A stretch of 64,000 nt of DNA from a virus, in the IMG/VR virus record IMGVR_UViG_3300045988_023906; one strand, written 5' to 3'. Below the pieces are notes generated by a model that worked only from the letters and a program-made list of their open reading frames with translations, searched no databases and was not told the DNA's origin. Positions within the stretch are counted from its first letter, which is position 1, and every line of letters starts with the position of its first letter. Shown here piece after piece: positions 1 to 64,000 of the stretch. The translations under genes and the position numbers were made by a program.

Positions 1-336
1 TATAAAATGTCTCATTAATTTATAATCTAATTGAGGAATTTGCAATGTGTAAGTCTTTGCTTGACTTAACCCATATTCAGACAACTTATTACATAGATGT
101 TGGGAATATAAAGTCAAATTACAATAAGTTTGTTTATATAATCCAATGGGGTTATTAGCTTCTATACAAGATTTGAATTTTTCTAATATTTCTTTATCTT
201 GTTTATGTAATCTAAACTCTATACAACCTTTATCTACATGATTATATCCATCCGCTGCAAAGAATCCTAACCAATAAGCTTTTTCTTGACAATCTATAAT
301 ATCAAAATAATGTTCATTAAAATTATACTTTCTCAT
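1..336 (-). CDS. LAGLIDADG homing endonuclease (partial; C-terminus runs off the window start)
   Basis: Absent from the ORF track because there is no stop in the window. Manual translation from the ATG at 336 gives MRKYNFNEHYFDIIDCQEKAYWLGFFAADGYNHVDKGCIEFRLHKQDKEILEKFKSCIEANNPIGLYKQTYCNLTLYSQHLCNKLSEYGLSQAKTYTLQIPQLDYKLMRHFI. LGFFAADG is a LAGLIDADG motif. The gene has its own -7 box at 361-368. Confidence 0.75.
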   Translation of the reverse strand, partial: MRKYNFNEHYFDIIDCQEKAYWLGFFAADGYNHVDKGCIEFRLHKQDKEILEKFKSCIEANNPIGLYKQTYCNLTLYSQHLCNKLSEYGLSQAKTYTLQIPQLDYKLMRHFI

Positions 337-360
337 AATACATTGATTTATAATTCAATG

Positions 361-368
361 CAAAGATA
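361..368 (-). promoter_or_regulatory. Bacteroides-type -7 promoter box (TATCTTTG, within ATTTTACTTATCTTTGCA)
   Basis: The reverse complement of caaagata matches TAnnTTTG. It shares the extended motif seen at 22871, 24350, 34202, 47654 and 61708. It lies 25 nt upstream of the LAGLIDADG start. Confidence 0.55.
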
Positions 369-408
369 AGTAAAATTTCTCGTATCTCCAAATTAATAAA
401 TAAATTAC

Positions 409-1158
409 TTATTTTTCATATCTCCAATCTACAAAGGATTTATAGAAATCCCACTCTGTATGGGAACTTGTTTTCAAATCTACTGGCTTTGCCCACTTCT
501 CTTTATGATTGACTATGATTAAGTCAGCCATATTTCTATACTTTACACCATTGAACTCTCCTTTGAACTTCAACTGATAGAATCTTTCAATATCTGGTTC
601 AAATGGATTGTCCTCTGCAAAGTAGAATTGAGTGGATTTGCTCCCTTTCAATGCTCTTACTGCACTGCACACATCTTGATAGGTCTGAGTATCAAGTATA
701 GTCTTACTGCCTGCTATAAATAACAGGTTATAGTAGTCAGCTCCTTTCTCCTTGATAACTTTAGCCCTTGTCTCAGGCTTCCAGTTCATCTGATATCTCT
801 GATATTCAGTCTCCTTAATGATTGCATCATCAGGAATTGTGATAAGACTCCTATAAGAATCTCCATACTGACTGAACAAAGATTTTACCATCTTTGTAAT
901 AGAGTCTGGAGTAGAAGGAAACTCAGCAACCATAAACCTTTCATCAAACTCTTCTTGACCACCTGTGATAATACTGTCTACAGCACTACCAAAGGTAAGA
1001 GAAGGTGTTTCTAACCTGTCAAATAACTTATCCAAGTTATTGAATCCCTCCCTCTCATATCTTGCAAGGGTTGAATAGCTTAATGCTGAGTCCCTTCTAT
1101 ACTCCTCTTCTGTTATATTAAGAGATATATCAGATAGCTTTTTCTTGATTGTATTCAT
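409..1158 (-). CDS. PD-(D/E)XK family nuclease (RecB/Cas4-like exonuclease fold)
   Basis: 249-aa ORF. The C-terminal ADLIIVNHKEKWAKPVDLKTS fits the D...(D/E)xK nuclease signature. It sits in a replication-module context. Confidence 0.55.
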   Translation of the reverse strand: MNTIKKKLSDISLNITEEEYRRDSALSYSTLARYEREGFNNLDKLFDRLETPSLTFGSAVDSIITGGQEEFDERFMVAEFPSTPDSITKMVKSLFSQYGDSYRSLITIPDDAIIKETEYQRYQMNWKPETRAKVIKEKGADYYNLLFIAGSKTILDTQTYQDVCSAVRALKGSKSTQFYFAEDNPFEPDIERFYQLKFKGEFNGVKYRNMADLIIVNHKEKWAKPVDLKTSSHTEWDFYKSFVDWRYEK

Positions 1159-1169
1159 AGAAAAAAATA

Positions 1170-1433
1170 TTATTTCTCTGGGTCATATATTCCTAGTCTC
1201 ATGCAATATATATCTACCGTAGACTTTAAAGATAAAAGGTTATCAATATCTACTGACATTAAAGGGCTGCTTACATCCCCTATAGTCTTAGCCCTTTTAA
1301 CTTTATACACTGCTGAGTTAACTAAATCTTGTAAAAACTCAAAATTTCTTTCTCTTATGAATTTATTTGCCAATTCAATATCTTTTGTGGGAAGTGCATA
1401 TATAAGCCTCCCAATATCAGTCAGTATTCCCAT
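1170..1433 (-). CDS. hypothetical protein
   Basis: 87-aa ORF on the same strand as the flanking genes and tightly packed with them. The antisense ORF 1201-1461 is rejected. Confidence 0.4.
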   Translation of the reverse strand: MGILTDIGRLIYALPTKDIELANKFIRERNFEFLQDLVNSAVYKVKRAKTIGDVSSPLMSVDIDNLLSLKSTVDIYCMRLGIYDPEK

Positions 1434-1971
1434 AATTTCTAATTATATTTATAGCTTGTAAGAGCTGCTTCTTAGTATACACTTCAAAGTATATACTTTT
1501 TTGTCCTGTACTATTATATATGTCATCAAGTAGCTTTCTAAACATTTTTTTCTTATAAGGAAATACATCATTGGTAAATCCTTTACATTCTATCCAAATG
1601 TCCAAATTATTATATCTTACATATATATCAGGAGTATATGTAATGGGCTGAATTAGCCCATTACATAGTCTAAGTTCCTTACTACTTTGCCTACCTAAAG
1701 ATTCAACCCTTTTCTTCTGTTGTGTATCAGTCTCTTTATCATAAAAGGGAGTTATGGGAACAAAAGAAGGAAAAAGGATGAATTTCTTTGGTTCATATTT
1801 AGGAGCAAATCCATGTTCTTCAAGACAAGTAAAACATGTTTTCTCTAATATACTTTTGAAAGTTATATTCTTAGCAGCACATACAGTAGCATTCCTAATC
1901 TTCTTATTTTCCACTTTTGAACATTTCCTTAAGAATATCTTTTGTAATTTTGCAGGCAATCTTCGCATCAC
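1417..1971 (-). CDS. putative PD-(D/E)XK endonuclease (endonuclease I / resolvase-like)
   Basis: 184 aa. YTPDIYVRYNNLDIWIECKG matches a PD...E.K catalytic core. Confidence 0.5.
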   Translation of the reverse strand: MMRRLPAKLQKIFLRKCSKVENKKIRNATVCAAKNITFKSILEKTCFTCLEEHGFAPKYEPKKFILFPSFVPITPFYDKETDTQQKKRVESLGRQSSKELRLCNGLIQPITYTPDIYVRYNNLDIWIECKGFTNDVFPYKKKMFRKLLDDIYNSTGQKSIYFEVYTKKQLLQAINIIRNYGNTD

Positions 1972-2458
1972 TTATAGACCTGAATGCTGCAAAGTTCCTA
2001 TAGTTCTTGATATGAGCCTTATTAGCCTTGGTAATTCTACCATCAAGCATAGAGATTACATAAATCTCAGGACTCTCCTCAATATGGTCCTCATACTTCT
2101 TGTCCAACTCAATGGCTACTTCTCTAAGTACCATAGAGAATGCAGCAGCAGGAAGAATACTATCTACACTGTTAAGGTAGTTATAGACCTTCTCCATCTT
2201 CCAACCAAGTTTCTCTGCAATCTTCTGAATGTAGTACTCCAACTCCATAGGAACCTCAGATTCAACCACAGCAGACTTTGCAGGCTTGGTAGTAGTAACA
2301 ATGCCAGCCTCAAGGAGTTTAGGAAGAATGTCCTTAGTCACTACAATGTGCTGAGCTACAATGCTCTTACCAAAGAAGGAGTCTTTCACTTTAGATACTT
2401 TAGTCAGAGTGTCTCCAATCTGTACTTCCTTACCATTTGTCAAATAAATCTTTTCCAT
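1904..2458 (-). CDS. hypothetical protein
   Basis: ORF 1904-2491. I prefer the internal Met (MEKIYL, 2458) because it avoids overlapping the UDG stop at 2473. Confidence 0.5.
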   Translation of the reverse strand: MEKIYLTNGKEVQIGDTLTKVSKVKDSFFGKSIVAQHIVVTKDILPKLLEAGIVTTTKPAKSAVVESEVPMELEYYIQKIAEKLGWKMEKVYNYLNSVDSILPAAAFSMVLREVAIELDKKYEDHIEESPEIYVISMLDGRITKANKAHIKNYRNFAAFRSISDAKIACKITKDILKEMFKSGK

Positions 2459-2472
2459 TTTTTTGTTTAATA

Positions 2473-3150
2473 TTAATACTCTTCGTACCATTTTATAGGC
2501 ACACCATAAATCCCTTTTACCTTATTACTTATATCAACAAATAGCTGATGTGGTATCTTAGTACCACTCCTTGCAAAATATGCAGGATGTTCAATCTCTA
2601 TAATATGATTGAACCTATCATTAATATAAGGTTTGAAGGTTTGGGCTTGTCTGCCAAACAATACATATACTATAGCTGTATTATATTCAGACAAGTTCTT
2701 TAGCAATTTAGCTATGAAAGGTCTCCACAACATCACATGGGAACCTATCCTATTCATTTCTACAGTGAGTGCAGAGTTTATCATTAGTATTCCTTGTTTA
2801 GACCAACTCTCAAGAGAGTTGTCAAAGGTAATACAATAATGTGGAACTTCAAAATTAATTGCTGCTTCTTTAACAACATTTAATGAAGGAGATAAGTTAT
2901 CCTCATCAACTTCCTTTCTATTCCCAAATAATACTCCAGTTGCCACTCCCTTTTGTGGATAAGGGTCTTGACCTAACATAACTACTTTCAAGTCATTGAG
3001 AGGACAAAGCTCAAATGCTCTGAATACATCAGATTGGGCAGGACACAATGGTTTCCTCCTGTATTCTTGCCCAACCTTAGCCATTACATTATTAAGCTCT
3101 GTCCTATCAATTACCTTCATCCAATCTCCAAAGTATTCATCTAATGTCAT
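2473..3150 (-). CDS. ung: uracil-DNA glycosylase (family 1 UNG)
   Basis: 225 aa. GQDPYP is the water-activating loop motif (canonical GQDPYH). LLGNR/LNS-type motifs and a C-terminal EHPAYFARS (HPSPLS-like) are also present. Confidence 0.85.
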   Translation of the reverse strand: MTLDEYFGDWMKVIDRTELNNVMAKVGQEYRRKPLCPAQSDVFRAFELCPLNDLKVVMLGQDPYPQKGVATGVLFGNRKEVDEDNLSPSLNVVKEAAINFEVPHYCITFDNSLESWSKQGILMINSALTVEMNRIGSHVMLWRPFIAKLLKNLSEYNTAIVYVLFGRQAQTFKPYINDRFNHIIEIEHPAYFARSGTKIPHQLFVDISNKVKGIYGVPIKWYEEY

Positions 3151-3917
3151 ATCAACATCATTATGTCATCAATATTGTCAATAAGGCATTCATTCAGTGC
3201 ATCATTAGAGCAGGCAGATGGGGTAGGTTTAATAGGTTCTATAAAGAACTTATTGAAATTATCTACTATGACCTTTACTTTCCTGTCCTCTGGATTACTG
3301 CTGAAACTGTAATTGTTTCTTGGGAAATTTACATCCCTACTTGTATAATAGGGAATCAATTTCTTGATGATGCCTTTATTAATCAACTTATCAGATTCTA
3401 AGAATACTTTGGGACTGACATGGCACACAGGTCTGTAATAGACCATAGTATTACCATTATCCTCAGTATGCACACTTCTTGCAGTTAATGTACATAATAG
3501 TAATGGAGTGTAGCTCTCATCAAAGATGATACCTTTACCACCATAATACACTTCACCCTTATTGGCAGTTATCTTCTGCAATCTTTTACCATATCCTACA
3601 TTAGTAAATAATTGAGTTATGATACTATTAAAGGTTCTTCTCTCTTGGCTTGGTGCATTATCATATAATGGCAGTATTATCCTCTTGATTCCCATAATTG
3701 TGGGATAAGCCATATTGTCTGAGACCAGCTTTTCAAAGTGTTCTCTTGCAATCACAGGTATCTCTACCTCATCATTGTTTACTTCAATGACAAGGCTTCT
3801 TCTAAATACATTGTTACTATCAAGAGACAGATTCATTCCAAGTTGGTCTGAATCACCAAACTCACTGTCATTGAAAACACCCATTACATCATATGCAAAT
3901 CTTGGGTTAAATTCCAT
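3147..3917 (-). CDS. hypothetical protein (last gene of the E1/JAB overlapping operon)
   Basis: 256-aa ORF. Its start overlaps the stop of the E1-like gene (3917) and its stop overlaps the UDG start by 4 nt. Confidence 0.6.
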   Translation of the reverse strand: MEFNPRFAYDVMGVFNDSEFGDSDQLGMNLSLDSNNVFRRSLVIEVNNDEVEIPVIAREHFEKLVSDNMAYPTIMGIKRIILPLYDNAPSQERRTFNSIITQLFTNVGYGKRLQKITANKGEVYYGGKGIIFDESYTPLLLCTLTARSVHTEDNGNTMVYYRPVCHVSPKVFLESDKLINKGIIKKLIPYYTSRDVNFPRNNYSFSSNPEDRKVKVIVDNFNKFFIEPIKPTPSACSNDALNECLIDNIDDIMMLI

Positions 3918-4855
3918 TATACTTCAGTTTTAAGATACATTGTTTCTGCATTATATGTGGTAAGGAATGGCAGGTCTCTATCAATGAGAGGCTCACATTG
4001 ATTAGCACAGAAGTTTACAAACAAATTAACCATATAAGATGCAATCATATTTGCACAGAAGGTAGTTTGTTTATAGGAGCAGATAGTTTCATCAGCTTCT
4101 GCATCAGAGAATAGGAACTCATTATTGTACCTATTGATGTTGTACTCATCATCTCCCTTGATACACAATACCTGAAACTCTTCTGCTGCTAATCTGCCAT
4201 CAATAAATAAGCAATTCTTTCTCTCCTCTTCTGGTTTGGATTGAACATGATTTACCCATTTATTAAAGAAGAGTCTTCTTGCTGCCATATTATCAAAGCC
4301 ACAAATCATAATGTCTGATGCTTCAGATTCATTGGTAAATCTCTCATTTATTGCAAAGACACTGCTATAGCCAGCATAGTTTCTAATCATCTCAGCCAGT
4401 GCAGATACTTTAGGTCTACCTAAATCAGATTGACCATATAACTGACCTGACATATTGACAGCTTCTACTATGTCATCATCATAGATAAACATAGAAGCTG
4501 GCTTCATTCTTGCCAATAAAAAGCCTACATAACTACCAATACCACCTACACCTGCCAAAATGACAGTCTTCTTCTGAATGTTCTCATACCAAATGGCAGA
4601 ACTAAACCTACTTGTAGCTTCATCCACAAGCAAAGTTGCAGAGTTTGTAGGTATCTCTTGATGTGCATCTTCTACAGCTTGGTCAAGGATAGCCTGTTCT
4701 TCTTCTGAAAGTCCAGAGCTAATACTATCACCATCATTTTCCATAGGATTATCTGATTCAGGCATAGTACTCTCATTGAGGTCCTCTATAAAAGAATTAT
4801 AAGCTTCCTGTGAAGTTGCAGAAAGGCTTTCTCGGGCTGTTACTTCTTCATTCAT
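3917..4855 (-). CDS. E1-like / ThiF-MoeB family adenylyltransferase
   Basis: 312 aa. It has an acidic N-terminal tail, then a Rossmann segment KKTVILAGVGGIGSYVGFLLARM (GxGxxG). That is followed by D-rich DDD..NMSGQ, as in ThiF/MoeB/E1 nucleotide-binding folds. Confidence 0.65.
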   Translation of the reverse strand: MNEEVTARESLSATSQEAYNSFIEDLNESTMPESDNPMENDGDSISSGLSEEEQAILDQAVEDAHQEIPTNSATLLVDEATSRFSSAIWYENIQKKTVILAGVGGIGSYVGFLLARMKPASMFIYDDDIVEAVNMSGQLYGQSDLGRPKVSALAEMIRNYAGYSSVFAINERFTNESEASDIMICGFDNMAARRLFFNKWVNHVQSKPEEERKNCLFIDGRLAAEEFQVLCIKGDDEYNINRYNNEFLFSDAEADETICSYKQTTFCANMIASYMVNLFVNFCANQCEPLIDRDLPFLTTYNAETMYLKTEV

Positions 4856-6066
4856 AATATTAAATACTTTTGAAGTGCATCAATATACTCTTTGATATAA
4901 TCATTTTCAGGGAGTTTTGTAAGCTCCTCTATCATATCATGGGCACAAATAGCACAAATTTCTGTTTCATCAAAGCCAAGCTCTTCCAACTTCTCATCTG
5001 TCACATACCATGTCAGATATTCTACATAGGTATCTGCCCACATTTTGAAATTTTTCATGCCTTCTTCACCCTTGCCAAATCTCTTTTCATACAATGCAGG
5101 CATTGACTTAGCCCATTTGGTAATGTCAATCTTACTATCATTAGAAATGATAATACTACCTGTAATCAATTGAAGTACAAGAGATTTCAAAGTAACCTTA
5201 TCAAATGATACCTGACCATAGGGTAGACTGTAGTTATCATCAAATGGCAAGTCATCTATATCATCAAAAAGAGTTGGCTGAACCACCTTAGGCTTATCAG
5301 CTTCCTTCTTGACAGGATTTGCTGAACCTGCCTTTGTACCATAGAAATTAGCAATAACAGGCTTATAACCACCTTGATATGTAGGTGTCTGAGCTTTCTT
5401 GGCTTTCTCTGCCTTAGCTTGCTTGATTTCTTCAAGTCTTGCATCCATATCAGGGAAAGAGTAGTTTTCACCCTCTTTCTCTATCTTGAGATAGAACCAT
5501 TCAATTTCTTCTATCCCATCTTGAGTATATTCCCTTGTATCTTGTTTTTCTCCATCACCAAAGAACTCATATACTAACATGTCCTTAATTTGACTATATC
5601 TTTTTACTCTCCTGGTAATGGCGGCAGTATAAGTACCTGCATTATTGACAATGAGAGATACAAAGTTATTCCTATCCCTACCCTCTTCCTTCAAGGTGGT
5701 AGTATCAGTACCACTGAAGAATGTGGACATATTGTTATGACTGTGGATAAGACCCATCTGGCAGTCAAGCAACTCAGGGTTATCACACATATATGCTATT
5801 ACATCAGGATTCATGTCAAACTCTGTGTAAGCCTGTGTGCCAATATCCATGATATAAATGTCTACACACTTGATTACAAGGTCATTATTCTCAAATGAGC
5901 CTTCATGTGTGAAGAATAATGTACCTGACCATTCAGTACTCCACACCTTTTGGCAGGCAAATCTTATCTTTCTCTCCACTTCTGCTGGGATAATCAGCTT
6001 ATAATTATAAGTACCTGACTTCTGTACCAAGCTGATTACTTTCGTGGGTTGCTTTGTTTCTTCCAT
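4852..6066 (-). CDS. JAB/MPN (JAMM) metalloprotease-domain protein with a long C-terminal extension
   Basis: 404 aa. An upstream Glu (STEWSG) plus GLIHSHNNMSTFFSGTD gives the JAMM motif E...HxHx7Sx2D. Confidence 0.75.
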   Translation of the reverse strand: MEETKQPTKVISLVQKSGTYNYKLIIPAEVERKIRFACQKVWSTEWSGTLFFTHEGSFENNDLVIKCVDIYIMDIGTQAYTEFDMNPDVIAYMCDNPELLDCQMGLIHSHNNMSTFFSGTDTTTLKEEGRDRNNFVSLIVNNAGTYTAAITRRVKRYSQIKDMLVYEFFGDGEKQDTREYTQDGIEEIEWFYLKIEKEGENYSFPDMDARLEEIKQAKAEKAKKAQTPTYQGGYKPVIANFYGTKAGSANPVKKEADKPKVVQPTLFDDIDDLPFDDNYSLPYGQVSFDKVTLKSLVLQLITGSIIISNDSKIDITKWAKSMPALYEKRFGKGEEGMKNFKMWADTYVEYLTWYVTDEKLEELGFDETEICAICAHDMIEELTKLPENDYIKEYIDALQKYLIL

Positions 6067-7306
6067 ATCTGTAGTTTAACACTTTAAGAATTATATTTAA
6101 TATATACAGTGCAGTCTGAGTATTGAGTATTATACTCTTGTTCTCATTCCTCACTTCTGCAATATCTGTAATATCTACAGTTATCTCTCTTCCCTTGAAT
6201 ACACACACTTTCTTGCCTATATACTGAGCATAATTATTTACATTATTCCTGCCCCTATCATAGTAAATCTTCCCATTGTCTATGATACACTCTCTCAAGA
6301 TATCATGTCTCTTCAAGTCTGCAAATTTAGCAGTCAATTCCTCCTTATTGAATTGGTCATTATACCATTTAATGAACTTATTACTAATAAGTACAATAAA
6401 TTCAATGAGTGACATACCAATAGAATAAGAGCCATTGACATAATTAAATTTGAGTTTCTTAGAGCTAATAAAGTACCTTACAAACTCCCTGAATTTATCA
6501 GAAGTAATGACACTTTCATAGTAATTAGGAGACAGAAATGTAATGAATCTATCTACACCTACTTCCATATCATTGGTACCTAACTTCTCCAAGTAATTAT
6601 AAGGCACTCCAGCAACAGATTCTACAGTCACATACTTACTCAGTTCAAGGCAGAACATATTCCACATATCCTCATCATAATCCCTATTGAGGGCACTAAT
6701 AGTACCATTAATAGGACCACTGCCTGTACAAGGATCTTGGAATTGGGTGAAATCCCCTGTAGGGATACTACTGATATGACTGTGCATGTAATGACTTCTG
6801 ATGTGAAGCAGGGTATACTCTGACCTGTTAAGTGTGAATCCTCCATTCAGTGTACCATTATAAGACACCTTTACTTTAGCCCATAAGTGATTAATATCCA
6901 CAAATCTATTATGCTCATTAGTCACTCTTACATGAGGGAAATGCACAAGTATGAATATGTCATTGAACTTAGCATTACCAATTCTTTCCTTTACTGTAGT
7001 ATTTGTAAGCACATTTACAACCTTTTCTACCTGGTCTCCAGGTAAATCAGTAATAGACCATGTTTTATACATGCTCCAGTCATTCATGTTCATGCTTACA
7101 ATATTACCATCAGGAATATAAGTAGATAAAGGCTCTATATTCATCCAAGATTTGAACTTGTCCAAACTCCAATATCCTTGCATATCAACTTTATCCTCTC
7201 CAAAGAAATCATTGAATATGCCTAATACTCGAAGTGGCTTGTCCATCAAGGAGTTATATAGTTCCTCTATCTTCTCCTCAATTAATTTAATTGTTTCTCC
7301 ACTCAT
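6005..7306 (-). CDS. hypothetical protein (first gene of the E1/JAB operon; possible E2-like HxH...PC segment)
   Basis: 433-aa ORF overlapping the JAB gene by 62 nt. It contains YMHSHISSIPTGDFTQFQDPCTGSGP. No confident family assignment. Confidence 0.6.
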   Translation of the reverse strand: MSGETIKLIEEKIEELYNSLMDKPLRVLGIFNDFFGEDKVDMQGYWSLDKFKSWMNIEPLSTYIPDGNIVSMNMNDWSMYKTWSITDLPGDQVEKVVNVLTNTTVKERIGNAKFNDIFILVHFPHVRVTNEHNRFVDINHLWAKVKVSYNGTLNGGFTLNRSEYTLLHIRSHYMHSHISSIPTGDFTQFQDPCTGSGPINGTISALNRDYDEDMWNMFCLELSKYVTVESVAGVPYNYLEKLGTNDMEVGVDRFITFLSPNYYESVITSDKFREFVRYFISSKKLKFNYVNGSYSIGMSLIEFIVLISNKFIKWYNDQFNKEELTAKFADLKRHDILRECIIDNGKIYYDRGRNNVNNYAQYIGKKVCVFKGREITVDITDIAEVRNENKSIILNTQTALYILNIILKVLNYRYGRNKATHESNQLGTEVRYL

Positions 7307-7314
7307 ATTACTGT

Positions 7315-7356
7315 AAAAAAAATAGGTAAGGGGGTATCTCTACCCTCTTACCTATT
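7315..7356 (-). terminator. rho-independent terminator
   Basis: The minus-strand RNA reads AATAGGTAAGAGGGTA-GAGA-TACCCCCTTACCTATT followed by a U-run. That is a 16-bp stem with one wobble. Confidence 0.75.
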
Positions 7357-7364
7357 GTCTGTTA

Positions 7365-8021
7365 TTAATGAATACTCATTCCTTCAAACATATCATTAAT
7401 CTCATCATCAGAGTAAGGAGAAGCTGACTTAGGCTTATACTCCTCAGATGGTGCAACTTCTACTGCACCCCCAAGGATGTCAAGTACTTCATCCTTCTCA
7501 TAATATTCAATTGTGCCATTGTCCTCAAGAATTTCCACCAACTTGCTGATAGCAGCTCTTGCTACAGTATCAACACACTCACCACCATTACTTGCAGGTG
7601 CTACAGGAGCAGGCTTTGAAGCACCATTACTCTGTACCAATGCAATAAGGTCAGCAGTCTTACACATAGTGAAGTTTTTGCCAAACTTCTTAAGGCAAGC
7701 ATCTTGAAGACCCCTTCTCTTGATTTCAGCATATGCCTCCATTCTACTCATTGCGCCAGACCTAATTTTCTTGTTGGTGTTAGTAAGCATGAAAACCAAC
7801 TCATTGGTGACAATTCCCTTATAAGGAACATCATGTGGCAGAACTGAAGCATCATTCTTCAATTCAACCTTTGATGTACCTTCAAAGAAGGTCATACCAC
7901 CATAGTCAATACCATTGGCTCTCAGGTCACTTTTCAACTCAGCAAGGGTCGTGGCTGCTGACATAATAACACTCTTCTTCTGATTCTTAGTCTGTACGAC
8001 TGTAATTTTTCTTGCTTCCAT
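7365..8021 (-). CDS. hypothetical protein
   Basis: 218-aa ORF followed by a strong terminator. No motif recognised. Confidence 0.6.
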   Translation of the reverse strand: MEARKITVVQTKNQKKSVIMSAATTLAELKSDLRANGIDYGGMTFFEGTSKVELKNDASVLPHDVPYKGIVTNELVFMLTNTNKKIRSGAMSRMEAYAEIKRRGLQDACLKKFGKNFTMCKTADLIALVQSNGASKPAPVAPASNGGECVDTVARAAISKLVEILEDNGTIEYYEKDEVLDILGGAVEVAPSEEYKPKSASPYSDDEINDMFEGMSIH

Positions 8022-8061
8022 GTTTTCACTTTTTTTTTTATAAATTGAACTTATTGAAACT

Positions 8062-9102
8062 TTAATCTATACAAAAGGGCAAATCATTCCAATCATTGTC
8101 CTCTTGTCTTGAAGAGATGAATAAAGGCTTGATTATTCTAAGGAACTCATCTTTGCCCTTAGCCTTATACAAGTCTGAAATATCTTTCCCTTCATTAAAG
8201 GGTGGCAATACTACATTAGTAAATCCTGTTTCCTCAGCTAACTTCTGAGCATCTTTCAATCCTGGCTCATCATTATCCAAGCAAATGAAGACTTGTTTAT
8301 ATCTTCTTTTCAGTTCACTAATTGCAGTATCACTCATCCTATATCCCTCACCCTGTATTGCAAGAGAGGGTATTCCTGTGTTAGCCCATAGACATAAAGC
8401 ATCTTTCAATGAGGAGCAAATGCAAATTTGCTCTCCATATTCAGGTACTTTAGTCCATAGACTTACCACAGAAGTGTCATGTTTATTACTCCATTTATAA
8501 CCACCTTTGTTAAATGGCTGATAGATTTTGAGAGTAACCTTACCTTCCTTATGTTCTACATAAGCATAGGCATATCTGTCAGCTCCAAATACATACTTAT
8601 TACCATCTTTGATGACAATCTTACGTGATATTGGATAAACTTCTGCATACTTCAGCCAGTCAAGACTTATTCCATAGGATGCCCAATACTCAATATCATG
8701 AGGTGCCCAATCTCTGACTTTACATTGCAGCTCTGTATTATTGAGCTTGAAAATCTCAGGAGTTAAGTGTTGCTTTGAAGTATTTATACCTAGGTCTTTT
8801 GTACTGAACTTAGAAATATCATGAGCTATCTTGGCAAGAGCTTCTATATAATTGCATCCCCACAACTTGCAAAGAATATCAAAAGTATTTCCTCTGTCCT
8901 TAGTTGCAAAGTCTACATAGTAGACTCTATGCCCATCTCTGGAATAAAGTCCAAAGGAAGCCTTATTATCTATTCTTAAAGGAGAATGAATTACACAGGG
9001 AATTTCTGTAACTCCAAGATAATAAGCTAAAATATCTGCTTCTGTAGTTTTACTTAGAATATCATCTAAAGTCACAGAAGGATTACTCTTGCCAATAGCC
9101 AT
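8062..9102 (-). CDS. DNA primase (Toprim domain, DnaG-like)
   Basis: 346 aa. ICSSLKDALCLW and VFICLDNDEPGLKDAQKLA (DxD) fit Toprim. It lies upstream of the helicase genes. Confidence 0.65.
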   Translation of the reverse strand: MAIGKSNPSVTLDDILSKTTEADILAYYLGVTEIPCVIHSPLRIDNKASFGLYSRDGHRVYYVDFATKDRGNTFDILCKLWGCNYIEALAKIAHDISKFSTKDLGINTSKQHLTPEIFKLNNTELQCKVRDWAPHDIEYWASYGISLDWLKYAEVYPISRKIVIKDGNKYVFGADRYAYAYVEHKEGKVTLKIYQPFNKGGYKWSNKHDTSVVSLWTKVPEYGEQICICSSLKDALCLWANTGIPSLAIQGEGYRMSDTAISELKRRYKQVFICLDNDEPGLKDAQKLAEETGFTNVVLPPFNEGKDISDLYKAKGKDEFLRIIKPLFISSRQEDNDWNDLPFCID

Positions 9103-9123
9103 AACTGTTTAGTTTAAAAGTTA

Positions 9124-10047
9124 TTATTTACCAAAATCCCAAGGAGAAGACTCTTCTGCCTTAGGGAAAGGCATGTCACTTGAGCCTAAGTTGTTGAAGT
9201 CAGTAGCTTCTACAGTATATTCTCTAAAGGGTTTAATATCATACTCCACATTAGAGAATGCTCCGGCATTCTTTCTTTCTTGTAAGTCCTTATCTATTTC
9301 ACTGTAATTTCTTGCTCCATTTCTAAGTACTTTGTTAGTATATACTACCTGATATTGTTTTCCATCCTCAGTAGTTCTTACTCCAAACATCACCTTGACT
9401 TTATTCTTAGGCATAAGCTTAGGAACTTCATTAAGTTCAGAGAAATCTCCCTTAAACAGCTTATCCATATCAAGGGAACATTCACACTCCTCCATGTTAG
9501 CTACTTTGGGGTTCTTAACCCATTCACCATTAACATAGGAAAGTGCTTCATCAAAATTAAGATAGCTCTTAATAAATTCAATAAGTTGTATTTCTCCATT
9601 ATAGGCAGGCCTGTATTCAGTAGTAATTCTAAGGGCTTTACCAGTGCTACTTTTAAGAGTCGCTTTATTTTTCAGGTCCTCTGGGGTAGCCCAAGCACTA
9701 TAACCATATTTATCAATTACTTGTACCTTAGTTTTGTCTCTATTATACCTATAGGATTTATCTACAAAGAAAGTCATAGGAATAATTATATCTCCCTCTA
9801 CATCTGGTTTGACATAGAAAGTAACCATAACTTGAGGTACATTCTTACCATCTACCTCTCTTTCTCTCAGATATTCAGGCTCAGAGTCTATTTCTGCATT
9901 CAACAGTTTATTTCTTTCTTCTTTTGTGGGATTAACTGCTAAAACATATACAGGAGAAGCACCAATATACCTCTTAATACTTCCACCTTCTTTACTCTCT
10001 ACTGCTTTACCAAAAGCCATAAAACTAAAATTAATATTTTTATTCAT
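9124..10047 (-). CDS. hypothetical protein
   Basis: 307-aa ORF in the replication module. No motif recognised. The antisense ORF 9355-9942 is rejected. Confidence 0.6.
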   Translation of the reverse strand: MNKNINFSFMAFGKAVESKEGGSIKRYIGASPVYVLAVNPTKEERNKLLNAEIDSEPEYLREREVDGKNVPQVMVTFYVKPDVEGDIIIPMTFFVDKSYRYNRDKTKVQVIDKYGYSAWATPEDLKNKATLKSSTGKALRITTEYRPAYNGEIQLIEFIKSYLNFDEALSYVNGEWVKNPKVANMEECECSLDMDKLFKGDFSELNEVPKLMPKNKVKVMFGVRTTEDGKQYQVVYTNKVLRNGARNYSEIDKDLQERKNAGAFSNVEYDIKPFREYTVEATDFNNLGSSDMPFPKAEESSPWDFGK

Positions 10048-10105
10048 TTCTATTCAATTTATTTAATTTTACTTCTTGTTATTTTATTGCTTGTTCTTAA
10101 TGAAC

Positions 10106-10552
10106 TTAGTAAGGGAGATTGTTAGGAAAGGGAGAATCTCCCTCTGCCTTGACCTCTACTTCAGGTGCCTTCTCGGCATCATCTACTGTCTCAGGAGCAA
10201 CATTGTCAATAGCAGGCTCCTCTACATGAATTTCATATACATTAGCCCCCTCATTGAACACTACTACACCAGCCTTAGGTTCATACTTAGTAACCTTTAC
10301 AGGCTTACCATCCTTATCAACCTTACCAGTATCTTCTACCTTCTTGACAACCAAGTCTTCACTTGTGAGACCACCTGTCAAAGCCTTGACACCCATCTCA
10401 TGTCCCTCAATCTCCTCAGTCAGGGCATTATACTCTGCATTGAGTTCATCAATCTTGGCAGCAATCTTATTCTTCTTCACTACCAAAGGATTAACATTCT
10501 GTGCAATTCTTTTTACACCTGCAAACTGTCTTACTGTTAATGTCTTATTCAT
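10106..10552 (-). CDS. hypothetical protein (coiled-coil, acidic C-terminus)
   Basis: 148-aa ORF. Two overlapping plus-strand ORFs are low-complexity and are rejected. Confidence 0.55.
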   Translation of the reverse strand: MNKTLTVRQFAGVKRIAQNVNPLVVKKNKIAAKIDELNAEYNALTEEIEGHEMGVKALTGGLTSEDLVVKKVEDTGKVDKDGKPVKVTKYEPKAGVVVFNEGANVYEIHVEEPAIDNVAPETVDDAEKAPEVEVKAEGDSPFPNNLPY

Positions 10553-10674
10553 AATTATTTCTCTTAATATAATAAAATAATTCTGTTATTACTACTTATA
10601 ACATCCGTAATTGGCTATTTATATTAAATGGGGTAATATTATATACTTGATTACCAAGTTCTATTGTCTTTTCC

Positions 10675-11355
10675 CTATCCATAATATTCCTTCATAGCTT
10701 TCACTACTACTCCTAAATCATTAGGGATAAAGTCCTCCATAAACATATCAGCAGGAGACTTAGCAGGAATTTCTACCATACCATCCATGAATCTGTGAGT
10801 ATAAAAGCCATAAGTAGCTGCGCCTTTATCATCATATTTAATAGATGAATACAGCACCATAGGTACAACCTCTACAGGATTATATTGATTATCAATCAGT
10901 TGGCCAATTGTACTAACCTTATATCCTACAGTAGTCTTATCACTCTGGACATCCTCACTATGAAGAATTAAGAACACATTAATATCCTCTCTCATAGATT
11001 CTATAGTAGAAATAATCTGTTGAAAGTGCATAGCCAACTCTGTATATTTACCATATCCAGTCTCTTTGGCCCTCTTGAAATATTCCTTCCTCATAATATA
11101 GATAGCATCATCTATAATGATATTATGAACATAGGAAGCATTCTTATCTATACCTTGAAGCATATTAATAGCCTGTGTATAATCATCTATCCTGAATAGA
11201 TTCTTATTTTCTTTATTATATAGACTACTACTACCTTTAAAAGGTAATTTTTTACCTAAAACATTTAATATTACAGTTTCTTTAGGGTCTAACCCCTTAA
11301 TACTAGAACTTTTTCCTGTTCCACTTTTTCCTAAAAGGATTACTGCATTTGCCAT
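10675..11355 (-). CDS. P-loop NTPase (RecA/Sak4-like small ATPase)
   Basis: 226 aa. Walker A is LLGKSGTGKSS and Walker B is NIIIDDA. Confidence 0.7.
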   Translation of the reverse strand: MANAVILLGKSGTGKSSSIKGLDPKETVILNVLGKKLPFKGSSSLYNKENKNLFRIDDYTQAINMLQGIDKNASYVHNIIIDDAIYIMRKEYFKRAKETGYGKYTELAMHFQQIISTIESMREDINVFLILHSEDVQSDKTTVGYKVSTIGQLIDNQYNPVEVVPMVLYSSIKYDDKGAATYGFYTHRFMDGMVEIPAKSPADMFMEDFIPNDLGVVVKAMKEYYG

Positions 11356-11378
11356 TGTTTTTGTTTTATATGTTACTT

Positions 11379-12614
11379 TTACTTGAAAAGGGCTGCAAAC
11401 TTATGAAATATTTTCCACCTGTGCAACTTTCTATTCATTTTATTTATTCCATAACTAAAGAAAGTCTTAGCAGTTTTGCTTTTCCTTGATTCCATATAGT
11501 TATATACTCTCTGTAATGCTTCTCTATCATTAGGTCTTGGGAGTTCATAAAATGTACTCACCGCACCATCAAAGAATAAAGGACAGATTTGACCATTTGC
11601 TCCATAGTCTCTATCTTCAATCACCTCCATGAACCTTATATGGTTCCTGAACTTGGTTATATCATATCCTTCATACTCTCTTAGTCCATACTTGAATGGA
11701 CTATAGAGACCTATAACCATATTGGCATCTCTGGTAGTAGTCTTACAATCTGCAAGACCATCAGAAGATGGTTTAAGCTTATTCAGCTTTTGGTTCTCAA
11801 TACCCTCTTGAGCCTGTGCTTGATGCTGAATCAATACAAAGATGAATTTCAATTGATTTCTGAGAGTAATACCATACTTGCTCATCTTATCAATAGTTTC
11901 CATCTTCTTTAATCCACTTTCAAGAGATAGATTCGAGGCATTATCTATGATGATTATCCTCCTCTCCTCTGGGTCATCTGGGGTATAAGGATTGTCATTG
12001 TCTACCACATCTGCATCTATGATTTCATCTGTGATAGGGTCTTTCCTCTTACCTTTCTTGAAGTTAAGATGTCCATGAGTTAAGGCATAGTCCCTACAAT
12101 ACTTATTGATTCCTGTGGGGTTCCTTTGGTCATCAATATACTCAACCATATCCTCGAATGCCTTGATATATCTCTGATACTTATCAGATTCAAGTAATTC
12201 AAGAATCTTCTCATCAATAGGATGGTCTCTATCTGTACTTTTCAGTTCAGTGGGAGATGCCTCTATTCCATCCAATCTAAACAATAGATGACACAAGAAC
12301 TCATTGTACTTTTCCTCTGGACTCATCTCCAAAGTAAAGTAAAGAACCTTAACTCTCATCTCAGGATGCTCCAATATAAAGAACAATGGTTCATATACAA
12401 ATAGGTAATCACAGAACTTTGATTTACCTACCTTTTGATTGGCAGTCACCACTATGAACTTAGCAGTTTCAATGCCTGGAACCCATGCTCTAAATCTTGG
12501 AAAAGGAAAAGGGATACAATTATAAAGTCCATTAAGAACTCTCTCTCTCCTTAACCTCAGATTTCCCATTACTTGCTTAAATCTACTCATAATCAGGTAA
12601 TTGTAGAAGTCCAA
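11379..12614 (-). CDS. DnaB-like replicative helicase (RecA-type C-terminal domain)
   Basis: 411 aa. Walker A is TANQKVGKSKF and Walker B is RIIIIDNASNL. A downstream LIQHQAQ segment is present, and the gene is adjacent to the primase and ATPase. Confidence 0.65.
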   Translation of the reverse strand: MDFYNYLIMSRFKQVMGNLRLRRERVLNGLYNCIPFPFPRFRAWVPGIETAKFIVVTANQKVGKSKFCDYLFVYEPLFFILEHPEMRVKVLYFTLEMSPEEKYNEFLCHLLFRLDGIEASPTELKSTDRDHPIDEKILELLESDKYQRYIKAFEDMVEYIDDQRNPTGINKYCRDYALTHGHLNFKKGKRKDPITDEIIDADVVDNDNPYTPDDPEERRIIIIDNASNLSLESGLKKMETIDKMSKYGITLRNQLKFIFVLIQHQAQAQEGIENQKLNKLKPSSDGLADCKTTTRDANMVIGLYSPFKYGLREYEGYDITKFRNHIRFMEVIEDRDYGANGQICPLFFDGAVSTFYELPRPNDREALQRVYNYMESRKSKTAKTFFSYGINKMNRKLHRWKIFHKFAALFK

Positions 12615-13192
12615 TCTCTCTTCAAATCATCTTCCTGACCAGCATTCTCTATGTAAGAAGCAAGGTCTGATACCTCTTCAATGTACTTTCTACCATCACT
12701 TCCCATTTTCTTTTCATCCTTCCATATAAAGTATTTAAGTGCTCTCATATAAGTGTACTGTCCATTGAAGGATTCCACATATTTCTTGGCTGCATGTATA
12801 ATCTGCTCATCAGAGTACTTATTACCATACAACTTGAAGAACTTTTGAAGCCTCTCTTTATTGTCTTTTCTATTGCCTTTCCAATACAAAGATGTACCTT
12901 CTTTCTTGCCTGATGGGAAGATAGACATAAGAGTATCTACTAGAGGTAATAGTCGCTCATCTGATGGTACAGAAGTATCAGCACTAAGTAATATATCAGA
13001 GCATGTACTATCCCACCTTTGAGTAACTAGGAAACCTTCAGAGAACATATCTTTTACCAGTACCTCTTTATTAACCAAGTCATTAAACAGCTCAGTAATG
13101 TTTACTCCAGTCTTAACAAGCAATACTGCAAGAAGAGAAGGTAAATCCATGCCTTTCTTCTTACAAATATCTTCATTGATTACATAATTCAT
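12593..13192 (-). CDS. hypothetical protein
   Basis: 199-aa ORF in an overlapping gene chain. Confidence 0.55.
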   Translation of the reverse strand: MNYVINEDICKKKGMDLPSLLAVLLVKTGVNITELFNDLVNKEVLVKDMFSEGFLVTQRWDSTCSDILLSADTSVPSDERLLPLVDTLMSIFPSGKKEGTSLYWKGNRKDNKERLQKFFKLYGNKYSDEQIIHAAKKYVESFNGQYTYMRALKYFIWKDEKKMGSDGRKYIEEVSDLASYIENAGQEDDLKRDWTSTIT

Positions 13193-13590
13193 TCTGATAG
13201 CTTTTTCACATGATTAACTTCAATTTCCTCTACTGCTGCACAGTTTTTAGTCATTACCTCTGCCATTTTAGCATTTTCTACAAAGCCTTTTGCAATGCAG
13301 TCCCACACATTCTTAGCAGTCTTGAATGCCTTGGATTTAGCTCTTGATTCAGCAATTTTCTTGCCAGTAGCCTCATCAAAGGTATCATCAGAGTTGCATC
13401 TTGCCTTAGCTGTCACTATGAACTCTCCAAAGTCATTTACCATAGGAGCTTTGGTTGCCCACCAAGCAGGGTCTATATGATTCCATAACTTAGAATCAAA
13501 AAGTTGCATATCAACTGACATGTTACATACAACCACTTTGTTTTCTGGCTTTACAATAAATTTGGATGTTGTTCTAACTCTAGTTTTCAT
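13189..13590 (-). CDS. hypothetical protein
   Basis: 133-aa ORF with 4-nt overlaps to both neighbours. Confidence 0.55.
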   Translation of the reverse strand: MKTRVRTTSKFIVKPENKVVVCNMSVDMQLFDSKLWNHIDPAWWATKAPMVNDFGEFIVTAKARCNSDDTFDEATGKKIAESRAKSKAFKTAKNVWDCIAKGFVENAKMAEVMTKNCAAVEEIEVNHVKKLSE

Positions 13591-14726
13591 AATGTTATTT
13601 CATTTATATTATTAATAGTAACTATAGACTCTTCTGAATACTCCTCTATCATCTTCTGCGCAAGTTCTTCTTCCCTTGTATCCTTGAAATAAGGTATAAT
13701 GATAATAGGAGATTTGTGTCTAAGTATTCTACCAACTCTTTGCTTTACTACAATCTCCGAACTATTCAAGTTGCAGAATATACCTATCCTACAATTAGTC
13801 AAGTTCACACCTTCATTGAGTATGTTACAGGCAGTAATATGCTTAATCTTGTTAAGATTAAACATTTCAAGGTTCTTCACTGAAGCCTTATTCTTTGAGG
13901 TGATATTGTATTTACTTAACCTCTCTGACTGCTCAATACTACTACAGAAAGTCAAAGTCTTGTAATTCCTGAACTTGTCAAGAAGAGATAGTACAAGGGC
14001 TTCCTTCTGTTCAGCACACCACTTCAGCCTTTTGCCTGCTGTTGAAAGCCATAAGTTCTTTATCCTCTCATCTCTTGAGTTAAAGTACCTATTCTTGTAC
14101 CACTCTATAAGTGAAGAGATACTATCATAGCAACCTTTCTGAGTGGTGATTATATCACGACCAAACTTCTTAACCTTATAGGTATAATTAGTAGTGTCCA
14201 AAGTCAAAGGCAGTAGATATACTGTAGGCTCAGGTAGTACTTCATCTTCTACAGCCTCCTTGAGACTACACTTAATGACCTCAGCCTTGTGGTTGTAAAT
14301 GAAATAATCCCTCATGTCTCTCTTAATAGTGGCAGACAATCCAATGAAAGACTCATTGATATGGATAGTCTCCAATACATCAATTCTTGCTTCTGACAAA
14401 TGCTGCATCTCATCTGCCACTACTACATCAAAGTATGAGTTCTCATAGTTCTTTAGTGACTCATAGCATTCAATGGTAATATAGTCAGACTTGATACCTC
14501 CCCATCTCTCAATCTCCTCCTTCCAAGTCTGCTTATGCACAGTCTTGGCTACAAGGATAAGTATAGTAGTAGGACACTCATCATTCCTGAATACCCTATC
14601 ACATATATGATTAATGAGGTCTATTGCTACTTTGGTCTTACCATACCCAGTAATAAGCTCTAAAATCATGTACTTGCTCTTATCAACTACTTCAAGAGCT
14701 TTCTTTTGTATCTCTTCTCTTTTCAT
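13587..14726 (-). CDS. superfamily 2 DEAD/DExH-type helicase
   Basis: 379 aa. Motif I is LITGYGKTKVA, motif II is VVADEMQH, motif III is LSAT and motif VI is QRVGRILR. Confidence 0.8.
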   Translation of the reverse strand: MKREEIQKKALEVVDKSKYMILELITGYGKTKVAIDLINHICDRVFRNDECPTTILILVAKTVHKQTWKEEIERWGGIKSDYITIECYESLKNYENSYFDVVVADEMQHLSEARIDVLETIHINESFIGLSATIKRDMRDYFIYNHKAEVIKCSLKEAVEDEVLPEPTVYLLPLTLDTTNYTYKVKKFGRDIITTQKGCYDSISSLIEWYKNRYFNSRDERIKNLWLSTAGKRLKWCAEQKEALVLSLLDKFRNYKTLTFCSSIEQSERLSKYNITSKNKASVKNLEMFNLNKIKHITACNILNEGVNLTNCRIGIFCNLNSSEIVVKQRVGRILRHKSPIIIIPYFKDTREEELAQKMIEEYSEESIVTINNINEITL

Positions 14727-15355
14727 AATAACTGTCTTGTTAAATAAAACCTTTTCTTATACAGATGATTTCTGCTTTTAATTAAACACCAACTGATAGA
14801 TTGTATGGAGCCTCCAACATAGGATGCTGCTTCTTCCAAAGTATTTACTTTACATAACAAAACTTTATTAAGGTCATAGATATAAACTCCTTTTTGTCTT
14901 TTAGCACAAGACTTACTGTTGGCTTCACCTATTTTCCTCTTTGTTTCATCTGATAAAGTAACTCCTCTTCTTGGATTAACATAGCCATTTCTATAGTTTT
15001 CCTTGAGAGAGTTTCTTATCCTCTCCTTAGTACTTTCCAACATATTGCCCACAGCTTTAGTAACTGTAAGCTCAGTATTATACTCAGGATGTAGGCTATC
15101 CACATAGAATTGTTCCCTTTCAACTAATTTATCTTCATCACATCTTTCAAGTACAAAGAAATGAAATTTATCTTCTCCATACTTGTTCCAAGCATTTTGA
15201 AGATGAGGACTATGATGACAATTATGTCTTAAAGTACTTCTATGTTTCTGCCATCTACTATAGATGTTTTTGCTACTTCCCACATATTTCTTACCATTTT
15301 GTGTGTTCAAAATACAATAAACACCTGAAAACTTAAATTCTTGACTAATAACCAT
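14723..15355 (-). mobile_element. GIY-YIG homing endonuclease gene
   Basis: 210 aa. GVYCILNTQNGKKYVGSSKNIYSRWQKH carries the GIY...YVG motifs. A C-terminal HTH-like segment reads EAASYVGGSIQSISWCL. It has its own -7 box at 15372-15379. Confidence 0.85.
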
Positions 15356-15371
15356 ATCTTTTTTTTTTCTG

Positions 15372-15379
15372 CAAAGATA
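15372..15379 (-). promoter_or_regulatory. Bacteroides-type -7 box (TATCTTTG)
   Basis: The reverse complement of caaagata. It lies 17 nt upstream of the GIY-YIG start codon. Confidence 0.5.
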
Positions 15380-15435
15380 CAGTAAATGTTTAAATTAACT
15401 AATAGTTTAAGTGAATTACTTATACTATCCAGTTA

Positions 15436-15933
15436 TTATTTCAAGTTCTTCTTGTCATTTCTACTTACAATTCCTTTTAGTTTGTTAATGTAGTTAGGGT
15501 CTTCTGCATACCCTATGTCTGATAAAAACTTATAGTAATCATTCGGAGGTTTATATCTATGTTGCACATAGTCAAGATATGCAACCACACTCTCAGTCCA
15601 ATGGTCAAATGTGTGATGCCTGTGTTTCTTGCTGTTATACAAGCCAAACAAGTTGTTATCATTCAGACATAAGTCTGACTTAAAATGACCAGTTTCAAGT
15701 ACAGCTTGTGCATAGACTATCTGAGGATGTTTAACCCCATAATATTCCAATGCTTCCATCAAGCCTTCTTGAGGTGACTTACTGAAGAAGTCTGGCTGCT
15801 TCTCCTTATTATCTATGTGCAATACTACCTTTATCTCAGGTGGCTTATCTTCCTTTGAGCAGGAGTACACTTGAATTGCTCCAAGTGCTCCTACTGCTAA
15901 GGAAATAAGTACATTGAATACTTTCTGCTTCAT
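15436..15933 (-). CDS. secreted/lipoprotein N-acetylglucosaminidase-family peptidoglycan hydrolase
   Basis: 165 aa. The signal peptide has a lipobox-like IQVYSC. AQAVLETGHFKSDLCLNDNNLFGL matches the glucosaminidase (FlgJ/LytD) catalytic region E..G...NNLFG. Confidence 0.7.
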   Translation of the reverse strand: MKQKVFNVLISLAVGALGAIQVYSCSKEDKPPEIKVVLHIDNKEKQPDFFSKSPQEGLMEALEYYGVKHPQIVYAQAVLETGHFKSDLCLNDNNLFGLYNSKKHRHHTFDHWTESVVAYLDYVQHRYKPPNDYYKFLSDIGYAEDPNYINKLKGIVSRNDKKNLK

Positions 15934-16133
15934 ACTTTCTTACATAATATATTCTTAACCTTTAGTAGTCCTCTTGTGACAATGTTGTCTCCTCTCAATG
16001 AGAATACATGAGTATAGTCTTCACACTCATTGGGATTCCACCCTGCATGAATTGCATAATATATGATGAATGCAGCAAATAAGATGATATTAGCTATAGG
16101 CAGTAAACCCAGTACAACTATAATAAGTGCCAT
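15930..16133 (-). CDS. small membrane protein
   Basis: 67 aa with a hydrophobic N-terminal helix. It overlaps the hydrolase gene by 4 nt. Confidence 0.45.
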   Translation of the reverse strand: MALIIVVLGLLPIANIILFAAFIIYYAIHAGWNPNECEDYTHVFSLRGDNIVTRGLLKVKNILCKKV

Positions 16134-16164
16134 CCATAATGGAACTATAACATCATACAGGTAA

Positions 16165-16689
16165 CTATATAGTAATCTTGTTGTCTAACTCAGAGGATAA
16201 AGGAAATATATTTTTTCTCTCCCTTCTTACTACCTCTTGAGCCTCCTCTAAGGTATTATATCTACCAAAGGAATGGCCCCCAATTCTTACCCTATATTTA
16301 CCATCCTCTATGGTGATGTTCCTACATTTAGTAGTACTATTCAGAGTAATAGAAACATTTTGAGCATTCTGCTCTTTGCTAACCTCTCTAAGATTATTTC
16401 TAACATTATTTAAGGTATTATGGTCAATATGGTCTACAACATTTTCAGGATTAGATTTCTCAAATATAAGATTATGAAGCCATATTTGCTTCCTAACCTT
16501 ATTAATTTGAATTTTAGTCTTAACTCCATCAATATGCCCACTTGTATTCCTATTGATATGCCAAGTTCCTCTTATTAAAGCTGCCTTAGGTAAATCAACT
16601 TTGTCTATATGACATAATAGTCGAGTTCCTTTATAGATAATCTCTAAAGCTACTACATTGTCATCTATTTCTACCACTCTGTTTTTCAT
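16165..16689 (-). mobile_element. HNH homing endonuclease with AP2-like DNA-binding domain
   Basis: 174 aa. VVDHIDHNTLNNVRNNLREVSKEQNAQN is an HNH_3-type motif. YRVRIGGHSFGRYNTLEEA is AP2-like. Confidence 0.75.
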
Positions 16690-16690
16690 A

Positions 16691-17491
16691 CTATTTTCTT
16701 ATTTTACTTAAATCCAAAAATGTAGAAGTATTCCCACCAGTGATTACTGTTGGTACAGTCCCATCCCATTTCTCAATCCACATCTTCTCAAGAATTGCAG
16801 GAGTAAGAGCCTGTTGCCTCAACTCATTGGCTTTCTTCTCTGCCTCAGCAGCTACAATAAGTTTCTTAGCCTGAGCTTCTGCCACTTTAACCTCATTCTC
16901 TACCTGCATAGCCTGCTGAATAGCCTTATTTTTGGCATTTACAGACTCTACAATAGTCTGAGGATATTTGAGACCAGAGGTTAGCTGCTCCAACTGAAAG
17001 TTCTCTTTAGCAAGTGCCTGAGTCAAATACCTTTCAATAGCATTCTCAATACTATCCCTTTTACTTACAATGTCATCAGTAGTAAACTTATTGAGCTGGA
17101 TTCTAAAGGCATCCTTTACATAGTTATACAGAGTACCTCTGATTACCTCATTCAACTCTTTTCTGTACTTCTTAAAGACAGCAGGTGATTTACCATCAAT
17201 AATCTTCAATGATACAGTAGGGTCTACAGTGAACTCTGAACCATCCTTTGCATTGATTGTAAATGGCTCATAGTCAATGGTCTGTACATAAGTAGGATAC
17301 TCATATACTGTGGTGGTCCAAGGATTGTACCATACAATACCAGTTACCAAAGAAGCATCATCTACTCCCTTATCACTGCCATACAAATTCACCTTGATGC
17401 CTTCACAACCTGCATCTACCTTCTCCATACATGATGTCATTGAGAACACCATAAACAAGGACAGAAGTCCCAAAATCAATTTACTTTTCAT
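16691..17491 (-). CDS. SPFH/band-7 (prohibitin-like) domain lipoprotein
   Basis: 266 aa. The lipobox is FSMTSC. An SPFH-like core is followed by an Ala/Glu/Lys-rich coiled coil, AEAQAKKLIVAAEAEKKANELR. Confidence 0.7.
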   Translation of the reverse strand: MKSKLILGLLSLFMVFSMTSCMEKVDAGCEGIKVNLYGSDKGVDDASLVTGIVWYNPWTTTVYEYPTYVQTIDYEPFTINAKDGSEFTVDPTVSLKIIDGKSPAVFKKYRKELNEVIRGTLYNYVKDAFRIQLNKFTTDDIVSKRDSIENAIERYLTQALAKENFQLEQLTSGLKYPQTIVESVNAKNKAIQQAMQVENEVKVAEAQAKKLIVAAEAEKKANELRQQALTPAILEKMWIEKWDGTVPTVITGGNTSTFLDLSKIRK

Positions 17492-17678
17492 GTTTTCTTT
17501 CTAATTTAATTACTGTTAAACACTTTGTTCTGACTGATAGATATAATGTTGCCACTACCATAAAGAATCCTATCACATTCTCAATGGTATTAGGTGCTGA
17601 AATCATTTCAAGTCCTAAGGTTATTAGGATAATGAAGATTACAAACCATACAGCAACTTTTACTACTACTTTATCCAT
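17481..17678 (-). CDS. small two-TM membrane protein (NfeD-like position upstream of the SPFH gene)
   Basis: 65 aa, very hydrophobic. It overlaps the SPFH start. Confidence 0.45.
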   Translation of the reverse strand: MDKVVVKVAVWFVIFIILITLGLEMISAPNTIENVIGFFMVVATLYLSVRTKCLTVIKLERKHEK

Positions 17679-17792
17679 AATCTACTTTCTTCATGCTTTT
17701 TTGTTAAACTTATATTGCTTAGTCAGTGAGACTTTAGTCTCCTTCTTTAGTCGGAAATACATAGTTAGATAATCTTTAGAATAATGATTCTA

Positions 17793-17978
17793 TCATATTT
17801 CAAACAGTTTTATGTAAGTTCTCTTACACTCCCCACTCCAATACCATTTGTTATACCATAATAGCACAATGTATTTATTCCTTGATATGACTATATCAAT
17901 CTTAGGAGAATACTTATTATACATTACAATAATCCAAATACATAGCACAATGAGGAGTAACACATTAAATGCTGTCAT
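17793..17978 (-). CDS. small membrane protein
   Basis: 61 aa with an N-terminal TM helix. It abuts the PRTase gene. Confidence 0.35.
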   Translation of the reverse strand: MTAFNVLLLIVLCIWIIVMYNKYSPKIDIVISRNKYIVLLWYNKWYWSGECKRTYIKLFEI

Positions 17979-17979
17979 A

Positions 17980-18534
17980 CTATTCTGGTTTAGGACAACA
18001 TATTACATACTCAAATCTTGAACAAATTTCTTTCCATTTCATATAGTTATCACATGAGTTTTTCTTTAATGTCTTTGCATCAATGATGTTACTTACACAG
18101 AGCATATCATACTTGTTAGTAGGATGAGGAATTACCTCAAAGTACCCATCTAAATCATGTATAATTGCCCTAATAGTATCACCTGATGATATAAAGTCAT
18201 CCACAACTATGAACCTTGTAGTACCAACCTCATCAATTCCTCTTAATGAAGAACAATGAGCACTTGTATCTTCTCCCTTCCTGACAATCAGGATGTAGGT
18301 CTTAGTAGTTGGGTTAATGTTGTGTAACTCATTAAGCATAGCACCTGCAATCATAGCTCCTGATGTACCTCTTACTACAAAGGTTATGCTTGTACCTTCC
18401 TCAATGTCCTCTTTATATGTATTGAAGATTGCTTCTGCACTCTGTTGTATGTAGCTATGCTTCCAATGGGCACCAAATGGATATTCTACACTAATGAAAT
18501 GGTCAAGATGTATAAATTTAGGAACATATCCCAT
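17980..18534 (-). CDS. type I phosphoribosyltransferase (PRTase)
   Basis: 184 aa. RFIVVDDFISSGDT is the classic PRPP-binding loop. Confidence 0.7.
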   Translation of the reverse strand: MGYVPKFIHLDHFISVEYPFGAHWKHSYIQQSAEAIFNTYKEDIEEGTSITFVVRGTSGAMIAGAMLNELHNINPTTKTYILIVRKGEDTSAHCSSLRGIDEVGTTRFIVVDDFISSGDTIRAIIHDLDGYFEVIPHPTNKYDMLCVSNIIDAKTLKKNSCDNYMKWKEICSRFEYVICCPKPE

Positions 18535-18570
18535 AGTCTCTTAGTTTTATCCTGCTTATTCAGAGGTTGT

Positions 18571-18608
18571 AAAAAAAAAGGACAGGGGTATTATTAGTAC
18601 CCCTGCCC
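18571..18608 (-). terminator. rho-independent terminator
   Basis: The minus-strand RNA reads GGGCAGGGGTA-CTAATAA-TACCCCTGTCC followed by U9. Confidence 0.8.
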
Positions 18609-18629
18609 TTACTATGAGAACATATCCAG

Positions 18630-19064
18630 TTAGTCCTCAAACACTTGATAGGTATATGATACACCTCCAAGATGTCTTACTGTTCTCTGCAAATGAGCTT
18701 CAAGTCTTTCCTTTTCACTCATTGCAGCCCACTTGCCAGGCTTAGACCATGAAGGACAAGAATCCTTATCAATCATATACTCATAAGCCTCCTTGCTCAT
18801 GTTCAGGGACTGTGTAGCTGATTTACACTTTCTTGTATGGAAAGTGATAATCTCTGGGTTGGTACCATTGTTGTCAGTCACTCTCATAGTGTGCTTCTCC
18901 ATCTTGTCCCAATCCTCTACTTTTACCTCAATGGTTTTCTTGTAGATTTTACCAGCTTTGGTCTTCTTCTCAATCACTTTGTGAGTTGTTTTAAGGCACT
19001 CCTCCTTGCTGAACATTGTGCTTCCTCGAAGCTCAATACTCAGACTTAACTTGATTTCACTCAT
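18630..19064 (-). CDS. hypothetical protein
   Basis: 144-aa ORF followed by a strong terminator. Confidence 0.55.
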   Translation of the reverse strand: MSEIKLSLSIELRGSTMFSKEECLKTTHKVIEKKTKAGKIYKKTIEVKVEDWDKMEKHTMRVTDNNGTNPEIITFHTRKCKSATQSLNMSKEAYEYMIDKDSCPSWSKPGKWAAMSEKERLEAHLQRTVRHLGGVSYTYQVFED

Positions 19065-19069
19065 GTTTA

Positions 19070-19435
19070 TTAATCTTCTTCAGATTCTCCCTTCATAATT
19101 GCAGCAAGCATAAGAGCAGCCATTGCATCTTTTGCTGTGGCTTCTCCCTTATCTGCTTTTTCTCTCAACTCCTCTGCCATTTTAATGTGAAGAGTATGTT
19201 TCAAGGCTTCAATAGTGCCCATTAATTCTCTCACATTGAGGAATATTGCACTTATTACAATCACCTCGACAGGTGCTTGCATTGTCTTACCTTTGTAGCT
19301 TTCCACCAAGTTTTCAACAAGTTCAACATTGGTTAAACCACCATTCTCTTTGCCACCTTTAATGACTTTTGCAGCATTTTCAAATGACTGCTCATCCAAC
19401 TTTCTTTCAAGTGGATTCTGTTCTTTTTCTTTCAT
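19070..19435 (-). CDS. hypothetical protein
   Basis: 121-aa ORF. Confidence 0.55.
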   Translation of the reverse strand: MKEKEQNPLERKLDEQSFENAAKVIKGGKENGGLTNVELVENLVESYKGKTMQAPVEVIVISAIFLNVRELMGTIEALKHTLHIKMAEELREKADKGEATAKDAMAALMLAAIMKGESEED

Positions 19436-19470
19436 CTTTTTTGATAATTTAATTATTAGTTTGTTAATTG

Positions 19471-19851
19471 TGGAGCATAGGGGACTCGAACCCCTGTCTT
19501 ACCAACCTTTAATAAAAGAATTACACATGCTTACTACTTTTTAATGTGGTCAGTTACCCACTGGGTCTGTCTGGATTTACAGCATTTCCACCACCTCATT
19601 TTATTGTCCATAAACAAGGAAAAAGTTGAGTTACCTTCTGCGAGACCACAGCCTATTAATGCTCTTAAAGTCGGACCCTCAGCCTTAGTCTTCATTCAGG
19701 CTTTGCACCTTTCTGTTTCCAAGTAAGTGCTACTCAGCCTATTTAGGCAGCAACTCTATAAGAAGTATTGCCAGTTATTGTTTTGATGTCTTTCCATCAG
19801 TCTTTGCATGTTCTCTTACCAAATAATCAGCAATCAAAACCAAAATGCCCC
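19471..19851 (-). ncRNA. ssrA: tmRNA (transfer-messenger RNA), about 381 nt
   Basis: The minus-strand RNA begins GGGGCAUUUUGGUUUUGAUUGC. It ends GACAGGGGUUCGAGUCCCCUAUGCUCCA. The 5' GGGGCAU pairs with the 3' AUGCUCC, including a G3-U70 wobble, and the discriminator is A. A T-arm GGGGUUCGAGUCCCC is present. An internal tag frame reads GGC AAU ACU UCU UAU AGA GUU GCU GCC UAA. No protein ORF is credible here. Confidence 0.8.
19743..19772 (-). other. tmRNA tag-peptide reading frame (GNTSYRVAA + UAA)
   Basis: It is preceded by AACUGGC, as in the Bacteroidetes tmRNA resume region. It ends in the hydrophobic-Ala-Ala pattern typical of degradation tags. Confidence 0.65.
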
Positions 19852-19980
19852 TTTATTGCCTTGATTCTTTTCTAAGAACAAGGTGCAAGCTAAAACAAGA
19901 AATAGTAGCTTACCTACCAGCACCACATTTTCAGTCATTTTGCCCAGCATGGTCAGGAAATAGTGGTTAAATAGACATTG

Positions 19981-20054
19981 TATCTCCAGTGAGACTCGAA
20001 CTCACAACCTACAGATTAGAAGTCTGTTGCTCTATCCAATTGAGCTATGGAGAC
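19981..20054 (-). tRNA. tRNA-Arg (anticodon TCT)
   Basis: The reverse complement folds as GTCTCCA TA GCTC AATTGGATA GAGC A ACAGA CTTCTAA TCTGT AGGTT GTGAG TTCGAGT CTCAC TGGAGAT A. This is a clean cloverleaf. Confidence 0.9.
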
Positions 20055-20056
20055 AT

Positions 20057-20092
20057 CACAAAAGGTCAGATATTCTCACGAACCTCTGACCT
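20057..20092 (-). terminator. possible terminator hairpin
   Basis: The minus strand reads AGGTCAGA-(16 nt)-TCTGACCT followed by UUUUG. It lies downstream of ORF 20141-20371. Confidence 0.4.
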
Positions 20093-20140
20093 GTAGTGAC
20101 AATATGTCACCCGAACTAAAAATCCTTTACCTAAAAATAA

Positions 20141-20371
20141 TTAAATTACCTTTCCTGTTATTTTGTTAAACCATCTGTATAAAGACAATACTTCAAACTC
20201 TTCCTCTGAGATTAGCTTATAGCAACAGAATATCATCACTACAACAGCTATAAGAGTCTGAAAGAAATATCCATTGTCATAGATGCTATCTACTCCTGCT
20301 ACAAAGAGTATAGTCACAAAGCCTGTTGTCCATAACAATATGCCTTTGATTATAAACTTAAATTTGTTCAT
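20141..20371 (-). CDS. small membrane protein
   Basis: 76 aa with two predicted hydrophobic helices. Confidence 0.45.
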   Translation of the reverse strand: MNKFKFIIKGILLWTTGFVTILFVAGVDSIYDNGYFFQTLIAVVVMIFCCYKLISEEEFEVLSLYRWFNKITGKVI

Positions 20372-20388
20372 TTTTGTTTAATTGCTTG

Positions 20389-20619
20389 TTAAGTTGAAAA
20401 TAATTCAAGCACATCTTCTGTACTAAACTCTACCTTATTCTCATAGTCTATGTCAGACTTACTCATAGATTCACTGCCTTGATTATTCATAATGTTGCTA
20501 TGAGCTAAGGTATTATTATGCACAGAGATGTGCTTTATATATTCATCAATGACCAGTCCCACACTCTTGTCAAGAAGAGCATGAGACTGAGCAAAGATGT
20601 ATAACTCTCTAATTGTCAC
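20389..20619 (-). CDS. hypothetical small protein
   Basis: 76-aa ORF in the early-gene arm. Confidence 0.4.
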   Translation of the reverse strand: MTIRELYIFAQSHALLDKSVGLVIDEYIKHISVHNNTLAHSNIMNNQGSESMSKSDIDYENKVEFSTEDVLELFST

Positions 20620-20704
20620 TGTATATTTATTTAAGATTTGTTACAGTAATCAAATATAATGTAGAGGATTATGACATGGAATACCAAAGCCACTATGAAT
20701 AGTA

Positions 20705-20941
20705 TTACTTCCATATTATAGTCATCTCCTTTTCAAATCTTACTACTTCACTTGGAGTAATAGCTATCAAGTTACCAAATACCTTAATATATGCCTGTCT
20801 CTTGATAACTATTTCTCCCTTTATTACCATTTCCATGAATACTTCATGATTTCTCTTTAACATATCCATGTGTAATTTCTTTGATTGCTTGTAATTCTTT
20901 GAACTACATATTGCATTAGGATTTACTCTATATCTTGCCAT
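20705..20941 (-). CDS. hypothetical small protein
   Basis: 78-aa ORF. Confidence 0.4.
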   Translation of the reverse strand: MARYRVNPNAICSSKNYKQSKKLHMDMLKRNHEVFMEMVIKGEIVIKRQAYIKVFGNLIAITPSEVVRFEKEMTIIWK

Positions 20942-20944
20942 AAC

Positions 20945-21175
20945 TTAGTCCATTAAGTCCCATAAATAAGATTCATACTCACATGCAATTTCCTCATAAG
21001 TTAGTTTGGCTTCCTCTAAATATTCTGAGAGAAAATTACTTACTTGTTGGAAATTGTTAATATCACCATTGTATGTGACATTAAGCCACTTTTCACAAAA
21101 GTGAACAGCAGCTTTCTGTTTATCTGTAGTCATATTTGATTGTTTTTTAGGTATATTTCTAGTTTTTACATTCAT
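20945..21175 (-). CDS. hypothetical small protein
   Basis: 76-aa ORF. Confidence 0.4.
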   Translation of the reverse strand: MNVKTRNIPKKQSNMTTDKQKAAVHFCEKWLNVTYNGDINNFQQVSNFLSEYLEEAKLTYEEIACEYESYLWDLMD

Positions 21176-21286
21176 AAATTATTGCTGCTGCCAGTATTAT
21201 TAAAGTACAAATTATATGTATTGCTAACATAGTATTCAGTAAATATAGCTATAAAATTATATATGTTGTTGCTTATAACACAAGGT

Positions 21287-21324
21287 AAAAAAAAGGTATA
21301 AGGTAGGAGATTTACCCTCCCACC
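21287..21324 (-). terminator. rho-independent terminator
   Basis: The minus strand reads GGTGGGAG-GGTAAAT-CTCCTACC followed by UUAUACCUUUUUUUU. Confidence 0.6.
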
Positions 21325-21344
21325 CTATAGTTCTCTTTCAGCTA

Positions 21345-21626
21345 TCAGATAGAAACTCTATTAATATCTGACTCACCTCCCTTCTCCAATGTGAGAAGTT
21401 TAGCCTTGGTCAAATCAATAGATTCTCCAACTCCTACAGTAGCATCATTAGCAAGAGGAATATAAGTCTGTCCTCCTCCTACCATCATAAAGCAAACTGA
21501 GTTGCCATATTGTGATGGTACTACTGTTGCAGACTCTACTGCCTGAATTTCTTCCTGAGTAAATGCTCGTGAAGATTTAATACTCCATTTTCCTGCATAA
21601 GTTCTGAGAGTTGAGAAAATGTTCAT
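21345..21626 (-). CDS. hypothetical 93-aa protein, paralog A
   Basis: MNIFSTLRTYAGKW...VVPSQYGNSV...KAKL.TL.K.GESDI.RVSI aligns along its full length with ORF 22073-22354. Confidence 0.55.
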   Translation of the reverse strand: MNIFSTLRTYAGKWSIKSSRAFTQEEIQAVESATVVPSQYGNSVCFMMVGGGQTYIPLANDATVGVGESIDLTKAKLLTLEKGGESDINRVSI

Positions 21627-21730
21627 ACAAACTTACCAATGCCCTTTGGATTTATCTTGGTATCTGGCACACCTGTTAAATGATAAATGATAAATGCTAA
21701 AATGCAACTATTGTGGAGTTGCAAAGGCAC

Positions 21731-21746
21731 AGGAGGAGTAATGAGC
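21731..21746. repeat. AGGAGGAGTAATGAGC motif, copy 1 (minus-strand reading GCTCATTACTCCTCCT)
   Basis: Exact 16-mer shared with 21804-21819. Near-copies lie at 22417-22431 and 22686-22698. Confidence 0.7.
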
Positions 21747-21803
21747 TATACTAATATCACATATATGATATAACTGATAACTAACCTCAGTGTGTCAAGA
21801 ACA

Positions 21804-21819
21804 AAGGAGGAGTAATGAG
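21804..21819. repeat. AGGAGGAGTAATGAGC motif, copy 2
   Basis: Exact copy of 21731-21746. Confidence 0.7.
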
Positions 21820-21826
21820 CCATGCT

Positions 21827-21839
21827 GATAATATATTGC
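21827..21839. repeat. ATAATATATTGCT direct repeat, copy 1
   Basis: Identical 13-mer at 21977-21989. Confidence 0.6.
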
Positions 21840-21872
21840 TGTAATAGAGCTTTGAGATAATAGTTATGAGAT

Positions 21873-21889
21873 AATAATATTGCTTCTAC
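21873..21889. repeat. ATAATATTGCTTCTACC direct repeat, copy 1
   Basis: Identical 17-mer at 21960-21976, 87 bp away. Confidence 0.7.
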
Positions 21890-21959
21890 CTTGCCATTCT
21901 TTATACAATATAATCATTGTCTTGAAGAGGATAATAATAGTCTTGATTATCTCTATCAC

Positions 21960-21989
21960 CATAATATTGCTTCTACCATAATATATTGC
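21960..21989. repeat. second copies of the 17-mer (21960-21976) and the 13-mer (21977-21989), adjacent to each other
   Basis: Read directly: ATAATATTGCTTCTACC followed by ATAATATATTGCT. Confidence 0.7.
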
Positions 21990-22020
21990 TTTTGCAATAC
22001 CTTGCTGAAACCAGATAGGA

Positions 22021-22049
22021 TAAAAATAAAAGTGAGGGAAGACCCTCAC
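22021..22049 (-). terminator. rho-independent terminator
   Basis: The minus strand reads GTGAGGG-TCTT-CCCTCAC followed by UUUUAUUUUU, directly after paralog B. Confidence 0.75.
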
Positions 22050-22072
22050 CTTTATAATTTATAAGGCAAGTA

Positions 22073-22354
22073 TTAGATACTTACCCTATAAATATCACTC
22101 TCACCTGACTTACCTAAAGTCACAAGTTTAGCCTTAGTTAAATCAACCAATTCACCAGAGCCAAGAGTACTATTCTGGTCTAGTGGAATATAGGTCAATC
22201 CACCACCAACCATAGTGAACTGAACAGAATTACCATACTGAGAAGGTACAACAACAGCCTGAACTACAGCCTTAATTTCCTCTTCAGTAAACTCTCTAGT
22301 GGATTTAACTTCCCATTTACCTGCATAAACTCTCAAAGAACTAAAGATATTCAT
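22073..22354 (-). CDS. hypothetical 93-aa protein, paralog B
   Basis: Full-length similarity to 21345-21626, roughly 60 percent identity by eye. Confidence 0.55.
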   Translation of the reverse strand: MNIFSSLRVYAGKWEVKSTREFTEEEIKAVVQAVVVPSQYGNSVQFTMVGGGLTYIPLDQNSTLGSGELVDLTKAKLVTLGKSGESDIYRVSI

Positions 22355-22389
22355 AATATAGGTATGGTTGACCTAAGCACCAAAAGGTT

Positions 22390-22397
22390 CAAAGTTA
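22390..22397 (-). promoter_or_regulatory. Bacteroides-type -7 box (TAACTTTG)
   Basis: The reverse complement of caaagtta. It lies 36-43 nt upstream of the paralog B start. Confidence 0.45.
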
Positions 22398-22416
22398 ATA
22401 ATAAATTCAAATAATA

Positions 22417-22431
22417 AGGAGAAGTAATGAG
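22417..22431. repeat. AGGAGAAGTAATGAG motif, copy 3 (one mismatch)
   Basis: It is preceded by CAAATAATA, as is copy 4. Confidence 0.6.
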
Positions 22432-22650
22432 TTATTTAAGGTTTTCCTTAGCCTCATAATACTCATAAGGGTCAAATCTATCAACCCAGTTATCATAGTG
22501 TTCTAATGTATCAAGGAATGATTCAGTAGCATTATAATAGTCTCTGTAAGGTTGTACTTTATTAATGTCAGAGTACCAGATGCCAAAGGTAAATCCTATA
22601 GCCAAGACAATGAGAACACAAGGAATGATAAGCAATAAATCTTTCTTCAT
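22432..22650 (-). CDS. small membrane-anchored protein
   Basis: 72 aa with an N-terminal TM helix, LLIIPCVLIVLAIGFTFGIW. Confidence 0.45.
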   Translation of the reverse strand: MKKDLLLIIPCVLIVLAIGFTFGIWYSDINKVQPYRDYYNATESFLDTLEHYDNWVDRFDPYEYYEAKENLK

Positions 22651-22685
22651 TTTAGTAAGTTTTTAATGTTAGTAATCAAATAATA

Positions 22686-22698
22686 AGGAGGAGTAATG
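22686..22698. repeat. AGGAGGAGTAATG motif, copy 4
   Basis: It is preceded by CAAATAATA. It lies 36-48 nt upstream of the ORF 22432-22650 start on the minus strand. Confidence 0.6.
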
Positions 22699-22842
22699 TA
22701 TCATTTCAACTCCACGGGGGTATATCCCAATCTCAAAAACTATGGGGGAGTGATGAGGTTATTATACCCCACTCCTAGAAATATAATAGAAAAAAAAATT
22801 AGAAAAAAAAAATTATTTTCTGTGCAGTAAATTTTTCATTTA

Positions 22843-22850
22843 TATATTTG
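22843..22850 (+). promoter_or_regulatory. Bacteroides-type -7 box (TATATTTG)
   Basis: Matches TAnnTTTG. It is the first of two tandem boxes opening the plus-strand arm. Confidence 0.45.
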
Positions 22851-22870
22851 CATATATCAGATTTTTTACT

Positions 22871-22878
22871 TACCTTTG
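22871..22878 (+). promoter_or_regulatory. Bacteroides-type -7 box (TACCTTTG, within TTTTACTTACCTTTGCA)
   Basis: The extended motif TTACTTACCTTTGCA recurs at 24345-24359, 34197-34211 and 47649-47663. A variant lies at 61703-61717. Confidence 0.6.
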
Positions 22879-22879
22879 C

Positions 22880-23263
22880 AGTTGTATTGGAGTAGCAAGT
22901 ACTTCAGGATAGAGAATCATCAACTCTTAAAAGCATAGATGACCCCCTATAATCAGGAGTTTACTTGGGCACAGCAGCTTAGGAAAGTAAAGGATACTAA
23001 GAAGGCTACAGGCAAGTGCCCCACTTGAAGAGGATTACAAATAAGTATTTAGCCGAGCTTTAGGCCAAGTCTTCAAGGGTGGTGTAAAAGACTACAGAGA
23101 TAACACAGAGTGAGAACTAATAATATATAAACGGGGTAAAAGACTGATTATAAGGATGCAAGCCATAATGCTGGCAGGGGTCTCTTATACTTTAAAGAAA
23201 AGTTTGATAATTCTATATTCTGTTGGAATAAAGGGTAATAGGCTAAAATTACAAATAATAAAA
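22880..23263 (+). ncRNA. candidate structured non-coding RNA or long leader (unclassified)
   Basis: No credible ORF for about 380 nt right after two promoter boxes. The region is visibly richer in G/C than its flanks. Helices seen by eye: GGGCAC 22967-22972 with GTGCCC 23016-23021, CACTTGAAGA 23022-23031 with TCTTCAAGGGTGG 23070-23082, and an inner CTTAG/CTAAG pair. GTAAAAGACT is repeated at 23083 and 23136. Confidence 0.35.
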
Positions 23264-23842
23264 ATGGGAAATTTATTAATAGGAACACATAATAGTGCCA
23301 CAGGTGAGAAGGGCAAAGGAATATTAAGTTGGTTAGTTACTCCCTTCTCTAAGACACAGTCAAAAACTATAGAAGAGCAATATAATGCAGGTTGTACAAT
23401 GTTTGATATAAGATTTAAACAAGATAAGGATAAAGTTGTTATATGTAAGCATGGCCTTTGGTCATCAAAGAGGACTTTAGAATCTATATTAAATCAAATA
23501 AATAATTATGGGAACTGTTTAGTATCCTTAACATATGAGGGTAAATCTAATACCTTCCTACAGCATCAGTCTCTCATAGGATATTATGAATATATAAAAA
23601 AGAAATACCCTAATATAACTTGGCAATATTTAGCAATAAAATATGGTAAAAATTCCCAAGGAATTAAATGTAGATATGATATACTGAAAGTAGACTTGCC
23701 TATAAAGACAATACAGGGTTTTCTACCTCTAGATGGTAGAAGTTGGCATACTTACCTACCAATACCTTGGTTATGGAAAAAAATATATAATGATACTCCA
23801 ACATTTAATAATGAATATTATACTTACGTAGATTTTTTGTGA
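23264..23842 (+). CDS. PLC-like phosphodiesterase (PI-PLC X-domain-like)
   Basis: The ORF track starts at 23156. I prefer Met37 (MGNLLIGTHNSATGE). GTHNS resembles the PI-PLC GTHDS motif and TMFDIRF resembles the R/FDIR strand. Confidence 0.45.
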   Translation: MGNLLIGTHNSATGEKGKGILSWLVTPFSKTQSKTIEEQYNAGCTMFDIRFKQDKDKVVICKHGLWSSKRTLESILNQINNYGNCLVSLTYEGKSNTFLQHQSLIGYYEYIKKKYPNITWQYLAIKYGKNSQGIKCRYDILKVDLPIKTIQGFLPLDGRSWHTYLPIPWLWKKIYNDTPTFNNEYYTYVDFL

Positions 23843-24240
23843 GAATAACTAAAGAATTATTAAAGGAGAAACTGTTAAGATGGGTGTGGAAATTTCCACA
23901 AAGTTTTGTTGCATTATGCTTAGAGGGTGTAATATGTTCATATTCTATACAGAAGGGCATAGATAATAGAATTTTTATTATCAATACATTATTACCCTCC
24001 TCTATATCTTTAGGAGATTTTATATTTATACACCCATATTCTTTTGAGAAATCTATTAAACATGAGTTAGGACATAGTAAACAGTCTGATATACTAGGCC
24101 CCTTATACCTAATAATAATAGGCATTCCATCATTACTAAATAATATATCTCTTCGCTTATGTAGAAAAGTTGGAATTAAATGGGATTATTATAAATTCTA
24201 CACAGAAAGGTGGGCTAATAGGTTAGCAGGAATTACTTAG
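23839..24240 (+). CDS. HExxH zinc-metallopeptidase-like membrane protein
   Basis: 133 aa. A GTG start overlaps the upstream stop (GTGA). It contains SIKHELGHSKQ (HExxH) and hydrophobic segments. Confidence 0.45.
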   Translation: MRITKELLKEKLLRWVWKFPQSFVALCLEGVICSYSIQKGIDNRIFIINTLLPSSISLGDFIFIHPYSFEKSIKHELGHSKQSDILGPLYLIIIGIPSLLNNISLRLCRKVGIKWDYYKFYTERWANRLAGIT

Positions 24241-24325
24241 AAGTATATAAATAAAGATTAATTTAACCCTCTTTACTCCTTCAAGACAAGAAAATGATAC
24301 TTGGATTGAAAATAATTGGGAAAAA

Positions 24326-24357
24326 GTTTGGTTATTTGAAAAATAATACTTACCTTT
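24326..24357 (+). promoter_or_regulatory. Bacteroides-type promoter (-33 TTTG, 20-nt spacer, -7 TACCTTTG)
   Basis: TTTG lies at 24326-24329 and TACCTTTG at 24350-24357. It is upstream of the tRNA array. Confidence 0.6.
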
Positions 24358-24399
24358 GCAGTGTCAAAGAGAAGAAGATAAGAAATGTGTTTTAGGATT

Positions 24400-24478
24400 A
24401 AAGAAGTACTACCTTTTTTTTTCTTGATAGTCTATTCATTACTTGCGTATATTTCTAACATAAAGGTAGTACTTCTTT
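24400..24478 (+). repeat. 17-bp perfect inverted repeat (AAAGAAGTACTACCTTT ... AAAGGTAGTACTTCTTT) with a 45-nt loop
   Basis: The arms are 24400-24416 and 24462-24478. It lies between the promoter and the first tRNA, and a T-rich run follows. Confidence 0.7.
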
Positions 24479-24488
24479 TTCTTTATTT

Positions 24489-24559
24489 TGCCTTGTGGTG
24501 TAAAGGTAACACATGGGTCTTTGGTCCCCACATTGTAGGTTCGAGTCCTGCCAAGACAA
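24489..24559 (+). tRNA. tRNA-Gln (TTG)
   Basis: Acceptor TGCCTTG/CAAGACA (U1-A72, one mismatch). D stem GTGT/ACAC. Anticodon loop CTTTGGT. T-loop TTCGAGT. Confidence 0.75.
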
Positions 24560-24568
24560 CAAGAAGAT

Positions 24569-24640
24569 GCCCTCTTAGTACAAAGGACAGTACATAAGTC
24601 TTCTAAACTTAGAATATAGGTTCGATTCCTATAGGAGGTA
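24569..24640 (+). tRNA. tRNA-Arg (TCT)
   Basis: D stem GTAC/GTAC. Anticodon stem TAAGT/ACTTA with loop CTTCTAA. T arm ATAGG-TTCGATT-CCTAT. Confidence 0.75.
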
Positions 24641-24648
24641 CTTGTTAT

Positions 24649-24720
24649 GGGGATGTAGACTATGGGTTAGGTCATAGCCCTTTCAAGGCTAAGGATAAGG
24701 TTCAAATCCTTACTTCCCTA
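24649..24720 (+). tRNA. tRNA-Glu (TTC)
   Basis: Anticodon stem TAGCC/GGCTA with loop CTTTCAA. T arm TAAGG-TTCAAAT-CCTTA. Confidence 0.75.
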
Positions 24721-24725
24721 CTAAT

Positions 24726-24798
24726 AGATTATGTGGTGTAGTGGTCTGCATATCACACTGTCAATGTGAAGGCTAGGGTTCAATTCCCTCATAATCTG
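24726..24798 (+). tRNA. tRNA-Asp (GTC)
   Basis: Acceptor AGATTAT/ATAATCT. Anticodon stem TCACA/TGTGA with loop CTGTCAA. T-loop TTCAATT. Confidence 0.75.
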
Positions 24799-24844
24799 CC
24801 CTGTTTATAAGGAAGTCCTATATCACAGCGGTGATTAGGCAAAT

Positions 24845-24929
24845 GGAAAGGTAACTGAATGGGATTCAGCCTAGTCTTGAAAACTAAGGGAACAGTAAAA
24901 TGTTTGGGGGTCGGGACCTCATCTTTCCG
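24845..24929 (+). tRNA. tRNA-Ser (TGA), long variable arm
   Basis: Acceptor GGAAAGG/TCTTTCC. Anticodon loop CTTGAAA. Variable arm AACA-GTAAAA-TGTT. Atypical T-loop GTCGGGA. Confidence 0.6.
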
Positions 24930-24967
24930 CTAAATAGATGTGTTCATTGACTTATTGGTAAGGAATT

Positions 24968-25053
24968 GGAGAGTAAACCTAAGAGGTTTTAGGGACTGTC
25001 CGCTAAACAGATTGTACTAGCAATGGTATGTGTTTCGAGTACACTGCTCTCCG
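24968..25053 (+). tRNA. tRNA-Ser (GCT), long variable arm
   Basis: Acceptor GGAGAGT/GCTCTCC. Anticodon stem CTGT/ACAG with loop CCGCTAA. T-loop TTCGAGT. Confidence 0.65.
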
Positions 25054-25072
25054 CTAAATAATAAAAAAAAAT

Positions 25073-25147
25073 AGGGAATTAGTCCAGTTAGGTTAGGATG
25101 CAGCATTTGGGATGCTGAGGTCAAGAGTTCGAGTCTCTTATTCCCTA
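25073..25147 (+). tRNA. tRNA-Pro (TGG)
   Basis: Acceptor AGGGAAT/ATTCCCT. Anticodon stem CAGCA/TGCTG with loop TTTGGGA. T arm AAGAG-TTCGAGT-CTCTT. Confidence 0.85.
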
Positions 25148-25159
25148 CTAATCATTAAT

Positions 25160-25232
25160 GGGGAGGTAGCATAAATGGATAATGCGCTAGATTTGCACTC
25201 TGGAAGATTAGGTTCGAGTCCCACCTGCTCCA
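25160..25232 (+). tRNA. tRNA-Ala (TGC), weak T stem
   Basis: Acceptor GGGGAGG/CTGCTCC with G3-U70. D stem GCAT/ATGC. Anticodon stem CTAGA/TCTGG with loop TTTGCAC. The T stem has only 3 of 5 pairs. Confidence 0.6.
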
Positions 25233-25316
25233 CATTGTTTTCTTGTTTTTCATAATACTAAGCTTTGCTTGAACCCTCTTTTGGGTAGTTAGAGGTTAAA
25301 GAAACTGCCCTATCAA

Positions 25317-25390
25317 TGCTCCTTAGTTCAGTGGTTCAGAATAGTTCCCTTACAAGGAAAAGGTCATAGGTTCGAGTCCTATAGGAGCAA
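25317..25390 (+). tRNA. tRNA-Val (TAC)
   Basis: Acceptor TGCTCCT/AGGAGCA. Anticodon loop CTTACAA. T arm ATAGG-TTCGAGT-CCTAT. Confidence 0.85.
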
Positions 25391-25395
25391 CTAAT

Positions 25396-25467
25396 GGGGA
25401 TATAGCTGGAAGGTCTATGCACTTGGCTGTTAACCAAGAGATAAAAGTTCGATTCTTTTTATCCCCG
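25396..25467 (+). tRNA. tRNA-Asn (GTT)
   Basis: Acceptor GGGGATA/TATCCCC. Anticodon stem CTTGG/CCAAG with loop CTGTTAA. T arm AAAAG-TTCGATT-CTTTT. Confidence 0.8.
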
Positions 25468-25475
25468 CAAATTCT

Positions 25476-25547
25476 AGGTTCTTAGTTTAATTGGCAAAAC
25501 ACTTCTCTCCAAAAGAAGAGTTATGGGTTCGATTCCTTTAGAATCTG
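25476..25547 (+). tRNA. tRNA-Trp (CCA)
   Basis: Acceptor AGGTTCT/AGAATCT. D stem GTTT/AAAC. Anticodon stem CTTCT/AGAAG with loop CTCCAAA. Confidence 0.85.
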
Positions 25548-25553
25548 CATTAT

Positions 25554-25625
25554 TGGCACATCTTCTAATGGTCAGGAAGCTACTCTGATAAGGTAGTAAT
25601 CAAGGTTCAATTCCTTGTGTGCCAA
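25554..25625 (+). tRNA. tRNA-Ile (GAT)
   Basis: Acceptor TGGCACA/TGTGCCA. Anticodon stem CTACT/GGTAG with loop CTGATAA. T arm CAAGG-TTCAATT-CCTTG. Confidence 0.85.
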
Positions 25626-25631
25626 CTATAT

Positions 25632-25703
25632 TCTGATGTACTTCAATGGTAGAAGGCTGCTCTCATAAGGCAGTAGTTAGTGGTTCAAGTCCACTCATCA
25701 GAA
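25632..25703 (+). tRNA. tRNA-Met (CAT); the elongator, initiator or Ile2 identity is unresolved
   Basis: Acceptor TCTGATG/CATCAGA. D stem CTTC/GAAG. Anticodon loop CTCATAA. T arm AGTGG-TTCAAGT-CCACT. Confidence 0.85.
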
Positions 25704-25723
25704 CTAGGTTAATGCCTTAATAT

Positions 25724-25797
25724 ACTCACTTAGCTCAGTAGGTTAGAGCAGGAATCTTATACATTCAAGGTCAATGGTTCAAGTCCATTAGTGAGTA
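25724..25797 (+). tRNA. tRNA-Ile (TAT), AUA decoder
   Basis: Acceptor ACTCACT/AGTGAGT. D stem GCTC/GAGC. Anticodon loop CTTATAC. T arm AATGG-TTCAAGT-CCATT. Confidence 0.75.
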
Positions 25798-25802
25798 CTA
25801 AT

Positions 25803-25876
25803 GTTCCTATAGCTGAATTGGTTAAAGCAACAGTCTCTTAAACTGTGGACTCTGGGTTCAAGTCCCAGAGGGAACA
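25803..25876 (+). tRNA. tRNA-Lys (CTT)
   Basis: Anticodon stem ACAGT/ACTGT with loop CTCTTAA. T arm CTGGG-TTCAAGT-CCCAG. Confidence 0.75.
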
Positions 25877-25881
25877 CTCAT

Positions 25882-25953
25882 TTCCCTAAAGCATTGGTGG
25901 TAATGCTAGAGACCTTTAATCTCTGGAACTAGGTTCGACTCCTAGTGGGGAAA
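25882..25953 (+). tRNA. tRNA-Lys (TTT), with C at position 33
   Basis: Acceptor TTCCCTA/TGGGGAA. D stem GCAT/ATGC. Anticodon stem AGAGA/TCTCT with loop CCTTTAA. T arm CTAGG-TTCGACT-CCTAG. Confidence 0.7.
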
Positions 25954-25983
25954 CATAATTGTTTAACTCCAAATTTTACAGTT

Positions 25984-26091
25984 ATGAGAAGAGTTCTTGA
26001 TTTTATTAAGAAAGCTGGTAATGTTTATGTAAGAATCATTGCTAAGAGTCAGATGATGACTCCTACAGGGTCTATTCCAATACCGGAATAA
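25984..26091 (+). CDS. possible 35-aa mini-ORF inside the tRNA array
   Basis: Manual translation gives MRRVLDFIKKAGNVYVRIIAKSQMMTPTGSIPIPE. It is below the ORF-track cutoff and has no support beyond being open. Confidence 0.2.
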   Translation: MRRVLDFIKKAGNVYVRIIAKSQMMTPTGSIPIPE

Positions 26092-26117
26092 CCCTTCATT
26101 TGGAGGCAAACTAATTA

Positions 26118-26200
26118 GGGGTAGCTTTAATGTGGTGAATTAAAGCAGACTGTAAATCTGCTGCCATAGGCTATTTAAGGTTCGATTCCTTTCTGCCCCA
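26118..26200 (+). tRNA. tRNA-Tyr (GTA), long variable arm
   Basis: Acceptor GGGGTAG/CTGCCCC. Anticodon stem GCAGA/TCTGC with loop CTGTAAA. T-loop TTCGATT. Confidence 0.85.
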
Positions 26201-26268
26201 CTTCAATAGAAATCAAAGTCCTTGACTTATGGAAGGTGATGCAGGTAGAGACCTAAATAAGTCATTAT

Positions 26269-26343
26269 GGGTGTTAGGCAGGTATGGTTACATTGCGCAG
26301 GTCTGAAAAACCTGAGAATAAAGTTCGATTCTTTGAACACCAG
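26269..26343 (+). tRNA. tRNA-Phe (GAA)
   Basis: D stem GCAG/TTGC. Anticodon stem CAGGT/ACCTG with loop CTGAAAA. T arm TAAAG-TTCGATT-CTTTG. G1-A72 is a mismatch. Confidence 0.8.
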
Positions 26344-26354
26344 CTATATATAAT

Positions 26355-26442
26355 GCCCTCTTGGTGGAACAGGTAGACACAATAGCCTTAGAAGCTATGC
26401 TGAAGTAATAGTAAGGTAAGAGTTCGAGTCTCTTAGAGGGTA
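26355..26442 (+). tRNA. tRNA-Leu (TAG), long variable arm
   Basis: Acceptor GCCCTCT/AGAGGGT. Anticodon stem ATAGC/GCTAT with loop CTTAGAA. T arm AAGAG-TTCGAGT-CTCTT. Confidence 0.85.
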
Positions 26443-26474
26443 CTAAAAATAATTTGAAAATAGTTAGGAAAATA

Positions 26475-26506
26475 TTTGGTAGTTCCAATTATGTTGCTTA
26501 ACTTTG
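26475..26506 (+). promoter_or_regulatory. Bacteroides-type promoter (-33 TTTG, 20-nt spacer, -7 TAACTTTG)
   Basis: TTTG lies at 26475-26478 and TAACTTTG at 26499-26506. It is 20 nt upstream of the ATG at 26527. Confidence 0.55.
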
Positions 26507-26526
26507 CATTATTAAAATAAGAGAAT

Positions 26527-26973
26527 ATGTTTGAAGAAGATAGCCTATTTACTCCAATGGAATCAAGCAGAAGTACGGAAGTATCTGGTTCTCAGTTCTT
26601 TATTAACTTCTTAAATCAACTTGAAGGTTGGAAAACTAAGTGTAAGAACTTGCATTGGGCAGCACCTAAGAAAAATATCCATGTATATCTTGATGAGTTC
26701 CTTGATATATTGTCAGACTATCAGGATGGTCTTGCAGAAGGATATATGGGAATACTTGGTAAAATGCAACCTAATGCTATCAAGGGAACTCCAAGTGATG
26801 CACTGAATGCTTTTGACTTTATAAGTGAAGTTAAGTCTGCTACTATTGCATTTTATGATAAGATTCCTCAAGAGACTGCTTATAAAGGTATAGCATCTGA
26901 GTGTGAGACCTTTATTCAGAATATCAACAAGTATGACTACTTATTCCACTTATGTGATATAAGGCCATATTAA
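26527..26973 (+). CDS. Dps/ferritin-like four-helix-bundle protein
   Basis: 148 aa. KNLHWAAPKKNIHVYLDEFLDILSDYQDGLAE resembles the Dps signature (HW...H..lDef....D.iAE). Confidence 0.45.
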   Translation: MFEEDSLFTPMESSRSTEVSGSQFFINFLNQLEGWKTKCKNLHWAAPKKNIHVYLDEFLDILSDYQDGLAEGYMGILGKMQPNAIKGTPSDALNAFDFISEVKSATIAFYDKIPQETAYKGIASECETFIQNINKYDYLFHLCDIRPY

Positions 26974-26979
26974 GACACT

Positions 26980-27052
26980 GTCCCCTTAGTGTTAATGGTT
27001 AGCAAGCTTGTCTTGTAAACAAGAAGAGAAGGTTCAAATCCTTTAGGGGACT
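26980..27052 (+). tRNA. tRNA-Thr (TGT)
   Basis: Acceptor GTCCCCT/AGGGGAC. Anticodon stem CTTGT/ACAAG with loop CTTGTAA. T-loop TTCAAAT. Confidence 0.85.
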
Positions 27053-27239
27053 CACAAGTTACTAAAAGCTGTCTTATCTACAGTGAGAGAGTAACACTCA
27101 ATGCTACTAGATAAACCTCGGCAGGAGCTGACCTGCGCCACTGAAATTAAAAAGCTCAATGAGGTGTAGGTGATTGAGGGTGCAAGTTAAGGTGATACTT
27201 GCAATGCCTAAGTACCAGTTGCCCAAATCTTAGGCTCTT
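27053..27239 (+). ncRNA. structured 187-nt spacer inside the tRNA array (unclassified)
   Basis: Five hairpins by eye: TTATCTA...TAGATAA, GCAGG-AGCTGA-CCTGC, CTCAAT...ATTGAG, TGCAAGT...ACTTGCA and GCCTAAG...CTTAGGC. There is no ORF and no tRNA cloverleaf. Confidence 0.25.
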
Positions 27240-27311
27240 GTAGATATGGTGTTAGTGGTAGCATATGACATTGCCAATGTCAAGGGGTCAGTTCAAGTCT
27301 GATTATCTACT
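27240..27311 (+). tRNA. tRNA-Gly (GCC)
   Basis: Acceptor GTAGATA/TATCTAC. Anticodon stem TGACA/TGTCA with loop TTGCCAA. T arm GTCAG-TTCAAGT-CTGAT. Confidence 0.85.
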
Positions 27312-27315
27312 CAAT

Positions 27316-27386
27316 GTGGGATTAGTGTAATGGTAACATGTAACCCTTCCAAGGTTAATTTGACAGTTCGAGTCTGTTATCCCACT
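27316..27386 (+). tRNA. tRNA-Gly (TCC)
   Basis: Acceptor GTGGGAT/ATCCCAC. Anticodon stem TAACC/GGTTA with loop CTTCCAA. T-loop TTCGAGT. Confidence 0.85.
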
Positions 27387-27394
27387 CTAACATC

Positions 27395-27462
27395 GCGGGG
27401 AGAATTGGTATTCAATCCAGTCTCATAAGCTGGACTCCAAGTGTTCGATTCACTTCTCCGCA
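27395..27462 (+). tRNA. compact tRNA-like gene with CAT anticodon (68 nt)
   Basis: Acceptor GCGGGGA/TCTCCGC. Short D arm ATTG-GTATT-CAAT. Anticodon stem CCAGT/GCTGG with loop CTCATAA. T-loop TTCGATT. The junction numbering is irregular. Confidence 0.5.
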
Positions 27463-27477
27463 ACTAATTTAGATAAT

Positions 27478-27675
27478 ATGGAAGAGATAGAAAAGGCAGA
27501 GATGACAAGGACCAAAAAGACCAATGGTTCAGAGGTTCATCAAGTTATGACTGCATTAACTGATACTACAATCAGAGGTATTGTAAGGTCAGCCAATGAG
27601 GAAGGAATTAAGAGAGAGGATATAGTTTCTCTACTTAAAGAAAATGGTCAGTTTGTATTAATCTACTTTAGATAA
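27478..27675 (+). CDS. hypothetical small protein
   Basis: 65-aa ORF. Confidence 0.4.
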   Translation: MEEIEKAEMTRTKKTNGSEVHQVMTALTDTTIRGIVRSANEEGIKREDIVSLLKENGQFVLIYFR

Positions 27676-27682
27676 AAACATT

Positions 27683-28012
27683 ATGGAAATGGAAGAGCAG
27701 AAGACAATAGAAAGACCCTTGATGAGTGAAGAGGAGTTCAAGGATTATATGGAGAAGAATAGAGTAGATATTGTGGGAGATTTCTATGGAAAAGGTATTC
27801 TTCACCTAAGAACTTATGAAGCAGTAAGCAAGTTCAAGTCTGTAAGGAGAGCAATCAGAAGAGGTCATGTATCTCTTGATGGTATTATCTTCCCTAAGAG
27901 ACCTTTCAATAATAAGGCTAATACTTGTAAGAGAAAGGGACATCACAGTAGGACTATTAATGAAAGAAAGAAGATGATTTATGAGCAACTTAAACACAGA
28001 AAATCAGCCTAA
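27683..28012 (+). CDS. hypothetical basic protein
   Basis: 109-aa ORF with a Lys/Arg-rich C-terminus. Confidence 0.45.
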   Translation: MEMEEQKTIERPLMSEEEFKDYMEKNRVDIVGDFYGKGILHLRTYEAVSKFKSVRRAIRRGHVSLDGIIFPKRPFNNKANTCKRKGHHSRTINERKKMIYEQLKHRKSA

Positions 28013-28202
28013 TGATTACAATGAAGTGCCAGTATTATACTGCAAGCATTGTCTATCATTGAATATTAGGAACATTCCGAGAATGGAGGATTCAGATTAC
28101 TGTGATGAGTGTGGCTCCACTGATATAGGAGAATGTTCAATAGAAGAGTGGGAGACTCTATACAAGAATAGATATGGACATAAATTCCTTGAAGAGTATT
28201 AA
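27981..28202 (+). CDS. zinc-ribbon protein
   Basis: 73 aa with CKHC...CDEC four-Cys spacing. Confidence 0.45.
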   Translation: MSNLNTENQPNDYNEVPVLYCKHCLSLNIRNIPRMEDSDYCDECGSTDIGECSIEEWETLYKNRYGHKFLEEY

Positions 28203-28222
28203 CAACTTAATTACAAATTAAA

Positions 28223-28555
28223 ATGGAAGAGCAGAAGGGAAAGGTTGTAGAGATGCAACCAACAACAAAGGAAACAGAGAGACCTGAAAAGATGTCTTAT
28301 GAGCAGTTAGAGAACATAGCTCATCAGCTTAGTGAGCAGGCTAAGCAGTTATATATGAAGCTGCAAGCTGCTAATATGGGTAACATGTTCAAGAGACTTG
28401 ACTACTTGTTTAAGGTAGTGGAGAATGGACATATGTTTAAGCAAGACTTCCTTGAGAAGTGTATTGCTGAGATTGAGGAGCTTATGACAGTTCCTGAAGA
28501 GGTTGAGGAAGATAATAAGGAAGAGGAAACACCAGATATTAAAACTGAAGAGTAA
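28223..28555 (+). CDS. hypothetical acidic coiled-coil protein
   Basis: 110-aa ORF. Confidence 0.5.
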   Translation: MEEQKGKVVEMQPTTKETERPEKMSYEQLENIAHQLSEQAKQLYMKLQAANMGNMFKRLDYLFKVVENGHMFKQDFLEKCIAEIEELMTVPEEVEEDNKEEETPDIKTEE

Positions 28556-28560
28556 GATAC

Positions 28561-29058
28561 ATGATGAAGGAAGAGTGGAGAGATATAGAAGGATATAATG
28601 GATTATATCAAGTATCCAATCTTGGTAGAGTTAGGTGTGTTAGGATATTAAAACCTGCGTTTACTGAAGATGGCTACTTAAAAGTAGTTCTTCAGGATAA
28701 AAGAAATATTAAAACATCTACTATACACAGGTTAGTAGCTAAATCTTTCCTATCTGATTATTCTGATGATTTACAAGTGAATCATAAGAATGAAGTTAAA
28801 ACTGATAACAGAGTAGAAAATCTTGAAATGTTATCTTCAAAAGATAACAATAACTATGGTAGCAGAAATGAAAGAATATCTAAAGCTTTGGGGAAAAGAG
28901 TCATTCAACTTACTATATTCAATGAACCTATAGCTGAATACTATTCTACATCTCAAGCATCAAAACAAACTGGTATTTCTCATAGAAATATTGCTACCTG
29001 CTGTAGGGGAGAGAGAATTTCTGCTGGAGGGTATAAATGGAAATATAAAGATGGTTAA
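28561..29058 (+). mobile_element. HNH homing endonuclease (NUMOD4 + HNH_3 + C-terminal HTH)
   Basis: 165 aa. EEWRDIEGYNGLYQVSNLGRVR is NUMOD4. VNHKNEVKTDNRVENLE is the HNH motif. The C-terminus reads ASKQTGISHRNIATCCRGERISAGGYKWKY. Confidence 0.8.
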
Positions 29059-29434
29059 GAAAGCAAATAACATCGTCAGGATACCCACTTCATTAAATGG
29101 TAAATTCTTTAGATATTGGTTTGAATTTTTAGAGCCTTTTCATAAGCTAACTGATAGAGAGATTGATGTAATTACATCCTTTGTCAAGCAAAGATATGAA
29201 CTCAGTAAAGTTATCAAGGATAATGAGATACTTGATAAGGTTACAATGAGTGAAGATACAAAGAAGAAAGTAAGGGAAGAGTGTAATATCACTCTCCCAC
29301 ACTTTCAGGTAATTATGGGCAAGCTAAGGAAGAATAAAGTTATCATTGATGGTAAGATTAATCCAAGGTTTATTCCCAACATTGATGAAGAGACTGGCAC
29401 TTTCCAACTATTGTTACTTTTTGAATTGAAATGA
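29051..29434 (+). CDS. hypothetical protein
   Basis: The ORF track starts at 28991. I prefer Met21 (MVKKANN) because it overlaps the upstream stop by only 8 nt. Confidence 0.5.
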   Translation: MVKKANNIVRIPTSLNGKFFRYWFEFLEPFHKLTDREIDVITSFVKQRYELSKVIKDNEILDKVTMSEDTKKKVREECNITLPHFQVIMGKLRKNKVIIDGKINPRFIPNIDEETGTFQLLLLFELK

Positions 29435-29700
29435 ATTATCCTGATATAATTGGTAAGGTTTCTGAAGAGTTGAATTTACCTAAAGAAGTGGTAGATAAAA
29501 CATATAAGGCATTTTGGTTATTTATTAACCAATCCATACAGTCCTTGCCATTAAAGGAGAATCTTAATGAAGAGGATTTTGCTAAGTTAAGAACAAATTT
29601 CAACATTCCATCACTGGGTAAACTGACTTGCACTTATGATAGGATGTTAGGTATGAAAAAGAGACTCAAGTTTATTAAACAGATAAGGGAGAAGAGATGA
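29431..29700 (+). CDS. possible HU/IHF-like DNA-binding protein
   Basis: 89 aa. The N-terminal helix pattern (IIGKVSEELNLPKEVVDKTYKAFWLFI) and NIPSLGKLT resemble the HU/IHF fold. Confidence 0.35.
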   Translation: MNYPDIIGKVSEELNLPKEVVDKTYKAFWLFINQSIQSLPLKENLNEEDFAKLRTNFNIPSLGKLTCTYDRMLGMKKRLKFIKQIREKR

Positions 29701-30005
29701 AGAAATTGTTTATTAGTCAGCCCATGAAGGGTAAGACAAATGAAGAAATAGAAGCTGAAAGAGCCAAAGCTGTGGAAGAGGCTAAGGCAGTACTCAATGA
29801 TGATGTGGAAGTGATTGATAGCTTCTTCAAAGATGCACCAGTAGATGCAAGACCTCTGTGGTTCTTGGGTAAATCAATTGAGCTATTATCTGTGGCAGAT
29901 GCTGCATATTTTGCTAAAGACTGGGACAAATATAGAGGTTGTAAGATTGAGCACTCTTGTGCTGTAGAATATGGTATAAAAGTTATTGAGTATGTTGAAG
30001 GTTAA
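29697..30005 (+). CDS. hypothetical protein (weak resemblance to DUF4406 / deoxyribosyltransferase-like N-terminus)
   Basis: 102 aa, with KLFISQPMKGKT near the N-terminus. Confidence 0.4.
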   Translation: MKKLFISQPMKGKTNEEIEAERAKAVEEAKAVLNDDVEVIDSFFKDAPVDARPLWFLGKSIELLSVADAAYFAKDWDKYRGCKIEHSCAVEYGIKVIEYVEG

Positions 30006-30411
30006 GAAAATAAAGCCAATGTTCACTGCACTTATCACTACAATGGATAAGTATGAACATGATGTAACTACAAGAGGTGGTCTAATTGATACTACTAAGC
30101 AGCAGGGTGGATTAAAAGAATATCAAACTGTACTTGCAGTAGGTAGTTCAGTAAGAGATATAAAGGTAGGTGATATAGTGTGTGTAAACCCTACAAGGTT
30201 TGCAGTAAGAAAACATCAAGCAGGCACTCTTAAAGATGGAATTGTAACTGACAATCCTGTTACTACTTACAATTTTGATGTTGTTGAGATGGATGGAAAG
30301 CAGTGTCTATTGCTACAGGATAGGGATATTGACTTCATTATTGATGAATGGGAAGAAGTTCCAGATACTCAGCCACAAGTATATGTGCCAGACAAAAAGC
30401 TTATTGTTTAA
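29986..30411 (+). CDS. GroES-like co-chaperonin fold protein
   Basis: 141 aa. KPMFTALITT...TRGGLIDTT...EYQTVLAVGSSVRDIKVGDIVCVNPTRF parallels GroES (P..drvlv...t.gGi.l......g.VvAVG.g...vkvGD.V.f). Confidence 0.45.
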   Translation: MSMLKVKKIKPMFTALITTMDKYEHDVTTRGGLIDTTKQQGGLKEYQTVLAVGSSVRDIKVGDIVCVNPTRFAVRKHQAGTLKDGIVTDNPVTTYNFDVVEMDGKQCLLLQDRDIDFIIDEWEEVPDTQPQVYVPDKKLIV

Positions 30412-30922
30412 GACTTGTTCTTGCTGTAATAGAACTTTGCCTATGGATAATTTTTATACCAGAAGTTATAAAGATAGGAATGGCAACATCCATAAGTATC
30501 CTGATTCTAAGTGCAAAGATTGTAAAAATGCTTACAGCAGGAATTATAATAATGTAAATAAGGATGCACTGAAGAATCTCCACAAAGAGTGGAGAGATAA
30601 GAATAAAACAAAAGTCAAATCTTATAGAGATAAGTGGAGAAGAGAACATCCAAACTACTATAAAGAATGGGCTGAAAGAAATAAGTCTAAAATCAGACTC
30701 TCACAGATTAAGTATAATTATAATTTAACTGAAGAAGAGTATGAAGCTTTACCAAAAGCTTGTGAAGTGTGTGGAAATACAGAAAATCTATGTATAGACC
30801 ATGACCATATTACAGGAAAGGTTAGAGGAGTATTATGCTCAAGATGTAATTCAGCTCTTGGCTTACTGGGAGATAGTAAAGAAGTCATACTAAAGTTGGC
30901 TTCATATATAGAAAAGCAGTAG
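30383..30922 (+). mobile_element. Endonuclease VII-type HNH nuclease
   Basis: CEVCGNTENLCIDHDHITGKVRGVLCSRCNSALGLL is the Endonuclease_7 signature. The start is set at Met37 of ORF 30275-30922 to keep the N-terminal CSCC zinc motif. Confidence 0.75.
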
Positions 30923-30945
30923 TGAAAACTACTGCTTTTTTTTTT
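30916..30945 (+). terminator. rho-independent terminator
   Basis: GCAGTAG-TGAAAA-CTACTGC followed by T10. Confidence 0.8.
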
Positions 30946-30965
30946 GAAAAAAAAAAAGAAAAGTT

Positions 30966-31505
30966 ATGATGAAATTACTTAAATATGAAGGTTATAAGGT
31001 TGTGATAGAACCAGAGCTTTTAACATTAAAGCCCTTCAAACAAATATGGACAAGAGATAAAACAGTGAATAAGGACAAAGCCTTAGCAGAAATTGCTTTC
31101 ATCTATTTTATGACTGACCCAAGAAGTGACTATCAATACCTTGTAGATGACAAGGAGAGAATGGAAGCCATTAAAGAGGGAGAAGGATTACCTCCTAAAT
31201 GGGAACCAGACAAGATAGTAACAGGAGCAATGGAATTTTATAAATCATTTAAGCCAATCTCTGCACTACTCCTTGAAGACACGAGGTTTATGGTTAATAA
31301 GTTTAGAGCAAAACTAAGAGAGCTGGACTTTGATAGTCTTGAGGTTAAGGAGTTTAAGGAGATTACAGCCATTGTGAAACAGATTACACCTCTCATTAGA
31401 GATTTGGATGAGGCTGAGAAAGCACTTAACTCTGAAATGAGGAGTTCAGGTAAGATGAGGGGACAGGGAGAAAAGACTATATTTGAAGATGACTTGGCAC
31501 TATAA
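30966..31505 (+). CDS. hypothetical protein (a small-terminase role is suggested by position only)
   Basis: 179-aa ORF that opens the late operon upstream of TerL. Confidence 0.5.
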   Translation: MMKLLKYEGYKVVIEPELLTLKPFKQIWTRDKTVNKDKALAEIAFIYFMTDPRSDYQYLVDDKERMEAIKEGEGLPPKWEPDKIVTGAMEFYKSFKPISALLLEDTRFMVNKFRAKLRELDFDSLEVKEFKEITAIVKQITPLIRDLDEAEKALNSEMRSSGKMRGQGEKTIFEDDLAL

Positions 31506-31507
31506 CT

Positions 31508-31861
31508 ATGAAAGCAGAAGATATTATAGAAGGGCTTAATAAACATATTGAGACAAGGAGAAGTGAGAGGGGAATTGAGAATGTAGGGCACATGGCATTA
31601 CAGAAAGAAATCATGCCTCATTCCTCATTCAAGGTTTATAAGATTTACAAGTACACTCTTTGGTTCACTAAGAGAGGTAAATCTTATAGAGTAATAACAG
31701 TACAGCATACTGCTAAGGTTCCTGATGGTCAGGAAGAGAATATGTTAAGAGAGATGAATATCATGTTGAGTACACTAATATTCAATTGGATAGGCTCTGA
31801 TTTTTATGAAGCAGTTATAAAGGGAGAATATAATGGAGTTTCAGAAAATACCAATGAATAA
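31508..31861 (+). CDS. hypothetical protein
   Basis: 117-aa ORF overlapping the TerL start. Confidence 0.5.
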   Translation: MKAEDIIEGLNKHIETRRSERGIENVGHMALQKEIMPHSSFKVYKIYKYTLWFTKRGKSYRVITVQHTAKVPDGQEENMLREMNIMLSTLIFNWIGSDFYEAVIKGEYNGVSENTNE

Positions 31862-34133
31862 ATATCAAACTGAGCTAACTGAGGAATTGGTTAATAGCCT
31901 TCCTCAGGAAGTTCAGGACCAGTTATTTGATATTATAAATAATGTAGAGTTTGTCAAGAGATTGATAAGTCCTACAAGAGAATATGCTAAGGATAGACCA
32001 AGGGATGATAGGGGTAGAATCATTGTAGACTTGGCTAATCCTCATATATTAGAGGATATGGATTACTTCAGACCATCTGCTATACATTATGAGAAGTATG
32101 GTACATTTACTAACCTTAGACCTAATGCCAATCCTAATAGTGAATATGGTAAGTGGGTAAGAGAGGAAAGAAGAAGAATCTGGGATGGTTATGTAAGGGA
32201 AAGTGATGGAGAATGGGTTACAGGATATATGTATTGGTTCCTTAATTATTCTCCTATGATGCTCTCTAAGATTAGAGAGTATAAGGATAAGAATGGTAAG
32301 AAGAAAAAGTCCAAGAGGGCTGATAGAGTAGAGGCATTACCTGAATGTTGGGAAGGTATCTATTGGAGATTCCATTGCTTAGACCAAGCATCAAATGGTG
32401 GTTTATACAATAACTTTGGGGGAGGTCAGCACATGGCTGAACTTGCTTCCAGAGGTAAAGGTAAGTCATATAGTCTTGCATCTATACTTAACCATATCTT
32501 TGTGGTAGGTGAGAATGAGGAAGCACATGAAAAGGTAAAGGGTATAGTAACTGCCTATCAGAAGGAGTATCTTACTAAGGATGGTGTCCTTAATAAGTTT
32601 GTAGATATGGCTAACTTCTGTGCAACCAATACCCAGTTTCCAAGAAAGAGATTAAAGAACTCTTTACAGGAAATGACATGGATAATGGGGTATAAGGATG
32701 TAGAGTTGGATATTGAAAGAGGTACTCAGAATACAGTACTTGGAGTATCATCTAAGGATGATGAGTCTAAGTTGAGAGGTAAGAGAGCTGCTAAGATTCT
32801 TATTGAAGAGTTTGGTACATTCCCAAGATTAGTTGATTTGTATAATGTGCTTTTACCTTCAGTACAGGAAGGTGATATTGTCTTTGGACAAATCTATATG
32901 TTAGGTACTGCTGGTGATAATGAATCAGACTTTGCTGGTGCTCAGGAAATCATGTATAACCCTAAAGGTTATAATATGTATGCTTTACCTAATGTATTTG
33001 ATAAGTACAACCAAGGTAAACCTTACTTTGTATTCTTCTTTCCTGGCTATGTGAATAGAAAGGGATGTTATAATGAGAATGGTGTATCTGATGTAATTAA
33101 GGCTCTGATTGAAATTCTTATGAATAGGTATAGGGTAAAGTATAATTCTACTGACCCTAACACTATTATTAAGACTATTGCTGAGGTTCCTATTACTCCT
33201 GCTGAAGCTATTGTTAAGACAGGTGTAAATATGTTTCCTATAGCTGACTTGACTGAAAGAATAGGTCAATTGGATGCTAATCCTACAGAATATGATGGTG
33301 TATATGTAGGTGATTTGGTATTCAATAAAGATGGTCAGGTGGAGTATAAACCTACCTCTGCTACACCTATTAGGGATTTCCCACATAAGGATAATAAGAT
33401 AGAGGGTGCTATTGAAATATATCAGTTACCTGAGATTGATAGGAATACAGGTAAGCCATACAATGATAGGTATATATTAGGTGCTGACCCTTATGATGAT
33501 GATGAATCAAATACTATGTCTTTAGGTTCTATATTTGTACTGGATTTATGGACAGATAGGATAGTAGCTGAATACACTGGAAGACCTCCTTTTGCTGATG
33601 ATTACTATGAGATTTGTAGAAAGCTTTGTCTATTCTACAATGGCAGGCTGAACTATGAGTACAATAAAAAAGGTCTATTCTCTCACTTCTCGACAAGAAA
33701 TAGTCTCTATCTTCTTACAGATGTTCTTGATTTCTTAAAGGAAAAGCAGATGATGAAAGATGGCTATGGTAACAAGTCAAAAGGTACTAATGCCTCTCCT
33801 GCCATTAATGCTTATGCAAGGAGTAGATTGAGAAGCTGGCTATTAGCTCCAGTTCCTATTATGCAAACTATTGATGGAGAAGAGAAAGAGGTAATGGTTC
33901 CAAGACTATTTACTGTGAGGAACAGAGCACTGCTGAAAGAGCTTATTAATTACAACTCTGAGGGTAACTTCGATAGAATATCTGCTATGGGTATGTTGAT
34001 GCTTCTAAGGGAAGATAGAATGATAAGATACCAAGGAGATGTTAGTAAGGAAAAGCAGGAGAGGGCTAATAATAGCTATGATGGTAATGACCCATTCTTC
34101 AAGAGGAACTATGACTTTAGGTTTGGGCAGTAA
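31833..34133 (+). CDS. terL: terminase large subunit
   Basis: 766 aa. It has a Walker A-like LASRGKGKSY, a Walker B-like AKILIEEFG and a nuclease-type ILGADPYDDD. It lies immediately upstream of the portal. Confidence 0.8.
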   Translation: MEFQKIPMNKYQTELTEELVNSLPQEVQDQLFDIINNVEFVKRLISPTREYAKDRPRDDRGRIIVDLANPHILEDMDYFRPSAIHYEKYGTFTNLRPNANPNSEYGKWVREERRRIWDGYVRESDGEWVTGYMYWFLNYSPMMLSKIREYKDKNGKKKKSKRADRVEALPECWEGIYWRFHCLDQASNGGLYNNFGGGQHMAELASRGKGKSYSLASILNHIFVVGENEEAHEKVKGIVTAYQKEYLTKDGVLNKFVDMANFCATNTQFPRKRLKNSLQEMTWIMGYKDVELDIERGTQNTVLGVSSKDDESKLRGKRAAKILIEEFGTFPRLVDLYNVLLPSVQEGDIVFGQIYMLGTAGDNESDFAGAQEIMYNPKGYNMYALPNVFDKYNQGKPYFVFFFPGYVNRKGCYNENGVSDVIKALIEILMNRYRVKYNSTDPNTIIKTIAEVPITPAEAIVKTGVNMFPIADLTERIGQLDANPTEYDGVYVGDLVFNKDGQVEYKPTSATPIRDFPHKDNKIEGAIEIYQLPEIDRNTGKPYNDRYILGADPYDDDESNTMSLGSIFVLDLWTDRIVAEYTGRPPFADDYYEICRKLCLFYNGRLNYEYNKKGLFSHFSTRNSLYLLTDVLDFLKEKQMMKDGYGNKSKGTNASPAINAYARSRLRSWLLAPVPIMQTIDGEEKEVMVPRLFTVRNRALLKELINYNSEGNFDRISAMGMLMLLREDRMIRYQGDVSKEKQERANNSYDGNDPFFKRNYDFRFGQ

Positions 34134-34201
34134 ATTTAGTAAAAATGGAGACTGATGGTTAATAAATTACTTATATACTTGCATAGGTCAAGGATTTTAC
34201 T

Positions 34202-34209
34202 TACCTTTG
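34202..34209 (+). promoter_or_regulatory. Bacteroides-type -7 box (TACCTTTG, within TTTTACTTACCTTTGCA)
   Basis: It lies 21 nt upstream of the GIY-YIG ATG at 34230. Confidence 0.6.
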
Positions 34210-34229
34210 CACAGTAATTAAATTGAAGT

Positions 34230-34916
34230 ATGAGGAAGAGAGATTATACTGTATATTTACATATAAACAAAGTGAATAAGAAAGTATATGTAGGAATAAC
34301 TTCTATGAGGGTAGAGAATAGATGGAGAGAAGGTAAAGGATATAAAAAGTGTGAAATCATGAATAAGGCGATACTAAAGTATGGTTGGAGTAATTTTGAA
34401 CACATTATACTCTGTAAGACTTCAAAGGATAGAGCTATAATTCTTGAAAAATCTCTTATAAAATTCTATAAGAATAGGAGAATAAGCTATAATATCTCTG
34501 GTGGGGGAGAGGATGCAGGCACTGTCAGTGAATACACTAAAGAAAAGCTTAGACAATATAAGGGAGAGAAATCTTCTATGTTTGGTAAGCATCCATCTAA
34601 AGAGACAATAGAAAAGAGAATAAGTACAAGAAAAGCTTTAGGGCATTATTCTAAAGACACTTCATGGTTAGCTCCATACAGATTAAGAAAAGGAAAAGAA
34701 AGTCCTATGTATGGGAGGAAGCCAAGTGAAAACACCTTATTGGCCCATAGAAAAGTAATACTTCAATTTAGTTTAGATGGAGAATTTATAAAAGAATTTA
34801 GTTCAATTAAGGAAGCCTCTGGGGAGATTGGTATTTCCAAGCCAGCAATTGTGCATTGCTTAAAAGGAAAAACTAAAAAGGCAGGAGGATATAAATGGAA
34901 ATATAAATATGAGTGA
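34230..34916 (+). mobile_element. GIY-YIG homing endonuclease gene inserted between terL and the portal gene
   Basis: 228 aa. YTVYLHINKVNKKVYVGITSMRVENRWREGKGY carries GIY-YIG motifs, followed by NUMOD3-like repeats. The C-terminus reads EASGEIGISKPAIVHCLKGKTKKAGGYKWKY. Confidence 0.85.
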
Positions 34917-37332
34917 ATTTTGTCAATTGCCCCCTCAAAACTTACCTTTTAATAAAAAGACCAAGGAATGGAGAAAGAAACACTTGGATTTTGCTGATTC
35001 AAAGACATTTTTTAACTATAGTCTTGTAAGGAAGAGTGTTATTCATAAAAAGATAGCGTATGACTTACTTAATGGGAAGCTTCACATGAGTGACCTTGAG
35101 ATGATACTGAATCCTGAGAAGCTACAGGCAGGTTTCATACCTGATAGAATCCAACACTATCCTATTATGAATAGTAAGTTGAATGTGCTTAGAGGTGAGG
35201 AAAGTAAGAGAGTTTTTGACTTCAAAGTAGTAGTTACTAACCCTAATGCTATTACAGAGATAGAGAATAACAAGAAGCAAGAATTACTACAGAAGCTACA
35301 GGAATGGGTATCTAATACTTCTCAATCAGAAGAGGAGGCTAACCAAGAGCTTGAAAAGATAAATGATTACTACACCTATGAGTGGCAGGACATGAGGGAA
35401 ATTAGGGCTAATGCCCTTCTTAACCACTATGTAAAGGAGTTGAATATTCCTTTAATGTTCAATCAAGGGTTCATGGATGCAATGGCAGTTGGTGAAGAGA
35501 TTTATCAATGTGATATTGTAGGAGGTGAGCCTACTATTGAAAGACTAAATCCACTCAAAGTAAGAATCTTTAAGTCAGGATATAGCAATAAGATTGAGGA
35601 TGCAGATATGATAATCCTCGAAGATTATTGGAGTCCAGGCAAGGTTATTGATGCCTACTATGATGTATTGACAAAGAAAGACATGGAGTATATAGAGAAA
35701 ATGCCTGACCATGTAGGTCAAGCTGCTACAGACTCTATGGATAATATTGATGAGAGATATGGCTTTGTCAATAATCACATGATAGGGGATGAAATAAGTA
35801 CAGAGGGATTCTTTTGGGACCCATTAGGAGGATATGATGGGGTTAATAACTCACTTCTTCCTTATGATGTTGCAGGAAACTTGAGAGTACTTAGAGTATA
35901 TTGGAAGTCAAGAAGAAAGATTAAGAAGGTAAGAAGTTATGACCCTCAAACAGGTGAAGAAGTATTTAACTTCTACCCAGAGACTTATGTAATAGATAAG
36001 GATGCTGGAGAAGAAGAGCAGATATTCTACATCAATGAAGCATGGGAAGGAACTAAGATTGGCACAGACATTTATGTCAATATGAGACCAAGAGTAGTTC
36101 AGTACAACAGACTAAGCAACCCTTCAAGATGTCACTTTGGAATTGTAGGTTCTATTTATAACCTTAATGACAACAGACCATTCAGCTTGGTGGATATGAT
36201 GAAGCCATATAACTACTTGTATGATGCAATACATGATAGATTAAATAAGCTGATAGCAAGAAACTGGGGTTCATTGGTGAGATTAGATTTTGCCAAGAAA
36301 CCTAAGGGATGGGATGTAGAGAAATGGTTATACTATGCAAAGACTATGGGTCTTGCAGTAGAAGATAGCTTCAATGAAGGTAATGTAGGTGCAGCTACAG
36401 GTAAACTTGCAGGTGCATTAAACAATGCTTCTACTGGGGTAATTGCAGCTTCTGATGGTAATCAGATACAGCAATACATTAATCTTCTTGAGTTTATCAA
36501 GATGGAAATGGCAGAAGTTGCTGGCATTACCAGGCAAAGAGAAGGTCAGGTAAGTAATAGAGAGACAGTAGGTGGAGTAGAGAGAAGCATGATGCAGTCT
36601 TCTCATATTACAGAGTGGCTATTTGTAGTACATGAGGATGTCAAGAAGAGGGCATTAGAGTGTTTGCTTGAAACAGCTAAGATAGCATTAAGAGGCAGAA
36701 GCAAGAAGTTCCAATATATCTTGTCTGATAATTCAATAAGAGTTATGGAGATAGATGGTGATGAATTTGCAGAAGCTGATTATGGTCTTGTAGTGGATAA
36801 TAGCAATGGTGTTCAAGAATTAAACTCAAAACTTGATACTTTAGCTCAGGCAGCATTGCAGAACCAGACTCTATCATTCTCAACTATTATGAAGTTATTC
36901 AGTTCATCTTCGCTTGCTGAAAAGCAGAGACTTGTTGAAAAGGATGAAAGAAGTATTCAAGAAAGACAGGCTCAAGCTCAACAACAGCAATTGCAGGTAC
37001 AGCAACAAGAGATAGAACAGAAGGCTCAGATGGAACAGGCTAAGATGCAACAGGAAGATGCTCTTAACCAAAGAGATAATGAGACAAAGATTATTATTGC
37101 ACAAATGCAAGCTTATAGCAAGAATAGTGAAGATGATGGTATAGTAGAACCTGAATATTCACAAGAGGCTAAAGACAAGCTAATGGAGCAGATGAGGGAA
37201 TTTGATTTAAGACTTAAGCTTGATAAGGAAAGGCTGGAGCATGATAAGGAGAAGGCTAAAACTGATGCAAGGCTCAAGGAAAAACAAATAAATAAGCAGA
37301 AAGCAACTTCTAATAACAATAATAAGCAATGA
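34909..37332 (+). CDS. portal protein
   Basis: 807 aa. The call rests on size, position next to terL, and a Gln/Lys/Glu-rich C-terminal low-complexity tail. Confidence 0.7.
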   Translation: MSEFCQLPPQNLPFNKKTKEWRKKHLDFADSKTFFNYSLVRKSVIHKKIAYDLLNGKLHMSDLEMILNPEKLQAGFIPDRIQHYPIMNSKLNVLRGEESKRVFDFKVVVTNPNAITEIENNKKQELLQKLQEWVSNTSQSEEEANQELEKINDYYTYEWQDMREIRANALLNHYVKELNIPLMFNQGFMDAMAVGEEIYQCDIVGGEPTIERLNPLKVRIFKSGYSNKIEDADMIILEDYWSPGKVIDAYYDVLTKKDMEYIEKMPDHVGQAATDSMDNIDERYGFVNNHMIGDEISTEGFFWDPLGGYDGVNNSLLPYDVAGNLRVLRVYWKSRRKIKKVRSYDPQTGEEVFNFYPETYVIDKDAGEEEQIFYINEAWEGTKIGTDIYVNMRPRVVQYNRLSNPSRCHFGIVGSIYNLNDNRPFSLVDMMKPYNYLYDAIHDRLNKLIARNWGSLVRLDFAKKPKGWDVEKWLYYAKTMGLAVEDSFNEGNVGAATGKLAGALNNASTGVIAASDGNQIQQYINLLEFIKMEMAEVAGITRQREGQVSNRETVGGVERSMMQSSHITEWLFVVHEDVKKRALECLLETAKIALRGRSKKFQYILSDNSIRVMEIDGDEFAEADYGLVVDNSNGVQELNSKLDTLAQAALQNQTLSFSTIMKLFSSSSLAEKQRLVEKDERSIQERQAQAQQQQLQVQQQEIEQKAQMEQAKMQQEDALNQRDNETKIIIAQMQAYSKNSEDDGIVEPEYSQEAKDKLMEQMREFDLRLKLDKERLEHDKEKAKTDARLKEKQINKQKATSNNNNKQ

Positions 37333-38198
37333 AAAAATTTAGAGATATTATACAAGATATAAAAGCTCCAAGCACAAGTGACCTCTGGATTAATAATGGA
37401 GAGTTGAAGTACTATACTAGTAATGGCTGGAGAGCCATTACCAGTAATGGCTCTTCCGATGTATATGTTCTACCGGGTAACCTTCAAACAACAGAAGGAT
37501 GGTCTACAACAGACGTAGAATCTATTGTAGGGAATTGGGATGAGTTTACAAAAGCTGTCTCAGGTGGTAAGATAATTGTTGGTTATTTTCAAAACGAGGG
37601 ACAATTTGTCAAAAGTACAGCCTCAGTGATAGAAAATGGCGGGGTAACCTTTTTAAGTTTTAGCTTTTATCAGCTTCTTTGTGTATATATTATTGACCAA
37701 AGTTATATAACTATTGTTACTATTGATAATTTTCTTTGTGTGAGTTCTGTTGTAGACGGACTAAATAGTTCAGGAACTGAACTACCTCTCTCTGCCAACC
37801 AAGGTAGGATTCTTAATGATAGGGTAACAGAATTAGAGAGTAAGTCTAATGTTGCAGTGCTTACACCTACAGGTACAAAACTAACGGAGTTGGTATCCAG
37901 TAGTCCTAATGTTACACAAGAGCAGTTGGCTGAAGCAGGTTTCACTCCTGAAATATGTAGAAGGTTGAATGCTGGAGAAGTGATTTACATGAGTGGTGAA
38001 TGTGCTGGTTTTGGTAATGATGCTTTGTATCCAATACAGGGTATTGCCCCTAATTCCTCTCCTGACTTAGTACCGTCTAGATTGTGCTACTGTCACTATA
38101 GTAGTTATAATGCGGATGGCACTGCTAATGGAGGGTGCTTTACTACAATTAAGAAGCAATCCTCAGGTCAGTACCTTGTAGATTATATTGAGTTGTAG
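37329..38198 (+). CDS. fibre-like structural protein
   Basis: 289 aa. The N-terminal DLWINNGELKYYTSNGWRAI motif is shared with the next mini-ORF. It contains the LSANQGRILNDR fibre repeat. Confidence 0.55.
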   Translation: MKKFRDIIQDIKAPSTSDLWINNGELKYYTSNGWRAITSNGSSDVYVLPGNLQTTEGWSTTDVESIVGNWDEFTKAVSGGKIIVGYFQNEGQFVKSTASVIENGGVTFLSFSFYQLLCVYIIDQSYITIVTIDNFLCVSSVVDGLNSSGTELPLSANQGRILNDRVTELESKSNVAVLTPTGTKLTELVSSSPNVTQEQLAEAGFTPEICRRLNAGEVIYMSGECAGFGNDALYPIQGIAPNSSPDLVPSRLCYCHYSSYNADGTANGGCFTTIKKQSSGQYLVDYIEL

Positions 38199-38199
38199 T

Positions 38200-38352
38200 A
38201 TGGAAATGATGAAAAAGAAACAGGTTGTTGCTTCCCATAATAGAGAGCCTCTTATAGAGAATCTATGGTTAAGGGATGGCAAGTTGCTATACTTTGTCAA
38301 TGGAGAGTGGCAACCTGTATTAGGTCAAGATTCTAAAGTAATTATAGAGTAA
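38200..38352 (+). CDS. 50-aa ORF carrying the fibre N-terminal anchor motif
   Basis: Manual translation gives MEMMKKKQVVASHNREPLIENLWLRDGKLLYFVNGEWQPVLGQDSKVIIE. It repeats the LW..G.L.Y..G.W motif of 37329-38198. It is below the ORF-track cutoff. Confidence 0.35.
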   Translation: MEMMKKKQVVASHNREPLIENLWLRDGKLLYFVNGEWQPVLGQDSKVIIE

Positions 38353-38353
38353 C

Positions 38354-38545
38354 ATGTTCACTAAGAATCAAATAGAAGAAATTAGAGACAAATTGGCTCA
38401 GTTGGGAGTCAAGGATACAGAGTTTAAGGTAACAGAAGAAGCATCTGAAGATGATATGATAGCCATTGTCTCAGGTGGTGAGAATAAGATAATCCTGTTG
38501 AAAGACCTATTGAGTGAAGCAGCAGGTACTATTATTATCGAGTAA
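38354..38545 (+). CDS. hypothetical small protein
   Basis: 63-aa ORF. Its stop codon runs directly into the A19 tract. Confidence 0.4.
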   Translation: MFTKNQIEEIRDKLAQLGVKDTEFKVTEEASEDDMIAIVSGGENKIILLKDLLSEAAGTIIIE

Positions 38546-38562
38546 AAAAAAAAAAAAAAAAA
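38544..38562. repeat. A19 homopolymer tract
   Basis: Counted directly. It is intergenic and ends 2 nt before the ATG at 38565. Confidence 0.9.
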
Positions 38563-38564
38563 GA

Positions 38565-40271
38565 ATGAAGATTGTTAATTCAATTATGCCAATGAGTGAT
38601 GTAAAGGCATTAGCAGCAAGCGGACAAAAATTAAGAGTAGCAGTAACAAAAACTTCCGCACAAGGTAGGGATGCACAAAGTACTACACCCAATTTAATGT
38701 CTTTCAGTATTGATGAAAGCAGTGTGTGGTTTAATGGAAAGAAGTATGGGGTACATAAATTTAATAATGTTTCAAGCCTGAATACTAACTCAACAGCAGA
38801 ACAGGTATTGTCTGCTTTGAATGTCAGGGAATCTTCTGAACTTTATGATTTAGCCCATAAAGGTGTACTTTTCATAGATACCATTTCTGGAAATACGATA
38901 GTAAAATATGAAGATGGGGATGACACTTTCCAACTCTATGTACCAAGCTCAAATTTAGAGTCAATAGAGAGACTTACTATTAATGTATCTAGTAATAAAG
39001 TGGTAAAGTTGACCACTACATCTCATTTAATGGTTGATGATATCAGGAATACTCTAACCTCTGCTGAGACTGCCAAGGTTCTTTCAGCCGCAATGGGCAA
39101 GAAGCTCCAGGATGAGAAGTTGGCTAAGACAGATGTGGTGAACAACCTAACTACGGATGAAGCTTCAAAAGCCTTATCAGCGGCACAGGGTAAAGCGTTG
39201 AATGACAAGTTTAATGGGAACAAGATAAATATCAACTTCTCAGCTATTTCAGATTCAACAAATAATGCCACTATAAAAGGCTACATGGGGAACATAAATG
39301 GTGACACTCTTGTTAGTAAGCTTACTTATGGTGCAAATCTGGTTGACAGTAGTAGTAATGATTGGGTAATTACTTTGCAGGAGGTAAGTGATACAAAGGT
39401 ATCATTTACAGGTATTAAATTCACAGATTTTAACTTATGCAGTAAGAATGTATCAGTTACTATAAGTGGCGGTAATTATACAAATGTGACTGTTGCTCAG
39501 GATAATAGGCTTGTACCTGCTATAAACAATACCTTAACTTCAACTAGTACTAGTGAGGCTCTTTCAGCAGCTCAAGGTAAAGTTCTTAATGACAGAATCT
39601 CAGGTTTGGGCAATGTGTATAGAGTGAGGGGTACTAAGACTAACTTATCTGATGTACTAGCCCTTACTGATGCAAAGGTTGGTGATGTTTGGAATGTGAC
39701 TAATGCCTTTATTTTAGGTGATAAGCCATATCCTGCAAATACCAATGTTGTATGTATTACAGCAACTAGCTCATCTGACCACGATGGAGGAAATTGGGAC
39801 CCGTTGGGAGGTACTGTTGATTTGAATTCTTATGTGCCTAAGAGTGATATAGTTGATAACCTATCAACTTCAGATTCAAAAAAGCCTCTCTCTGCTAAAC
39901 AAGGACTTGCCCTTGCTGATATGATAACGAAATTAAAAGCTGATAAGGAGACCTATCAGCTTCCCAAAGCACTTGTAAGTGGCACACTATCCACTCAGAA
40001 TGAAATAGATACTATTCTAGGTTCCTATAGTAGCTTCAATGCCGCCCTTAATGCAGGTAAGGTAATACATGGAGTATATAAAGACAGCATCAACAGAATG
40101 AATACAGTAGCATTCTCAGCATTCAATGATACTACTAACAGTAGGGTTGAAATGTTTGCGATACTGAATAATTCTACCTTACTATATATACAGGCTACTT
40201 ATAGTGGGGCTAGTTGGGTTAGTGCTACCACAAGGGAAGAGTCTTTTAATGCAAGCATCACTATAGAATAA
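38565..40271 (+). CDS. tail fibre protein with repeated N.LTS....ALSAAQGK.LND motifs
   Basis: The ORF track starts at 38514, inside the A-run. I prefer MKIVNS at 38565. There are four copies of the (L/V)SA.QG..L motif. Confidence 0.65.
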   Translation: MKIVNSIMPMSDVKALAASGQKLRVAVTKTSAQGRDAQSTTPNLMSFSIDESSVWFNGKKYGVHKFNNVSSLNTNSTAEQVLSALNVRESSELYDLAHKGVLFIDTISGNTIVKYEDGDDTFQLYVPSSNLESIERLTINVSSNKVVKLTTTSHLMVDDIRNTLTSAETAKVLSAAMGKKLQDEKLAKTDVVNNLTTDEASKALSAAQGKALNDKFNGNKININFSAISDSTNNATIKGYMGNINGDTLVSKLTYGANLVDSSSNDWVITLQEVSDTKVSFTGIKFTDFNLCSKNVSVTISGGNYTNVTVAQDNRLVPAINNTLTSTSTSEALSAAQGKVLNDRISGLGNVYRVRGTKTNLSDVLALTDAKVGDVWNVTNAFILGDKPYPANTNVVCITATSSSDHDGGNWDPLGGTVDLNSYVPKSDIVDNLSTSDSKKPLSAKQGLALADMITKLKADKETYQLPKALVSGTLSTQNEIDTILGSYSSFNAALNAGKVIHGVYKDSINRMNTVAFSAFNDTTNSRVEMFAILNNSTLLYIQATYSGASWVSATTREESFNASITIE

Positions 40272-40281
40272 AAAAAAAGTT

Positions 40282-41988
40282 ATGAGTGCAGAAGGTAAAG
40301 AGTTTAAAGTAAATGTATCTACCGACAGAGCTACTGCAATAAGTAGCTCTGCTGGCAGTTACCCTAATGTGTTGTATTTCCCTATAGATGATGATAATGT
40401 CATCATATTTAATGGGAACATATATGATTGGAATGCAAGTGTAACTTCCCCCAAGTTAATCTCCTCAGGAGACCTGAATACATATAGGGGAACTCAATAT
40501 TTAGGTGTTTATTATGCCAATTATGGCAATAGTATAAGTAATAAACCTTCTGGAGTATCACAGTTTGCATTACATGTGCTCTTGGAGAATAATGACTCTT
40601 CGACTATACAGGTACTTTATTCAAAAAACAAGATATATACTAGAGCTTATGAGTCATCTTCTTGGTCTTCTTGGACTGAGATTGGTGCAGGAGGTGTAAC
40701 TTCTATACCTCAAGCTTCTAGTTCAGCATTAGGAGGTATAAAGATAGGGTACTCTGATAATGGCAGGAATTATGCTGTAGAGTTGGATAGTTCTGGTAAG
40801 GCTTATGTTAATGTACCATGGACAGATACAAATACAACATATAATGTTGCTACTGCTAGTGCCAATGGACTTATGAGTTCCAGTGATAAGTCCAAGCTTA
40901 ATGGAATCCAAGCAGGTGCAGATGCTGTGTCATTCAGCAGGTCTTTGTCTTCAGGTACAAAGATAGGTACCATTAATATTAATGGTGTCAATACTGACAT
41001 ATATGCTCCAACAGCAGGAGAGCCAGTTAAATATGAAGTAGCTACCTCAACTACACTAGGATTGGTCAGGATTGGGTATCCTGAGAGTGGTAAGAATTAT
41101 CCTGTTGAGCTTAATTCCTCAAATCAGATGTATGTCAATGTCCCTTGGACTGACAATAACACAACTTACTCAGCAGGAGCTGGACTTAATTTATCAGGAA
41201 CAGTTTTCTCCCTAAGGAAGGCAACACCTACTACACTAGGTGGTGTAAAGGTATCCAGCACTGAGATTAACACAATATCTACTGTTGCTGCTACTACTTT
41301 TGGTTTACAGAACAGAATATATCCTGTCCAGCTTGCTTATCCATCAGGTAGTGCAGGAACAGATGGTAATAAGGTACTTTCAGTGTATGTTCCTTGGGAG
41401 GATACTACTTATAGTGTAGTAAGTACCTCAAAGAATGGGTTAGTCAGTATGGATTCTGCATTGGCAGAGCTAGCCTACGAAGATAAGGATGCTGGTAACC
41501 TAGGTTCTCTTGCTAGATTTGGAGAGATGGGCATGTTGGAGGTTTCAACAATTATGGAAGATGACTTAGCTCTGGTTAATAAGAGTAATAGCTGGACAGC
41601 ATATCAGGACTTTAAGTCAGGTGCTGGTAATTCAGGCTCTGATATGAGATTCAAAAGGGAAGTCACATGTATGCCTGATGTGCTGGACAATCTGATGTCA
41701 TTAAATGTCATAAAGTATATATGGGAACACCCTGATGAAAATGGTATAAGATGCACTTTTGGTGTGAAAGCTGACCAGCTTCTGTCACTAGGTGGTGTAT
41801 ATGCTACTATGGTCCACAGCAGAGCTGATAAATATGATACCAAGTGGGTAGAATATGATAGATTTGGTGTGCTGGCAATCAAGGCATTACAGGAGGTTGT
41901 AATGAGGAACAAGCAACTGGAGAGCAGGATAGAATATCTTGAGGATACGATAAATTCTATGAGAAGAGTATGGGAAGAGAATTCATGA
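40282..41988 (+). CDS. tail fibre/spike with C-terminal intramolecular chaperone (peptidase S74-like) domain
   Basis: 568 aa. It has three repeats of the G.KY.VEL.SS...YVNVPWTD.NTTY type. The C-terminal SDMRFKREV...LNVIKYIWEH...FGVKADQL fits the S74 auto-cleaving chaperone. Confidence 0.75.
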   Translation: MSAEGKEFKVNVSTDRATAISSSAGSYPNVLYFPIDDDNVIIFNGNIYDWNASVTSPKLISSGDLNTYRGTQYLGVYYANYGNSISNKPSGVSQFALHVLLENNDSSTIQVLYSKNKIYTRAYESSSWSSWTEIGAGGVTSIPQASSSALGGIKIGYSDNGRNYAVELDSSGKAYVNVPWTDTNTTYNVATASANGLMSSSDKSKLNGIQAGADAVSFSRSLSSGTKIGTININGVNTDIYAPTAGEPVKYEVATSTTLGLVRIGYPESGKNYPVELNSSNQMYVNVPWTDNNTTYSAGAGLNLSGTVFSLRKATPTTLGGVKVSSTEINTISTVAATTFGLQNRIYPVQLAYPSGSAGTDGNKVLSVYVPWEDTTYSVVSTSKNGLVSMDSALAELAYEDKDAGNLGSLARFGEMGMLEVSTIMEDDLALVNKSNSWTAYQDFKSGAGNSGSDMRFKREVTCMPDVLDNLMSLNVIKYIWEHPDENGIRCTFGVKADQLLSLGGVYATMVHSRADKYDTKWVEYDRFGVLAIKALQEVVMRNKQLESRIEYLEDTINSMRRVWEENS

Positions 41989-42800
41989 CACAAATAAAGG
42001 CAGTAAAGAAGGTAGGAGGTTTCCTACCTTCTGCTACAAAACGATTTTGTACAGCCTCTTGGCTTGCAGGCCATTCTGGTATATTTGATACCAACTCCCT
42101 ACAAGGGTATGAAGCAAAAGACTTTGTGAGTGAAATGCATATAAAGCCTGCTATAGTAACAACTAAATATGAAATAACAATTCCTGAGGTGAGGGTTTCT
42201 TTTGGATTTGAAAGTGGCACTCCTCAAAGATTTACATATCTTAGTGACTCTGACCAATTATCACAGACTAAGGCAGTCTTATGTGCAGTACCTGTTGATG
42301 GTGGTCAGATTTCTTCAAGTGTATATACTCCTACTAATGGTGGTAGAGATGACAATTATGGTGTACAGTATATGCTATTCTCAGGCATGAAAATATCTGT
42401 TGTTGCAGGCACCTCACTAGCTAAGTTATACATAGTATTGTATAATGACCAAAATACCATGGTTCAGTATAATAACAAGAGCATTACCAATCTTATGTCA
42501 GGTAACAACATATATAAGCTGGCTAATGCTACTATGAGAAATAGTTCTGTTTACAGTAGCCTGTTTAATGGTGCAAATTACACAAAGACACAAGCAGTAG
42601 GTGATTCTAATGGTAATGCTACTAATTCTGTGTGGTGTGCTATGCTTCCATTGACAGATGATGGAAAATCTAATGGGAGTTATTCAGTAGGTTCAAGCAT
42701 GGAGACACCTCCCACTAATGTCAATTCTAACCAGCAACTGTACAACTTCAAGGGTTCTATAGTTTACAACAAATTAAGTTCATTTACTCCAACTACATAG
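41970..42800 (+). CDS. hypothetical structural protein
   Basis: 276-aa ORF in the fibre module. Confidence 0.55.
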   Translation: MGREFMTQIKAVKKVGGFLPSATKRFCTASWLAGHSGIFDTNSLQGYEAKDFVSEMHIKPAIVTTKYEITIPEVRVSFGFESGTPQRFTYLSDSDQLSQTKAVLCAVPVDGGQISSSVYTPTNGGRDDNYGVQYMLFSGMKISVVAGTSLAKLYIVLYNDQNTMVQYNNKSITNLMSGNNIYKLANATMRNSSVYSSLFNGANYTKTQAVGDSNGNATNSVWCAMLPLTDDGKSNGSYSVGSSMETPPTNVNSNQQLYNFKGSIVYNKLSSFTPTT

Positions 42801-42802
42801 CT

Positions 42803-43417
42803 ATGAGAAAGATATTAGTAAGTATTATATCAGTGATTATGCTGGCTTCCATATCCTGTTCCATGTATTACTGCAATGGGTATAAGAAAATATCTGATGA
42901 GTTGGCTGTTGCAGTGAATAACAATAAGGCATACTCCTTGGAGAACAGTTCCCTGAAGAAGGAAAATAGAGTGTATAAGCTAACTGCTGAGCAGCTTGAG
43001 TATTACAGTGATTCCATTACTGTTGAAATGGACAGGATTAGAAAGGAGTTGAAGATAAAGGATAAGGATTTGCAATACTTACAATATCTGTTATCTACAT
43101 CAGAAAGGATAGATACTGTTACTTTCCAAGATACCATATTCAGTGAAACAACATTTCATGTTGATACTCTGATTGGGGATAAATGGTATCAGTTGAAGCT
43201 GGGAATGAAATTCCCTAATGTCATTACAGTGCATCCTAAATTTGTAAGTGAGAAATACATAGTTACACATAGCAAGAAAGAGACTGTAAATCCTCCTAAG
43301 AAATTTTTTCTGTTTAGATGGTTTCAGAAGAAACATAGAGTGGTGGAAGTTACTATTGTGGAAAATAGTCCTTATGTGAATAATAAGCAGCAAAAATTTA
43401 TTGAAATAATTAAATGA
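42803..43417 (+). CDS. membrane-anchored/lipoprotein-like protein (lysis cassette member)
   Basis: 204 aa. The N-terminal hydrophobic segment ends in ASISCS. A coiled-coil region follows. Confidence 0.5.
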   Translation: MRKILVSIISVIMLASISCSMYYCNGYKKISDELAVAVNNNKAYSLENSSLKKENRVYKLTAEQLEYYSDSITVEMDRIRKELKIKDKDLQYLQYLLSTSERIDTVTFQDTIFSETTFHVDTLIGDKWYQLKLGMKFPNVITVHPKFVSEKYIVTHSKKETVNPPKKFFLFRWFQKKHRVVEVTIVENSPYVNNKQQKFIEIIK

Positions 43418-43418
43418 C

Positions 43419-43799
43419 ATGATTGACCTAGGTATATTAATTACTGGAGGAGTAGGGATAATAACCACAGTAATCAGTGGTTGGACTTCTTGGTTCTTTG
43501 CAAGAAGAAAGTATAATAGTGAGGTAGATAATAACCTCATAGAGAACATGCAGCAGTCTTTGGAGTTTTATAAGAAGTTGTCTGATGACAACAAAAACAG
43601 ACTTGACGAGGTTCTTAAAAGAAATGCAGAGCTGGAACAGGAGATAAAGGATTTAAGGAAGCAGATGTTCAGTCTCATGAACTCCATCTGTACTGACCTT
43701 ACTTGTCAGTTGAGAAAAAGAAACTTGAATTTATTTAATGAGCAAAATGGAACTGATAGTAGACAGGAAATGGAAGAAACAGAGTTACACGATAAGTAA
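43419..43799 (+). CDS. single-TM coiled-coil protein (holin/spanin-like)
   Basis: 126 aa. The TM helix is GILITGGVGIITTVISGWTSWFF, followed by a charged coiled coil. Confidence 0.5.
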   Translation: MIDLGILITGGVGIITTVISGWTSWFFARRKYNSEVDNNLIENMQQSLEFYKKLSDDNKNRLDEVLKRNAELEQEIKDLRKQMFSLMNSICTDLTCQLRKRNLNLFNEQNGTDSRQEMEETELHDK

Positions 43800-44211
43800 C
43801 CTCCTTGTAGATGGGAAGTGGTTCTGTAATGTACTTGAAGATACTGATAGAGGATTAGATGACAGCATGAGTGTCGCTAAAATCAAATCCTTAAAGAAAT
43901 CAGGCATTACAGCAATCCCTAGCGGAACTTATGATGTAACTTTAGATGTATATAGCCCTAAGTTTGAGTCTAAATCTTTCTACAAAGAAACATGCAATGG
44001 CAAATTGCCCAGACTTCTTAATGTAAAGGGGTTTGATGGTATCCTTATACATGCAGGTAATACAGATAAGGATACTTCAGGATGTCTCTTGGTAGGTGTA
44101 AACTCTGAAGTTGGTAAGGTTCTGAATAGTCGGGATACATTCAGGAAGCTATATAAGCTACTTCAAGAGGGCAAGAATAGAGGTGAGAAAATAACCATAA
44201 AAATTCTATGA
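43738..44211 (+). CDS. putative cell-wall hydrolase (DUF5675 / YkuD-like H...GC motif)
   Basis: 157 aa. It contains TISNLLVDGKWFCNVLEDTDRGL and ILIHAGNTDKDTSGCLLVG. Confidence 0.45.
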   Translation: MSKMELIVDRKWKKQSYTISNLLVDGKWFCNVLEDTDRGLDDSMSVAKIKSLKKSGITAIPSGTYDVTLDVYSPKFESKSFYKETCNGKLPRLLNVKGFDGILIHAGNTDKDTSGCLLVGVNSEVGKVLNSRDTFRKLYKLLQEGKNRGEKITIKIL

Positions 44212-44262
44212 TATGGCAAAGAAGTGTGGTTGCAAAGGAAAAGGTAAGAACAATAGAGGTAA

Positions 44263-44523
44263 ATGATTATGGATGCAAGAATAGTTTCAAATCAAGTTAT
44301 AAATAGCCTTCAAATATCTGTACTGAAGGAGGTGCCTTCAGGGAACTTCAATCCCGGAGTCAACTTCCTACTGAAGAATATATCTGATAATGATGTGGAG
44401 GTTACTATAATTCCAGCAGGACAAAAGGATAGCATAAAGACTATTCTAGGTGTTGGATGGAATCCAGAGATATGTAAAGGTGTTATAAATGCCCCTTCAG
44501 GAGTTCTTCAATATGGATATTAA
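44263..44523 (+). CDS. hypothetical protein
   Basis: 86-aa ORF. Confidence 0.45.
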   Translation: MIMDARIVSNQVINSLQISVLKEVPSGNFNPGVNFLLKNISDNDVEVTIIPAGQKDSIKTILGVGWNPEICKGVINAPSGVLQYGY

Positions 44524-44526
44524 GAT

Positions 44527-46623
44527 ATGGCAACAGCAATTATAGGTACATTAAAGCATCTTCCTAAGGCATCAATACTGCCTACTTTACCAGAGACAGG
44601 TAGACCTAACAGGATATATTTTATCCCCAATGAAGACCCTACAGAAGATAATAGGTATAATGAATATCTATGGGTAAAGGATGAGACTTATCCTGATGGC
44701 CATTGGGAGCTTGTTGGTCCTGCCACAATAGACCTGACTGATTATGCCACTAAGGAAGAGGTAAGTGATTTGGAAGACTCCATAGGTGAGCAAATAAAGA
44801 AGTATTTGCCCTTATCAGGAGGTACAATGGATAAGGGCAGCAACATATCCTTCCCATCAGATAGTGGGAGTACTGTGTATAATGGTTCTGGAATATCAGT
44901 GGGTGGCAAAGCCAGTACTGACATCCTACATGCAGCAGGAGGCACTACTAAAATCAAGACCTTGAATGGAGAATCTATGTTAGGAGAAGGTAATATTGTA
45001 ATAGACCCTTCAAGTGTTCCAGTATCTTTAAGCTGGTATAATAGGACTAGCAGTCAGCAGGATGCCACAATAAACCTGACAATTGGAGATACCACAGTAA
45101 ACCTATTCCCTAATATATTCAAATTATTTAAGGCTGGTAAAGTTTCCACTTCCGAGTCCCTTAGTATAGAACTTACTGCTAATCCTGGGGTAAGTGGGAC
45201 ACCACAAGTTCCTACCTCATTATGCCAGTGGAGCATACCTTTGGCTGACAGTAATACCGCAGGTATTATATCAAGTGAGGATAAGGCTAAGTTAGATAAC
45301 CTATCTGACCCAAAGAATTTGCTAGCTTATGGTGTGGAATGGGATTCTACCAACAGTAGCCCTGTACTTACTAGAATAGGTAACATGAGCCTGCATAAGT
45401 CTCTCCCAATACAATCAGCATTAAGAGGATGTGTATGCCAAGGTAAAAGGATAATGTATTATTTGGACCCAAATGACTGGTCTAAGAAAGCAGATGGTAC
45501 AGATTCCAGATTGGATGGATATGATGGTACTGTACAGGTAGAAGTACCTGAATTTTATTTGTGGTCTGAAACGGAAGGAACCAAATCCAGAGTATATGTG
45601 TCTACCCAAAAAGTAGTTTCTTATGCTATAAGGATTCCTCATATGTTGGTAGATGCTTATAGGAGTACTGTACTTAATGAAGTGCCTGAGGATATGGGCT
45701 ATTTATCTACACTTCAAGTAAATAGTGCTATTTCAGTTGTAAATACCTCTTCTTATTGTAGAGGAGGAAATAATAGCTCTAGCAGTGATACCTACTTGGA
45801 ATCGGATAAATTCAGGACTAGTTTAGGAAAACCTAGAACAAACACTAGTAGGGCAAACTTCAGAACTTATGCCAAAAATGCTGGCAAGATGTTGCTTACT
45901 TATGAGTACTACAAATCAATATTCTATTGGTTGTATGTTATAGAATATGCAAACTTCAATAGTCAGGCAAACTATGTTGAAGATTTGACTGAAGATGGAT
46001 ATAGACAGGGAGGGCTTGGCAATGGAGTTACTACTTGGAGTGATGCTGTTTGGAATACTTATAATGGCAGATGCCCAATAACTCCATGTGGGTATTGTAA
46101 TGAGTTTGGTAACTTTACTGGAATTAAGGACTTGGTAATTCCTGCTTCAGATGGTATCAGTACCGTAACTTTCAAAGTACCAAGGTGGAGAGGATTTGAT
46201 AATGTGTTTGGAGATATTTGGACTAATCTGGATGGTATCCTAATAGATACTTCTGTCAGTGCCAGTAAGTCCACACCAAACTATGTGTATATTATAAATG
46301 ACCCTGATAAGTTCACTGATACTTTGTCAGATGCACCTACCAATGCGGATAGAGTAGTAGTATCAGGACATACAGGAGGGTATATTACAAAGTGGGCATT
46401 AGGGGAGTATGCAGATATAATACCTGTTAGTGTTGGTGGTTCTGCAACTACTTATATGTGTGACTGTTACTGGGTAGATTCTGATAATACTCAGAATACA
46501 CTACTGGTTGGTGGCCGGGCTCATTATGGTTCTAATGCTGGCTTGGCTTACTTCTTTTCTGCTCATGGTTCGGGTTATGTTTCTGCCCATGTCGGCTTTA
46601 GGTGCTTAACACTGATAAGCTGA
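44527..46623 (+). CDS. tail fibre / receptor-binding protein; DGR target gene (variable repeat at its C-terminus)
   Basis: 698 aa. The C-terminus GGRAHYGSNAGLAYFFSAHGSGYVSAHVGFRC is the coding copy of the 106-bp repeat. Confidence 0.75.
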   Translation: MATAIIGTLKHLPKASILPTLPETGRPNRIYFIPNEDPTEDNRYNEYLWVKDETYPDGHWELVGPATIDLTDYATKEEVSDLEDSIGEQIKKYLPLSGGTMDKGSNISFPSDSGSTVYNGSGISVGGKASTDILHAAGGTTKIKTLNGESMLGEGNIVIDPSSVPVSLSWYNRTSSQQDATINLTIGDTTVNLFPNIFKLFKAGKVSTSESLSIELTANPGVSGTPQVPTSLCQWSIPLADSNTAGIISSEDKAKLDNLSDPKNLLAYGVEWDSTNSSPVLTRIGNMSLHKSLPIQSALRGCVCQGKRIMYYLDPNDWSKKADGTDSRLDGYDGTVQVEVPEFYLWSETEGTKSRVYVSTQKVVSYAIRIPHMLVDAYRSTVLNEVPEDMGYLSTLQVNSAISVVNTSSYCRGGNNSSSSDTYLESDKFRTSLGKPRTNTSRANFRTYAKNAGKMLLTYEYYKSIFYWLYVIEYANFNSQANYVEDLTEDGYRQGGLGNGVTTWSDAVWNTYNGRCPITPCGYCNEFGNFTGIKDLVIPASDGISTVTFKVPRWRGFDNVFGDIWTNLDGILIDTSVSASKSTPNYVYIINDPDKFTDTLSDAPTNADRVVVSGHTGGYITKWALGEYADIIPVSVGGSATTYMCDCYWVDSDNTQNTLLVGGRAHYGSNAGLAYFFSAHGSGYVSAHVGFRCLTLIS
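46499..46604 (+). repeat. DGR variable repeat (VR)
   Basis: Base-by-base alignment to 46697-46802 (offset 198) gives 80 identities and 26 mismatches. Every mismatch is opposite an A in the other copy. Confidence 0.85.
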
Positions 46624-46696
46624 TTTGATAAAGAAAAGAAAATCATAGTTTTACTATGTAGGACATATATTATACGACTTGGTTAGTTCTAATTGT

Positions 46697-46802
46697 AAAA
46701 ACTAGTTAGTAGCAAGGCTAATAATGGTTCTAATGCTAGCTTGGCTAACTTCAATTCTACTAATAGTTCAGGTAATGTTAATGCCAATATCAGCTTAAGG
46801 TA
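46697..46802 (+). repeat. DGR template repeat (TR)
   Basis: This is the non-coding copy. In the VR frame it is AAT/AAC-rich (NNGSNASLANFNSTNSSGNVNANISLRY). Homology ends at non-A mismatches on both sides. Confidence 0.85.
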
Positions 46803-46848
46803 TTTTTTTTTTGTTTTCTCTTTAAATTTTATATGTGATATATGTTCC

Positions 46849-46862
46849 TTGCCTCTAGGCAA
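46849..46862 (+). other. small hairpin TTGCC-TCTA-GGCAA in the TR-to-RT spacer
   Basis: Read directly. In functional DGRs this spacer region is part of the priming RNA. Confidence 0.3.
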
Positions 46863-46928
46863 AAGATAAATAGTTTAAAAAGTACTAGTAAGAGTTGCTG
46901 AAAGTGCTTAATATGAAACACCTAAATT

Positions 46929-47345
46929 ATGGTTAAAAGAAAAGGAAATTTGATTTTATCCCTATGCAGGATGGATAATATTCTCTTGGCAGATACAAAT
47001 GCTAGGAAAGCTAAAAGGAGGAGTAGAAGATTTATAGAAAAACATGATAAGAATATTATAGAAGAGGATAGAAACTACCCTAGAAGGCATGAAGATGATG
47101 GTTTCATGGATGTGTTTGATTCTAGAAGCAATAGGTTTGGTGACAGGTTCAGAGACTCTGGCATGAGAGGAAATGACATGGACAGAATAATAAAGTACAT
47201 GAGACATTCCATGAATGATGGAGAACACTTTACTGAATCTGAAGCTATGGATTTGGTATCTAATATGAGGGTGGCAGAAAGTATAGTGGAGAAAAGTTTG
47301 ATATACATAAGGCAAAGGAAATTTGTGAAAGGTATAGAGGAGTGA
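46929..47345 (+). CDS. 138-aa ORF whose first ~45 aa resemble a DGR reverse-transcriptase N-terminus; RT catalytic motifs are absent (truncated or chimeric RT remnant)
   Basis: KRKGNLILSLCRMDNILLADTNARKAKRRSRRFIEKHDKNIIE resembles RT N-termini. The remainder (RNYPRRHEDDGFMDVFDSRSNRFGDRF...) has no YxDD or finger/palm motifs. Confidence 0.45.
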   Translation: MVKRKGNLILSLCRMDNILLADTNARKAKRRSRRFIEKHDKNIIEEDRNYPRRHEDDGFMDVFDSRSNRFGDRFRDSGMRGNDMDRIIKYMRHSMNDGEHFTESEAMDLVSNMRVAESIVEKSLIYIRQRKFVKGIEE

Positions 47346-47539
47346 TTCCTGTGTCTGCAACTCCTACTGATGTGTATGTGGCAATCAACTCACAGTATCA
47401 TGATTATGTTGAGCTGTTTAAGAGTTGGTTTGGTGATAATGTAGACCAAAAGATAATAGAATCTGCTATTATATTCTGGTTCAAAGATGTGGATTGCAAA
47501 GCCGAAAACAAGGTAGTAGAATATCTTGGAGAATACTAA
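47342..47539 (+). CDS. hypothetical small protein
   Basis: 65-aa ORF followed by a terminator. Confidence 0.4.
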   Translation: MIPVSATPTDVYVAINSQYHDYVELFKSWFGDNVDQKIIESAIIFWFKDVDCKAENKVVEYLGEY

Positions 47540-47545
47540 TAAGAT

Positions 47546-47577
47546 AAGGGTAAGAGGTAATCTTACCCTTTCTTTTT
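47546..47577 (+). terminator. rho-independent terminator
   Basis: AAGGGTAAGA-GGTAA-TCTTACCCTT followed by TCTTTTT. Confidence 0.8.
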
Positions 47578-47653
47578 GTCCATATTGCAAGTATTTTTAT
47601 ATGCTACTAATAAGTGTTTTATTTACTATCTTGCAGATATGCAAAACTTTACT

Positions 47654-47661
47654 TACCTTTG
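47654..47661 (+). promoter_or_regulatory. Bacteroides-type -7 box (TACCTTTG, within CTTTACTTACCTTTGCA)
   Basis: It lies 32 nt upstream of the ATG at 47693 and opens the head-gene operon. Confidence 0.6.
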
Positions 47662-47692
47662 CACTGTTTTAAGAACAAAAAGGTAGAAGAGT

Positions 47693-48859
47693 ATGGAAGA
47701 AGAACTTAGCTTAGATAACATCTTAGGAGCAGAGGAGATTGAGAATCTGTTTGTAGAAGATGAGGATACACAGGATACCCCACCTGCAAATGGGGAGCCT
47801 CCTAAGAAAGAGGAGGAGCCAAATAAGGATAAAGAAGAAACTACTGAGGTTGTTGATGTAGATAACTTATTTACTGATACACCAGAGAGCGTAGGTAGTG
47901 GAAAAGAAAATACAGAGGAAAAGGAAGATACCACTCCTAAAGGGGATGGCACTTCTCCCAAAAACTTCTACTCTTCCATTGCCAAAGCCTTGAAAGAGGA
48001 AGGTATCTTCCCAGCCCTTGATGATGAGGGCTTATCTAAGGTTAAAGACCCTGAAGACTTTAGAGATTTAATTGACCAACAGATAAAGGCAGGTCTTGAT
48101 GAAAGACAGAGAAGAATTGATGAAGCCTTGAATGCTGGAGTTGAACCTACAGAGATTAGAAAGTATGAGAATACTATAAACTTCCTTGATTCTATTAAGG
48201 AAGAGAATATCTCTGATGAAGGTGATAAGGGAGAAAAACTTAGAAAAGACCTGATTTATCAAGACTTTATCAATAGAGGTTATAGTAAGGAAAGAGCTGC
48301 AAGAGAAGTGCAAAAGTCTTTCAATGCTGGTACTGATATTGATGATGCAAAAGAGGCTTTGAAAAGTAATATTGACTTCTTCAAAGATAAGTATGATGAG
48401 CTTGTCAATGAGGCTAAGTCAGAAGCAGAACAGGAAGAGAAAGAAAGAAAGAAACAGGCTGAAAAGCTTAAATTATCAATCCTTAATGACAAGGATGTGT
48501 TTGGGGATTTATCAATAGATAAATCAACAAGACAGAAGGTTTATGATAACATAGCTAAGCCTGTGTATAAAGACCCAGAGACAGGAGAGTACTTTACTGC
48601 TATCCAAAAATATGAGATGGAGAACAGAACAGACTTCCTAAAGAACATTGGGTTACTTTTCACACTAACTGATGGCTTTAAGAACCTTGATGGTTTGGTG
48701 AAAGGTAAAGTAAAGAAAGAAGTAAAGAAAGGTCTTAGAGAGCTGGAACATACTCTCAACAACACAGCAAGAACCTCAGATGGTAATCTAAAGTTTGTCA
48801 GTGGAGTTGATGAGGACCCTGAATCTTTCATAGGAAAAGGGTGGAATCTTGATGTCTAA
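47693..48859 (+). CDS. acidic coiled-coil protein, scaffold-like
   Basis: 388 aa, strongly Glu/Asp/Lys-rich. It lies immediately upstream of the putative major capsid gene. Confidence 0.5.
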   Translation: MEEELSLDNILGAEEIENLFVEDEDTQDTPPANGEPPKKEEEPNKDKEETTEVVDVDNLFTDTPESVGSGKENTEEKEDTTPKGDGTSPKNFYSSIAKALKEEGIFPALDDEGLSKVKDPEDFRDLIDQQIKAGLDERQRRIDEALNAGVEPTEIRKYENTINFLDSIKEENISDEGDKGEKLRKDLIYQDFINRGYSKERAAREVQKSFNAGTDIDDAKEALKSNIDFFKDKYDELVNEAKSEAEQEEKERKKQAEKLKLSILNDKDVFGDLSIDKSTRQKVYDNIAKPVYKDPETGEYFTAIQKYEMENRTDFLKNIGLLFTLTDGFKNLDGLVKGKVKKEVKKGLRELEHTLNNTARTSDGNLKFVSGVDEDPESFIGKGWNLDV

Positions 48860-48946
48860 GCTATGTTTAAGTCTGGTATTTACTTATGGAGAAATAAAAT
48901 TACTAATGGTTTTATAAAAATAATTTATAATTTTTAATATTTTTTG

Positions 48947-50461
48947 ATGATGGCTGGAAAATTAGGTAAGTTTCAAATGGTAGGCTTCCAACACTGGAAG
49001 GGCCTTACTAAGGAAAACCACCTTGGTTCTATCTTTCAGTTAGCTCCACAGAAGGCTACAAACCTAATGGTACAACTGCTGGCCTTCTATAGAGGAAAGA
49101 CACTTGACACATTCCTAAATCAATTCCCAACAAGAGAGTTTGAGGATGATAATGAATACTACTGGGATGTTATTGGTTCTTCAAGGAGAAACATTCCTCT
49201 TGTAGAGGCAAGAGATGAAAATGGTACTGTTGTTACAGATGCCAGTGGTATGATTGGAGTAGGCACTGCTCCCTTCTATTTGGTATTCCCTGAGGATTGG
49301 TTTGCTGATGGTGAATACATTGTAGGTAATCTGAATGAAATCTATCAGTTCAGAATACTTGGAGACCCAAGAATGGAGGGTACTAATGCAGTGTATAAGG
49401 TAGAGCTTGCTGGTGGTAACACAGCAGGTGTTCCTGCTGAAAGATTGCTTGCAGGTGAGAGATTCTCAGTTGAAGCTGCATTTGTTGAGAAGGAACTTTC
49501 AAGAAAGGTTGGTGATGTAAGATTTACAAGCCCTGTTTCTATGAGAAATGAGTGGTCTGTAGTAAGAATCCAACACAAGGTTCCAGGTTCTATGTTGAAC
49601 AAGAAGCTGGCTGTAGGTATTCCTATTGTTAAGGAAACTGAGGGTAGATATACTAAGTCAGTTGCTACAATGTGGATGCACAATGTAGATTGGGAAGTAG
49701 AACAGCAATTCTCTGAGTACAAGAACAATGCACTTGCATTTGGTAGAAGCAACAGAAATGCCAATGGTGAGTACATGAACTTTGGTAAGTCTGGTAATGT
49801 TATTAAGACAGGTGCTGCTCTGTTTGAGCAGATGGAAGTTGCTAATACTGTGTATTACAACACATTCAGCTTGAAGCTTCTTGAAGATGCTCTATATGAG
49901 CTTTCTGCTTCTAAGTTAGACTTTGGAGACAGATACTTCTTGATTAAGACTGGTGAGAGAGGTGCTATCCAATTCCACAAGGAAGTACTAAAGACAGTAT
50001 CAGGTTGGACACAATTTGTTCTTGACAACAGCTCTATTGGTGTTATTCAAAAGACTCAATCTAAGTTGCACCAAAACTCATTGAGTGCTGGTTTCCAATT
50101 TGTTGAGTATAAGGCTCCTAATGGTGTTAGAGTTAAGATTGATGTAGACCCATTCTATGATGACCCAGTAAGAAACAAGATACTTCATCCAAATGGAGGT
50201 GTTGCATTCTCTTACAGATATGATATTATGTACATTGGTACTATGGACCAACCTAATATCTTTAAGTGTAAGATTAAGGGTGACAATGAGTACAGAGGTT
50301 ATCAATGGGGTCTAAGAAACCCATTCACAGGTCAAAAGGGTAATCCTTACATGTCATTTGATGAGGATTCTGCTGTAATTCACAGAATGGCTACTCTTGG
50401 TATCTGTGTTCTTGACCCAACAAGAACTATGTCACTAATCCCTGCAATTCTACAGGGCTAA
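48947..50461 (+). CDS. putative major capsid protein
   Basis: About 504 aa counted from the first ATG (the track starts at a TTG at 48944). It follows the scaffold-like gene and is followed by a strong terminator. Size and position match crAss-like MCPs, but I have no motif proof. Confidence 0.6.
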   Translation: MMAGKLGKFQMVGFQHWKGLTKENHLGSIFQLAPQKATNLMVQLLAFYRGKTLDTFLNQFPTREFEDDNEYYWDVIGSSRRNIPLVEARDENGTVVTDASGMIGVGTAPFYLVFPEDWFADGEYIVGNLNEIYQFRILGDPRMEGTNAVYKVELAGGNTAGVPAERLLAGERFSVEAAFVEKELSRKVGDVRFTSPVSMRNEWSVVRIQHKVPGSMLNKKLAVGIPIVKETEGRYTKSVATMWMHNVDWEVEQQFSEYKNNALAFGRSNRNANGEYMNFGKSGNVIKTGAALFEQMEVANTVYYNTFSLKLLEDALYELSASKLDFGDRYFLIKTGERGAIQFHKEVLKTVSGWTQFVLDNSSIGVIQKTQSKLHQNSLSAGFQFVEYKAPNGVRVKIDVDPFYDDPVRNKILHPNGGVAFSYRYDIMYIGTMDQPNIFKCKIKGDNEYRGYQWGLRNPFTGQKGNPYMSFDEDSAVIHRMATLGICVLDPTRTMSLIPAILQG

Positions 50462-50467
50462 TGATAA

Positions 50468-50507
50468 AAGGGGAGGAAAGATAATCTTCTCTCCCCTTAT
50501 TTTATTT
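50468..50507 (+). terminator. rho-independent terminator
   Basis: AAGGGGAGGAAAG-ATAAT-CTTCTCTCCCCTT followed by ATTTTATTT. Confidence 0.75.
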
Positions 50508-50527
50508 CAAAAAGTTAAGGAGAAGAT

Positions 50528-51550
50528 ATGACAGAAAAGAAAATGGAAGAGAAGGTGGATTATACTGTACCTGACTTTGATATAGACAATACAGAGACTC
50601 CACTTCAAGAAGTACCAAAAGAAGAGGCTACTGTAAAAAGCCCTAAGAGGACACAAAAGAAAGTAGAGGTATCTGATGATGCCTTAGTCAGTTGTCTGAG
50701 AAATGAGAGAATTATTGTAAGACATGTACCTAAGCTGACAGGTATGTGGGGTAATAACCCTAAGCATGTATTGTCGGGAGGTATGGCAGAAGGTGCAGTT
50801 AGAACATTTGTAGTACCAAGATTATCTTCAGGTATGTTTGTTAATGTCCTTACAGACAAGGAAAAGGCATTTCTTGAGGAAATAATGGGTCTTGAATATA
50901 ATGCACTAAGTATCTATAAGAAGGTAGATAACTTCTGGGATGATTCCAATGAGAATGGTATCAATAAGGTAAGATTGACAAAGCAGGATAACTATTTCAA
51001 TCTATCTGACCCAGAGGATTATATCAGATATAAGATACTATTAGCTAATAAGGATTATATTGCCTCTTCATTGCAGGTATTGCAAGACACTCCTAAGGCT
51101 ACTTACCAGTTTGTTATCATTTCTGAGGGTGAAGAGACTAAGGTTGCTAAGAATAATATGAGCACTACAATGATGTGCTATAAAGAGTTTGGTAAGATTG
51201 AGGATGATATTGATACATTAAGAGTTATTGTTGAGACTATTGATGGTAGACCTACATCACAGACTGCTAAACTTGAGTTCTTGCAGACTAAGGTTAATAG
51301 CTTAATACAGGCTGATAGCAAGATATTCCTGAAGGTTATCACTGACCCAATGTTGCCTACTAAGGTATTCATCAAGAAGAGTATAGAAGCAGGATTGATT
51401 TCAAATAGAGGGGGTTTCCTATACTTGAGAAGTGACAATACTCCACTATGTGAGGCTAATGAGGAACCTACATTGAATACAGCAGCCAAGTACCTGAACT
51501 CTCCAAAACATCAGGAAGTCAAGTTTTCCTTGGAGGCCAAGTTAAAATAA
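50528..51550 (+). CDS. hypothetical head-module protein
   Basis: 340-aa ORF. Confidence 0.6.
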   Translation: MTEKKMEEKVDYTVPDFDIDNTETPLQEVPKEEATVKSPKRTQKKVEVSDDALVSCLRNERIIVRHVPKLTGMWGNNPKHVLSGGMAEGAVRTFVVPRLSSGMFVNVLTDKEKAFLEEIMGLEYNALSIYKKVDNFWDDSNENGINKVRLTKQDNYFNLSDPEDYIRYKILLANKDYIASSLQVLQDTPKATYQFVIISEGEETKVAKNNMSTTMMCYKEFGKIEDDIDTLRVIVETIDGRPTSQTAKLEFLQTKVNSLIQADSKIFLKVITDPMLPTKVFIKKSIEAGLISNRGGFLYLRSDNTPLCEANEEPTLNTAAKYLNSPKHQEVKFSLEAKLK

Positions 51551-51566
51551 AGAAGAATATAAGATT

Positions 51567-52430
51567 ATGACACTACAGGAGTTTTCAGATGAATTTGATG
51601 TTCTCTACAATAATATATCCAGTAACCAAGCTCCGGGCCTTAATGAGTATGAAAAGTCTGTGTTTCTCACAAAAGCTCAGAATGAGATAGTAAAGAACTA
51701 CTTTACTTCTACCCAAGGAGGTAACAAGTACCAGCAAGGGTTTGATGATTCTGCCAAAAGACAAATAGATTTCTCTACTCTTCTAGTGCAAGAAGCCTGT
51801 CCCTTGATAAAGGTGGATTCCAAGAGGGGAACTGATATTTTGGAGGGTGTCACAATCCCCGGAAATATCTATGGCAGTGCTCCTGAAGCTGTATTATTCA
51901 ATGCCCCTAGCTTTATTGACAAAATACTGTTAGTGGTATCAGAAAGGATAATCATTAAGGATACAGATAATAATGTAGATAAGTATTATCAGGTAGTGCC
52001 TATAAAATTAGATAGTTTGCTTAATAACCTGAGCAAGCCCTATGGAAGACCTTTAAAGAGGCAAGTGTGGAGAGTTATAGAGACTTTTGGAGACCCTAAA
52101 GGGTCTGAAGGCCAGGCTGTAATTCCCACAAAGTACAATGGGTTCAGGTTTATATTGCATGATGCAGATGAGCAATTCCTAGGAGAATCTGGAGGTGAAA
52201 GTCCAGAGGATACCAAGGCCATTTACTTTATCACATATCTAATCAAGCCTAAACCAATAGTATTGGAGGACTTGGTTGGTGTATCAGTAGATGGTGAATC
52301 AGAGCAATCTCCATGTGTCTTGAATAGTGAACTACATCCTGAAATTCTTCAAAGGGCAGTAGAGTTAGCTAAATCTGCTTATATGGGAGATTTGAAAAGT
52401 AGTGTTGAACTGGGACAAAGAAGTGAATAA
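51567..52430 (+). CDS. head-tail connector-like protein, paralog 1
   Basis: 287 aa. Its N-terminus LQEFSDEFDVLYNNISS...NEYEKSVFLTKAQNEIV parallels that of the next gene. Confidence 0.6.
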   Translation: MTLQEFSDEFDVLYNNISSNQAPGLNEYEKSVFLTKAQNEIVKNYFTSTQGGNKYQQGFDDSAKRQIDFSTLLVQEACPLIKVDSKRGTDILEGVTIPGNIYGSAPEAVLFNAPSFIDKILLVVSERIIIKDTDNNVDKYYQVVPIKLDSLLNNLSKPYGRPLKRQVWRVIETFGDPKGSEGQAVIPTKYNGFRFILHDADEQFLGESGGESPEDTKAIYFITYLIKPKPIVLEDLVGVSVDGESEQSPCVLNSELHPEILQRAVELAKSAYMGDLKSSVELGQRSE

Positions 52431-53116
52431 TGACAACTGAGGAATTTTCTAATGAATTTGATGTTCTATTGAACAGCTACTCTTCAGGTGGAATTGAGTT
52501 CAATGAGTATGAGAAATCAATCTTTCTTACAAAAGCCCAAGAAGACCTATTAGTGGAATTATACAATGGTAAGAATCCATTCAGAGAATCATTTGAAGAG
52601 ACTGAGGAAATAAGGAGATACCTGAGCAACTTGGTAAAGACTTATACCACTACTGAAAAAATAGCAGACATTACTGGAATATCTGATAAGTCTGTATTCT
52701 TCAAGTTACCTAGTGACTTGTGGTTTATAGTTTATGAATCAGTTGAGCTGAGGGATGATAAGCTAGGCTGTAAGGATGGTAACCAAGTACTTGTGGTACC
52801 CACTACCTTGGATGATTACTACAATACATATAACAATCCATTCAGGGGTCCGGGATACAGGAGAGTCCTGAGACTTGATATTGATAATGGGATTGCAGAA
52901 ATAGTATCAAAGTATAATATAAGCAGGTACTTAGTCAGGTACCTATCTAAACCCAATCCAATTATATTGGTAGCACTGCCTGCCCATCTAAACATAAATG
53001 GAGAAAGCAAGATAACAGAGTGTGATTTACATCCTGCATTGCATAGGGTAATACTTGATAGGGCAGTAGGACTTGCAATAGCAAGCAAGGGTTTGGATAC
53101 AAACAGAACAAAATAA
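52430..53116 (+). CDS. head-tail connector-like protein, paralog 2
   Basis: 228 aa. It has TEEFSNEFDVLLNSYSS...NEYEKSIFLTKAQEDLL and a shared C-terminal LHP.L..R.V.LA motif. Confidence 0.6.
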   Translation: MTTEEFSNEFDVLLNSYSSGGIEFNEYEKSIFLTKAQEDLLVELYNGKNPFRESFEETEEIRRYLSNLVKTYTTTEKIADITGISDKSVFFKLPSDLWFIVYESVELRDDKLGCKDGNQVLVVPTTLDDYYNTYNNPFRGPGYRRVLRLDIDNGIAEIVSKYNISRYLVRYLSKPNPIILVALPAHLNINGESKITECDLHPALHRVILDRAVGLAIASKGLDTNRTK

Positions 53117-53145
53117 ACTATTGTGTAATTTAATATTAAATTAAA

Positions 53146-54201
53146 ATGGCAACATTTAGCGTGAATCAGGTAAGGCAATTTTATGTAGCAACTGCATTTG
53201 AGACTCCCCATGTAATTGAGTCTAATACTGCTGGTACTATTGCAGTATCAAATGATGCTGAAAAGAAACACCTGTATTTTGAATATAAGGGAGCTGATAA
53301 CAGAATGAGAAGTGACCTTATAGATATAGAAAACATTCTCTATGCAAAGGCAACTAGTGCTGATAGCATGGCTTACAAGATGAAGTCAGCTACCATAGCA
53401 TTGGATTCAAGTGTTAATGGTGGTGCTCCAGTTGCAGGTCAGGATTATATCCTAAGAATTGCATTTAAACAGTATGTGGGCATGTCTGATGAGGACCAAT
53501 ACTTCAAATATGGCATAGTTCATGCTTATTCTGGCATGACTGCTGATGTGTTCTACAAGACTCTTGCTCAATCTATTGCTAAGAACTTTAGCAGGGAAAT
53601 AGTTCCCTTGATTAAGATTGAGGTACATAGTGCTGCAACCAAGAGCAAGGAAGGATTTGATGCAAATGGTTATATGACAGTAACTCCTTCTACTAAGGAT
53701 AATGGCAAGAGTGATAGTACTAACCCATACTATGATGGTACTTCAGCAATTGTAGCTGACATTGACAGCATCAGAATTACTGAGGTAGAACAGCCTTGGA
53801 GATTAGGTGTTATGTCTCAGACACCAGTATATTTCACTGTACAGCCAGTTGAAATAATTGTAGATGGAGATGAGAGAATTTGGGGCACTGTAGAGATGGG
53901 TACCAATGGTACAATAGGTAATGGTAAGGTTATTGCAGACTTAGAGTACTTCTGTATGGGTGAAAGAGGAGACATCTACAGAGGCATTGGCTGGCCTAAC
54001 AACATTCCTACCACTTATCTGATAGACCCAAGCAAGACATATAATGTGCTTGATATACACTATGCCTATGTAGGCAGCAATGAGTCAGTACAAAAGTCTG
54101 AAAAGACAATAACTATTGCTTGTGCAGATAAAGTAGTTCTCAATCAGATAATCAGTGCAGTGAAAACTGCTACAGGACTTACTATTGCAGACATCTCCTA
54201 A
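53146..54201 (+). CDS. abundant structural protein (auxiliary capsid or tail component)
   Basis: 351-aa ORF followed by its own strong terminator. Confidence 0.6.
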   Translation: MATFSVNQVRQFYVATAFETPHVIESNTAGTIAVSNDAEKKHLYFEYKGADNRMRSDLIDIENILYAKATSADSMAYKMKSATIALDSSVNGGAPVAGQDYILRIAFKQYVGMSDEDQYFKYGIVHAYSGMTADVFYKTLAQSIAKNFSREIVPLIKIEVHSAATKSKEGFDANGYMTVTPSTKDNGKSDSTNPYYDGTSAIVADIDSIRITEVEQPWRLGVMSQTPVYFTVQPVEIIVDGDERIWGTVEMGTNGTIGNGKVIADLEYFCMGERGDIYRGIGWPNNIPTTYLIDPSKTYNVLDIHYAYVGSNESVQKSEKTITIACADKVVLNQIISAVKTATGLTIADIS

Positions 54202-54216
54202 AAGCGAGATACAAAT

Positions 54217-54245
54217 AAGGAGACTTTTATAGTCTCCTTTTTTTA
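54217..54245 (+). terminator. rho-independent terminator
   Basis: AAGGAGACT-TTTAT-AGTCTCCTT followed by a T-run. Confidence 0.8.
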
Positions 54246-54264
54246 TTTACCTAATTTGTGTAAT

Positions 54265-54837
54265 ATGATAAGATTTGCTACATTAAAAGCCTCAGGAGAA
54301 TGCAGGCAGTTGGTAATTGATGCTTCTATAGAAGCATACTCCTTCTATGATGATGTCTATATTGACTCAGTAGTCATAGATACTCAGGATACCTTCATGA
54401 CCTCTGGGCCATCATCAAGCAGTGTATATACAAAAAGCATTGATGGTAATTCCAAGCATGTGACATTAATCCTAGACAAGACAGATTTCAATGCAGCAGT
54501 AGATTTTGGTAAGGACTTATTCTTTGTCTATATTACTGTCAAAGGTACAATGGCACCTGATACTCCATGTGGGTATGACAGATATTATGATTTAGGAATA
54601 GCTGTCAATATGCATAACCTTTATAAGTCACTGATGGGTGGCATCAGACAGGTAGAGGAGACTTGCAATATTCCCAAGCAGCTTATAGACAAATACCTTC
54701 AACTGAAGGCTTTTACTACTTCCTTAAAGACAGGGAACTATACTTTGGCAATAAAGTATTGGAACAAGTTCTTTAGGAACTGTGTGATAACAGATGATAC
54801 AAGTACTAAATGTGAGTGTTCATTATGGATAACTTAA
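54265..54837 (+). CDS. hypothetical structural protein
   Basis: The ORF track starts at a TTG at 54256. The first ATG is at 54265. Confidence 0.5.
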   Translation: MIRFATLKASGECRQLVIDASIEAYSFYDDVYIDSVVIDTQDTFMTSGPSSSSVYTKSIDGNSKHVTLILDKTDFNAAVDFGKDLFFVYITVKGTMAPDTPCGYDRYYDLGIAVNMHNLYKSLMGGIRQVEETCNIPKQLIDKYLQLKAFTTSLKTGNYTLAIKYWNKFFRNCVITDDTSTKCECSLWIT

Positions 54838-55163
54838 GTAATGTATTGGAAAGGGCATTAACTACATACTTCAATGTACTTTCAAGTACAGGATATGTGT
54901 GTTATAATGATGTCAATAAGTTACTGCTTTTGTCCTTGATAGAAGAGCTTACTAGTGGCCCAATGTCTGCCTTTATAGATGATAAGGACTACAATAGCAT
55001 GAATAATGCCCTATATTGTATATTTGGTACTTCATGCCTGATACCATATCCTCCTACTGAGGAAAGCTCTGCTGTGTATGGTGAAGAGGGATCTATCAGA
55101 ATATCTGAGGATGGCATGATAAGATTCACACAAGATAACAAACCTAGAACTCCTGCTATATAA
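54816..55163 (+). CDS. hypothetical protein
   Basis: 115-aa ORF. Confidence 0.5.
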   Translation: MFIMDNLSNVLERALTTYFNVLSSTGYVCYNDVNKLLLLSLIEELTSGPMSAFIDDKDYNSMNNALYCIFGTSCLIPYPPTEESSAVYGEEGSIRISEDGMIRFTQDNKPRTPAI

Positions 55164-55226
55164 GTTATATATTTGCTTACTGCAAAAGATTCAATTAAAA
55201 CTATTGCAATATTGATTATAAATATC

Positions 55227-55234
55227 TATATTTG
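55227..55234 (+). promoter_or_regulatory. Bacteroides-type -7 box (TATATTTG)
   Basis: It lies 41 nt upstream of the ATG at 55275. Confidence 0.4.
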
Positions 55235-55274
55235 CAATAGTTTTTTATTTATTAATAAGCATGCATATATAGTT

Positions 55275-55949
55275 ATGACATACAGAGAATTAGTTTATTT
55301 ATGTCTGGATGAGGTAAAGAGTATATCAGATGACTCTACTTTCAATGAGAATCATATTATACTTTTGGCAGATAAGTATAGGGCATTCCTTATAAAGCAA
55401 AGATATTCTGATGTTAAGAAGCATATACCTGAAAGCAACTATCAGACTATATGTCTGGATTTGACCAAATCAGTATCTCCTTCTGATTCATGTGGCAGAA
55501 CCTATCTTATGAGTAAGGAAGAGGTACCTAATATATTAAGTGTCAGTAATACCAGAGTATATCCTATTGATTTCTATCAGGATAGTATAACCTTCATAAG
55601 CAGGGATAGGATGAGATATGTAGGATATGACAAATATCTACAGAACATAATATATTGCTCTCTTGCTCCGGATAACCACTTGTATTTAATCTCTATGAAT
55701 CCCCAATTCCTTTACCTCTCCAAGATAAAGGTAACTGCTATATTTGAAGATGCCAGCATAGCCTCTGAATTGGAATGTGGAGACAATAAGGAGTGTGATG
55801 TGCTTGATAGGAAATTTCCTATTGAGGAGAGCCTTGTTACTCCCCTTGTAAGTCTTATAGTAGGAGAGGTGCTGGGTGCTAAATACAGACCTGATGATAA
55901 TAAGAACAATGCTAAGGATGATTCATCTGATGTTTCAGTAAAGCAGTAA
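55275..55949 (+). CDS. hypothetical structural protein
   Basis: The ORF track starts at a TTG at 55173, through a low-complexity hydrophobic stretch. I prefer the internal MTYRELVYL start. Confidence 0.5.
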   Translation: MTYRELVYLCLDEVKSISDDSTFNENHIILLADKYRAFLIKQRYSDVKKHIPESNYQTICLDLTKSVSPSDSCGRTYLMSKEEVPNILSVSNTRVYPIDFYQDSITFISRDRMRYVGYDKYLQNIIYCSLAPDNHLYLISMNPQFLYLSKIKVTAIFEDASIASELECGDNKECDVLDRKFPIEESLVTPLVSLIVGEVLGAKYRPDDNKNNAKDDSSDVSVKQ

Positions 55950-55952
55950 CCT

Positions 55953-56507
55953 ATGAGTGATTGTCAAGAAGAGTATAAGAAATGGAAGGAGTTTAGGACA
56001 TCAGTGTGCCACTTGAATGAACATAGAACACATAAGGTATCAGGTTCCTTGGGTGTATATGATGCCTATAAGTATATAAGGAAAAACAAGTGGTTTGACA
56101 TAGGCAGGCCATTGACTGAGCATGAGTTTTACAGCATTATAAGAAGGGTCAACAACTATCTGGCTGAAAAGCTGCTTAAAGGACATGATATTAGTCTTCC
56201 TCATAGGATGGGAAGACTGGAGCTGAGAAAATATGATGCCAAAATCTACCTTAAAGATAATAAGGTTATCACCAACTTGCCAATAGACTGGGATAAGACA
56301 TTAAGGTTATGGTATGAAGACAAGGAATCTTATGATAATAGGACTTTAGTTAGAATAGAGGAGAAAGAGGTATTTAAAATCCATTATAATAGAAGTAAGG
56401 CAAACTATAATAACCAAACCTTTTATGAGTTCAATCCCAATAGAGAATTAAGGAAAGAATTGAAGAAGAGGATAAAAGATGGCAAGATTGATGCCTTCAA
56501 GTGTTAA
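55953..56507 (+). CDS. possible IHF/HU-like fold protein
   Basis: 184 aa. EHEFYSIIRRVNNYLAEKLLKGHDISLPHRMGRLELRK resembles an IHF-like helix plus beta-arm. crAss-like phages are known to carry IHF-like genes in this module. Confidence 0.35.
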   Translation: MSDCQEEYKKWKEFRTSVCHLNEHRTHKVSGSLGVYDAYKYIRKNKWFDIGRPLTEHEFYSIIRRVNNYLAEKLLKGHDISLPHRMGRLELRKYDAKIYLKDNKVITNLPIDWDKTLRLWYEDKESYDNRTLVRIEEKEVFKIHYNRSKANYNNQTFYEFNPNRELRKELKKRIKDGKIDAFKC

Positions 56508-56543
56508 ACTAAAGGATTGTAGAAATTTAATTGAGATGGATAA

Positions 56544-57251
56544 ATGATTAATAATATTCAATATACTAACATCAGACAGATACTGGATAGACTGAAAAGG
56601 CATCCTCTATTGCAGAACCTTACACTTGAACAAGTGGTATCCCACCTAGTTACATTTATTGGGATATTTGGAATGCCAGAGTTATATTTAAATAAGGAGA
56701 GTGTACTGCATATAGAAGAGTTTAGGGCCATATTGCCCTGTGACCTTGTATCCATAAATCAGGTGAAGGAGTGTAAGACTGGGATATGTTTAAGGAGTAT
56801 GACAGATAATTTCATGCCTAGAGAACATCGTGATAAGTATGAAGGACATAAAAGGCCGCAAGAGTTTGCCTTTAAGACACAAGGCAGAGTAATATATACT
56901 TCCTTCAAGTCAGGAGATATAATAGTCTCATATAAGTCTGTTCCAATAGATGAGGATGGGTTTCCATTGCTCATAGACAATCCTGTGTTTATGAGAACAC
57001 TTGAGCTATATATTAAGATGGAAGAGTTCACTACTTTGTTTGATATGGGAAAGATTCCTCCTGCTGTATTACAGAACACCCAACAACAATATGCTTGGTC
57101 AGCAGGACAATTACAGAGTGAATTTACTATACCATCACAATCTGAAATGGAATCAATAAGCAGAATGTGGAATACTCTTATTCAAAGGACAAGTGAGTTT
57201 GATAATGGATTCTCTTCTCTTGGCAATAAAGAGTATATAAAATTGCAATAG
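56544..57251 (+). CDS. hypothetical tail protein
   Basis: 235-aa ORF immediately upstream of the 1453-aa tail gene. Confidence 0.55.
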   Translation: MINNIQYTNIRQILDRLKRHPLLQNLTLEQVVSHLVTFIGIFGMPELYLNKESVLHIEEFRAILPCDLVSINQVKECKTGICLRSMTDNFMPREHRDKYEGHKRPQEFAFKTQGRVIYTSFKSGDIIVSYKSVPIDEDGFPLLIDNPVFMRTLELYIKMEEFTTLFDMGKIPPAVLQNTQQQYAWSAGQLQSEFTIPSQSEMESISRMWNTLIQRTSEFDNGFSSLGNKEYIKLQ

Positions 57252-57252
57252 T

Positions 57253-60200
57253 ATGATAAAGAAATCTACATGGCAGATAAAAGGTATGCAGAGGGACTTG
57301 TCTGTAAGCAAATTCTCTTCTGAGTATGCTTATGAGAACAAGAATATAAGGATAATGTCTACTGATGATAATACCCTGCTCAGCATAGTAAATGAGAAGG
57401 GTACTAAAGAGGTATCAAACATAGAAGGTATAGACTCTATAAAGGGATTACCTATAGGACAAGCTACAATTAATGGTTATCTAGTACTGTTCACTACAGA
57501 CCAAGACAATGGAAAAGATTACATATATAAGATATGGTTTGACAAGGACAGCTTGCATGGAGTAATATTATATGATAGTAACAAAGGTAATCTTAACTTT
57601 AATCCTCTATATCCTATAGAGACATTGTCATTCTATGAAGATGATAACATACAGAAAGTATATTGGACTGATGGATTAAACCAGCCCAGAGTTATCAATA
57701 TTACTTCTATAGAAGATTACACACCCAATTCTTTTGACTTTGTTATGAGTTTGAATCCCGGTTCAACTGTTAACATAACCAATATAGAAAAAGGGTATAG
57801 TGGGATATTCCCGTCAGGGGTAATACAATATTGTGTTACAGTCTATACCAAGAATGCTCAGGAGTCCAATATACTGGCTATATCTCCTCTATATTACATA
57901 ACAAAGTATGATAATGGAGGTAGTCCTGAGGATTCTTTATCTGTGAGTTTTAATGTAACAGTGTCTGTTAAAGATGTTGCATGTGAGTATGTCAGATTAT
58001 ATTCAATACTGAGAACTACACAAGATTCAACTCCCATTGTCAAAAGAGTTCAAGATATAAAGTTATCTTCCTCTACTCAAATAATCAGTTTTACAGATAC
58101 TGGTAATATTGGAGAGAGTATTGACCCTACTGAATTATTATACTTGGGAGGAGAAGACATATCTTGTGGTACAATGTGCCAAAAGGACAATACATTATTC
58201 TTAGGAAATATCAATGTTAATAGAATTGAGCCTGATAGCTCTATTAGAGAGTACTTCAGAGGATTAAATGTAAACCTCAATACAGTTACCACAATTAATT
58301 TGGGAACACCTTCTGGATATTATCAACATGAGTTTCAGTTGAATAACAACTCTAGCACTATTAAGATATTTAAATATTTGGAGTGGTACAGATTTGGCAT
58401 ACAGTTTAAGCATAAGTCAGGCAGGTGGTCTTCTCCAGTATTCATAAAAGACGCTCAGATTACCAAAACACCCGGTACTAATGACTTATATGGTAGTTTT
58501 GGTGTTTCAAATCTGGTATTCTATAAGTGCATACCTGAGGTATCATTCAATGATGATACCATAATTGGTAAACTAAAGGATTTAGGATATATTGGATTCA
58601 GGCCTATAATAGTATATCCCTCTATAGGGGATAGAGAAGTAATATGCCAAGGAGTTTTATGTCCCACTGTTTATAATGTTGGTGACAGATTCAGTAATTC
58701 CCCATTTGTACAGTCTTCTTGGTTCTCAAGACCCAACATTCCCTTTGATGTGATAAGGTCAGAGTCTGGGGATGCAGGCTTGCCAGATGTGTCACCCATA
58801 TTTGACATTCCTGAAAAGGCATTATATAGTGACCAAACCTTGTCAAGATATGGTGTAATAAATAATGATAAGCAGTTTTATTCTCCTAATGAGCTAGTTA
58901 AAATAAATATTTCCTTGGTTGATGCAGGTACTTGGGCTGAGTGTAGGCATAGTAGTCCTATACCGGGAAACACTCATAGGAATGCGGAGATACAGAATAT
59001 ATCCTACCCTCCTGCCACTCCACGCCTTGCAGGAGGAAACCATTTGCTGACAGATTTTAGTGAATATGTGGAGAAGCATAAACATGAGTTTTTTGTAGAC
59101 CAATCAATAGTTACTCTTCATTCCCCAGATATTGAATTTAACAGTGAAGTTGAGAATTATGATATTTCCAAGTGTAAGCTGAGGATAATAGGTGCAACTT
59201 TGGTAACTGCCAGTGTAGGGGATATTGACATTGTAACTTCTACCACAGGAACTACCATGGTTGGCGCAGATAATGAGAAGTTCCCACCAACAGGGTTTTA
59301 TAAGGAGTCTTGTGGTAGTGTCAACATATCCCCTTGGGCATTCAGAAGCCAATTGGCTAATATCAACTGGATAGATAATATTCAAAGAGACTTTGGTGAT
59401 GTTATGCCCTCACAATATAGAAGGATGCAGGCAGGCTTTGCCACATATCCTTGGCATAGGAGTGGAGGTCTTGATGGTACAGGCTGGGCAGATGAGAATG
59501 GATATAGACCTGCCAAGTTACAGTATAAGAGGCTATCCAATTTGAAATTCTCTGCCACTAACCTGTACCTTAGCAGTACTAGTACATGGGATTCAGGGGA
59601 ACTTGCAGATGCACAGATTTTTAATTCAAACGAGGTTACTCCACTCAAATTGAAAGCTCAGGAGCATTCTGGAAAAGGCACTTTAGTGTACTATGGAAAT
59701 GTAGATAAGATTACTTCAAATACTGAATATTCAGGTAGTGATTATTACCAGATTGTAACATCTTCCACCTATAATCAGAATGATGCCTCATATACTAACC
59801 ACGACATATATGTTGGTGACTTTACACCTACCATACCTTTCACTAATAACTCAATAAATAAGGCATATGACCCTGTACACATAAAGTACAAGTCTACCCC
59901 TCATGCTGTTATTGTACTTGAAGACAAGTACAACTTGAGTAAGTACTCATATAAGGTTTTGCCTACTATCATAGATGGTAATGATTATGGAGAGCCTACA
60001 TCTAGTAGTTGGCCTGTAAACCATGTTGCAATAACTCATGATGGTGCCCCTAACTTCTGGGATACTTTGGAAGTATACAACTCTGTGTCTCAGGATGTTA
60101 TAGGAGACTTTGTAGGTACTGGTCCTAATAAGACAGTTAAAAGTATCCAATATGGCTGGTGGTGGTTAGCAGAATTATACAGAAGTGATGTCACTAATAG

Positions 60201-61614
60201 GTTTGGAGGAGAGTCTGATGATGCTATACAGAGTAATCAATGGTTACCATGTGGAGAAACTACCTATTTCTATGATGATGACTCCAGCCATACTTATCTT
60301 GTAAAGTACTTGGAAGGAGACACATACTTCCAAAGATATGACCATTTAAAGACTTATCCATTTACTTTGGAAGATGAAAACTCGGTGACTGAGATAATGT
60401 CATTTATGTGTGAGACAAGGGTAAATCTAGATGGCAGGTATGACAATAATAGAGGTAATACTTCTAATCTATATATAACCCCTGAGAACTTTAACAAGCT
60501 AAATCAAGTATACAATCAAAAGGATAACTTCTTTACCTATAAGGTAAGTACTGATGATACTTCAGTATTGAACAAATTTCCTAATGTGGTTACTTGGACT
60601 AAGACTAAAACTGCTGGAGAACTTATTGATACTTGGACCAATATCACTCTTGCATCCACTCTTGATTTTGATGGTGATAAGGGTAGTATAACAGCTCTGA
60701 GAATGCATAATAATAATATCCTTGCTTTTCAAGATAAAGGCATTAGTCAGATATTGTATAATGAGAATGTGCAGATTTCTCCCACTAATGGAGTGCCTAT
60801 TGAAATTGCCAACAGTGGAAAAGTTACTGGTAAGAGGTACTTATCTGATAGTATAGGATGTTCTAATAAGTGGTCTATATGCAGGACACCTAATGGTACC
60901 TATTTTATAGATGATATTACCAAAGGTATCTTCCTACTTAACAACCAGTTGGATAACATCTCTGATAGGCTTGGATTCCATTCATGGATTAACAGTAGGT
61001 CAACTGGAATAAATGTATGGAATCCTAAAGACTTTAGTGGATTTGTAACATACTATGATAAGGTAAATGGAGATGTATTCTTCATAAGCAAGGATGAGTG
61101 CTTGGCATTTTCAGAACCATTAGGCCAGTTCTCTTCATTCTACAGCTATGAGAATGTGCCATATTTCTCCAATATACTAGACAGGGGACTGTGGGTAAAG
61201 GATGGGAAGCTATGGCTGCACAATGAAGGTGATTATAATACCTTCTTTAACAGTTACCAGCCTTTCTATACTACTGTCATATCCAATCCTGATATGACCC
61301 AAGATAAGATATTCAACACTCTTGAGTTCAGGGCAGACAGTTGGAACAGTGAAGGCAAGCTATTGGATACAACCTATGATACTCTCAGTGTTTGGAATGA
61401 ATACCAAAGTGGTGAATCCAAGCTTACCCATGTACTTGGAAGACCTTCAAGTCTCAAGAAGAAGTTCAGGATATGGAGGGCTAATATACCAAGGGATAAA
61501 TCAAACAATAAAGACAGGATGAGAAATCCTTGGTTATATCTTAAGCTATCTATGGAATCTGAAAATACAAATAAGACCATATTGCATGATATGGTGGTGC
61601 ACTACTTTGAATAA
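57253..61614 (+). CDS. large tail structural protein (tail hub/muzzle-type)
   Basis: 1453-aa uninterrupted ORF followed by a terminator. Confidence 0.7.
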   Translation: MIKKSTWQIKGMQRDLSVSKFSSEYAYENKNIRIMSTDDNTLLSIVNEKGTKEVSNIEGIDSIKGLPIGQATINGYLVLFTTDQDNGKDYIYKIWFDKDSLHGVILYDSNKGNLNFNPLYPIETLSFYEDDNIQKVYWTDGLNQPRVINITSIEDYTPNSFDFVMSLNPGSTVNITNIEKGYSGIFPSGVIQYCVTVYTKNAQESNILAISPLYYITKYDNGGSPEDSLSVSFNVTVSVKDVACEYVRLYSILRTTQDSTPIVKRVQDIKLSSSTQIISFTDTGNIGESIDPTELLYLGGEDISCGTMCQKDNTLFLGNINVNRIEPDSSIREYFRGLNVNLNTVTTINLGTPSGYYQHEFQLNNNSSTIKIFKYLEWYRFGIQFKHKSGRWSSPVFIKDAQITKTPGTNDLYGSFGVSNLVFYKCIPEVSFNDDTIIGKLKDLGYIGFRPIIVYPSIGDREVICQGVLCPTVYNVGDRFSNSPFVQSSWFSRPNIPFDVIRSESGDAGLPDVSPIFDIPEKALYSDQTLSRYGVINNDKQFYSPNELVKINISLVDAGTWAECRHSSPIPGNTHRNAEIQNISYPPATPRLAGGNHLLTDFSEYVEKHKHEFFVDQSIVTLHSPDIEFNSEVENYDISKCKLRIIGATLVTASVGDIDIVTSTTGTTMVGADNEKFPPTGFYKESCGSVNISPWAFRSQLANINWIDNIQRDFGDVMPSQYRRMQAGFATYPWHRSGGLDGTGWADENGYRPAKLQYKRLSNLKFSATNLYLSSTSTWDSGELADAQIFNSNEVTPLKLKAQEHSGKGTLVYYGNVDKITSNTEYSGSDYYQIVTSSTYNQNDASYTNHDIYVGDFTPTIPFTNNSINKAYDPVHIKYKSTPHAVIVLEDKYNLSKYSYKVLPTIIDGNDYGEPTSSSWPVNHVAITHDGAPNFWDTLEVYNSVSQDVIGDFVGTGPNKTVKSIQYGWWWLAELYRSDVTNRFGGESDDAIQSNQWLPCGETTYFYDDDSSHTYLVKYLEGDTYFQRYDHLKTYPFTLEDENSVTEIMSFMCETRVNLDGRYDNNRGNTSNLYITPENFNKLNQVYNQKDNFFTYKVSTDDTSVLNKFPNVVTWTKTKTAGELIDTWTNITLASTLDFDGDKGSITALRMHNNNILAFQDKGISQILYNENVQISPTNGVPIEIANSGKVTGKRYLSDSIGCSNKWSICRTPNGTYFIDDITKGIFLLNNQLDNISDRLGFHSWINSRSTGINVWNPKDFSGFVTYYDKVNGDVFFISKDECLAFSEPLGQFSSFYSYENVPYFSNILDRGLWVKDGKLWLHNEGDYNTFFNSYQPFYTTVISNPDMTQDKIFNTLEFRADSWNSEGKLLDTTYDTLSVWNEYQSGESKLTHVLGRPSSLKKKFRIWRANIPRDKSNNKDRMRNPWLYLKLSMESENTNKTILHDMVVHYFE

Positions 61615-61632
61615 CTTGATAGAGATAGCCTG

Positions 61633-61674
61633 AAGGGAAGATAAGTAATAAACTTATCTTCCCTTTACTTTTTA
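61633..61674 (+). terminator. rho-independent terminator
   Basis: AAGGGAAGATAAGT-AATAA-ACTTATCTTCCCTT followed by TACTTTTT. Confidence 0.8.
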
Positions 61675-61707
61675 AATAATATTCTTGTATAATTCTGATA
61701 CTTTACT

Positions 61708-61715
61708 TATCTTTG
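61708..61715 (+). promoter_or_regulatory. Bacteroides-type -7 box (TATCTTTG, within CTTTACTTATCTTTGCA)
   Basis: It lies 19 nt upstream of the ATG at 61734. Confidence 0.55.
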
Positions 61716-61733
61716 CAAATAAATTATTATAAC

Positions 61734-64000
61734 ATGGTTAATAGAAAAGTTATAAGGAAACACAATAGTCCTGTTACTACTGGTATCATTAATAGATATG
61801 ATGATGGTGGTAGTATATGGGACATTAGCAAGCTTTTTACCAAAGAAAACTTAGGTAAACTAGGTCTTGGATTATTAGGCCCCGCTGGTAATGCAGCAAA
61901 TGGTTTAATAAGTAATGGACTAAGTTCAGGAGCAGGCAATGCAGTCAATAAAGTAGGAAGTACTGTGGGTTCTGCCATTAGCACAGTCAACCCTTTATTA
62001 GGAGGCATTGTATCTGCTGGTACTGGGTTGATAGGTGGTATAACCAATGCATTATTCGGTTCAAAGATTAATGAGGAAAATGTCAATAATGTCAGAAACT
62101 CCAATAATGCCCTGAGTACAGTTAAAGTTGATAGCAGTAGCAATGACTCTATACTTAATCAATGGTCTAATCAGGACTTTGGAGCAGACTTCTCCCAATC
62201 AGATATTGGGAAAGATGGATTGTTCAGTGACAAGGCAGAAGATTTATATAATGAGTTGAAGAAGGAACAGGAGATAGCCAGAGGCAGAGCACTGCTAAGT
62301 TATGATAATGCAATAGAAAGTGCTGATAAGATGAATGATTTAAGAGCTATGTCCAATTACATGGCAAAGGGAGGTAAGATTCATATCAAGCCTGAGAACA
62401 GAGGCAAGTTTACTGCCCTTAAAAAGAGGACTGGAAAGTCAGCATCTTGGTTCAAGGAGCATGGTACTCCTGCACAAAAGAAGATGGCTACCTTTGCCTT
62501 GAATGCTAGAAAGTGGAAACATGATGATGGAGGATGGATAGATGAAGAGTTTACTTTGCCTTACAGTGCCTATATAGCAGACAGGGTAAATAACATGGGA
62601 CTTAATAACTCTCAAAAGGCTGCTGTATACAGTTCAATATATGGGGAATCAAGGTTCAATCCCTATGCCTATAATCCCAGAGGTGGTGGAAAGGGAGCAC
62701 ATGGAATCATGCAATGGAGAGGTGCCAGAATACCTGAAAGCTCTTATCTGCCTAGCCAAATGGACTACTTGGAAAATACACTTAATAGTGTAGATAGGAT
62801 GAATTGGTTGAGTAAGAGAAGTCTGAACAATTTCAAGAAATCCAATACTCCTGAGGCTTCCTCCTCTGCATTTGAAAGAGGATATGTCAGGGGAGAGGAG
62901 TTCTCTAGAACCTCTAAAAGAAAGAAGGCAAGGTCTGTATATGACAAGATGCACACTCCCAGTCTGTCTGACTTATCAGATTATAATATGAGAACTATTA
63001 CCAAACCTAATATACAAATACCTTTTAATCCATTTGGAGATGGTGGCCTCATGGGTACTCATGGGGCAGATTTTACCAATGGTGTCACTGTTATAAATAA
63101 TGGAGGATACCATGAAGAGAATCCACATGAAGGAGTACAGATTGGGGTTGATTATAATGGAATACCTAATCTTGTGGAAGAAGGAGAGGTGATTTATAAT
63201 GATTATGTATTTAGTAACAGGATTAAAGTACCTGATTCAGTGAAGCAGAAGTATAAATTGAAAGGTGGCAAAGGTCTGACATTTGCAGATGCTGCCAAAA
63301 GGATTCAAAAGGAGTCTGAGGAAAGACCCAATGACCCAATAAGCAAGAGAGGGCTGGAAGATGGTCTCATAAAGTTAATGCAGGAGCAAGAGGCTCTTAG
63401 AGGACAGGGGCAATATGGACTTGAAGGAGTACAATATGCAGAAGGAGGTCTTATACCTGATGATTACACATATACTCCGGTGTTTGGTTCTTGGAAATCA
63501 GGAGAGATGCCAGAGGTTACAGCTACAGCAAAGAGACCCAGCATGATTAAATATGTGGATTATGACATACCTTCTACCATAGAGCCTATAGGTATTGATG
63601 GGCTTTATGCAGGATTTAGTGGCCTGTCTCCTATGGAAATATCAGGTATTGGTGAAGTAGGATATGATATACCTTCTAATGTGGAAGGTACAACTCCTGC
63701 TAAAGTTAGGGTACCCAAAAGAAAGGGTAATACAGATAGAAGAGGATTTGATGCTACTTGGCTAAGATATGCACCTGTAGTAGGAGCTGCAATAGGACTA
63801 GGACAGAACTTATTCAGTAGACCAGACTATACAAGTGCAGATACAATACTTGAAGCAGCTAATCAAGCAGGTAATTATACTCCAGTAGAATATACTCCAA
63901 TAGGCAACTACTTACAATATAGACCTTTTGACAGAAGCTTCTATTTGAATAAACTTAATGCACAGGCAGGTGCTACAAGAAGGGCTATTATGAATACTAC
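61734..64000 (+). CDS. giant virion (ejected cargo-type) protein with an SLT-like lytic transglycosylase motif; partial, continues past the window end
   Basis: Absent from the ORF track because there is no stop. I translated it manually from the ATG at 61734 to 64000 and found no stop (over 755 codons). It has a Gly/Asn-rich N-terminus. YGESRFNPYAYNPRGGGKGAHGIMQWRG is an SLT/phage-tail-lysozyme signature. Confidence 0.75.
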   Translation, partial: MVNRKVIRKHNSPVTTGIINRYDDGGSIWDISKLFTKENLGKLGLGLLGPAGNAANGLISNGLSSGAGNAVNKVGSTVGSAISTVNPLLGGIVSAGTGLIGGITNALFGSKINEENVNNVRNSNNALSTVKVDSSSNDSILNQWSNQDFGADFSQSDIGKDGLFSDKAEDLYNELKKEQEIARGRALLSYDNAIESADKMNDLRAMSNYMAKGGKIHIKPENRGKFTALKKRTGKSASWFKEHGTPAQKKMATFALNARKWKHDDGGWIDEEFTLPYSAYIADRVNNMGLNNSQKAAVYSSIYGESRFNPYAYNPRGGGKGAHGIMQWRGARIPESSYLPSQMDYLENTLNSVDRMNWLSKRSLNNFKKSNTPEASSSAFERGYVRGEEFSRTSKRKKARSVYDKMHTPSLSDLSDYNMRTITKPNIQIPFNPFGDGGLMGTHGADFTNGVTVINNGGYHEENPHEGVQIGVDYNGIPNLVEEGEVIYNDYVFSNRIKVPDSVKQKYKLKGGKGLTFADAAKRIQKESEERPNDPISKRGLEDGLIKLMQEQEALRGQGQYGLEGVQYAEGGLIPDDYTYTPVFGSWKSGEMPEVTATAKRPSMIKYVDYDIPSTIEPIGIDGLYAGFSGLSPMEISGIGEVGYDIPSNVEGTTPAKVRVPKRKGNTDRRGFDATWLRYAPVVGAAIGLGQNLFSRPDYTSADTILEAANQAGNYTPVEYTPIGNYLQYRPFDRSFYLNKLNAQAGATRRAIMNT

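Follow-up and report, generated by a model that had tools for sequence, protein, structure and literature searches.

A JAB Peptidase, an E1-like Enzyme, and a Candidate Ubiquitin-like Tag Encoded in a Swappable Cassette of crAss-like Phages

Introduction

The window analysed here, a stretch of 64,000 nucleotides from IMG/VR record IMGVR_UViG_3300045988_023906, derives from a Steigviridae/Asinivirinae-type crAss-like phage. It encodes a JAB/JAMM peptidase and a ThiF/E1-like enzyme within a cassette of genes X, A, B, C, and D. We read the cassette, with a probability of roughly one-half, as an accessory phage system in which the JAB peptidase would release a ubiquitin-like tag and the E1-like enzyme would activate it. 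The carriers are abundant human-gut crAss-like phages, and our literature search on the cassette genes found no experimental data.

Results and Discussion

Organization and Distribution of the Cassette

The original prediction described a four-gene, minus-strand operon between a terminator and the gene for a uracil-DNA glycosylase (UDG). The open reading frames reproduce it exactly, with overlaps of 62, 4, 1, and 4 nt across A, B, C, D, and UDG. The cassette is nevertheless bigger than these four genes; gene X (218 aa), immediately upstream of the terminator, belongs to it too. The features are as follows.

7755..8021, minus strand: gene X N-terminal domain, codons 1-89, candidate ubiquitin-like tag
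7365..7751, minus strand: gene X C-terminal part, codons 91-218 and stop, resident small replication-module protein
7315..7356, minus strand: intrinsic terminator/attenuator between X and A, 16-bp hairpin and T-run
7306..6005, minus strand: gene A, 433 aa, virus-only protein family
6066..4852, minus strand: gene B, 404 aa, JAB/JAMM metallopeptidase by motif and profile
4855..3917, minus strand: gene C, 312 aa, ThiF/E1-like by homology
3917..3147, minus strand: gene D, 256 aa, fold unassigned, last cassette gene
3150..2473, minus strand: family-1-like UDG, a neighbour outside the cassette

The order X-A-B-C-D occurs in every one of the ~80 IMG/VR loci that span the cassette, in six Steigviridae genera, in Dulem virus 41, and in Flavobacterium phage FpV4, and it is therefore beyond chance. 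The E1–JAB pairing is strictly conserved in related phages, and X and B are found in an identical set of 74 GenBank phage records. The terminator is likewise real, and it is a strong one. Read on the minus strand, a 16-bp hairpin (7356..7321) is followed by a T-run (7320..7315) that ends ~10 nt before the ATG of A at 7306. An equivalent hairpin with a T7-9 run, unrelated in sequence, holds the same position in 14 of 16 lineages, FpV4 among them. This terminator could instead place X in an upstream transcription unit.

Sister genera that lack the cassette fill the slot between primase and UDG with other genes, namely rIIA/rIIB or else an ATP-grasp amidoligase set; the ATP-grasp/amidotransferase set of cr108_1 and phi14:2 is found there. 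The cassette is thus a swappable accessory rather than part of core replication. Its genes had been assigned to the replication module, and they do sit in the primase–UDG slot, in a neighbourhood of nucleotide-metabolism genes, but they do not belong to the replication core. Because rIIA/rIIB fill this slot in sister genera, host takeover or counter-defence is a more likely role than DNA replication. The UDG gene (E 3.8e-12 against Pfam UDG) is coupled to D by its 4-nt overlap, and it is coupled to rIIB likewise in phages with rIIA/rIIB in the slot. The adjacency of UDG is not fixed, however: FpV4 has its UDG gene on the opposite side of the cassette, between primase and X, and X remains with A-D.

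The JAB/JAMM and ThiF/E1-like Proteins

The 404-aa protein had been predicted to belong to the JAMM/MPN group, and the family data bear this out. Its JAB/JAMM domain (~aa 25-165; 5572-5994) precedes a conserved helical C-terminal domain. The HSH-x7-S-x2-D motif is encoded at 5704-5745 (HSHNNMSTFFSGTD, H108 to D121), with E45 upstream in the protein (5932-5934). Residues E45, H108, S109, H110, S118, and D121 are invariant, also in FpV4 and Dulem virus 41. Prok-JAB is matched by 15 of 15 family members (best E 2.4e-6), and the family profile matches Pyrococcus furiosus JAMM1 (5LD9/5LDA; E 0.006), its closest solved relative by profile. Taken by itself, the copy in the window reaches 19.6 bits and so misses the Pfam cut-off of 25, and B has no PADLOC match. 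Judged by its invariant motif and these profile matches, B is a JAB/JAMM peptidase.

Protein C has an acidic, variable N-terminal extension (aa 1-70) followed by a compact ThiF/E1-like adenylation domain (~aa 80-300; 3956-4618), with a GxGGxG motif encoded at 4535-4552. The motif originally quoted for it, ILAGVGGIGSYVG, was found, and all motifs quoted for the 404-, 312-, and 433-aa proteins are present and invariant in alignments of divergent relatives. C scores 64.5 bits against Pfam ThiF (PF00899; cut-off 28.1), is aligned with E. coli ThiF by hhalign at 94.6% probability, and has UBA5, MccB, TcdA, and PaaA as its best PDB matches. By homology, the 312-aa protein is the ThiF/E1-type enzyme that it was taken to be. 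In the alignment with ThiF, R83 corresponds to ThiF R8, K149 and D188 are kept, and G137 replaces ThiF R70; the C-terminal half does not align with ThiF. Since nearly all ThiF/E1 enzymes bear the catalytic Arg of N-x-x-R-Q where C has Gly, its chemistry may differ from the usual. C185 and C259 are invariant in the family alignment, and Cys259 is possibly catalytic.

In crAss001 and relatives, GenBank labels these products "thiamine biosynthesis protein, ThiF" and "metalloprotease domain containing protein", which would make the pathway thiamine biosynthesis and B an unrelated metalloprotease. We give this virtually no credence. The best NCBIfam matches of C are ThiS-adenylyltransferase (ThiF) models, but its equivalog score of 67.7 is far below the cut-off of 159. 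C lacks the Zn-binding CxxC motifs of ThiF as well as the Arg, no thiS, thiG, thiH, thiC, or thiE gene is nearby, and the linkage between the ThiF-like and JAB genes is strict. These observations contradict the annotation.

A Candidate Tag Domain in Gene X

No obvious beta-grasp ubiquitin-like protein (Ubl) had been seen in the original prediction. The overlooked candidate is the ~89-aa N-terminal domain of X, which is present only with the cassette and has an invariant Ser-Gly end. The domain closes with K84-K-I-R-S88-G89; among 150 representatives clustered at 50% identity, G89 is invariant (100%) and S88 is kept in 98%. The residue after G89 is variable, and a linker of 2-9 aa leads to R93, which is also invariant. 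The C-terminal part of X, a helical region with an acidic tail (...SPYSDDEINDMF...), is homologous to the stand-alone proteins gp029 of IAS virus (85 aa) and gp081 of cr116_1 (82 aa), with E ~2e-14. Both begin MSRKE, aligned with M91-S92-R93 of X, and thus start two residues past Gly89. Sister phages without the cassette thus retain just the C-terminal half of X: the N-terminal domain is absent from these two homologues, and A-D were not found in any frame in either phage. The domain boundary lies at Gly89. X(1-89) is the best Ubl candidate and is likely a cleavable tag domain.

The AlphaFold model of X (pLDDT 40) has a beta-beta-alpha-beta-beta order in residues 6-56. Its fold matches, none of them significant, include GB1, FERM, and a ubiquitin domain, and together with the strand order they are weakly consistent with the tag reading. 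For X(1-89), hhalign gave probabilities of 0.1-0.2% against Ub/NEDD8/SUMO and 0.2% against ThiS, and profile searches of PDB, Pfam, NCBIfam, and PADLOC returned no match. The putative beta-grasp fold is unproven and has no statistical support. The tail, Ser-Gly rather than Gly-Gly, counts against a tag.

Proteins A and D

In the 433-aa protein A, a YMHSH...DPC segment is present, and its HSH...C loop is encoded at 6728-6784. Residues N130, R161, Y173, H175, S176, H177, C193, G195, E229, S230, G233, and P235 are invariant in the alignments. The HSH...DPC segment had been proposed as a possible E2-like active site. The AlphaFold model of A is confident (pLDDT 87, pTM 0.70) and matches no solved structure in a Foldseek search of the PDB (best E 0.96, TM <0.12), so an E2 fold is unsupported. 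Structure matches in BFVD are all uncharacterised crAss-like or podophage proteins. A belongs to no Pfam, NCBIfam, or PADLOC family, and its only occurrences in cellular genomes are on phage contigs that had been binned into MAGs. Protein D is always the last cassette gene and is present in 82 of the 82 loci examined. It evolves fast, with only Y124, G129, and D133 invariant across clades and no conserved Cys, Ser, or His; searches of Pfam, PHROGs, NCBIfam, PADLOC, and PDB sequences gave no match.

Proposed Mechanism

In the tagging mechanism that we propose, the cassette would have five parts: X(1-89), fused to a resident small protein, and, past the terminator hairpin, the translationally coupled genes A, B, C, and D. 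X would be transcribed in excess, and read-through of the terminator would yield less A-D. B would cut X right after the invariant Gly89, generating a tag domain with a free C-terminal glycine and, as the second product, a C-terminal piece the size of the stand-alone protein of sister phages. C would then adenylate the terminal glycine of the tag using ATP, and a target protein would receive the activated tag on an amine, possibly via the invariant Cys259 of C. A and/or D might supply transfer or target recognition, and B could also undo the modification. The steps assigned to B (cleavage) and C (adenylation) are inferred, as are the target protein and what A and D contribute.

The layout also suits a different chemistry of the MccB/PaaA/TcdA type, in which no protein is tagged. 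The substrate that C adenylates would be a C-terminus or a nucleotide, and the product would be small, for instance a modified base, a peptidyl-nucleotide, or a cyclised peptide, with X as the precursor and B and A as processing enzymes. RiPP operons typically have a precursor gene, an attenuator, and then enzyme genes, an arrangement that the conserved terminator fits. The top matches of C to solved structures include MccB, PaaA, and TcdA, and the lost Arg hints at non-canonical chemistry. We nonetheless consider this improbable: X(1-89) is not a short leader-plus-core peptide but a domain of 89 aa, conserved and probably folded, JAB peptidases are atypical of such pathways, and the matches of C to MccB and PaaA are confined to the shared Rossmann core.

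Comparison with Known Systems

The tag reading is supported by precedents. In Type I Bub operons, the JAB cuts a Ubl fusion directly past a conserved Gly (PMC11601596), that of Bil pre-processes the Ubl and exposes its C-terminal Gly (PMC10557695), and the lambda tail-assembly protein I (TAPI) joins a Ubl domain to a C-terminal domain in a gene beside that of a JAB protein (PMC1779556). Type I Bub (6E.1; BubAB, BubCD, BubE) shares with the proposed mechanism an N-terminal Ubl fusion, JAB release past Gly, and E1-like activation (PMC11601596). In Bub, however, JAB and E1 form one fusion protein, Ubl and E2 form another, and the operon also encodes a DUF6527 serine protease, whereas the cassette has separate JAB and E1 proteins, a small replication-module protein as the fusion partner, no recognisable E2, and two virus-only proteins. 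Bub operons are also bacterial and probably defensive, whereas the cassette resides in a lytic phage genome. Lambda/T1 tail-assembly proteins I and K (TAPI/TAPK) offer a phage Ubl domain that has a conserved C-terminal Gly, is fused to a second domain, and is predicted to be released by the adjoining JAB (PMC1779556), but they have no E1-like enzyme, belong to the tail-morphogenesis module, and have a JAB fused to an NlpC/P60 peptidase.

A JAB peptidase accompanies E1-type activation in Bil (BilABCD) and type II CBASS (Cap2/Cap3) as well. Cap2 fuses an E2 to the E1, whereas C consists of one compact adenylation domain of ~230 aa. The matches of the cassette in PADLOC are weak and involve only the Rossmann part of C (Cap2-type E1-E2 proteins, BilD), with none for A, B, or D. 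These systems bring into view a reading in which X(1-89) is not the substrate; B would instead strip the Ubl-type conjugates of host systems such as type II CBASS, Bil, and Bub, and host Ubls would be hijacked or interfered with by C. The C matches favour it, as do rIIA/rIIB, the classical anti-exclusion genes that occupy this slot in sister genera. Yet B has no PADLOC match at all, and neither the gain and loss of the X N-terminal domain with the cassette, nor its invariant-Gly boundary, nor the need for A and D would be explained, so we regard this form of counter-defence as unlikely.

The archaeal SAMP/UbaA/JAMM1 and the bacterial Thermus TtuB/TtuC systems group a compact E1-like enzyme and a JAMM peptidase with a small Ubl and need no E2; P. 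furiosus JAMM1 is the relative noted above for B. These systems are cellular, and their Ubls end in Gly-Gly and double as sulfur carriers. The cassette has a Ser-Gly tail, a tag that is a fusion domain, and two proteins, A and D, without counterpart. In a doubtful but arguable alternative, X(1-89) would be a ThiS/MoaD-like carrier, adenylated by C to become a thiocarboxylate, B would only mature the carrier, and A, through its His/His/Cys/Glu cluster, would use the sulfur to make a thio-compound, e.g., a modified nucleotide or cofactor. The ThiF models that top the NCBIfam matches of C, its invariant cysteines, and the surrounding nucleotide-metabolism genes agree with this, as does the ATP-grasp/amidotransferase set in the slot of cr108_1 and phi14:2, a type of gene set linked to metabolite or base modification. 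Sulfur-assimilation operons with a JAB beside ThiS/MoaD-like proteins or fusions are also known (PMC1779556). Against it, no rhodanese, cysteine desulfurase, or PP-loop sulfurtransferase is present in the cassette or fused to C, the ThiF equivalog score is far below its cut-off, the tail is not Gly-Gly, and the other occupant of the slot, rIIA/rIIB, is non-metabolic.

PRTRC (ParB-related, ThiF-related cassette) systems of plasmids and ICEs are also mobile-element cassettes with a ThiF-family protein, a JAB-like protein (PRTRC_A), and small proteins without known function. Membership of the phage cassette was rejected: B scores 12.5 bits against PRTRC_A (cut-off 101.8), C scores 34.9 against PRTRC_ThiF (cut-off 144.75), and A, D, and X match no PRTRC model. 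By analogy, X resembles UBA52 and RPS27A, eukaryotic genes for ubiquitin-ribosomal protein fusions, in which the tag is joined to the N-terminus of a resident protein that is also known in stand-alone form. Cleavage of UBA52 and RPS27A past the last Gly of the tag gives the tag together with its native partner. The two cases are not linked by evolution, and the cleavage of X is putative.

Mobile insertions occur in two of the cassette genes of relatives. One relative carries group I introns with homing endonucleases in its ThiF gene, and in some FpV phages B is split by an endonuclease at the HSH motif. Homing-type elements typically target constrained sites, and we counted these insertions in favour of the tag reading.

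Locus Organization and Transcription

The genes under study lie on the minus strand of a crAss-like phage. At the nucleotide level it shares 80% identity with bajarodcaudo virus 1, and its gene order is that of Steigviridae/Asinivirinae phages such as crAss001, in which the four overlapping genes A-D are gp78, gp77, gp76, and gp75. Both GC and AT skew flip sign at about 22 kb of the window (around 21000-23000), coinciding with a switch from minus- to plus-strand genes, which is the divergent-module layout typical of crAss-like genomes.

Features of the locus (coordinates, strand, description; A-D from the ORF listing)
8021..7365, minus, X, 218 aa, the gene upstream of the terminator
7356..7321 (hairpin) and 7320..7315 (T-run), minus, terminator, ending about 10 nt before the ATG of A
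7306..6005, minus, A, 433 aa
6066..4852, minus, B, 404 aa, JAB/JAMM peptidase
4855..3917, minus, C, 312 aa, ThiF/E1-like protein
3917..3147, minus, D, 256 aa
3150..2473, minus, uracil-DNA glycosylase gene (UDG), after D

The overlaps of 62, 4, 1, and 4 nt originally claimed among A-D and UDG are reproduced exactly in the ORF listing. The A/B overlap (6005-6066, 62 nt) is kept in bajarodcaudo virus 1 and crAss001, and it extends to 80 nt in Dulem virus 41 and to 125 nt in Flavobacterium phage FpV4. The final ~15 residues of A, which are coded within it, are predicted to be disordered. A-D had been described as a four-gene unit; their order holds, but the unit is bigger, since X also belongs to it. 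At all loci examined, A-D come together with X, and the same is seen in six Steigviridae genera, in Dulem virus 41, and in FpV4. The GenBank phage records that contain X and those that contain B are the same 74, with an identical organism breakdown. The E1-JAB pairing is likewise conserved in related phages. In FpV4, UDG sits between primase and X, which indicates that X travels with A-D and that UDG does not. These distributions bear on the alternative that the enzymes are directed at host Ubl defences and that X is unrelated to them. The genomic setting of the cassette, described below, would suit such enzymes; X and B are associated in all loci, and the N-terminal domain of X is missing wherever the cassette is missing. 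We regard this alternative as rather improbable.

The terminator between X and A consists, on the coding strand, of AATAGGTAAGAGGGTA-GAGA-TACCCCCTTACCTATT followed by TTTTTT. A GC-rich hairpin followed by 7-9 T is found between X and A in 14 of the 16 lineages, including FpV4. The hairpin sequences of different lineages are unrelated, so it is the structure and its position that are conserved. Because the space between the terminator and the start codon of A in the window is too small for a promoter, A-D are most simply made by read-through, at a level below that of X. Such an arrangement fits an abundant substrate followed by catalytic enzymes. Alternatively, the terminator could mark X as part of the upstream transcription unit. 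In crAss001, RNA-seq assigns the replication functions to the middle transcriptional module (PMC8375218). An Rfam scan of window positions 1-12000 found no RNA families.

B Is a JAB/JAMM Peptidase by Sequence and C a Minimal E1-like Protein

The E...H-x-H-x7-S-x2-D motif for which B had been proposed as a JAB/JAMM peptidase is intact, with E45, H108-S-H110, S118, and D121 invariant in 15-17 divergent B sequences, including those of FpV4 and Dulem virus 41. The window protein by itself scores 19.6 bits against a Pfam cut-off of 25. Prok-JAB is matched by 15/15 divergent members of the family (best E 2.4e-6), with no second family consistently matched, and the B family profile matches P. furiosus JAMM1 with E 0.006. 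Judged by its sequence, B is a JAB/JAMM peptidase with an extra, predicted helical C-terminal domain. In the Flavobacterium phages Fpv1, Fpv2, and Fpv20, the JAB gene is matched in two pieces separated by ~1.5 kb, and an endonuclease is annotated in the gap; PHROGs 21448 and 16107 divide the B family at residue ~105/107, just ahead of the HSH motif. These split genes are probably the result of a homing element inserted at the active site.

The assignment of C as ThiF/E1-like is borne out by a Pfam PF00899 score of 64.5 bits (cut-off 28.1) and by an hhalign probability of 94.6% against E. coli ThiF across residues 82-196. Across 18 sequences, residues G102-x-G104-G105-x-G107, K149, and D188 do not vary, and they match ThiF counterparts, with D188 aligned to the Mg-binding Asp (D127) of ThiF; R83 is also invariant. 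The N-x-x-R-Q motif reads N-M-S-G-Q in C, the Arg (R70 of ThiF) being replaced by G137, which is invariant in the family, whereas the aligned UBA5, MccB, and ThiF sequences keep the Arg. Cys259 is invariant as well; an alignment of the C-terminal half of C with ThiF, aimed at matching this residue with ThiF Cys184, gave no usable result. The N-terminal extension of C (codons 1-70; gene at window 3917-4855) is acidic and hypervariable. The window protein has ~70 aa of it and the cr85-like clade none; in the crAss001-like and L060-like clades it reaches ~140 aa and includes a conserved hydrophobic segment.

GenBank labels the two recognizable genes as "thiamine biosynthesis protein", "E1 enzyme family protein", and "metalloprotease domain containing protein". 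The first of these labels would place C in thiamine biosynthesis. Its best NCBIfam equivalog score, 67.7 bits, falls short of the cut-off of 159, and no thi genes (thiS/thiG/thiH) are found around C in the context examined. C is therefore not a thiamine-pathway ThiF, and a role of the locus in making thiamine is almost certainly wrong. In a family profile search, the closest solved relatives of C are UBA5, MccB, TcdA, and PaaA. Two of these lend themselves to MccB/PaaA-type chemistry yielding a small product; we give such chemistry little chance.

A compact ThiF-like gene also adjoins topoisomerase genes in the 227-kb jumbo Xanthomonas phage PhiXhv-12 (locus L175, regions 1754-2176 and 4947-5630). 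Its product scores 56 bits against C, reads N-L-P-N-Q where the Arg motif would be, and retains a cysteine aligned with C259. A 140-aa protein encoded three genes upstream ends in ...LKLTAIAKASGG, a Ubl-like C-terminus. This neighbourhood was rejected as a parallel module; none of the neighbours resembles A, B, D, or X or has a Pfam match.

X Carries a Candidate Ubl Tag

Residues 1 to ~89 of X form a conserved domain ending in K-K-I-x-S-G. Among 150 representatives clustered at 50% identity, G89 is 100% and S88 98% conserved. The residue after G89 is variable, and a linker of 2-9 aa leads to the invariant R93. The domain boundary is visible in the sister genera represented by IAS virus (Paundivirus) and cr116_1 (Pamirivirus), which have the same primase (49-60% identical) and in which A, B, C, and D were not found in any reading frame. 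Immediately following the primase, these phages encode a protein of 85 aa (IAS virus) or 82 aa (cr116_1) that is homologous to the C-terminal half of X only (E ~2e-14). Both proteins start with MSRKE, aligned with M91-S92-R93 of X, two residues past Gly89. Since this C-terminal part (X-C) stands alone in cassette-less sisters, X is a fusion of a resident X-C and a cassette-linked N-terminal domain. The seam of the fusion lies at the invariant glycine, which is the layout expected for a tag freed by a peptidase after its last Gly.

The fold of the N-terminal domain was approached with profiles and a model. Comparison by hhalign with Ub/NEDD8/SUMO and ThiS gave 0.1-0.2% probability, and searches of PDB, Pfam, NCBIfam, and PADLOC were negative or not significant. 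An AlphaFold model of X from the single sequence is unreliable (pLDDT 40); residues 6-56 have the order beta-beta-alpha-beta-beta, and Foldseek of the model gave insignificant matches that include GB1, FERM lobes, and a ubiquitin domain. The model and these matches are weakly consistent with a beta-grasp. We consider X residues 1-89 a candidate Ubl tag with a Ser-Gly tail and a putative beta-grasp fold. The kinship of C with ThiF is compatible with a ThiS/MoaD-like sulfur-carrier pathway; we consider such a pathway unlikely.

The X homologue of cr126_1 (L173:3984-4907) has a ribosomal protein L7/L12 C-terminal domain inserted in its variable C-terminal part (Pfam E 5e-12; NCBIfam L12 E 2.6e-9), an unexpected domain for a phage replication-module protein. 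In cr106_1 and cr112_1, annotated HNH endonuclease genes adjoin or overlap the X and primase matches; in cr106_1, X is matched at residues 1-102 only.

A and D Are Virus-Specific Proteins

No family in Pfam, NCBIfam, PADLOC, or the PDB sequences was matched by A. The AlphaFold model, computed with a 65-sequence alignment, has a pLDDT of 87 and a pTM of 0.70. Foldseek of this model against 350,542 PDB chains matched no E2; the best E was 0.96, and TM stayed < 0.12. In BFVD the matches are uncharacterized proteins only, from crAss-like and other podophages. The suspicion that A is E2-like (UBC fold) thus finds no backing in the modelled fold, and none of the Prok-E2 Pfam families is matched. C193 and H175/H177 are invariant, a pattern of a Cys with an upstream His that is not specific to E2 enzymes. 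The canonical E2 motif is HPN-x8-C, from which the His-Cys spacing of A differs. In all, N130, R161, Y173, H175, S176, H177, C193, G195, E229, S230, G233, and P235 are unchanged throughout the range from the window to FpV4, and A has the look of an enzyme.

Homologue searches with A and D returned, among the matches listed, only relatives above 85% identity, and A is absent from cellular genomes save for phage contigs binned into MAGs. D evolves fast, its only invariant residues being Y124, G129, and D133, and none of Pfam, PHROGs, NCBIfam, PADLOC, and the PDB sequences contains a match for it.

Comparison with Known Systems and Proposed Mechanism

In its proposed function, the cassette (the X N-terminal domain plus A-D) is most like the E1/JAB/Ubl systems type I Bub, Bil, E2-independent SAMP, and TtuB. 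In type I Bub operons, BubAB is a Ubl fusion that a JAB peptidase cuts directly behind a conserved Gly (PMC11601596), and X would likewise be a tag fusion, with a JAB cleavage site expected after a conserved Gly. In Bil systems, the JAB protein preprocesses the Ubl (PMC10557695). The TAPI tail-assembly protein of phage lambda has a Ubl domain and a C-terminal domain, with the gene for a JAB protein adjacent (PMC1779556). As in eukaryotic ubiquitin-ribosomal protein fusions, the candidate tag in X is N-terminal to a resident protein.

Curated families were also compared. For type II CBASS Cap2/Cap3, PADLOC E1-E2 models match C at residues ~90-180 only, with <=44 bits, and B has no PADLOC match. 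For the PRTRC system, NCBIfam scores are 12.5 against 101.8 bits for PRTRC_A and 34.9 against 144.75 for PRTRC_ThiF, and X has no PRTRC match. With the cut-offs for PRTRC, Cap2/Cap3, Bil, and ThiF equivalogs all missed, the cassette is a member of none of the curated families tested. It adds two virus-only proteins, has a minimal E1 without the canonical Arg, and has its candidate tag fused to a resident phage protein. A search of the available library for papers on E1/JAB genes of crAss-like phages found nothing relevant, and these terms do not appear in a 2023 Crassvirales review.

Our analysis leads us to propose a phage Ubl-tagging pathway, to which we assign a probability of roughly one half. 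B would cleave X after Gly89, and C would adenylate the freed glycine with ATP. The tag would then be transferred to target amines, aided by A and/or D, and B may also undo the modification. This proposal is weakest on three points: C lacks the Arg, no E2 fold was found, and the fold of the tag is unproven.

The Cassette Occupies an Exchangeable Slot

The genes had been placed inside the replication module. The E1/JAB cassette itself is accessory rather than core replication. In the phages compared, three alternative gene sets are found in the slot that primase/X-C and UDG enclose.

Gene sets in the slot (set, carriers, evidence where given)
Set 1: E1/JAB cassette; window and relatives
Set 2: rIIA and rIIB; IAS virus and cr116_1; PHROG E 1e-17 to 1e-35
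Set 3: ATP-grasp / COOH-NH2 ligase / amidotransferase / gamma-glutamyl-cyclotransferase; cr108_1 and Cellulophaga phage phi14:2

rIIB overlaps UDG by 4 nt, the same as D, and no similarity of A, D, or X to rIIA or rIIB was found. The location of the cassette, which is the sole basis here, points to a role in host takeover or counter-defence, because the cassette is swapped with the rII genes, classical anti-exclusion genes. A bolder version of the tagging proposal, which we advance only tentatively, is that lytic gut crAss-like phages encode a complete Ubl pathway of their own, with a tag fused to a resident protein and released by the JAB peptidase, a minimal E1 without the Arg, and transfer by A, a non-UBC protein. 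The interchangeability of the cassette with rIIA/rIIB would then suggest that the Ubl is used offensively, in host takeover or counter-defence.

Ubl conjugation in bacteria has, to our knowledge, been characterized so far as a means by which hosts fight phages (type II CBASS, Bil, and probably Bub), and phages are known to use Ubl and JAB proteins in tail assembly only. If the proposal is correct, phages employ the same chemistry themselves, the carriers being among the most abundant human-gut phages. Four or five conserved "hypothetical" genes would gain a testable function, A would represent a new enzyme fold and C an E1 without the canonical arginine, and the GenBank label "thiamine biosynthesis protein" would have to be corrected. 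Cultured carriers include crAss001, DAC15/17, and the PhiCrAssBcn series; because the cassette is conserved, abundant, and present in cultured phages, the proposal is directly testable. The natural swaps among E1/JAB, rIIA/rIIB, and ATP-grasp amidoligases also mark a Steigviridae accessory hotspot that could be mined for further systems.

Within Asinivirinae, the primase-UDG interval is a cassette-swap hotspot in which interrupted genes also occur. IAS virus and cr116_1 have their primase gene in two pieces, and the rIIA gene of cr116_1 is interrupted by an intron-encoded endonuclease. The Rfam scan detected no group I intron in window positions 1-12000; some close relatives contain group I introns (RF00028) with scores of 79.3 and 76.9 bits, above the cut-off of 50. 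One (L003:9572-9788) splits UDG exactly at the catalytic GQD|PYP, and another (L018:8655-8916) splits the ThiF gene near codon 286. Each intron holds an ORF with a LAGLIDADG-type motif.

Follow-up and report, generated by a model that had tools for sequence, protein, structure and literature searches.

A complete one-piece tmRNA gene, probably functional and with a phage-specific tag, in a family of crAss-like phages

Do crAss-like phages carry a working transfer-messenger RNA (tmRNA) of their own, and what would such an RNA do in the infected cell? This question is raised by the minus strand at positions 19471-19851 of the 64,000-nucleotide stretch of viral DNA that we analysed (the window), which an earlier note, made from the letters alone, had read as a full-length one-piece tmRNA with an altered degradation tag. 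crAss-like phages are among the most abundant human gut viruses, and their takeover of Bacteroidales translation is, to our knowledge, poorly known.

ARAGORN called a tmRNA at 19470-19851 (minus strand) with the tag GNTSYRVAA*, which is the tag frame proposed in the earlier note. The Rfam model RF00023 matched 19468-19851 with 67.5 bits (E=4e-24 for the 64-kb window), relative to a gathering score of 47 bits, and the alignment was untruncated, spanning positions 1-374 of the 374 in the model. Both programs concur on a one-piece tmRNA gene at 19471..19851 (minus strand; 381 nt to the discriminator A), and the tmRNA call exceeds chance by far. Each of the landmarks claimed beforehand could be located on the minus strand. 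Specifically, the 5' strand of the acceptor stem, GGGGCAU (19845..19851; RNA positions 1-7), pairs with the 3' strand AUGCUCC (19478-19472), with G3·U70 among the pairs and the discriminator A following at 19471. The T arm, A-GGGG-UUCGAGU-CCCC-U, lies at 19495-19479 (minus strand) with GAC just before it, while UUGGUUUUGA occupies the position of the D-loop analogue. The tRNA-like domain (TLD) lacks an anticodon arm and has a 7-bp acceptor stem, G3·U70, A73 and a 5-bp T stem with a UUCRANU loop. The gene does not encode CCA; the letters that follow it are CAA. Although the single-sequence MFE structure shows the acceptor stem, the T arm, helix H2 and hairpins, its energy taken alone does not reach significance (z=-1.31); the significance of the tmRNA comes from the covariance model and the comparative data. 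A permissive Rfam scan of 19300-20150 returned no riboswitch match around the tmRNA, and its only extra matches, to Plastid-ycf2 (an antisense-tRNA artefact) and to permuted-tmRNA, were both below the cutoff.

The genome around this gene is that of a crAss-like phage, as had been supposed. A 20-kb stretch around the site matched crAss-like phages only, namely bajarodcaudo virus 1 (85% identity), cr85_1 (Kahnovirus oralis; Crassvirales; Steigviridae; Asinivirinae), the PhiCrAssBcn phages, IAS virus and Kehishuvirus, which makes the genome Kahnovirus-like within the Steigviridae/Asinivirinae. The window holds 22 tRNA genes, and its 21-tRNA array at 24489-27464 is common to cr85_1. ARAGORN and Rfam also agreed on the neighbouring tRNA-Arg(UCU), which lies at 19980..20054 (minus strand), 128 nt upstream of the tmRNA. 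Of the 55 family loci in which the gene could be mapped, nearly all have a tRNA-Arg(UCU) and/or (CCU) upstream of the tmRNA and on its strand. Judging from this arrangement, tRNA-Arg(UCU) and the tmRNA probably share a transcription unit. The tRNA probably decodes the AGA codon of the tag.

Directly upstream of the tmRNA, at 19852..19923 (minus strand), there is a conserved spacer element of ~70 nt with hairpins. It is single-copy in the window, and blastn-short located it close to the tmRNA in 22 further loci, with an identity of about 90-100%: upstream at variable distance in 20, and downstream in two, both cr106_1. Other neighbours on the tmRNA strand encode a phosphoribosyltransferase, an SPFH/band-7 protein, HNH and GIY-YIG endonucleases, a glucosaminidase and an SNF2-like helicase. 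The ORFs immediately downstream (19070-19435 and 18630-19064) matched no Pfam or PHROGs family, and the small ORFs upstream of tRNA-Arg (20141-20371 and 20389-20619) matched no PHROGs family. A scan of 19200-20300 for sigma-70-like promoters and intrinsic terminators, which does not cover Bacteroides or phage promoters, found no terminator at all and no promoter on the tmRNA strand; the single promoter-like site in this interval is on the plus strand, and this is fewer than in shuffled sequences.

To see the gene in its relatives, we collected IMG/VR sequences by a 21-nt conserved word of H2. This gave 56 IMG/VR contigs with the gene; the majority measure 90-100 kb, which is the size of crAss-phage genomes. 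By sensitive blastn the tmRNA portion was also detected in three GenBank crAss-like phages (Steigviridae/Asinivirinae), all relatives found in this way being crAss-like. Among the 60 family members, 50 are uninterrupted and full length (40 called by ARAGORN, plus 10 longer forms above the Rfam cutoff), six are interrupted solely by a group I intron that is precisely placed in the T loop, and four are damaged or cut by the end of the locus; 56 of the 60 copies are thus intact or interrupted by the intron only. The copies at loci L002, L004 and L037 are damaged. The family falls into size classes of 301-303, 316, 377-388 (the class of the window) and 439-450 nt, the last of which is missed by ARAGORN. 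The closest copy, at IMG/VR locus L036 (contig 3300014553_000007), is 99.7% identical to that in the window.

These data bear directly on whether the locus might be an ssrA fragment left by integration (attP-type), or bacterial DNA that was mis-assembled into a phage contig. Phages often integrate at ssrA, and prophages are known to hold ssrA fragments (PMC9004378); the earlier note had named a partial fragment among the findings that would refute its reading. However, the match is full length, with the 5' end, the tag and the 3' end all there, where a remnant would have the 3' portion only; dozens of independent 90-100 kb contigs show the same synteny; the composition is phage-like; and no Bacteroidota tmRNA is more than 70% identical, where a remnant would be identical or near-identical to the host gene. 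We consider this explanation extremely improbable, and the attachment-site remnant in particular was rejected on the full-length match together with the 50 intact members out of 60.

The GenBank relatives were found in very different states of annotation. The homologue in cr106_1 (Mahstovirus) is 302-304 nt long, carries the tag DNTYRVAA, scores 74 bits in Rfam and is annotated in GenBank as 'transfer-messenger RNA, SsrA'. The tmRNA of cr128_1 (Mahlunavirus) is unannotated in GenBank, and the corresponding region of Kehishuvirus 'tikkala' is annotated as two hypothetical proteins; the copy in this cultured phage is damaged. In bajarodcaudo virus 1, the closest relative, unrelated ORFs occupy the tmRNA site, and blast found no tmRNA in cr85_1. 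Given these two phages and the damaged copies, the tmRNA gene is, from the genomes compared, accessory and dispensable in these phages.

The window's own tmRNA gene is without an intron. In the six intron alleles, a group I intron of ~870 nt with a -1 U·G pair and a terminal G is inserted in the T loop after the UU of UUCGAAU, a site known as 'position 3', and the phage introns bear an endonuclease-like ORF on the opposite strand. T-loop introns at position 3 have been reported solely from tmRNA genes of the class Bacteroidia (PMC11915505). It is conceivable that such introns move back and forth between these phages and their hosts, or that the reported cases are phage contigs that were binned into Bacteroidia genomes.

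A gene with such patchy presence among close relatives, with damaged copies at three loci (L002, L004 and L037), a lost pseudoknot PK1, a scrambled middle region and an insignificant folding energy could be a non-functional passenger of bacterial origin that is decaying in the phage genome. We aligned the 45 distinct sequences of the family and took 59 base pairs from the RNAalifold consensus. In these 59 modelled pairs 99.7% of the alignment cells were paired, versus 40-50% when the partners were slid by 1-3 columns. Compensatory change was seen at eight pairs (61 cells), a level attained in none of 500 shuffles, although these counts are drawn from related sequences and so represent few independent events. 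All seven acceptor pairs, G3·U70 included, are invariant in the 45 sequences, as is the discriminator A73. The 26 pairs of H2 are 100% paired in all 45, with many switches from G·U to A·U and one compensation from CG to UA, while two T-stem pairs occur as three pair types each (AU/GC/UA and GC/AU/UA). Compensation was also observed in the hairpin in the place of PK1, in H5, in the hairpin after H5 and in a 3' hairpin. Despite the few independent events, the covariation points clearly in one direction, namely that the structure is under selection.

The conservation profile of the aligned sequences fits the functional expectation for a tmRNA. Mean column identity was 0.93-0.97 for the TLD, H2 and the hairpin in the place of PK1, 0.90 for the tag region and 0.58 for the middle region, where entire blocks are swapped or deleted between size classes, from 301 to 450 nt. 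The high identity between genera could in part reflect recent transfer instead of constraint. A decaying passenger is quite unlikely: compensatory changes are found in the T stem, in H2 and in several hairpins, the AlaRS identity elements are all invariant, the tag frame stays in phase with synonymous changes, 56 of the 60 copies are intact or only intron-interrupted, and the functional core is preserved despite large divergence from host tmRNAs.

We next consider how the parts of the RNA (all on the minus strand) compare with the pseudoknots PK1-PK4 that the earlier note had expected, not all of which are present. The helix H2, which links the TLD to the mRNA-like part and is also present in the single-sequence MFE, has its 5' strand (RNA positions 20-46) at 19806..19832, pairing with 19500-19530; its 3' strand, the T arm (19479-19495) and the 3' acceptor strand AUGCUCC together make up 19472..19530. 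In the place of PK1 there is a 5-bp hairpin, UGAUG-GAAAGA-CAUCA (19785..19798), in which an AU to UA change of a pair is compensated in four sequences. PK1 as a pseudoknot is absent, the 6-nt hairpin loop having no complementary partner upstream or downstream. PK1 is typical of tmRNA without being strictly defining, and in the Rfam model it is not represented as a pseudoknot. The tagging activity of E. coli tmRNA is described as working with a hairpin that replaces PK1 (Tanner 2006, as cited in PMC3968760). Two AAAGAC repeats flank the hairpin and show paired A-to-G changes in the short-form sequences only, which are probably explained by shared ancestry.

The tag reading frame follows at 19743..19772 (the ARAGORN coding part, 80-109), and it leads into helix H5 (19732..19751), which holds the stop codon in its loop and is 98.9% paired according to RNAalifold and pair counts. 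Right after H5, at 19705..19730, lies the conserved hairpin GCACUU...AGGUGC, in which a GC to UA change is compensated in six sequences and which may be the first stem of PK2. The hypervariable, modular middle region (19597..19704; mean column identity 0.58) takes the position of PK2-PK3, and a 3' domain with two covarying hairpins (19542..19596) takes that of PK4. One of the latter is the GUGG/CCAC hairpin at 19546-19561, where three of the four pairs are compensated and one relative has all four changed, to ACAG/CUGU. RF00023 aligns the PK2-PK4 region with low posterior probability; several hairpins in it covary, as judged with tools that are not built to predict pseudoknots. A search by hand for PK1, PK2 and PK4 pairings gave none that is consistent across the subfamilies. 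Of the four expected pseudoknots, PK1 is replaced by a 5-bp hairpin; the region of PK2-PK4 is hypervariable and aligns poorly to the model. PK2-PK4 are likewise typical of tmRNA, but in E. coli tmRNA they can be replaced (PMC3968760), and this replaceability in bacterial tmRNA is consistent with the variable middle region of the phage family.

In contrast to the middle region, the tag is kept throughout the family. In the window, the frame GGC AAU ACU UCU UAU AGA GUU GCU GCC UAA encodes (A)GNTSYRVAA-stop and begins, without a start codon, in the resume context UAACU|GGC. All 48 unique variants keep this frame open through to the stop in the H5 loop. Tags differ in length by 3 nt (a TCT insertion or an ACT deletion) or by 15 nt, and two sequences use TGA instead of TAA as the stop. 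Synonymous changes occur between AAC and AAT, and between GCT, GCA and GCC at an unpaired third position, and the exchange of Arg for Lys (AGA/AAA) is conservative. The family tags (DNTYRVAA, GNTSYRVAA, GNTYRAAA and rarer ones) all end in Y-[R/K]-[V/A/M]-[A/V]-A. By this comparison of variants, a phage-specific tag ending in Y-R/K-V-A-A is under selection.

To relate the phage gene to those of potential hosts, we scanned GTDB genomes for sequences coding for GE(T/N)NYALAA. Of the 120 loci obtained, almost all belong to Bacteroidota and 101 have ARAGORN tmRNAs; such a set is by design blind to any bacterial tag of the YRVAA type. The tag of Bacteroides sp. GD17 is GETNYALAA, just as the earlier note had given for Bacteroides. 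The note had also likened the two ends and the resume context to those of Bacteroides tmRNA. The resume context is identical to that of Parabacteroides (UAACU|GGC), but identity between the phage and Bacteroidota tmRNAs is just 58-70% even over the conserved ends (the 5' 130 nt and the 3' 75 nt). The Bacteroidota tmRNAs (GD17 and Parabacteroides sp. ASD2025) share with the phage RNA the architecture, G3·U70, A73, the T arm, H2, the resume context (A/U)(A/C)CU|GGC, a tag with Gly first, Tyr at -5 and the terminal AA. In contrast, Bacteroides has a true PK1 (AGUGC..GAUUU..GCACU..AAAUC) where the phage has its 5-bp hairpin, and the host tag ends in YALAA where the phage tag ends in YRVAA. The GC content of the phage tmRNA is 0.41; that of the window is 0.36, and Bacteroidota tmRNAs have a median of 0.47 (about 0.47-0.48). 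Given the 58-70% identity and the phage-like GC content, the phage tmRNA looks like an RNA of Bacteroidota type that is an old, ameliorated resident, long under selection. The same two measurements rule out a recent capture from a host.

Does the phage bring its own partner protein for this RNA? A tblastn search with E. coli SmpB (PF01668) against the 64-kb window, out of a genome of ~98 kb, gave a best E of 1.3. Of the 73 phage records that match SmpB, none among the matches listed is a crAss-like phage; those listed are Lak phages, huge phages and prophage-edge records. With no phage SmpB detected, the tmRNA must rely on SmpB, AlaRS, EF-Tu, RNase P and the CCA-adding enzyme of the host.

Together, these results favour, with a probability of roughly 0.7, a functional one-piece tmRNA that resides in the phage and belongs to a family spread over the Asinivirinae crAss-like phages of Bacteroidales. 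The best-supported reading of its determinants is a working tmRNA that would provide extra ribosome-rescue capacity in infection. According to this model, transcription of the minus strand would yield the RNA, probably along with the tRNA-Arg upstream of it, as the synteny suggests; its ends would be trimmed by the host, and CCA would be added by the host enzyme. Host AlaRS would charge it with alanine via the invariant G3·U70 and A73, and it would bind host SmpB, for which no gene was found in the window, and EF-Tu. The charged RNA would then enter ribosomes stalled on broken mRNAs, where resumption at GGC would append (A)GNTSYRVAA before termination at the UAA in the H5 loop. The likely benefit to the phage is that ribosomes are kept free when host mRNA decay or nuclease defences yield non-stop complexes. 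The 22 tRNA genes in the window agree with a benefit of this kind.

The reliance on host SmpB also permits a competing interpretation, in which the RNA acts as a competitor or decoy that titrates host SmpB or outcompetes the host tmRNA, so that the phage sets the fate of tagged proteins or dampens host trans-translation. Such a decoy would draw on the host SmpB pool, no phage SmpB having been detected. The TLD-only tmRNA of phage DS6A inhibits tmRNA, perhaps via SmpB titration (PMC4131195; PMC11915505), and the present family includes a 91-nt TLD-only derivative, at L037. However, L037 is known from one contig only and could be an artefact of assembly or deletion, and a conserved open frame, resume context, stop and H5 would be needless for a pure decoy. 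The tag can be argued either way. It is unlike the host type at conserved positions, with R/K at -4 and V/A/M at -3, and in E. coli ClpX recognises the C-terminal LAA (PMC3968760). The Caulobacter tag ends in AVAA and yet destabilises proteins, a natural -VAA degradation tag, so that the phage tag may still be a degron. On balance we regard the decoy as rather unlikely. We view as unlikely too, if conceivable, that the PK1-less design and the strictly conserved basic tag ending (Y-R/K-V/A/M-A-A, where the host has Y-A-L-A-A) mark a phage-adapted variant that competes for SmpB and redirects the rescued polypeptides; if true, this would entail slower or different proteolysis, or a selective sparing of phage proteins.

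The conservation of this tmRNA and its phage-specific tag, next to a large set of tRNA genes, suggests that infection by phages of this group can be limited by ribosome rescue. Gut metaproteomes could be screened for the tag, and metatranscriptomes for the RNA. The family also shows that the tmRNA gene has been missed or mis-annotated in public records (cr128_1 and Kehishuvirus 'tikkala').

The novelty of the gene is modest, as phage tmRNAs are documented and the cr106_1 homologue is already annotated; what is new about the family lies in detail and not in kind: its tag is basic and conserved, its design does without PK1, its middle region is modular and some of its alleles bear introns. Phage tmRNAs have been counted in 402 of 18,146 phage genomes (PMC9004378), and a share of about 2.3% is given for sequenced phages; they are carried by eight mycobacteriophages, by Bacillus phage G and, as a TLD only, by DS6A (PMC4131195), and huge phages carry tmRNA together with SmpB (PMC7162821). 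A full-text literature search for tmRNA with 'crAss-like' or 'Crassvirales' retrieved no paper that discusses tmRNA in such phages, and those supplementary files of the 2025 tmRNA database paper (PMC11915505) that were searched contained no phage or crAss entries.

The tmRNAs of the cluster C mycobacteriophages (including Bxz1), Bacillus phage G, Melnitz, the huge phages and the Lak phages are unrelated in sequence to that in the window, for which blast gave crAss-like relatives only, but all of these phages resemble the window phage in having a complete ssrA, in also carrying tRNAs and in having genomes of the lytic type. The tmRNA of the OM43 phage Melnitz is a two-piece RNA, whereas that in the window is one-piece. 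Lak and huge phages encode SmpB, in contrast to the window, where none was found within its 64 kb, and the window phage, at ~100 kb, is not a jumbo phage; its 64 kb in the window show no module with its own SmpB of the kind seen in those phages. The closest known system is the tmRNA of cr106_1 (MT774378 / NC_055871; Mahstovirus faecalis), which is about 91% identical over the aligned parts and shares the TLD, H2, the hairpin in the place of PK1, H5, the site downstream of tRNA-Arg and the Y-R-V-A-A end. It differs in that its middle module is deleted (302-304 nt, compared to 381 nt in the window), and in that its resume codon is GAC (Asp) instead of GGC (Gly) and its tag has no Ser codon. Furthermore, cr106_1 belongs to a different genus, and the ~70-nt element lies downstream there and upstream in the window. 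By the homology of TLD, H2, tag and H5, by the synteny with tRNA-Arg and by its Kahnovirus-like genome, the tmRNA in the window is a member of the cr106_1-type family of the Asinivirinae.

In six alleles of the phage tmRNA family (L003, L013, L035, L040, L049 and L059), the tmRNA gene was found to be interrupted by a group I intron of ∼870 nt. Two of these alleles, L003 and L059, were scanned with the Rfam group I intron model RF00028, which returned scores of 86 and 88 bits; in L003 (cr128_1, MT774392) the intron occupies 4431-5299. The insertion point lies in the T loop, at the GGGUU / CGA(A/G)UCCC boundary, the P1 helix contains a -1 U·G pair (GGGUU/GACCC), and the last intron nucleotide is a G. 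In silico excision of the intron restored a T loop exactly as in the intron-less alleles. Within the L003 intron, the opposite strand carries a 186-aa ORF that matches endonucleases in PHROGs (phrog_3322, E=7e-20). The cr128_1 record annotates neither the tmRNA nor the intron. This site corresponds to 'position 3' of the described tmRNA intron forms (PMC11915505), and introns at this position have to date been reported only from the class Bacteroidia.

The tmRNA gene of the window itself has no intron. Free-standing endonuclease genes of the GIY-YIG (with NUMOD3) and HNH types are located a few kb away, at 14723-15355 (-) and 16165-16689 (-), which suggests that homing-endonuclease traffic is active in this region. 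The tmRNA is immediately preceded by a hairpin-forming element of ∼70 nt (19852-19923, minus strand), present once in the window and matching no Rfam family. Copies with about 90-100% identity accompany the tmRNA in 22 further loci, upstream by 1 to 333 nt in 20 of them and downstream in two, both of which represent cr106_1. This element may function as a promoter or processing signal, or be a small RNA. Inside the window tmRNA, the motif (U/A)AGGCUG(A/U)G is present in three minus-strand copies (19733-19741, 19677-19686 and 19646-19655; RNA positions 111-119, 166-175 and 197-206), which may be the trace of an internal duplication of hairpin/pseudoknot modules.

The window contains 22 tRNA genes, none with a suppressor anticodon: tRNA-Arg(UCU) at 19980-20054 and an array of 21 at 24489-27464 (+). 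The array is syntenic with that of Kahnovirus oralis cr85_1 and is broken by a single 148-aa ORF, for which this synteny points to a Dps-like product. A sub-threshold Rfam match to 'Plastid-ycf2 5'UTR' (42 bits vs a cutoff of 65.7) at 19980-20054 (+), opposite the tRNA-Arg strand, is almost certainly an antisense-tRNA artefact.

None of the ten intact tmRNA forms of 439-450 nt (L007, L009, L014, L024, L027, L032, L042, L047, L053 and L054) was called by ARAGORN, and all ten scored 53-66 bits with the Rfam tmRNA model RF00023. Pipelines that rely on ARAGORN alone will under-count phage tmRNAs.

Other copies are damaged. The cultured Kehishuvirus 'tikkala' (L002, OQ198717) carries a homologue with the tag DNTYRVAA at about 4005-4308, the 3' end of which has been replaced from the T loop on (…GGGTTCGAGTCCAACCATCCCCA). 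The T and acceptor stems cannot form, G3·U70 is lost, and neither ARAGORN nor Rfam gave a call. GenBank annotates two hypothetical proteins over this region. In L004 (IMG/VR 3300045988_100107), a deletion joins helix H2 of the tmRNA, at its 3' strand, to the middle of an ORF homologous to the downstream 121-aa ORF of the window (19070-19435); this fusion shows both tmRNA decay and conserved synteny with that ORF.

Finally, an internal deletion has left little beyond the tRNA-like domain (TLD) in L037 (IMG/VR 3300008272_000065), where a 91-nt gene at 9457-9550 on the minus strand of the locus scores 47.3 bits, barely at the Rfam cutoff. Alternatively, this 91-nt gene could be an assembly artefact. 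As a TLD-only derivative, L037 is reminiscent of the mycobacteriophage DS6A tmRNA, likewise reduced to the TLD and an inhibitor of trans-translation (PMC4131195; PMC11915505).

What the first reader, a model, noticed from the sequence alone, without database searches (positions are those of the whole stretch)
46499..46802. DGR signature: 106-bp template/variable repeat pair with all 26 mismatches at template adenines
The 3' end of the 698-aa receptor-binding ORF (46499-46604, VR) is repeated 198 bp downstream in non-coding DNA (46697-46802, TR). I aligned the two copies base by base and found 80 identities and 26 differences.

At every one of the 26 differences the non-coding copy has A, and the coding copy has G, C or T. 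Examples are 46738 A vs 46540 G, 46753-54 AA vs 46555-56 TT, 46780-81 AA vs 46582-83 TC, and 46714-15 AA vs 46516-17 CG. Homology stops on both sides at non-A mismatches.

In the VR frame the TR is packed with AAT/AAC codons (NNGSNASLANFNSTNSSGNVNANISLRY). The VR reads HYGSNAGLAYFFSAHGSGYVSAHVGFRC. Adenine-specific TR-to-VR divergence at the C-terminus of a ligand-binding protein is the defining hallmark of mutagenic retrohoming by a diversity-generating retroelement. The G..NAG...GFR ending fits the C-type-lectin/FGE-like fold typical of DGR targets. This would give a crAss-like phage a hypervariable host-recognition tip.
Basis: partly seen in the sequence, partly recalled or inferred. Interest (0 to 1): 0.92.

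Follow-up and report, generated by a model that had tools for sequence, protein, structure and literature searches.

The report
Retroelement-diversified tail tip, reverse transcriptase deleted
The repeat pair is a real footprint of a diversity-generating retroelement on a crAss-like phage tail protein, but this genome has lost the reverse transcriptase gene, so it is a recently frozen relic of a kind already described in crAss-like phages.

Summary
Positions 46499-46604 (the end of the 698-aa tail gene, VR) and 46697-46802 (non-coding, TR) align without gaps. They share 80 of 106 bases, and all 26 mismatches have A in the TR (P about 2e-16).

It is a true DGR footprint:
- The C-terminal domain models as a C-type-lectin/FGE fold, with the DGR variable protein TaqVP as top PDB hit.
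- Relatives carry a DGR-type reverse transcriptase (RT) directly after the same TR.
- Among genomes about 99% identical elsewhere, the VR differs almost only at TR-adenine positions.

This genome, however, has no RT:
- Only RT codons 1-47 remain (46929-47069). They are joined through a 10-nt microhomology to a truncated, frameshifted DUF7841 gene.
- This is a 4.7-kb deletion relative to RT-intact relatives.
- No RT lies in the window or in 10 kb beyond either end.
- All 12 contig records that carry the deletion's diagnostic fusion ORF appear to carry the identical tail protein, so the VR looks frozen.

It is therefore an RT-less DGR relic and cannot diversify itself, unless an RT acts in trans. 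Complete and incomplete DGR cassettes in crAss-like phages are already published. The only new point is the host lineage (Kahnovirus, Steigviridae).

The parts
44527..46623 (+). Target gene: 698-aa tail protein (putative receptor-binding fibre)
   Evidence: ORF. phrog_5302 'tail protein', E 7.8e-85 over residues 263-694. BFVD structural neighbours are crAss tail or tail-collar fibre proteins and a virus protein labelled Treponema denticola variable protein 1.
45283..46620 (+). C-terminal domain (residues 253-698) with a C-type-lectin/FGE-like fold; the VR encodes residues 658-693
   Evidence: AlphaFold2 model has pLDDT 93.8 and pTM 0.93. Foldseek PDB hits: TaqVP 5vf4 E 3.2e-5, formylglycine-generating enzymes E 2.5e-4 to 1e-3, Mtd 1yu3 E 1.4e-3. 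TM-scores are low, 0.35-0.45.
46499..46604 (+). Variable repeat (VR)
   Evidence: Across 14 close genomes, 39/106 VR columns vary against 42/599 upstream; 27/37 TR-A columns vary against 12/69 non-A columns.
46643..46657 (+). Small inverted repeat CATAG-TTTTA-CTATG between VR and TR; function unknown. The deletion shared by cr85_1-type genomes starts inside it (46655)
   Evidence: Sequence. Conserved in L014. Breakpoints. Weak evidence only.
46697..46802 (+). Template repeat (TR), non-coding, followed by a T-run (46803-46812)
   Evidence: It differs from the consensus TR of RT-intact relatives at 2 positions (46743 A to G, 46789 G to A).
46845..46921 (+). RT-associated structured-RNA motif between TR and RT start (RT-17-like), likely part of the DGR RNA
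   Evidence: Rfam RF03020, 37.5 bits (gathering score 40.4), E 8.9e-6. The hairpin CCTTGCC-N4-GGCAAAA is invariant in 13 relatives, and the second stem has 2 compensatory pairs. Below the curated threshold, so suggestive only.
46929..47069 (+). Remnant of the DGR reverse transcriptase gene: codons 1-47 only
   Evidence: tblastn with the L014 RT matches aa 1-47. tblastn with the intact 338-aa RT P0121 matches aa 1-59 at 83% identity; that match runs past the deletion junction. No YxDD or GxxxSQ motif occurs in an RT context anywhere in the window.
47063..47072 (+). Deletion junction: 10-nt microhomology AGAGGATAGA shared by the RT gene and the DUF7841 gene
   Evidence: Three-way comparison. The deletion is 4.69-4.71 kb relative to L064/L066.
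47063..47539 (+). DUF7841 pseudogene: lacks about 40-46 N-terminal codons and carries a 10-bp deletion after 47265 that shifts the frame (ORFs 46929-47345 and 47342-47539)
   Evidence: Pfam PF25223 hits on both ORFs. tblastn hits in two frames. Alignment to cr85_1.

Best explanation
This is the relic of a diversity-generating retroelement (DGR) of the TG-VR-TR-RT type, without an avd gene.

In the ancestor, the TR and the downstream structured spacer were transcribed. The adjacent RT copied the TR into cDNA, misincorporating opposite adenines. The cDNA then replaced the VR at the 3' end of the tail-fibre gene and rewrote about 36 codons in the ligand-binding face of a C-type-lectin/FGE-fold domain.

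In this genome, a 4.7-kb deletion between two 10-nt microhomologies removed RT codons 48-338, eight downstream accessory ORFs and the start of a DUF7841 gene. The VR, the TR and the spacer RNA element remain, but there is no enzyme. The VR is therefore frozen in its last written state. It can change again only by ordinary mutation, by recombination, or if an RT-intact relative co-infects.

Shown: the VR/TR pattern, the fold, the RT remnant and deletion junction, intact cassettes in relatives, and A-site hypervariability between genomes.

Inferred: the retrohoming mechanism itself (by homology to studied DGRs), present inactivity, and recency of the loss.
For: VR/TR pattern:
- All 26 of 26 mismatches lie at TR adenines, P 2e-16.

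RT remnant and deletion:
- Only RT codons 1-47 remain, and no RT motif occurs elsewhere in the window.
- The junction has a 10-nt microhomology.
- The deletion is 4.7 kb relative to L064/L066.
- The same arrangement is identical (0-1 SNP over 8.1 kb) in three separate assemblies from ENA and JGI, so it is not a misassembly.

Intact relatives:
- An intact 338-aa RT with IGNYLSQ and YADD motifs, 98% identical to the frameshift-corrected RT of close relative L015, sits on 17 contigs at the same position.
- Each of the 6 shown has a unique VR, and 5 of the 6 have the same TR. Their VR/TR mismatches are 25-34, almost all at A.
- In validly aligned pairs, the VR diverges at 7-16 of 106 positions against about 0.7% in the flanks.
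- Distant relatives with intact RT show 17/17 to 23/23 A-only mismatches.

This genome compared with others:
- Window against cr85_1: 15 differences in the 106-nt VR, 14 at TR-A, against 18 in 1972 nt upstream.
- No RT in 10 kb beyond either window end.
- The complete cr85_1 genome holds only one RT fragment.
- The diagnostic fusion ORF and the exact tail protein occur on the same 12 contig blocks.

Fold: TaqVP, FGE and Mtd hits.
Against: - About 17 kb of the roughly 98.4-kb genome was not seen, so a second RT cannot be formally excluded.
- The 12 contigs with the identical VR are almost clonal (0-1 SNP over 8 kb) and may come from one cohort or person, so the evidence for stasis is modest.
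- The TR and the spacer RNA element are still essentially intact (2 private TR substitutions), which would also fit a template still used in trans.
- No read-level data were available.
- Foldseek TM-scores to CLec/FGE proteins are low (0.35-0.45), although the hit list consists of that fold.
- No clear GC-rich IMH/IMH* element could be identified.
Confidence: 0.85

Rival explanations
1. A fully functional DGR. The cognate RT would be encoded elsewhere in the same genome and would still diversify the tail tip.
For: The VR/TR signature is perfect, with no non-A mismatches. The TR and the spacer RNA motif are intact. About 17 kb of the genome was not inspected.
Against: - The cognate RT's own first 47 codons sit exactly where the RT belongs and are cut off by a deletion.
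- No RT occurs in 64 kb plus about 17 kb of flank.
- The complete genome of relative cr85_1 has a single RT fragment.
- The unseen part begins with a giant virion-protein gene.
- The VR is identical on all contigs of the deletion lineage.
Confidence: 0.04
2. An orphan TR-VR pair serviced in trans. An RT-intact relative of the same phage species co-infects the same cell. Either its RT acts on this genome's TR RNA, or its own TR-cDNA homes into this genome's VR. The relic would then still diversify occasionally.
For: - RT-intact relatives about 98.5% identical across tail gene, TR and spacer are common in gut metagenomes.
- The TR, the spacer and the VR 3' flank are conserved between the two forms.
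- Trans-supply of TR and RT works in the Bordetella phage system (my recollection of the literature, not checked here).
Against: - The deletion lineage shows one VR on 12 contig blocks.
- The two private TR substitutions look like unconstrained drift.
- Nothing was tested directly.
Confidence: 0.08
3. The missing RT is an assembly artefact, and the real phage has the complete cassette.
For: Hypervariable and repeated regions can break assemblies. Related IMG/VR contigs show many different gaps in this region.
Against: - Three assemblies from different sources and pipelines (ENA MEGAHIT k119, two JGI) are identical through the junction.
- A 10-nt microhomology is far below assembler k-mer sizes.
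- Contig length (98.4 kb against 100.7-102.5 kb for relatives with the full-length region) fits a real 4.7-kb loss.
Confidence: 0.02
4. A chance or ordinary duplication unrelated to a retroelement.
For: None beyond the A+T-rich composition of the phage (36% G+C).
Against: P 2e-16 for A-only mismatches. An RT remnant lies adjacent. The same architecture with intact RT occurs in dozens of relatives.
Confidence: 0.01

Closest known systems
DGR of crAssphage LMMB and the incomplete DGR cassettes of genus I alpha-crAss phages (Morozova et al. 2020, PMC7290462)
   Same: - Architecture is target gene-VR-TR-RT with no avd.
- The target is a tail fibre protein with its VR at the C-terminus.
- The RT is homologous (56% identity to the L014 RT).
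- That paper reports 16% complete and 73% incomplete cassettes, with truncated RT and with or without a TR. This is the same decay seen here.
   Different: - A different family: the window is about 90% identical to Kahnovirus oralis cr85_1, Steigviridae. LMMB is Intestiviridae.
- The genomic position differs: here the cassette lies between the lysis genes and the head module.
- The papers read list Alpha, Delta, Epsilon and Zeta groups as DGR carriers, not Beta/Steigviridae.
Fragmented or deleted RT in Epsilonunovirus crAss-like phages (PMC11054128)
   Same: - The target RBP has a C-type-lectin fold, with TaqVP as the closest structure.
- The RT is fragmented or deleted in many genomes while the VR persists.
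   Different: Those RTs carry GxxxSP. The RT of this lineage has the canonical GxxxSQ (IGNYLSQ).
Bordetella phage BPP-1 DGR (Mtd/Brt/Avd)
   Same: - Adenine-specific TR-to-VR transfer into the C-terminal CLec-fold tip of a tail fibre.
- A structured RNA lies between TR and RT (RT-10 in BPP-1, PMC5737381; RT-17-like here).
- Mtd is among the fold hits, and Bordetella phage RTs are among the tblastn hits.
   Different: - No avd gene was found.
- No recognisable GC-rich IMH.
- The RT is absent in this genome.
TR-VR pairs in gut phage genomes without an RT (6.5% of 53,630 RT-less high-quality genomes; Nayfach et al. 2021, PMC8241571)
   Same: An RT-less genome that still carries a DGRscan-type TR-VR pair.
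   Different: Here the cause is resolved to the base: a microhomology-mediated deletion that leaves the RT's first 47 codons.

Membership tests
Diversity-generating retroelement (functional cassette) | TR/VR repeat pair whose differences are confined to TR adenines | tested here: met
   All 26 of 26 mismatches at TR A; 0 of 69 non-A positions differ; P 2e-16.
Diversity-generating retroelement (functional cassette) | DGR-clade reverse transcriptase (RVT_1 with [LIV]GxxxSQ and YxDD) encoded near the TR | tested here: not met
   Only codons 1-47 remain. No RT motifs in the window or in 10 kb on either side. Met in relatives (P0121, L014: RVT_1 E 6e-19, IGNYLSQ, YADD).
Diversity-generating retroelement (functional cassette) | VR at the 3' end of a gene for a variable protein with a C-type-lectin (or Ig) fold | tested here: met
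   The VR covers residues 658-693 of 698. The model has pLDDT 93.8. Top PDB hits are TaqVP, FGEs and Mtd. No Pfam or NCBIfam hit by sequence.
Diversity-generating retroelement (functional cassette) | Ongoing hypervariability of the VR in the population | tested here: inconclusive
   Between genomes of the species the VR is hypervariable at A sites. Within the deletion lineage the VR is identical on all 12 contig blocks. Independence of those samples is unknown and no reads were available.
Diversity-generating retroelement (functional cassette) | IMH at the VR 3' end and IMH* at the TR 3' end | tested here: inconclusive
   Homology runs to 46604/46802 and then stops at a T-run. No GC-rich shared element is evident. 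Function is not testable in silico.
Diversity-generating retroelement (functional cassette) | Accessory gene (avd or HRDC); not universal | tested here: not met
   No Avd-like Pfam hit in the window ORFs or next to the intact RT of L019. This fits lineage-3 DGRs, which lack avd (PMC7290462).
Incomplete DGR cassette / RT-less TR-VR relic in crAss-like phages | VR and/or TR retained with a truncated or absent RT at the position where relatives carry a complete cassette | tested here: met
   The phenomenon is described in PMC7290462 and PMC11054128.
Crassvirales, Steigviridae, genus Kahnovirus | crAss-type capsid and virion genes, and nucleotide similarity to Kahnovirus oralis cr85_1 | tested here: met
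   Crass_capsid E 4.6e-228. Ring, muzzle and cargo Pfam families. 90% identity over 76% of 24 kb to cr85_1. Taxonomy line. Species rank was not assessed.

The most novel reading that the evidence does not exclude
Loss of the RT is not passive decay but a recurrent, selected 'diversify, then lock' step. At least 11 different RT-inactivating lesions occur among 16 near-identical genomes, while RT-intact forms circulate widely. Lineages that found a good receptor-binding variant may repeatedly discard the mutator. Because they keep the TR and its RNA element, they could be re-diversified in trans during co-infection with an RT-intact sibling. One relative (L015) has had every adenine in two-thirds of its TR rewritten. 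This hints that the element can also destroy its own template.
Probability: 0.15. Interest if true: 0.6.

Novelty: new member of a known kind. Interest (0 to 1): 0.3.

Why it matters
It identifies which tail protein, and which ~36 residues of it (658-693), this abundant human-gut crAss-like lineage varies. These are presumably used to recognise its Bacteroides host.

It also shows that annotation from a TR/VR signature alone overstates function. The enzyme must be checked too.

The species offers a natural series for studying how and why phages lose DGRs. It includes RT-intact genomes, many independently RT-deleted genomes, and one genome with a self-mutated TR, all about 99% identical elsewhere.

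As a discovery it is incremental. DGRs and their remnants in crAss-like phages are established, and this adds a Steigviridae example.

Tried and rejected
- Longer ancestral TR. Variable columns at 46465-46495 suggested one, but a gapped extension of the TR/VR homology scores no better than shuffles (obs 15.0, shuffle mean 15.6). L014 and the consensus TR have the same boundaries. Rejected.
- Sequence-family searches of the tail protein. Pfam gave only a sub-threshold PilS hit, NCBIfam gave nothing, and a profile against PDB sequences gave nothing. Only the structure comparison was informative.
- First structure model (277 residues, 39 sequences). It was poor (pLDDT 68.8) and its PDB hits were not significant. 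It was redone with residues 253-698 and 76 sequences.
- Rfam at gathering threshold on 8 related loci gave nothing. The RT-17 hit in the window is below threshold. RNAalifold covariation support is thin, with 2 compensatory pairs.
- The local aligner with gaps over-extended the TR/VR pairs in several loci. Only ungapped cores were used.
- Three exact-protein look-ups failed because I gave minus-strand coordinates that included the stop codon rather than the start. Corrected.
- Some pairwise counts are inflated by 1-nt register shifts (L063, L065) and were ignored.
- Promoter and terminator scans were not run, because the tool does not model Bacteroidota-type promoters.
- Avd was searched for by Pfam only.
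Full report
**1. Observation**

At a constant offset of 198 nt, window 46499-46604 and 46697-46802 align without gaps. There are 80 identities and 26 mismatches, and the downstream copy has A at every mismatch. The repeat finder reports the same pair independently.

None of the 69 non-adenine template positions differs. Of the 37 template adenines, 26 differ. The chance that 26 mismatches fall only on those 37 positions is 2.2e-16. The next-best ungapped match of the upstream copy anywhere in the window is 45/106, and the template has no second target on either strand.

The upstream copy lies in the last 125 nt of ORF 44527-46623 (698 aa). Template adenines lie mainly at codon positions 1 and 2. 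Of the differing codons, 20 are non-synonymous and 2 synonymous.

**2. Setting**

The window is a crAss-like phage. The ORF at 48944-50461 is a Crassvirus major capsid protein (E 4.6e-228), and ring, muzzle and cargo protein families follow.

The closest GenBank genome is cr85_1 (Kahnovirus oralis, Steigviridae). It is about 90% identical over 76% of a 24-kb test segment and 98.5% identical across the tail gene.

The 698-aa protein matches a PHROG 'tail protein' family. A first model of its last 277 residues was poor. A model of residues 253-698 built from 76 homologues has pLDDT 93.8. Its best PDB matches are the DGR variable protein TaqVP (E 3.2e-5), then formylglycine-generating enzymes, then the Bordetella phage Mtd. 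TM-scores are low (0.35-0.45), but the list consists of the C-type-lectin/FGE fold.

**3. The missing enzyme**

A DGR needs a reverse transcriptase next to the template. None is present. No RT-type YxDD or GxxxSQ context exists in six frames of the window.

The ORF that starts 126 nt after the template (46929-47345) begins MVKRKGNL...IIEED. tblastn with an intact relative's RT matches only residues 1-47. From codon 48 on, the ORF continues in the sequence of a DUF7841 gene.

The junction is a 10-nt microhomology (AGAGGATAGA, 47063-47072) present in both parental genes. The DUF7841 gene also carries a 10-bp deletion after 47265 that shifts its frame.

Relative to full-length relatives (L064, L066), 4.69-4.71 kb are missing. 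The lost sequence comprises RT codons 48-338, eight accessory ORFs (including an HTH protein and a GIY-YIG protein) and the first codons of DUF7841.

The arrangement is real. An ENA assembly and two JGI assemblies are identical to the window over 8.1 kb through the junction, with 0-1 SNP.

No RT lies in the 10 kb beyond either end of the window. The complete cr85_1 genome holds a single RT fragment. About 17 kb of this roughly 98.4-kb genome remain unseen.

**4. Comparative evidence that the retroelement worked until recently**

- *Same architecture in distant relatives.* More distant relatives of the tail protein (about 50% identity) have a full-length RT right after the gene. Their 98-108-nt repeat pairs have mismatches exclusively at template adenines: 23/23, 23/23, 17/17, 20/20 and 18/18.
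- *Intact RT in close relatives.* The larger metagenome collection holds an intact 338-aa RT (P0121). It carries IGNYLSQ and YADD, and it is 98% identical to the frameshift-corrected RT of close relative L015. It heads a cluster of 201 sequences, and the exact sequence is found on 17 contigs of 32-102 kb with the same synteny.
- *Unique variable repeats.* Five of the six loci shown share one template sequence, and every one has a different variable repeat. They show 25-34 mismatches, nearly all at adenines. In validly aligned pairs the flanks differ by about 0.7%, while 7-16 of 106 variable-repeat positions differ.
- *Window against cr85_1.* There are 18 differences in 1972 nt upstream and 15 in the 106-nt repeat, 14 of them at template-adenine positions.
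- *Fourteen close genomes.* 27 of 37 adenine-paired columns vary, against 12 of 69 others and 42 of 599 upstream columns.

**5. State in this genome**

The window's template differs from the consensus template at two positions (46743 A to G, 46789 G to A). Otherwise the template and variable repeat agree at all non-adenine positions, so the RT loss is recent.

The 138-aa fusion ORF, which is diagnostic for the deletion, occurs on the same 12 contig blocks as the exact 698-aa tail protein. The variable repeat therefore appears invariant in the deletion lineage. These contigs are nearly clonal and may not be independent, so this is supportive rather than decisive.

A sub-threshold match to Rfam RT-17, one of the RT-gene-associated RNA motifs, lies between template and RT start (46845-46921; 37.5 bits against a gathering score of 40.4; E 8.9e-6). 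A related motif, RT-10, sits at this position in phage BPP-1 (PMC5737381). The first hairpin of the window's motif is invariant in 13 relatives and the second stem has two compensatory pairs. The template RNA module is thus still present.

**6. Mechanism**

The most likely history is as follows:
- An avd-less TG-VR-TR-RT element rewrote the tail-fibre tip by adenine-mutagenic retrohoming. This mechanism is inferred from homology to studied DGRs.
- A microhomology-mediated deletion then removed the RT. This is shown.
- The variable repeat has been frozen since. This is inferred, at about 0.85.

Rivals and their estimated probabilities:
- A hidden RT elsewhere in the genome (0.04).
- Servicing in trans by co-infecting RT-intact siblings (0.08).
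- Misassembly (0.02).
- Chance (0.01).

**7. What is known**

DGRs in crAss-like phages were described in 2020 for crAssphage LMMB. It has the same TG-VR-TR-RT, avd-less architecture. That study found that only 16% of genus I genomes have complete cassettes, while 73% have truncated ones with or without a template (PMC7290462).

Later papers report complete or fragmentary cassettes in Alpha, Delta, Epsilon and Zeta groups, and TaqVP-like folds for the targets (PMC11054128, PMC12386605). RT-less gut phage genomes with TR-VR pairs are also on record (PMC8241571).

The papers I read do not list Steigviridae, and a search for 'Kahnovirus' returned 10 papers, none DGR-related by title or abstract. 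The RT fragment of cr85_1 is unannotated in GenBank. This is therefore a new member of a known kind, not a new kind.

As a functional DGR it fails the RT criterion. It is best filed as an incomplete DGR cassette.

**8. Side observations**

Among 16 close relatives from IMG/VR and GenBank, none has an intact RT. At least 11 different lesions are seen, several of which also remove the template or part of the tail gene. The whole stretch between the tail gene and the head module is thus a deletion hot spot.

In one relative (L015) the RT has an 8-nt frameshift deletion. All 20 adenines of template positions 36-98 are replaced (13 to G), while positions 1-35 are untouched. It looks as if mutagenised cDNA had homed into the template itself.

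**9. Verdict**

Novelty is low and interest about 0.3.

Noticed in passing
L015:10175-10271 (IMGVR_UViG_3300029780_000039): The template repeat of this close relative is itself rewritten. All 20 adenines in TR positions 36-98 are replaced (13 A to G, 4 A to T, 3 A to C), with 6 non-A changes and a 7-nt loss at the 3' end. Positions 1-35 are untouched. Its RT has an 8-nt frameshift deletion. This is possibly mutagenic homing into the TR. L006 has a smaller change (AAT to GGT) in its TR.
   Followed up: partly
L001-L018, region equivalent to window 46650-47540: The stretch between the tail gene and the head module is a deletion hot spot. At least 11 different RT-inactivating lesions occur among 16 genomes that are 95-99% identical in the tail gene. 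Several also remove the TR, part of the tail gene (L013, L018) or various amounts of the DUF7841 gene.
   Followed up: partly
L064:8033-11688, L065, L066: Full-length relatives carry eight ORFs between RT and DUF7841. They include a weak HTH_17 and a weak GIY-YIG (homing-endonuclease-like) protein directly after the RT. All are absent from the window. Whether the endonuclease contributes to the instability is unknown.
   Followed up: no
window 47265-47266 and 46929-47539: The DUF7841 gene is doubly disrupted. Its 5' end was lost in the 4.7-kb deletion, and a separate 10-bp deletion (TGTATCACAC in cr85_1) shifts the frame, giving ORFs of 138 and 65 aa.
   Followed up: yes
window 46465-46495: A cluster of variable columns lies just upstream of the VR: 46465-66, 46481-83, 46486 and 46495, changing residues C/R/H/S, S/Y and N/D. 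It falls outside the TR-homologous stretch, and the TR has no significant homology there. Possible causes are selection on neighbouring surface residues or older homing events.
   Followed up: partly
window 46845-46921: Sub-threshold match to Rfam RT-17 (and a weaker one to RT-14) between TR and the RT start. The hairpin CCTTGCC-N4-GGCAAAA is invariant across relatives from different crAss groups.
   Followed up: partly
window 46643-46657: A short inverted repeat CATAG-TTTTA-CTATG followed by TAGGAC lies between the tail gene stop and the TR. It is conserved in L014. The deletion shared by cr85_1, L003, L011 and L016 begins inside it.
   Followed up: no
L033:8000-11000 and similar loci (L035-L047): The tail gene and RT of these more distant relatives (contigs of 96-270 kb) break into short ORFs under genetic code 11, although tblastn aligns them end to end. 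This suggests stop-codon reassignment in those phages.
   Followed up: no
L069:10823-11470 (just left of window position 409): An ORF with weak LAGLIDADG homing-endonuclease hits sits in the replication module next to an NrdD-type reductase gene.
   Followed up: no
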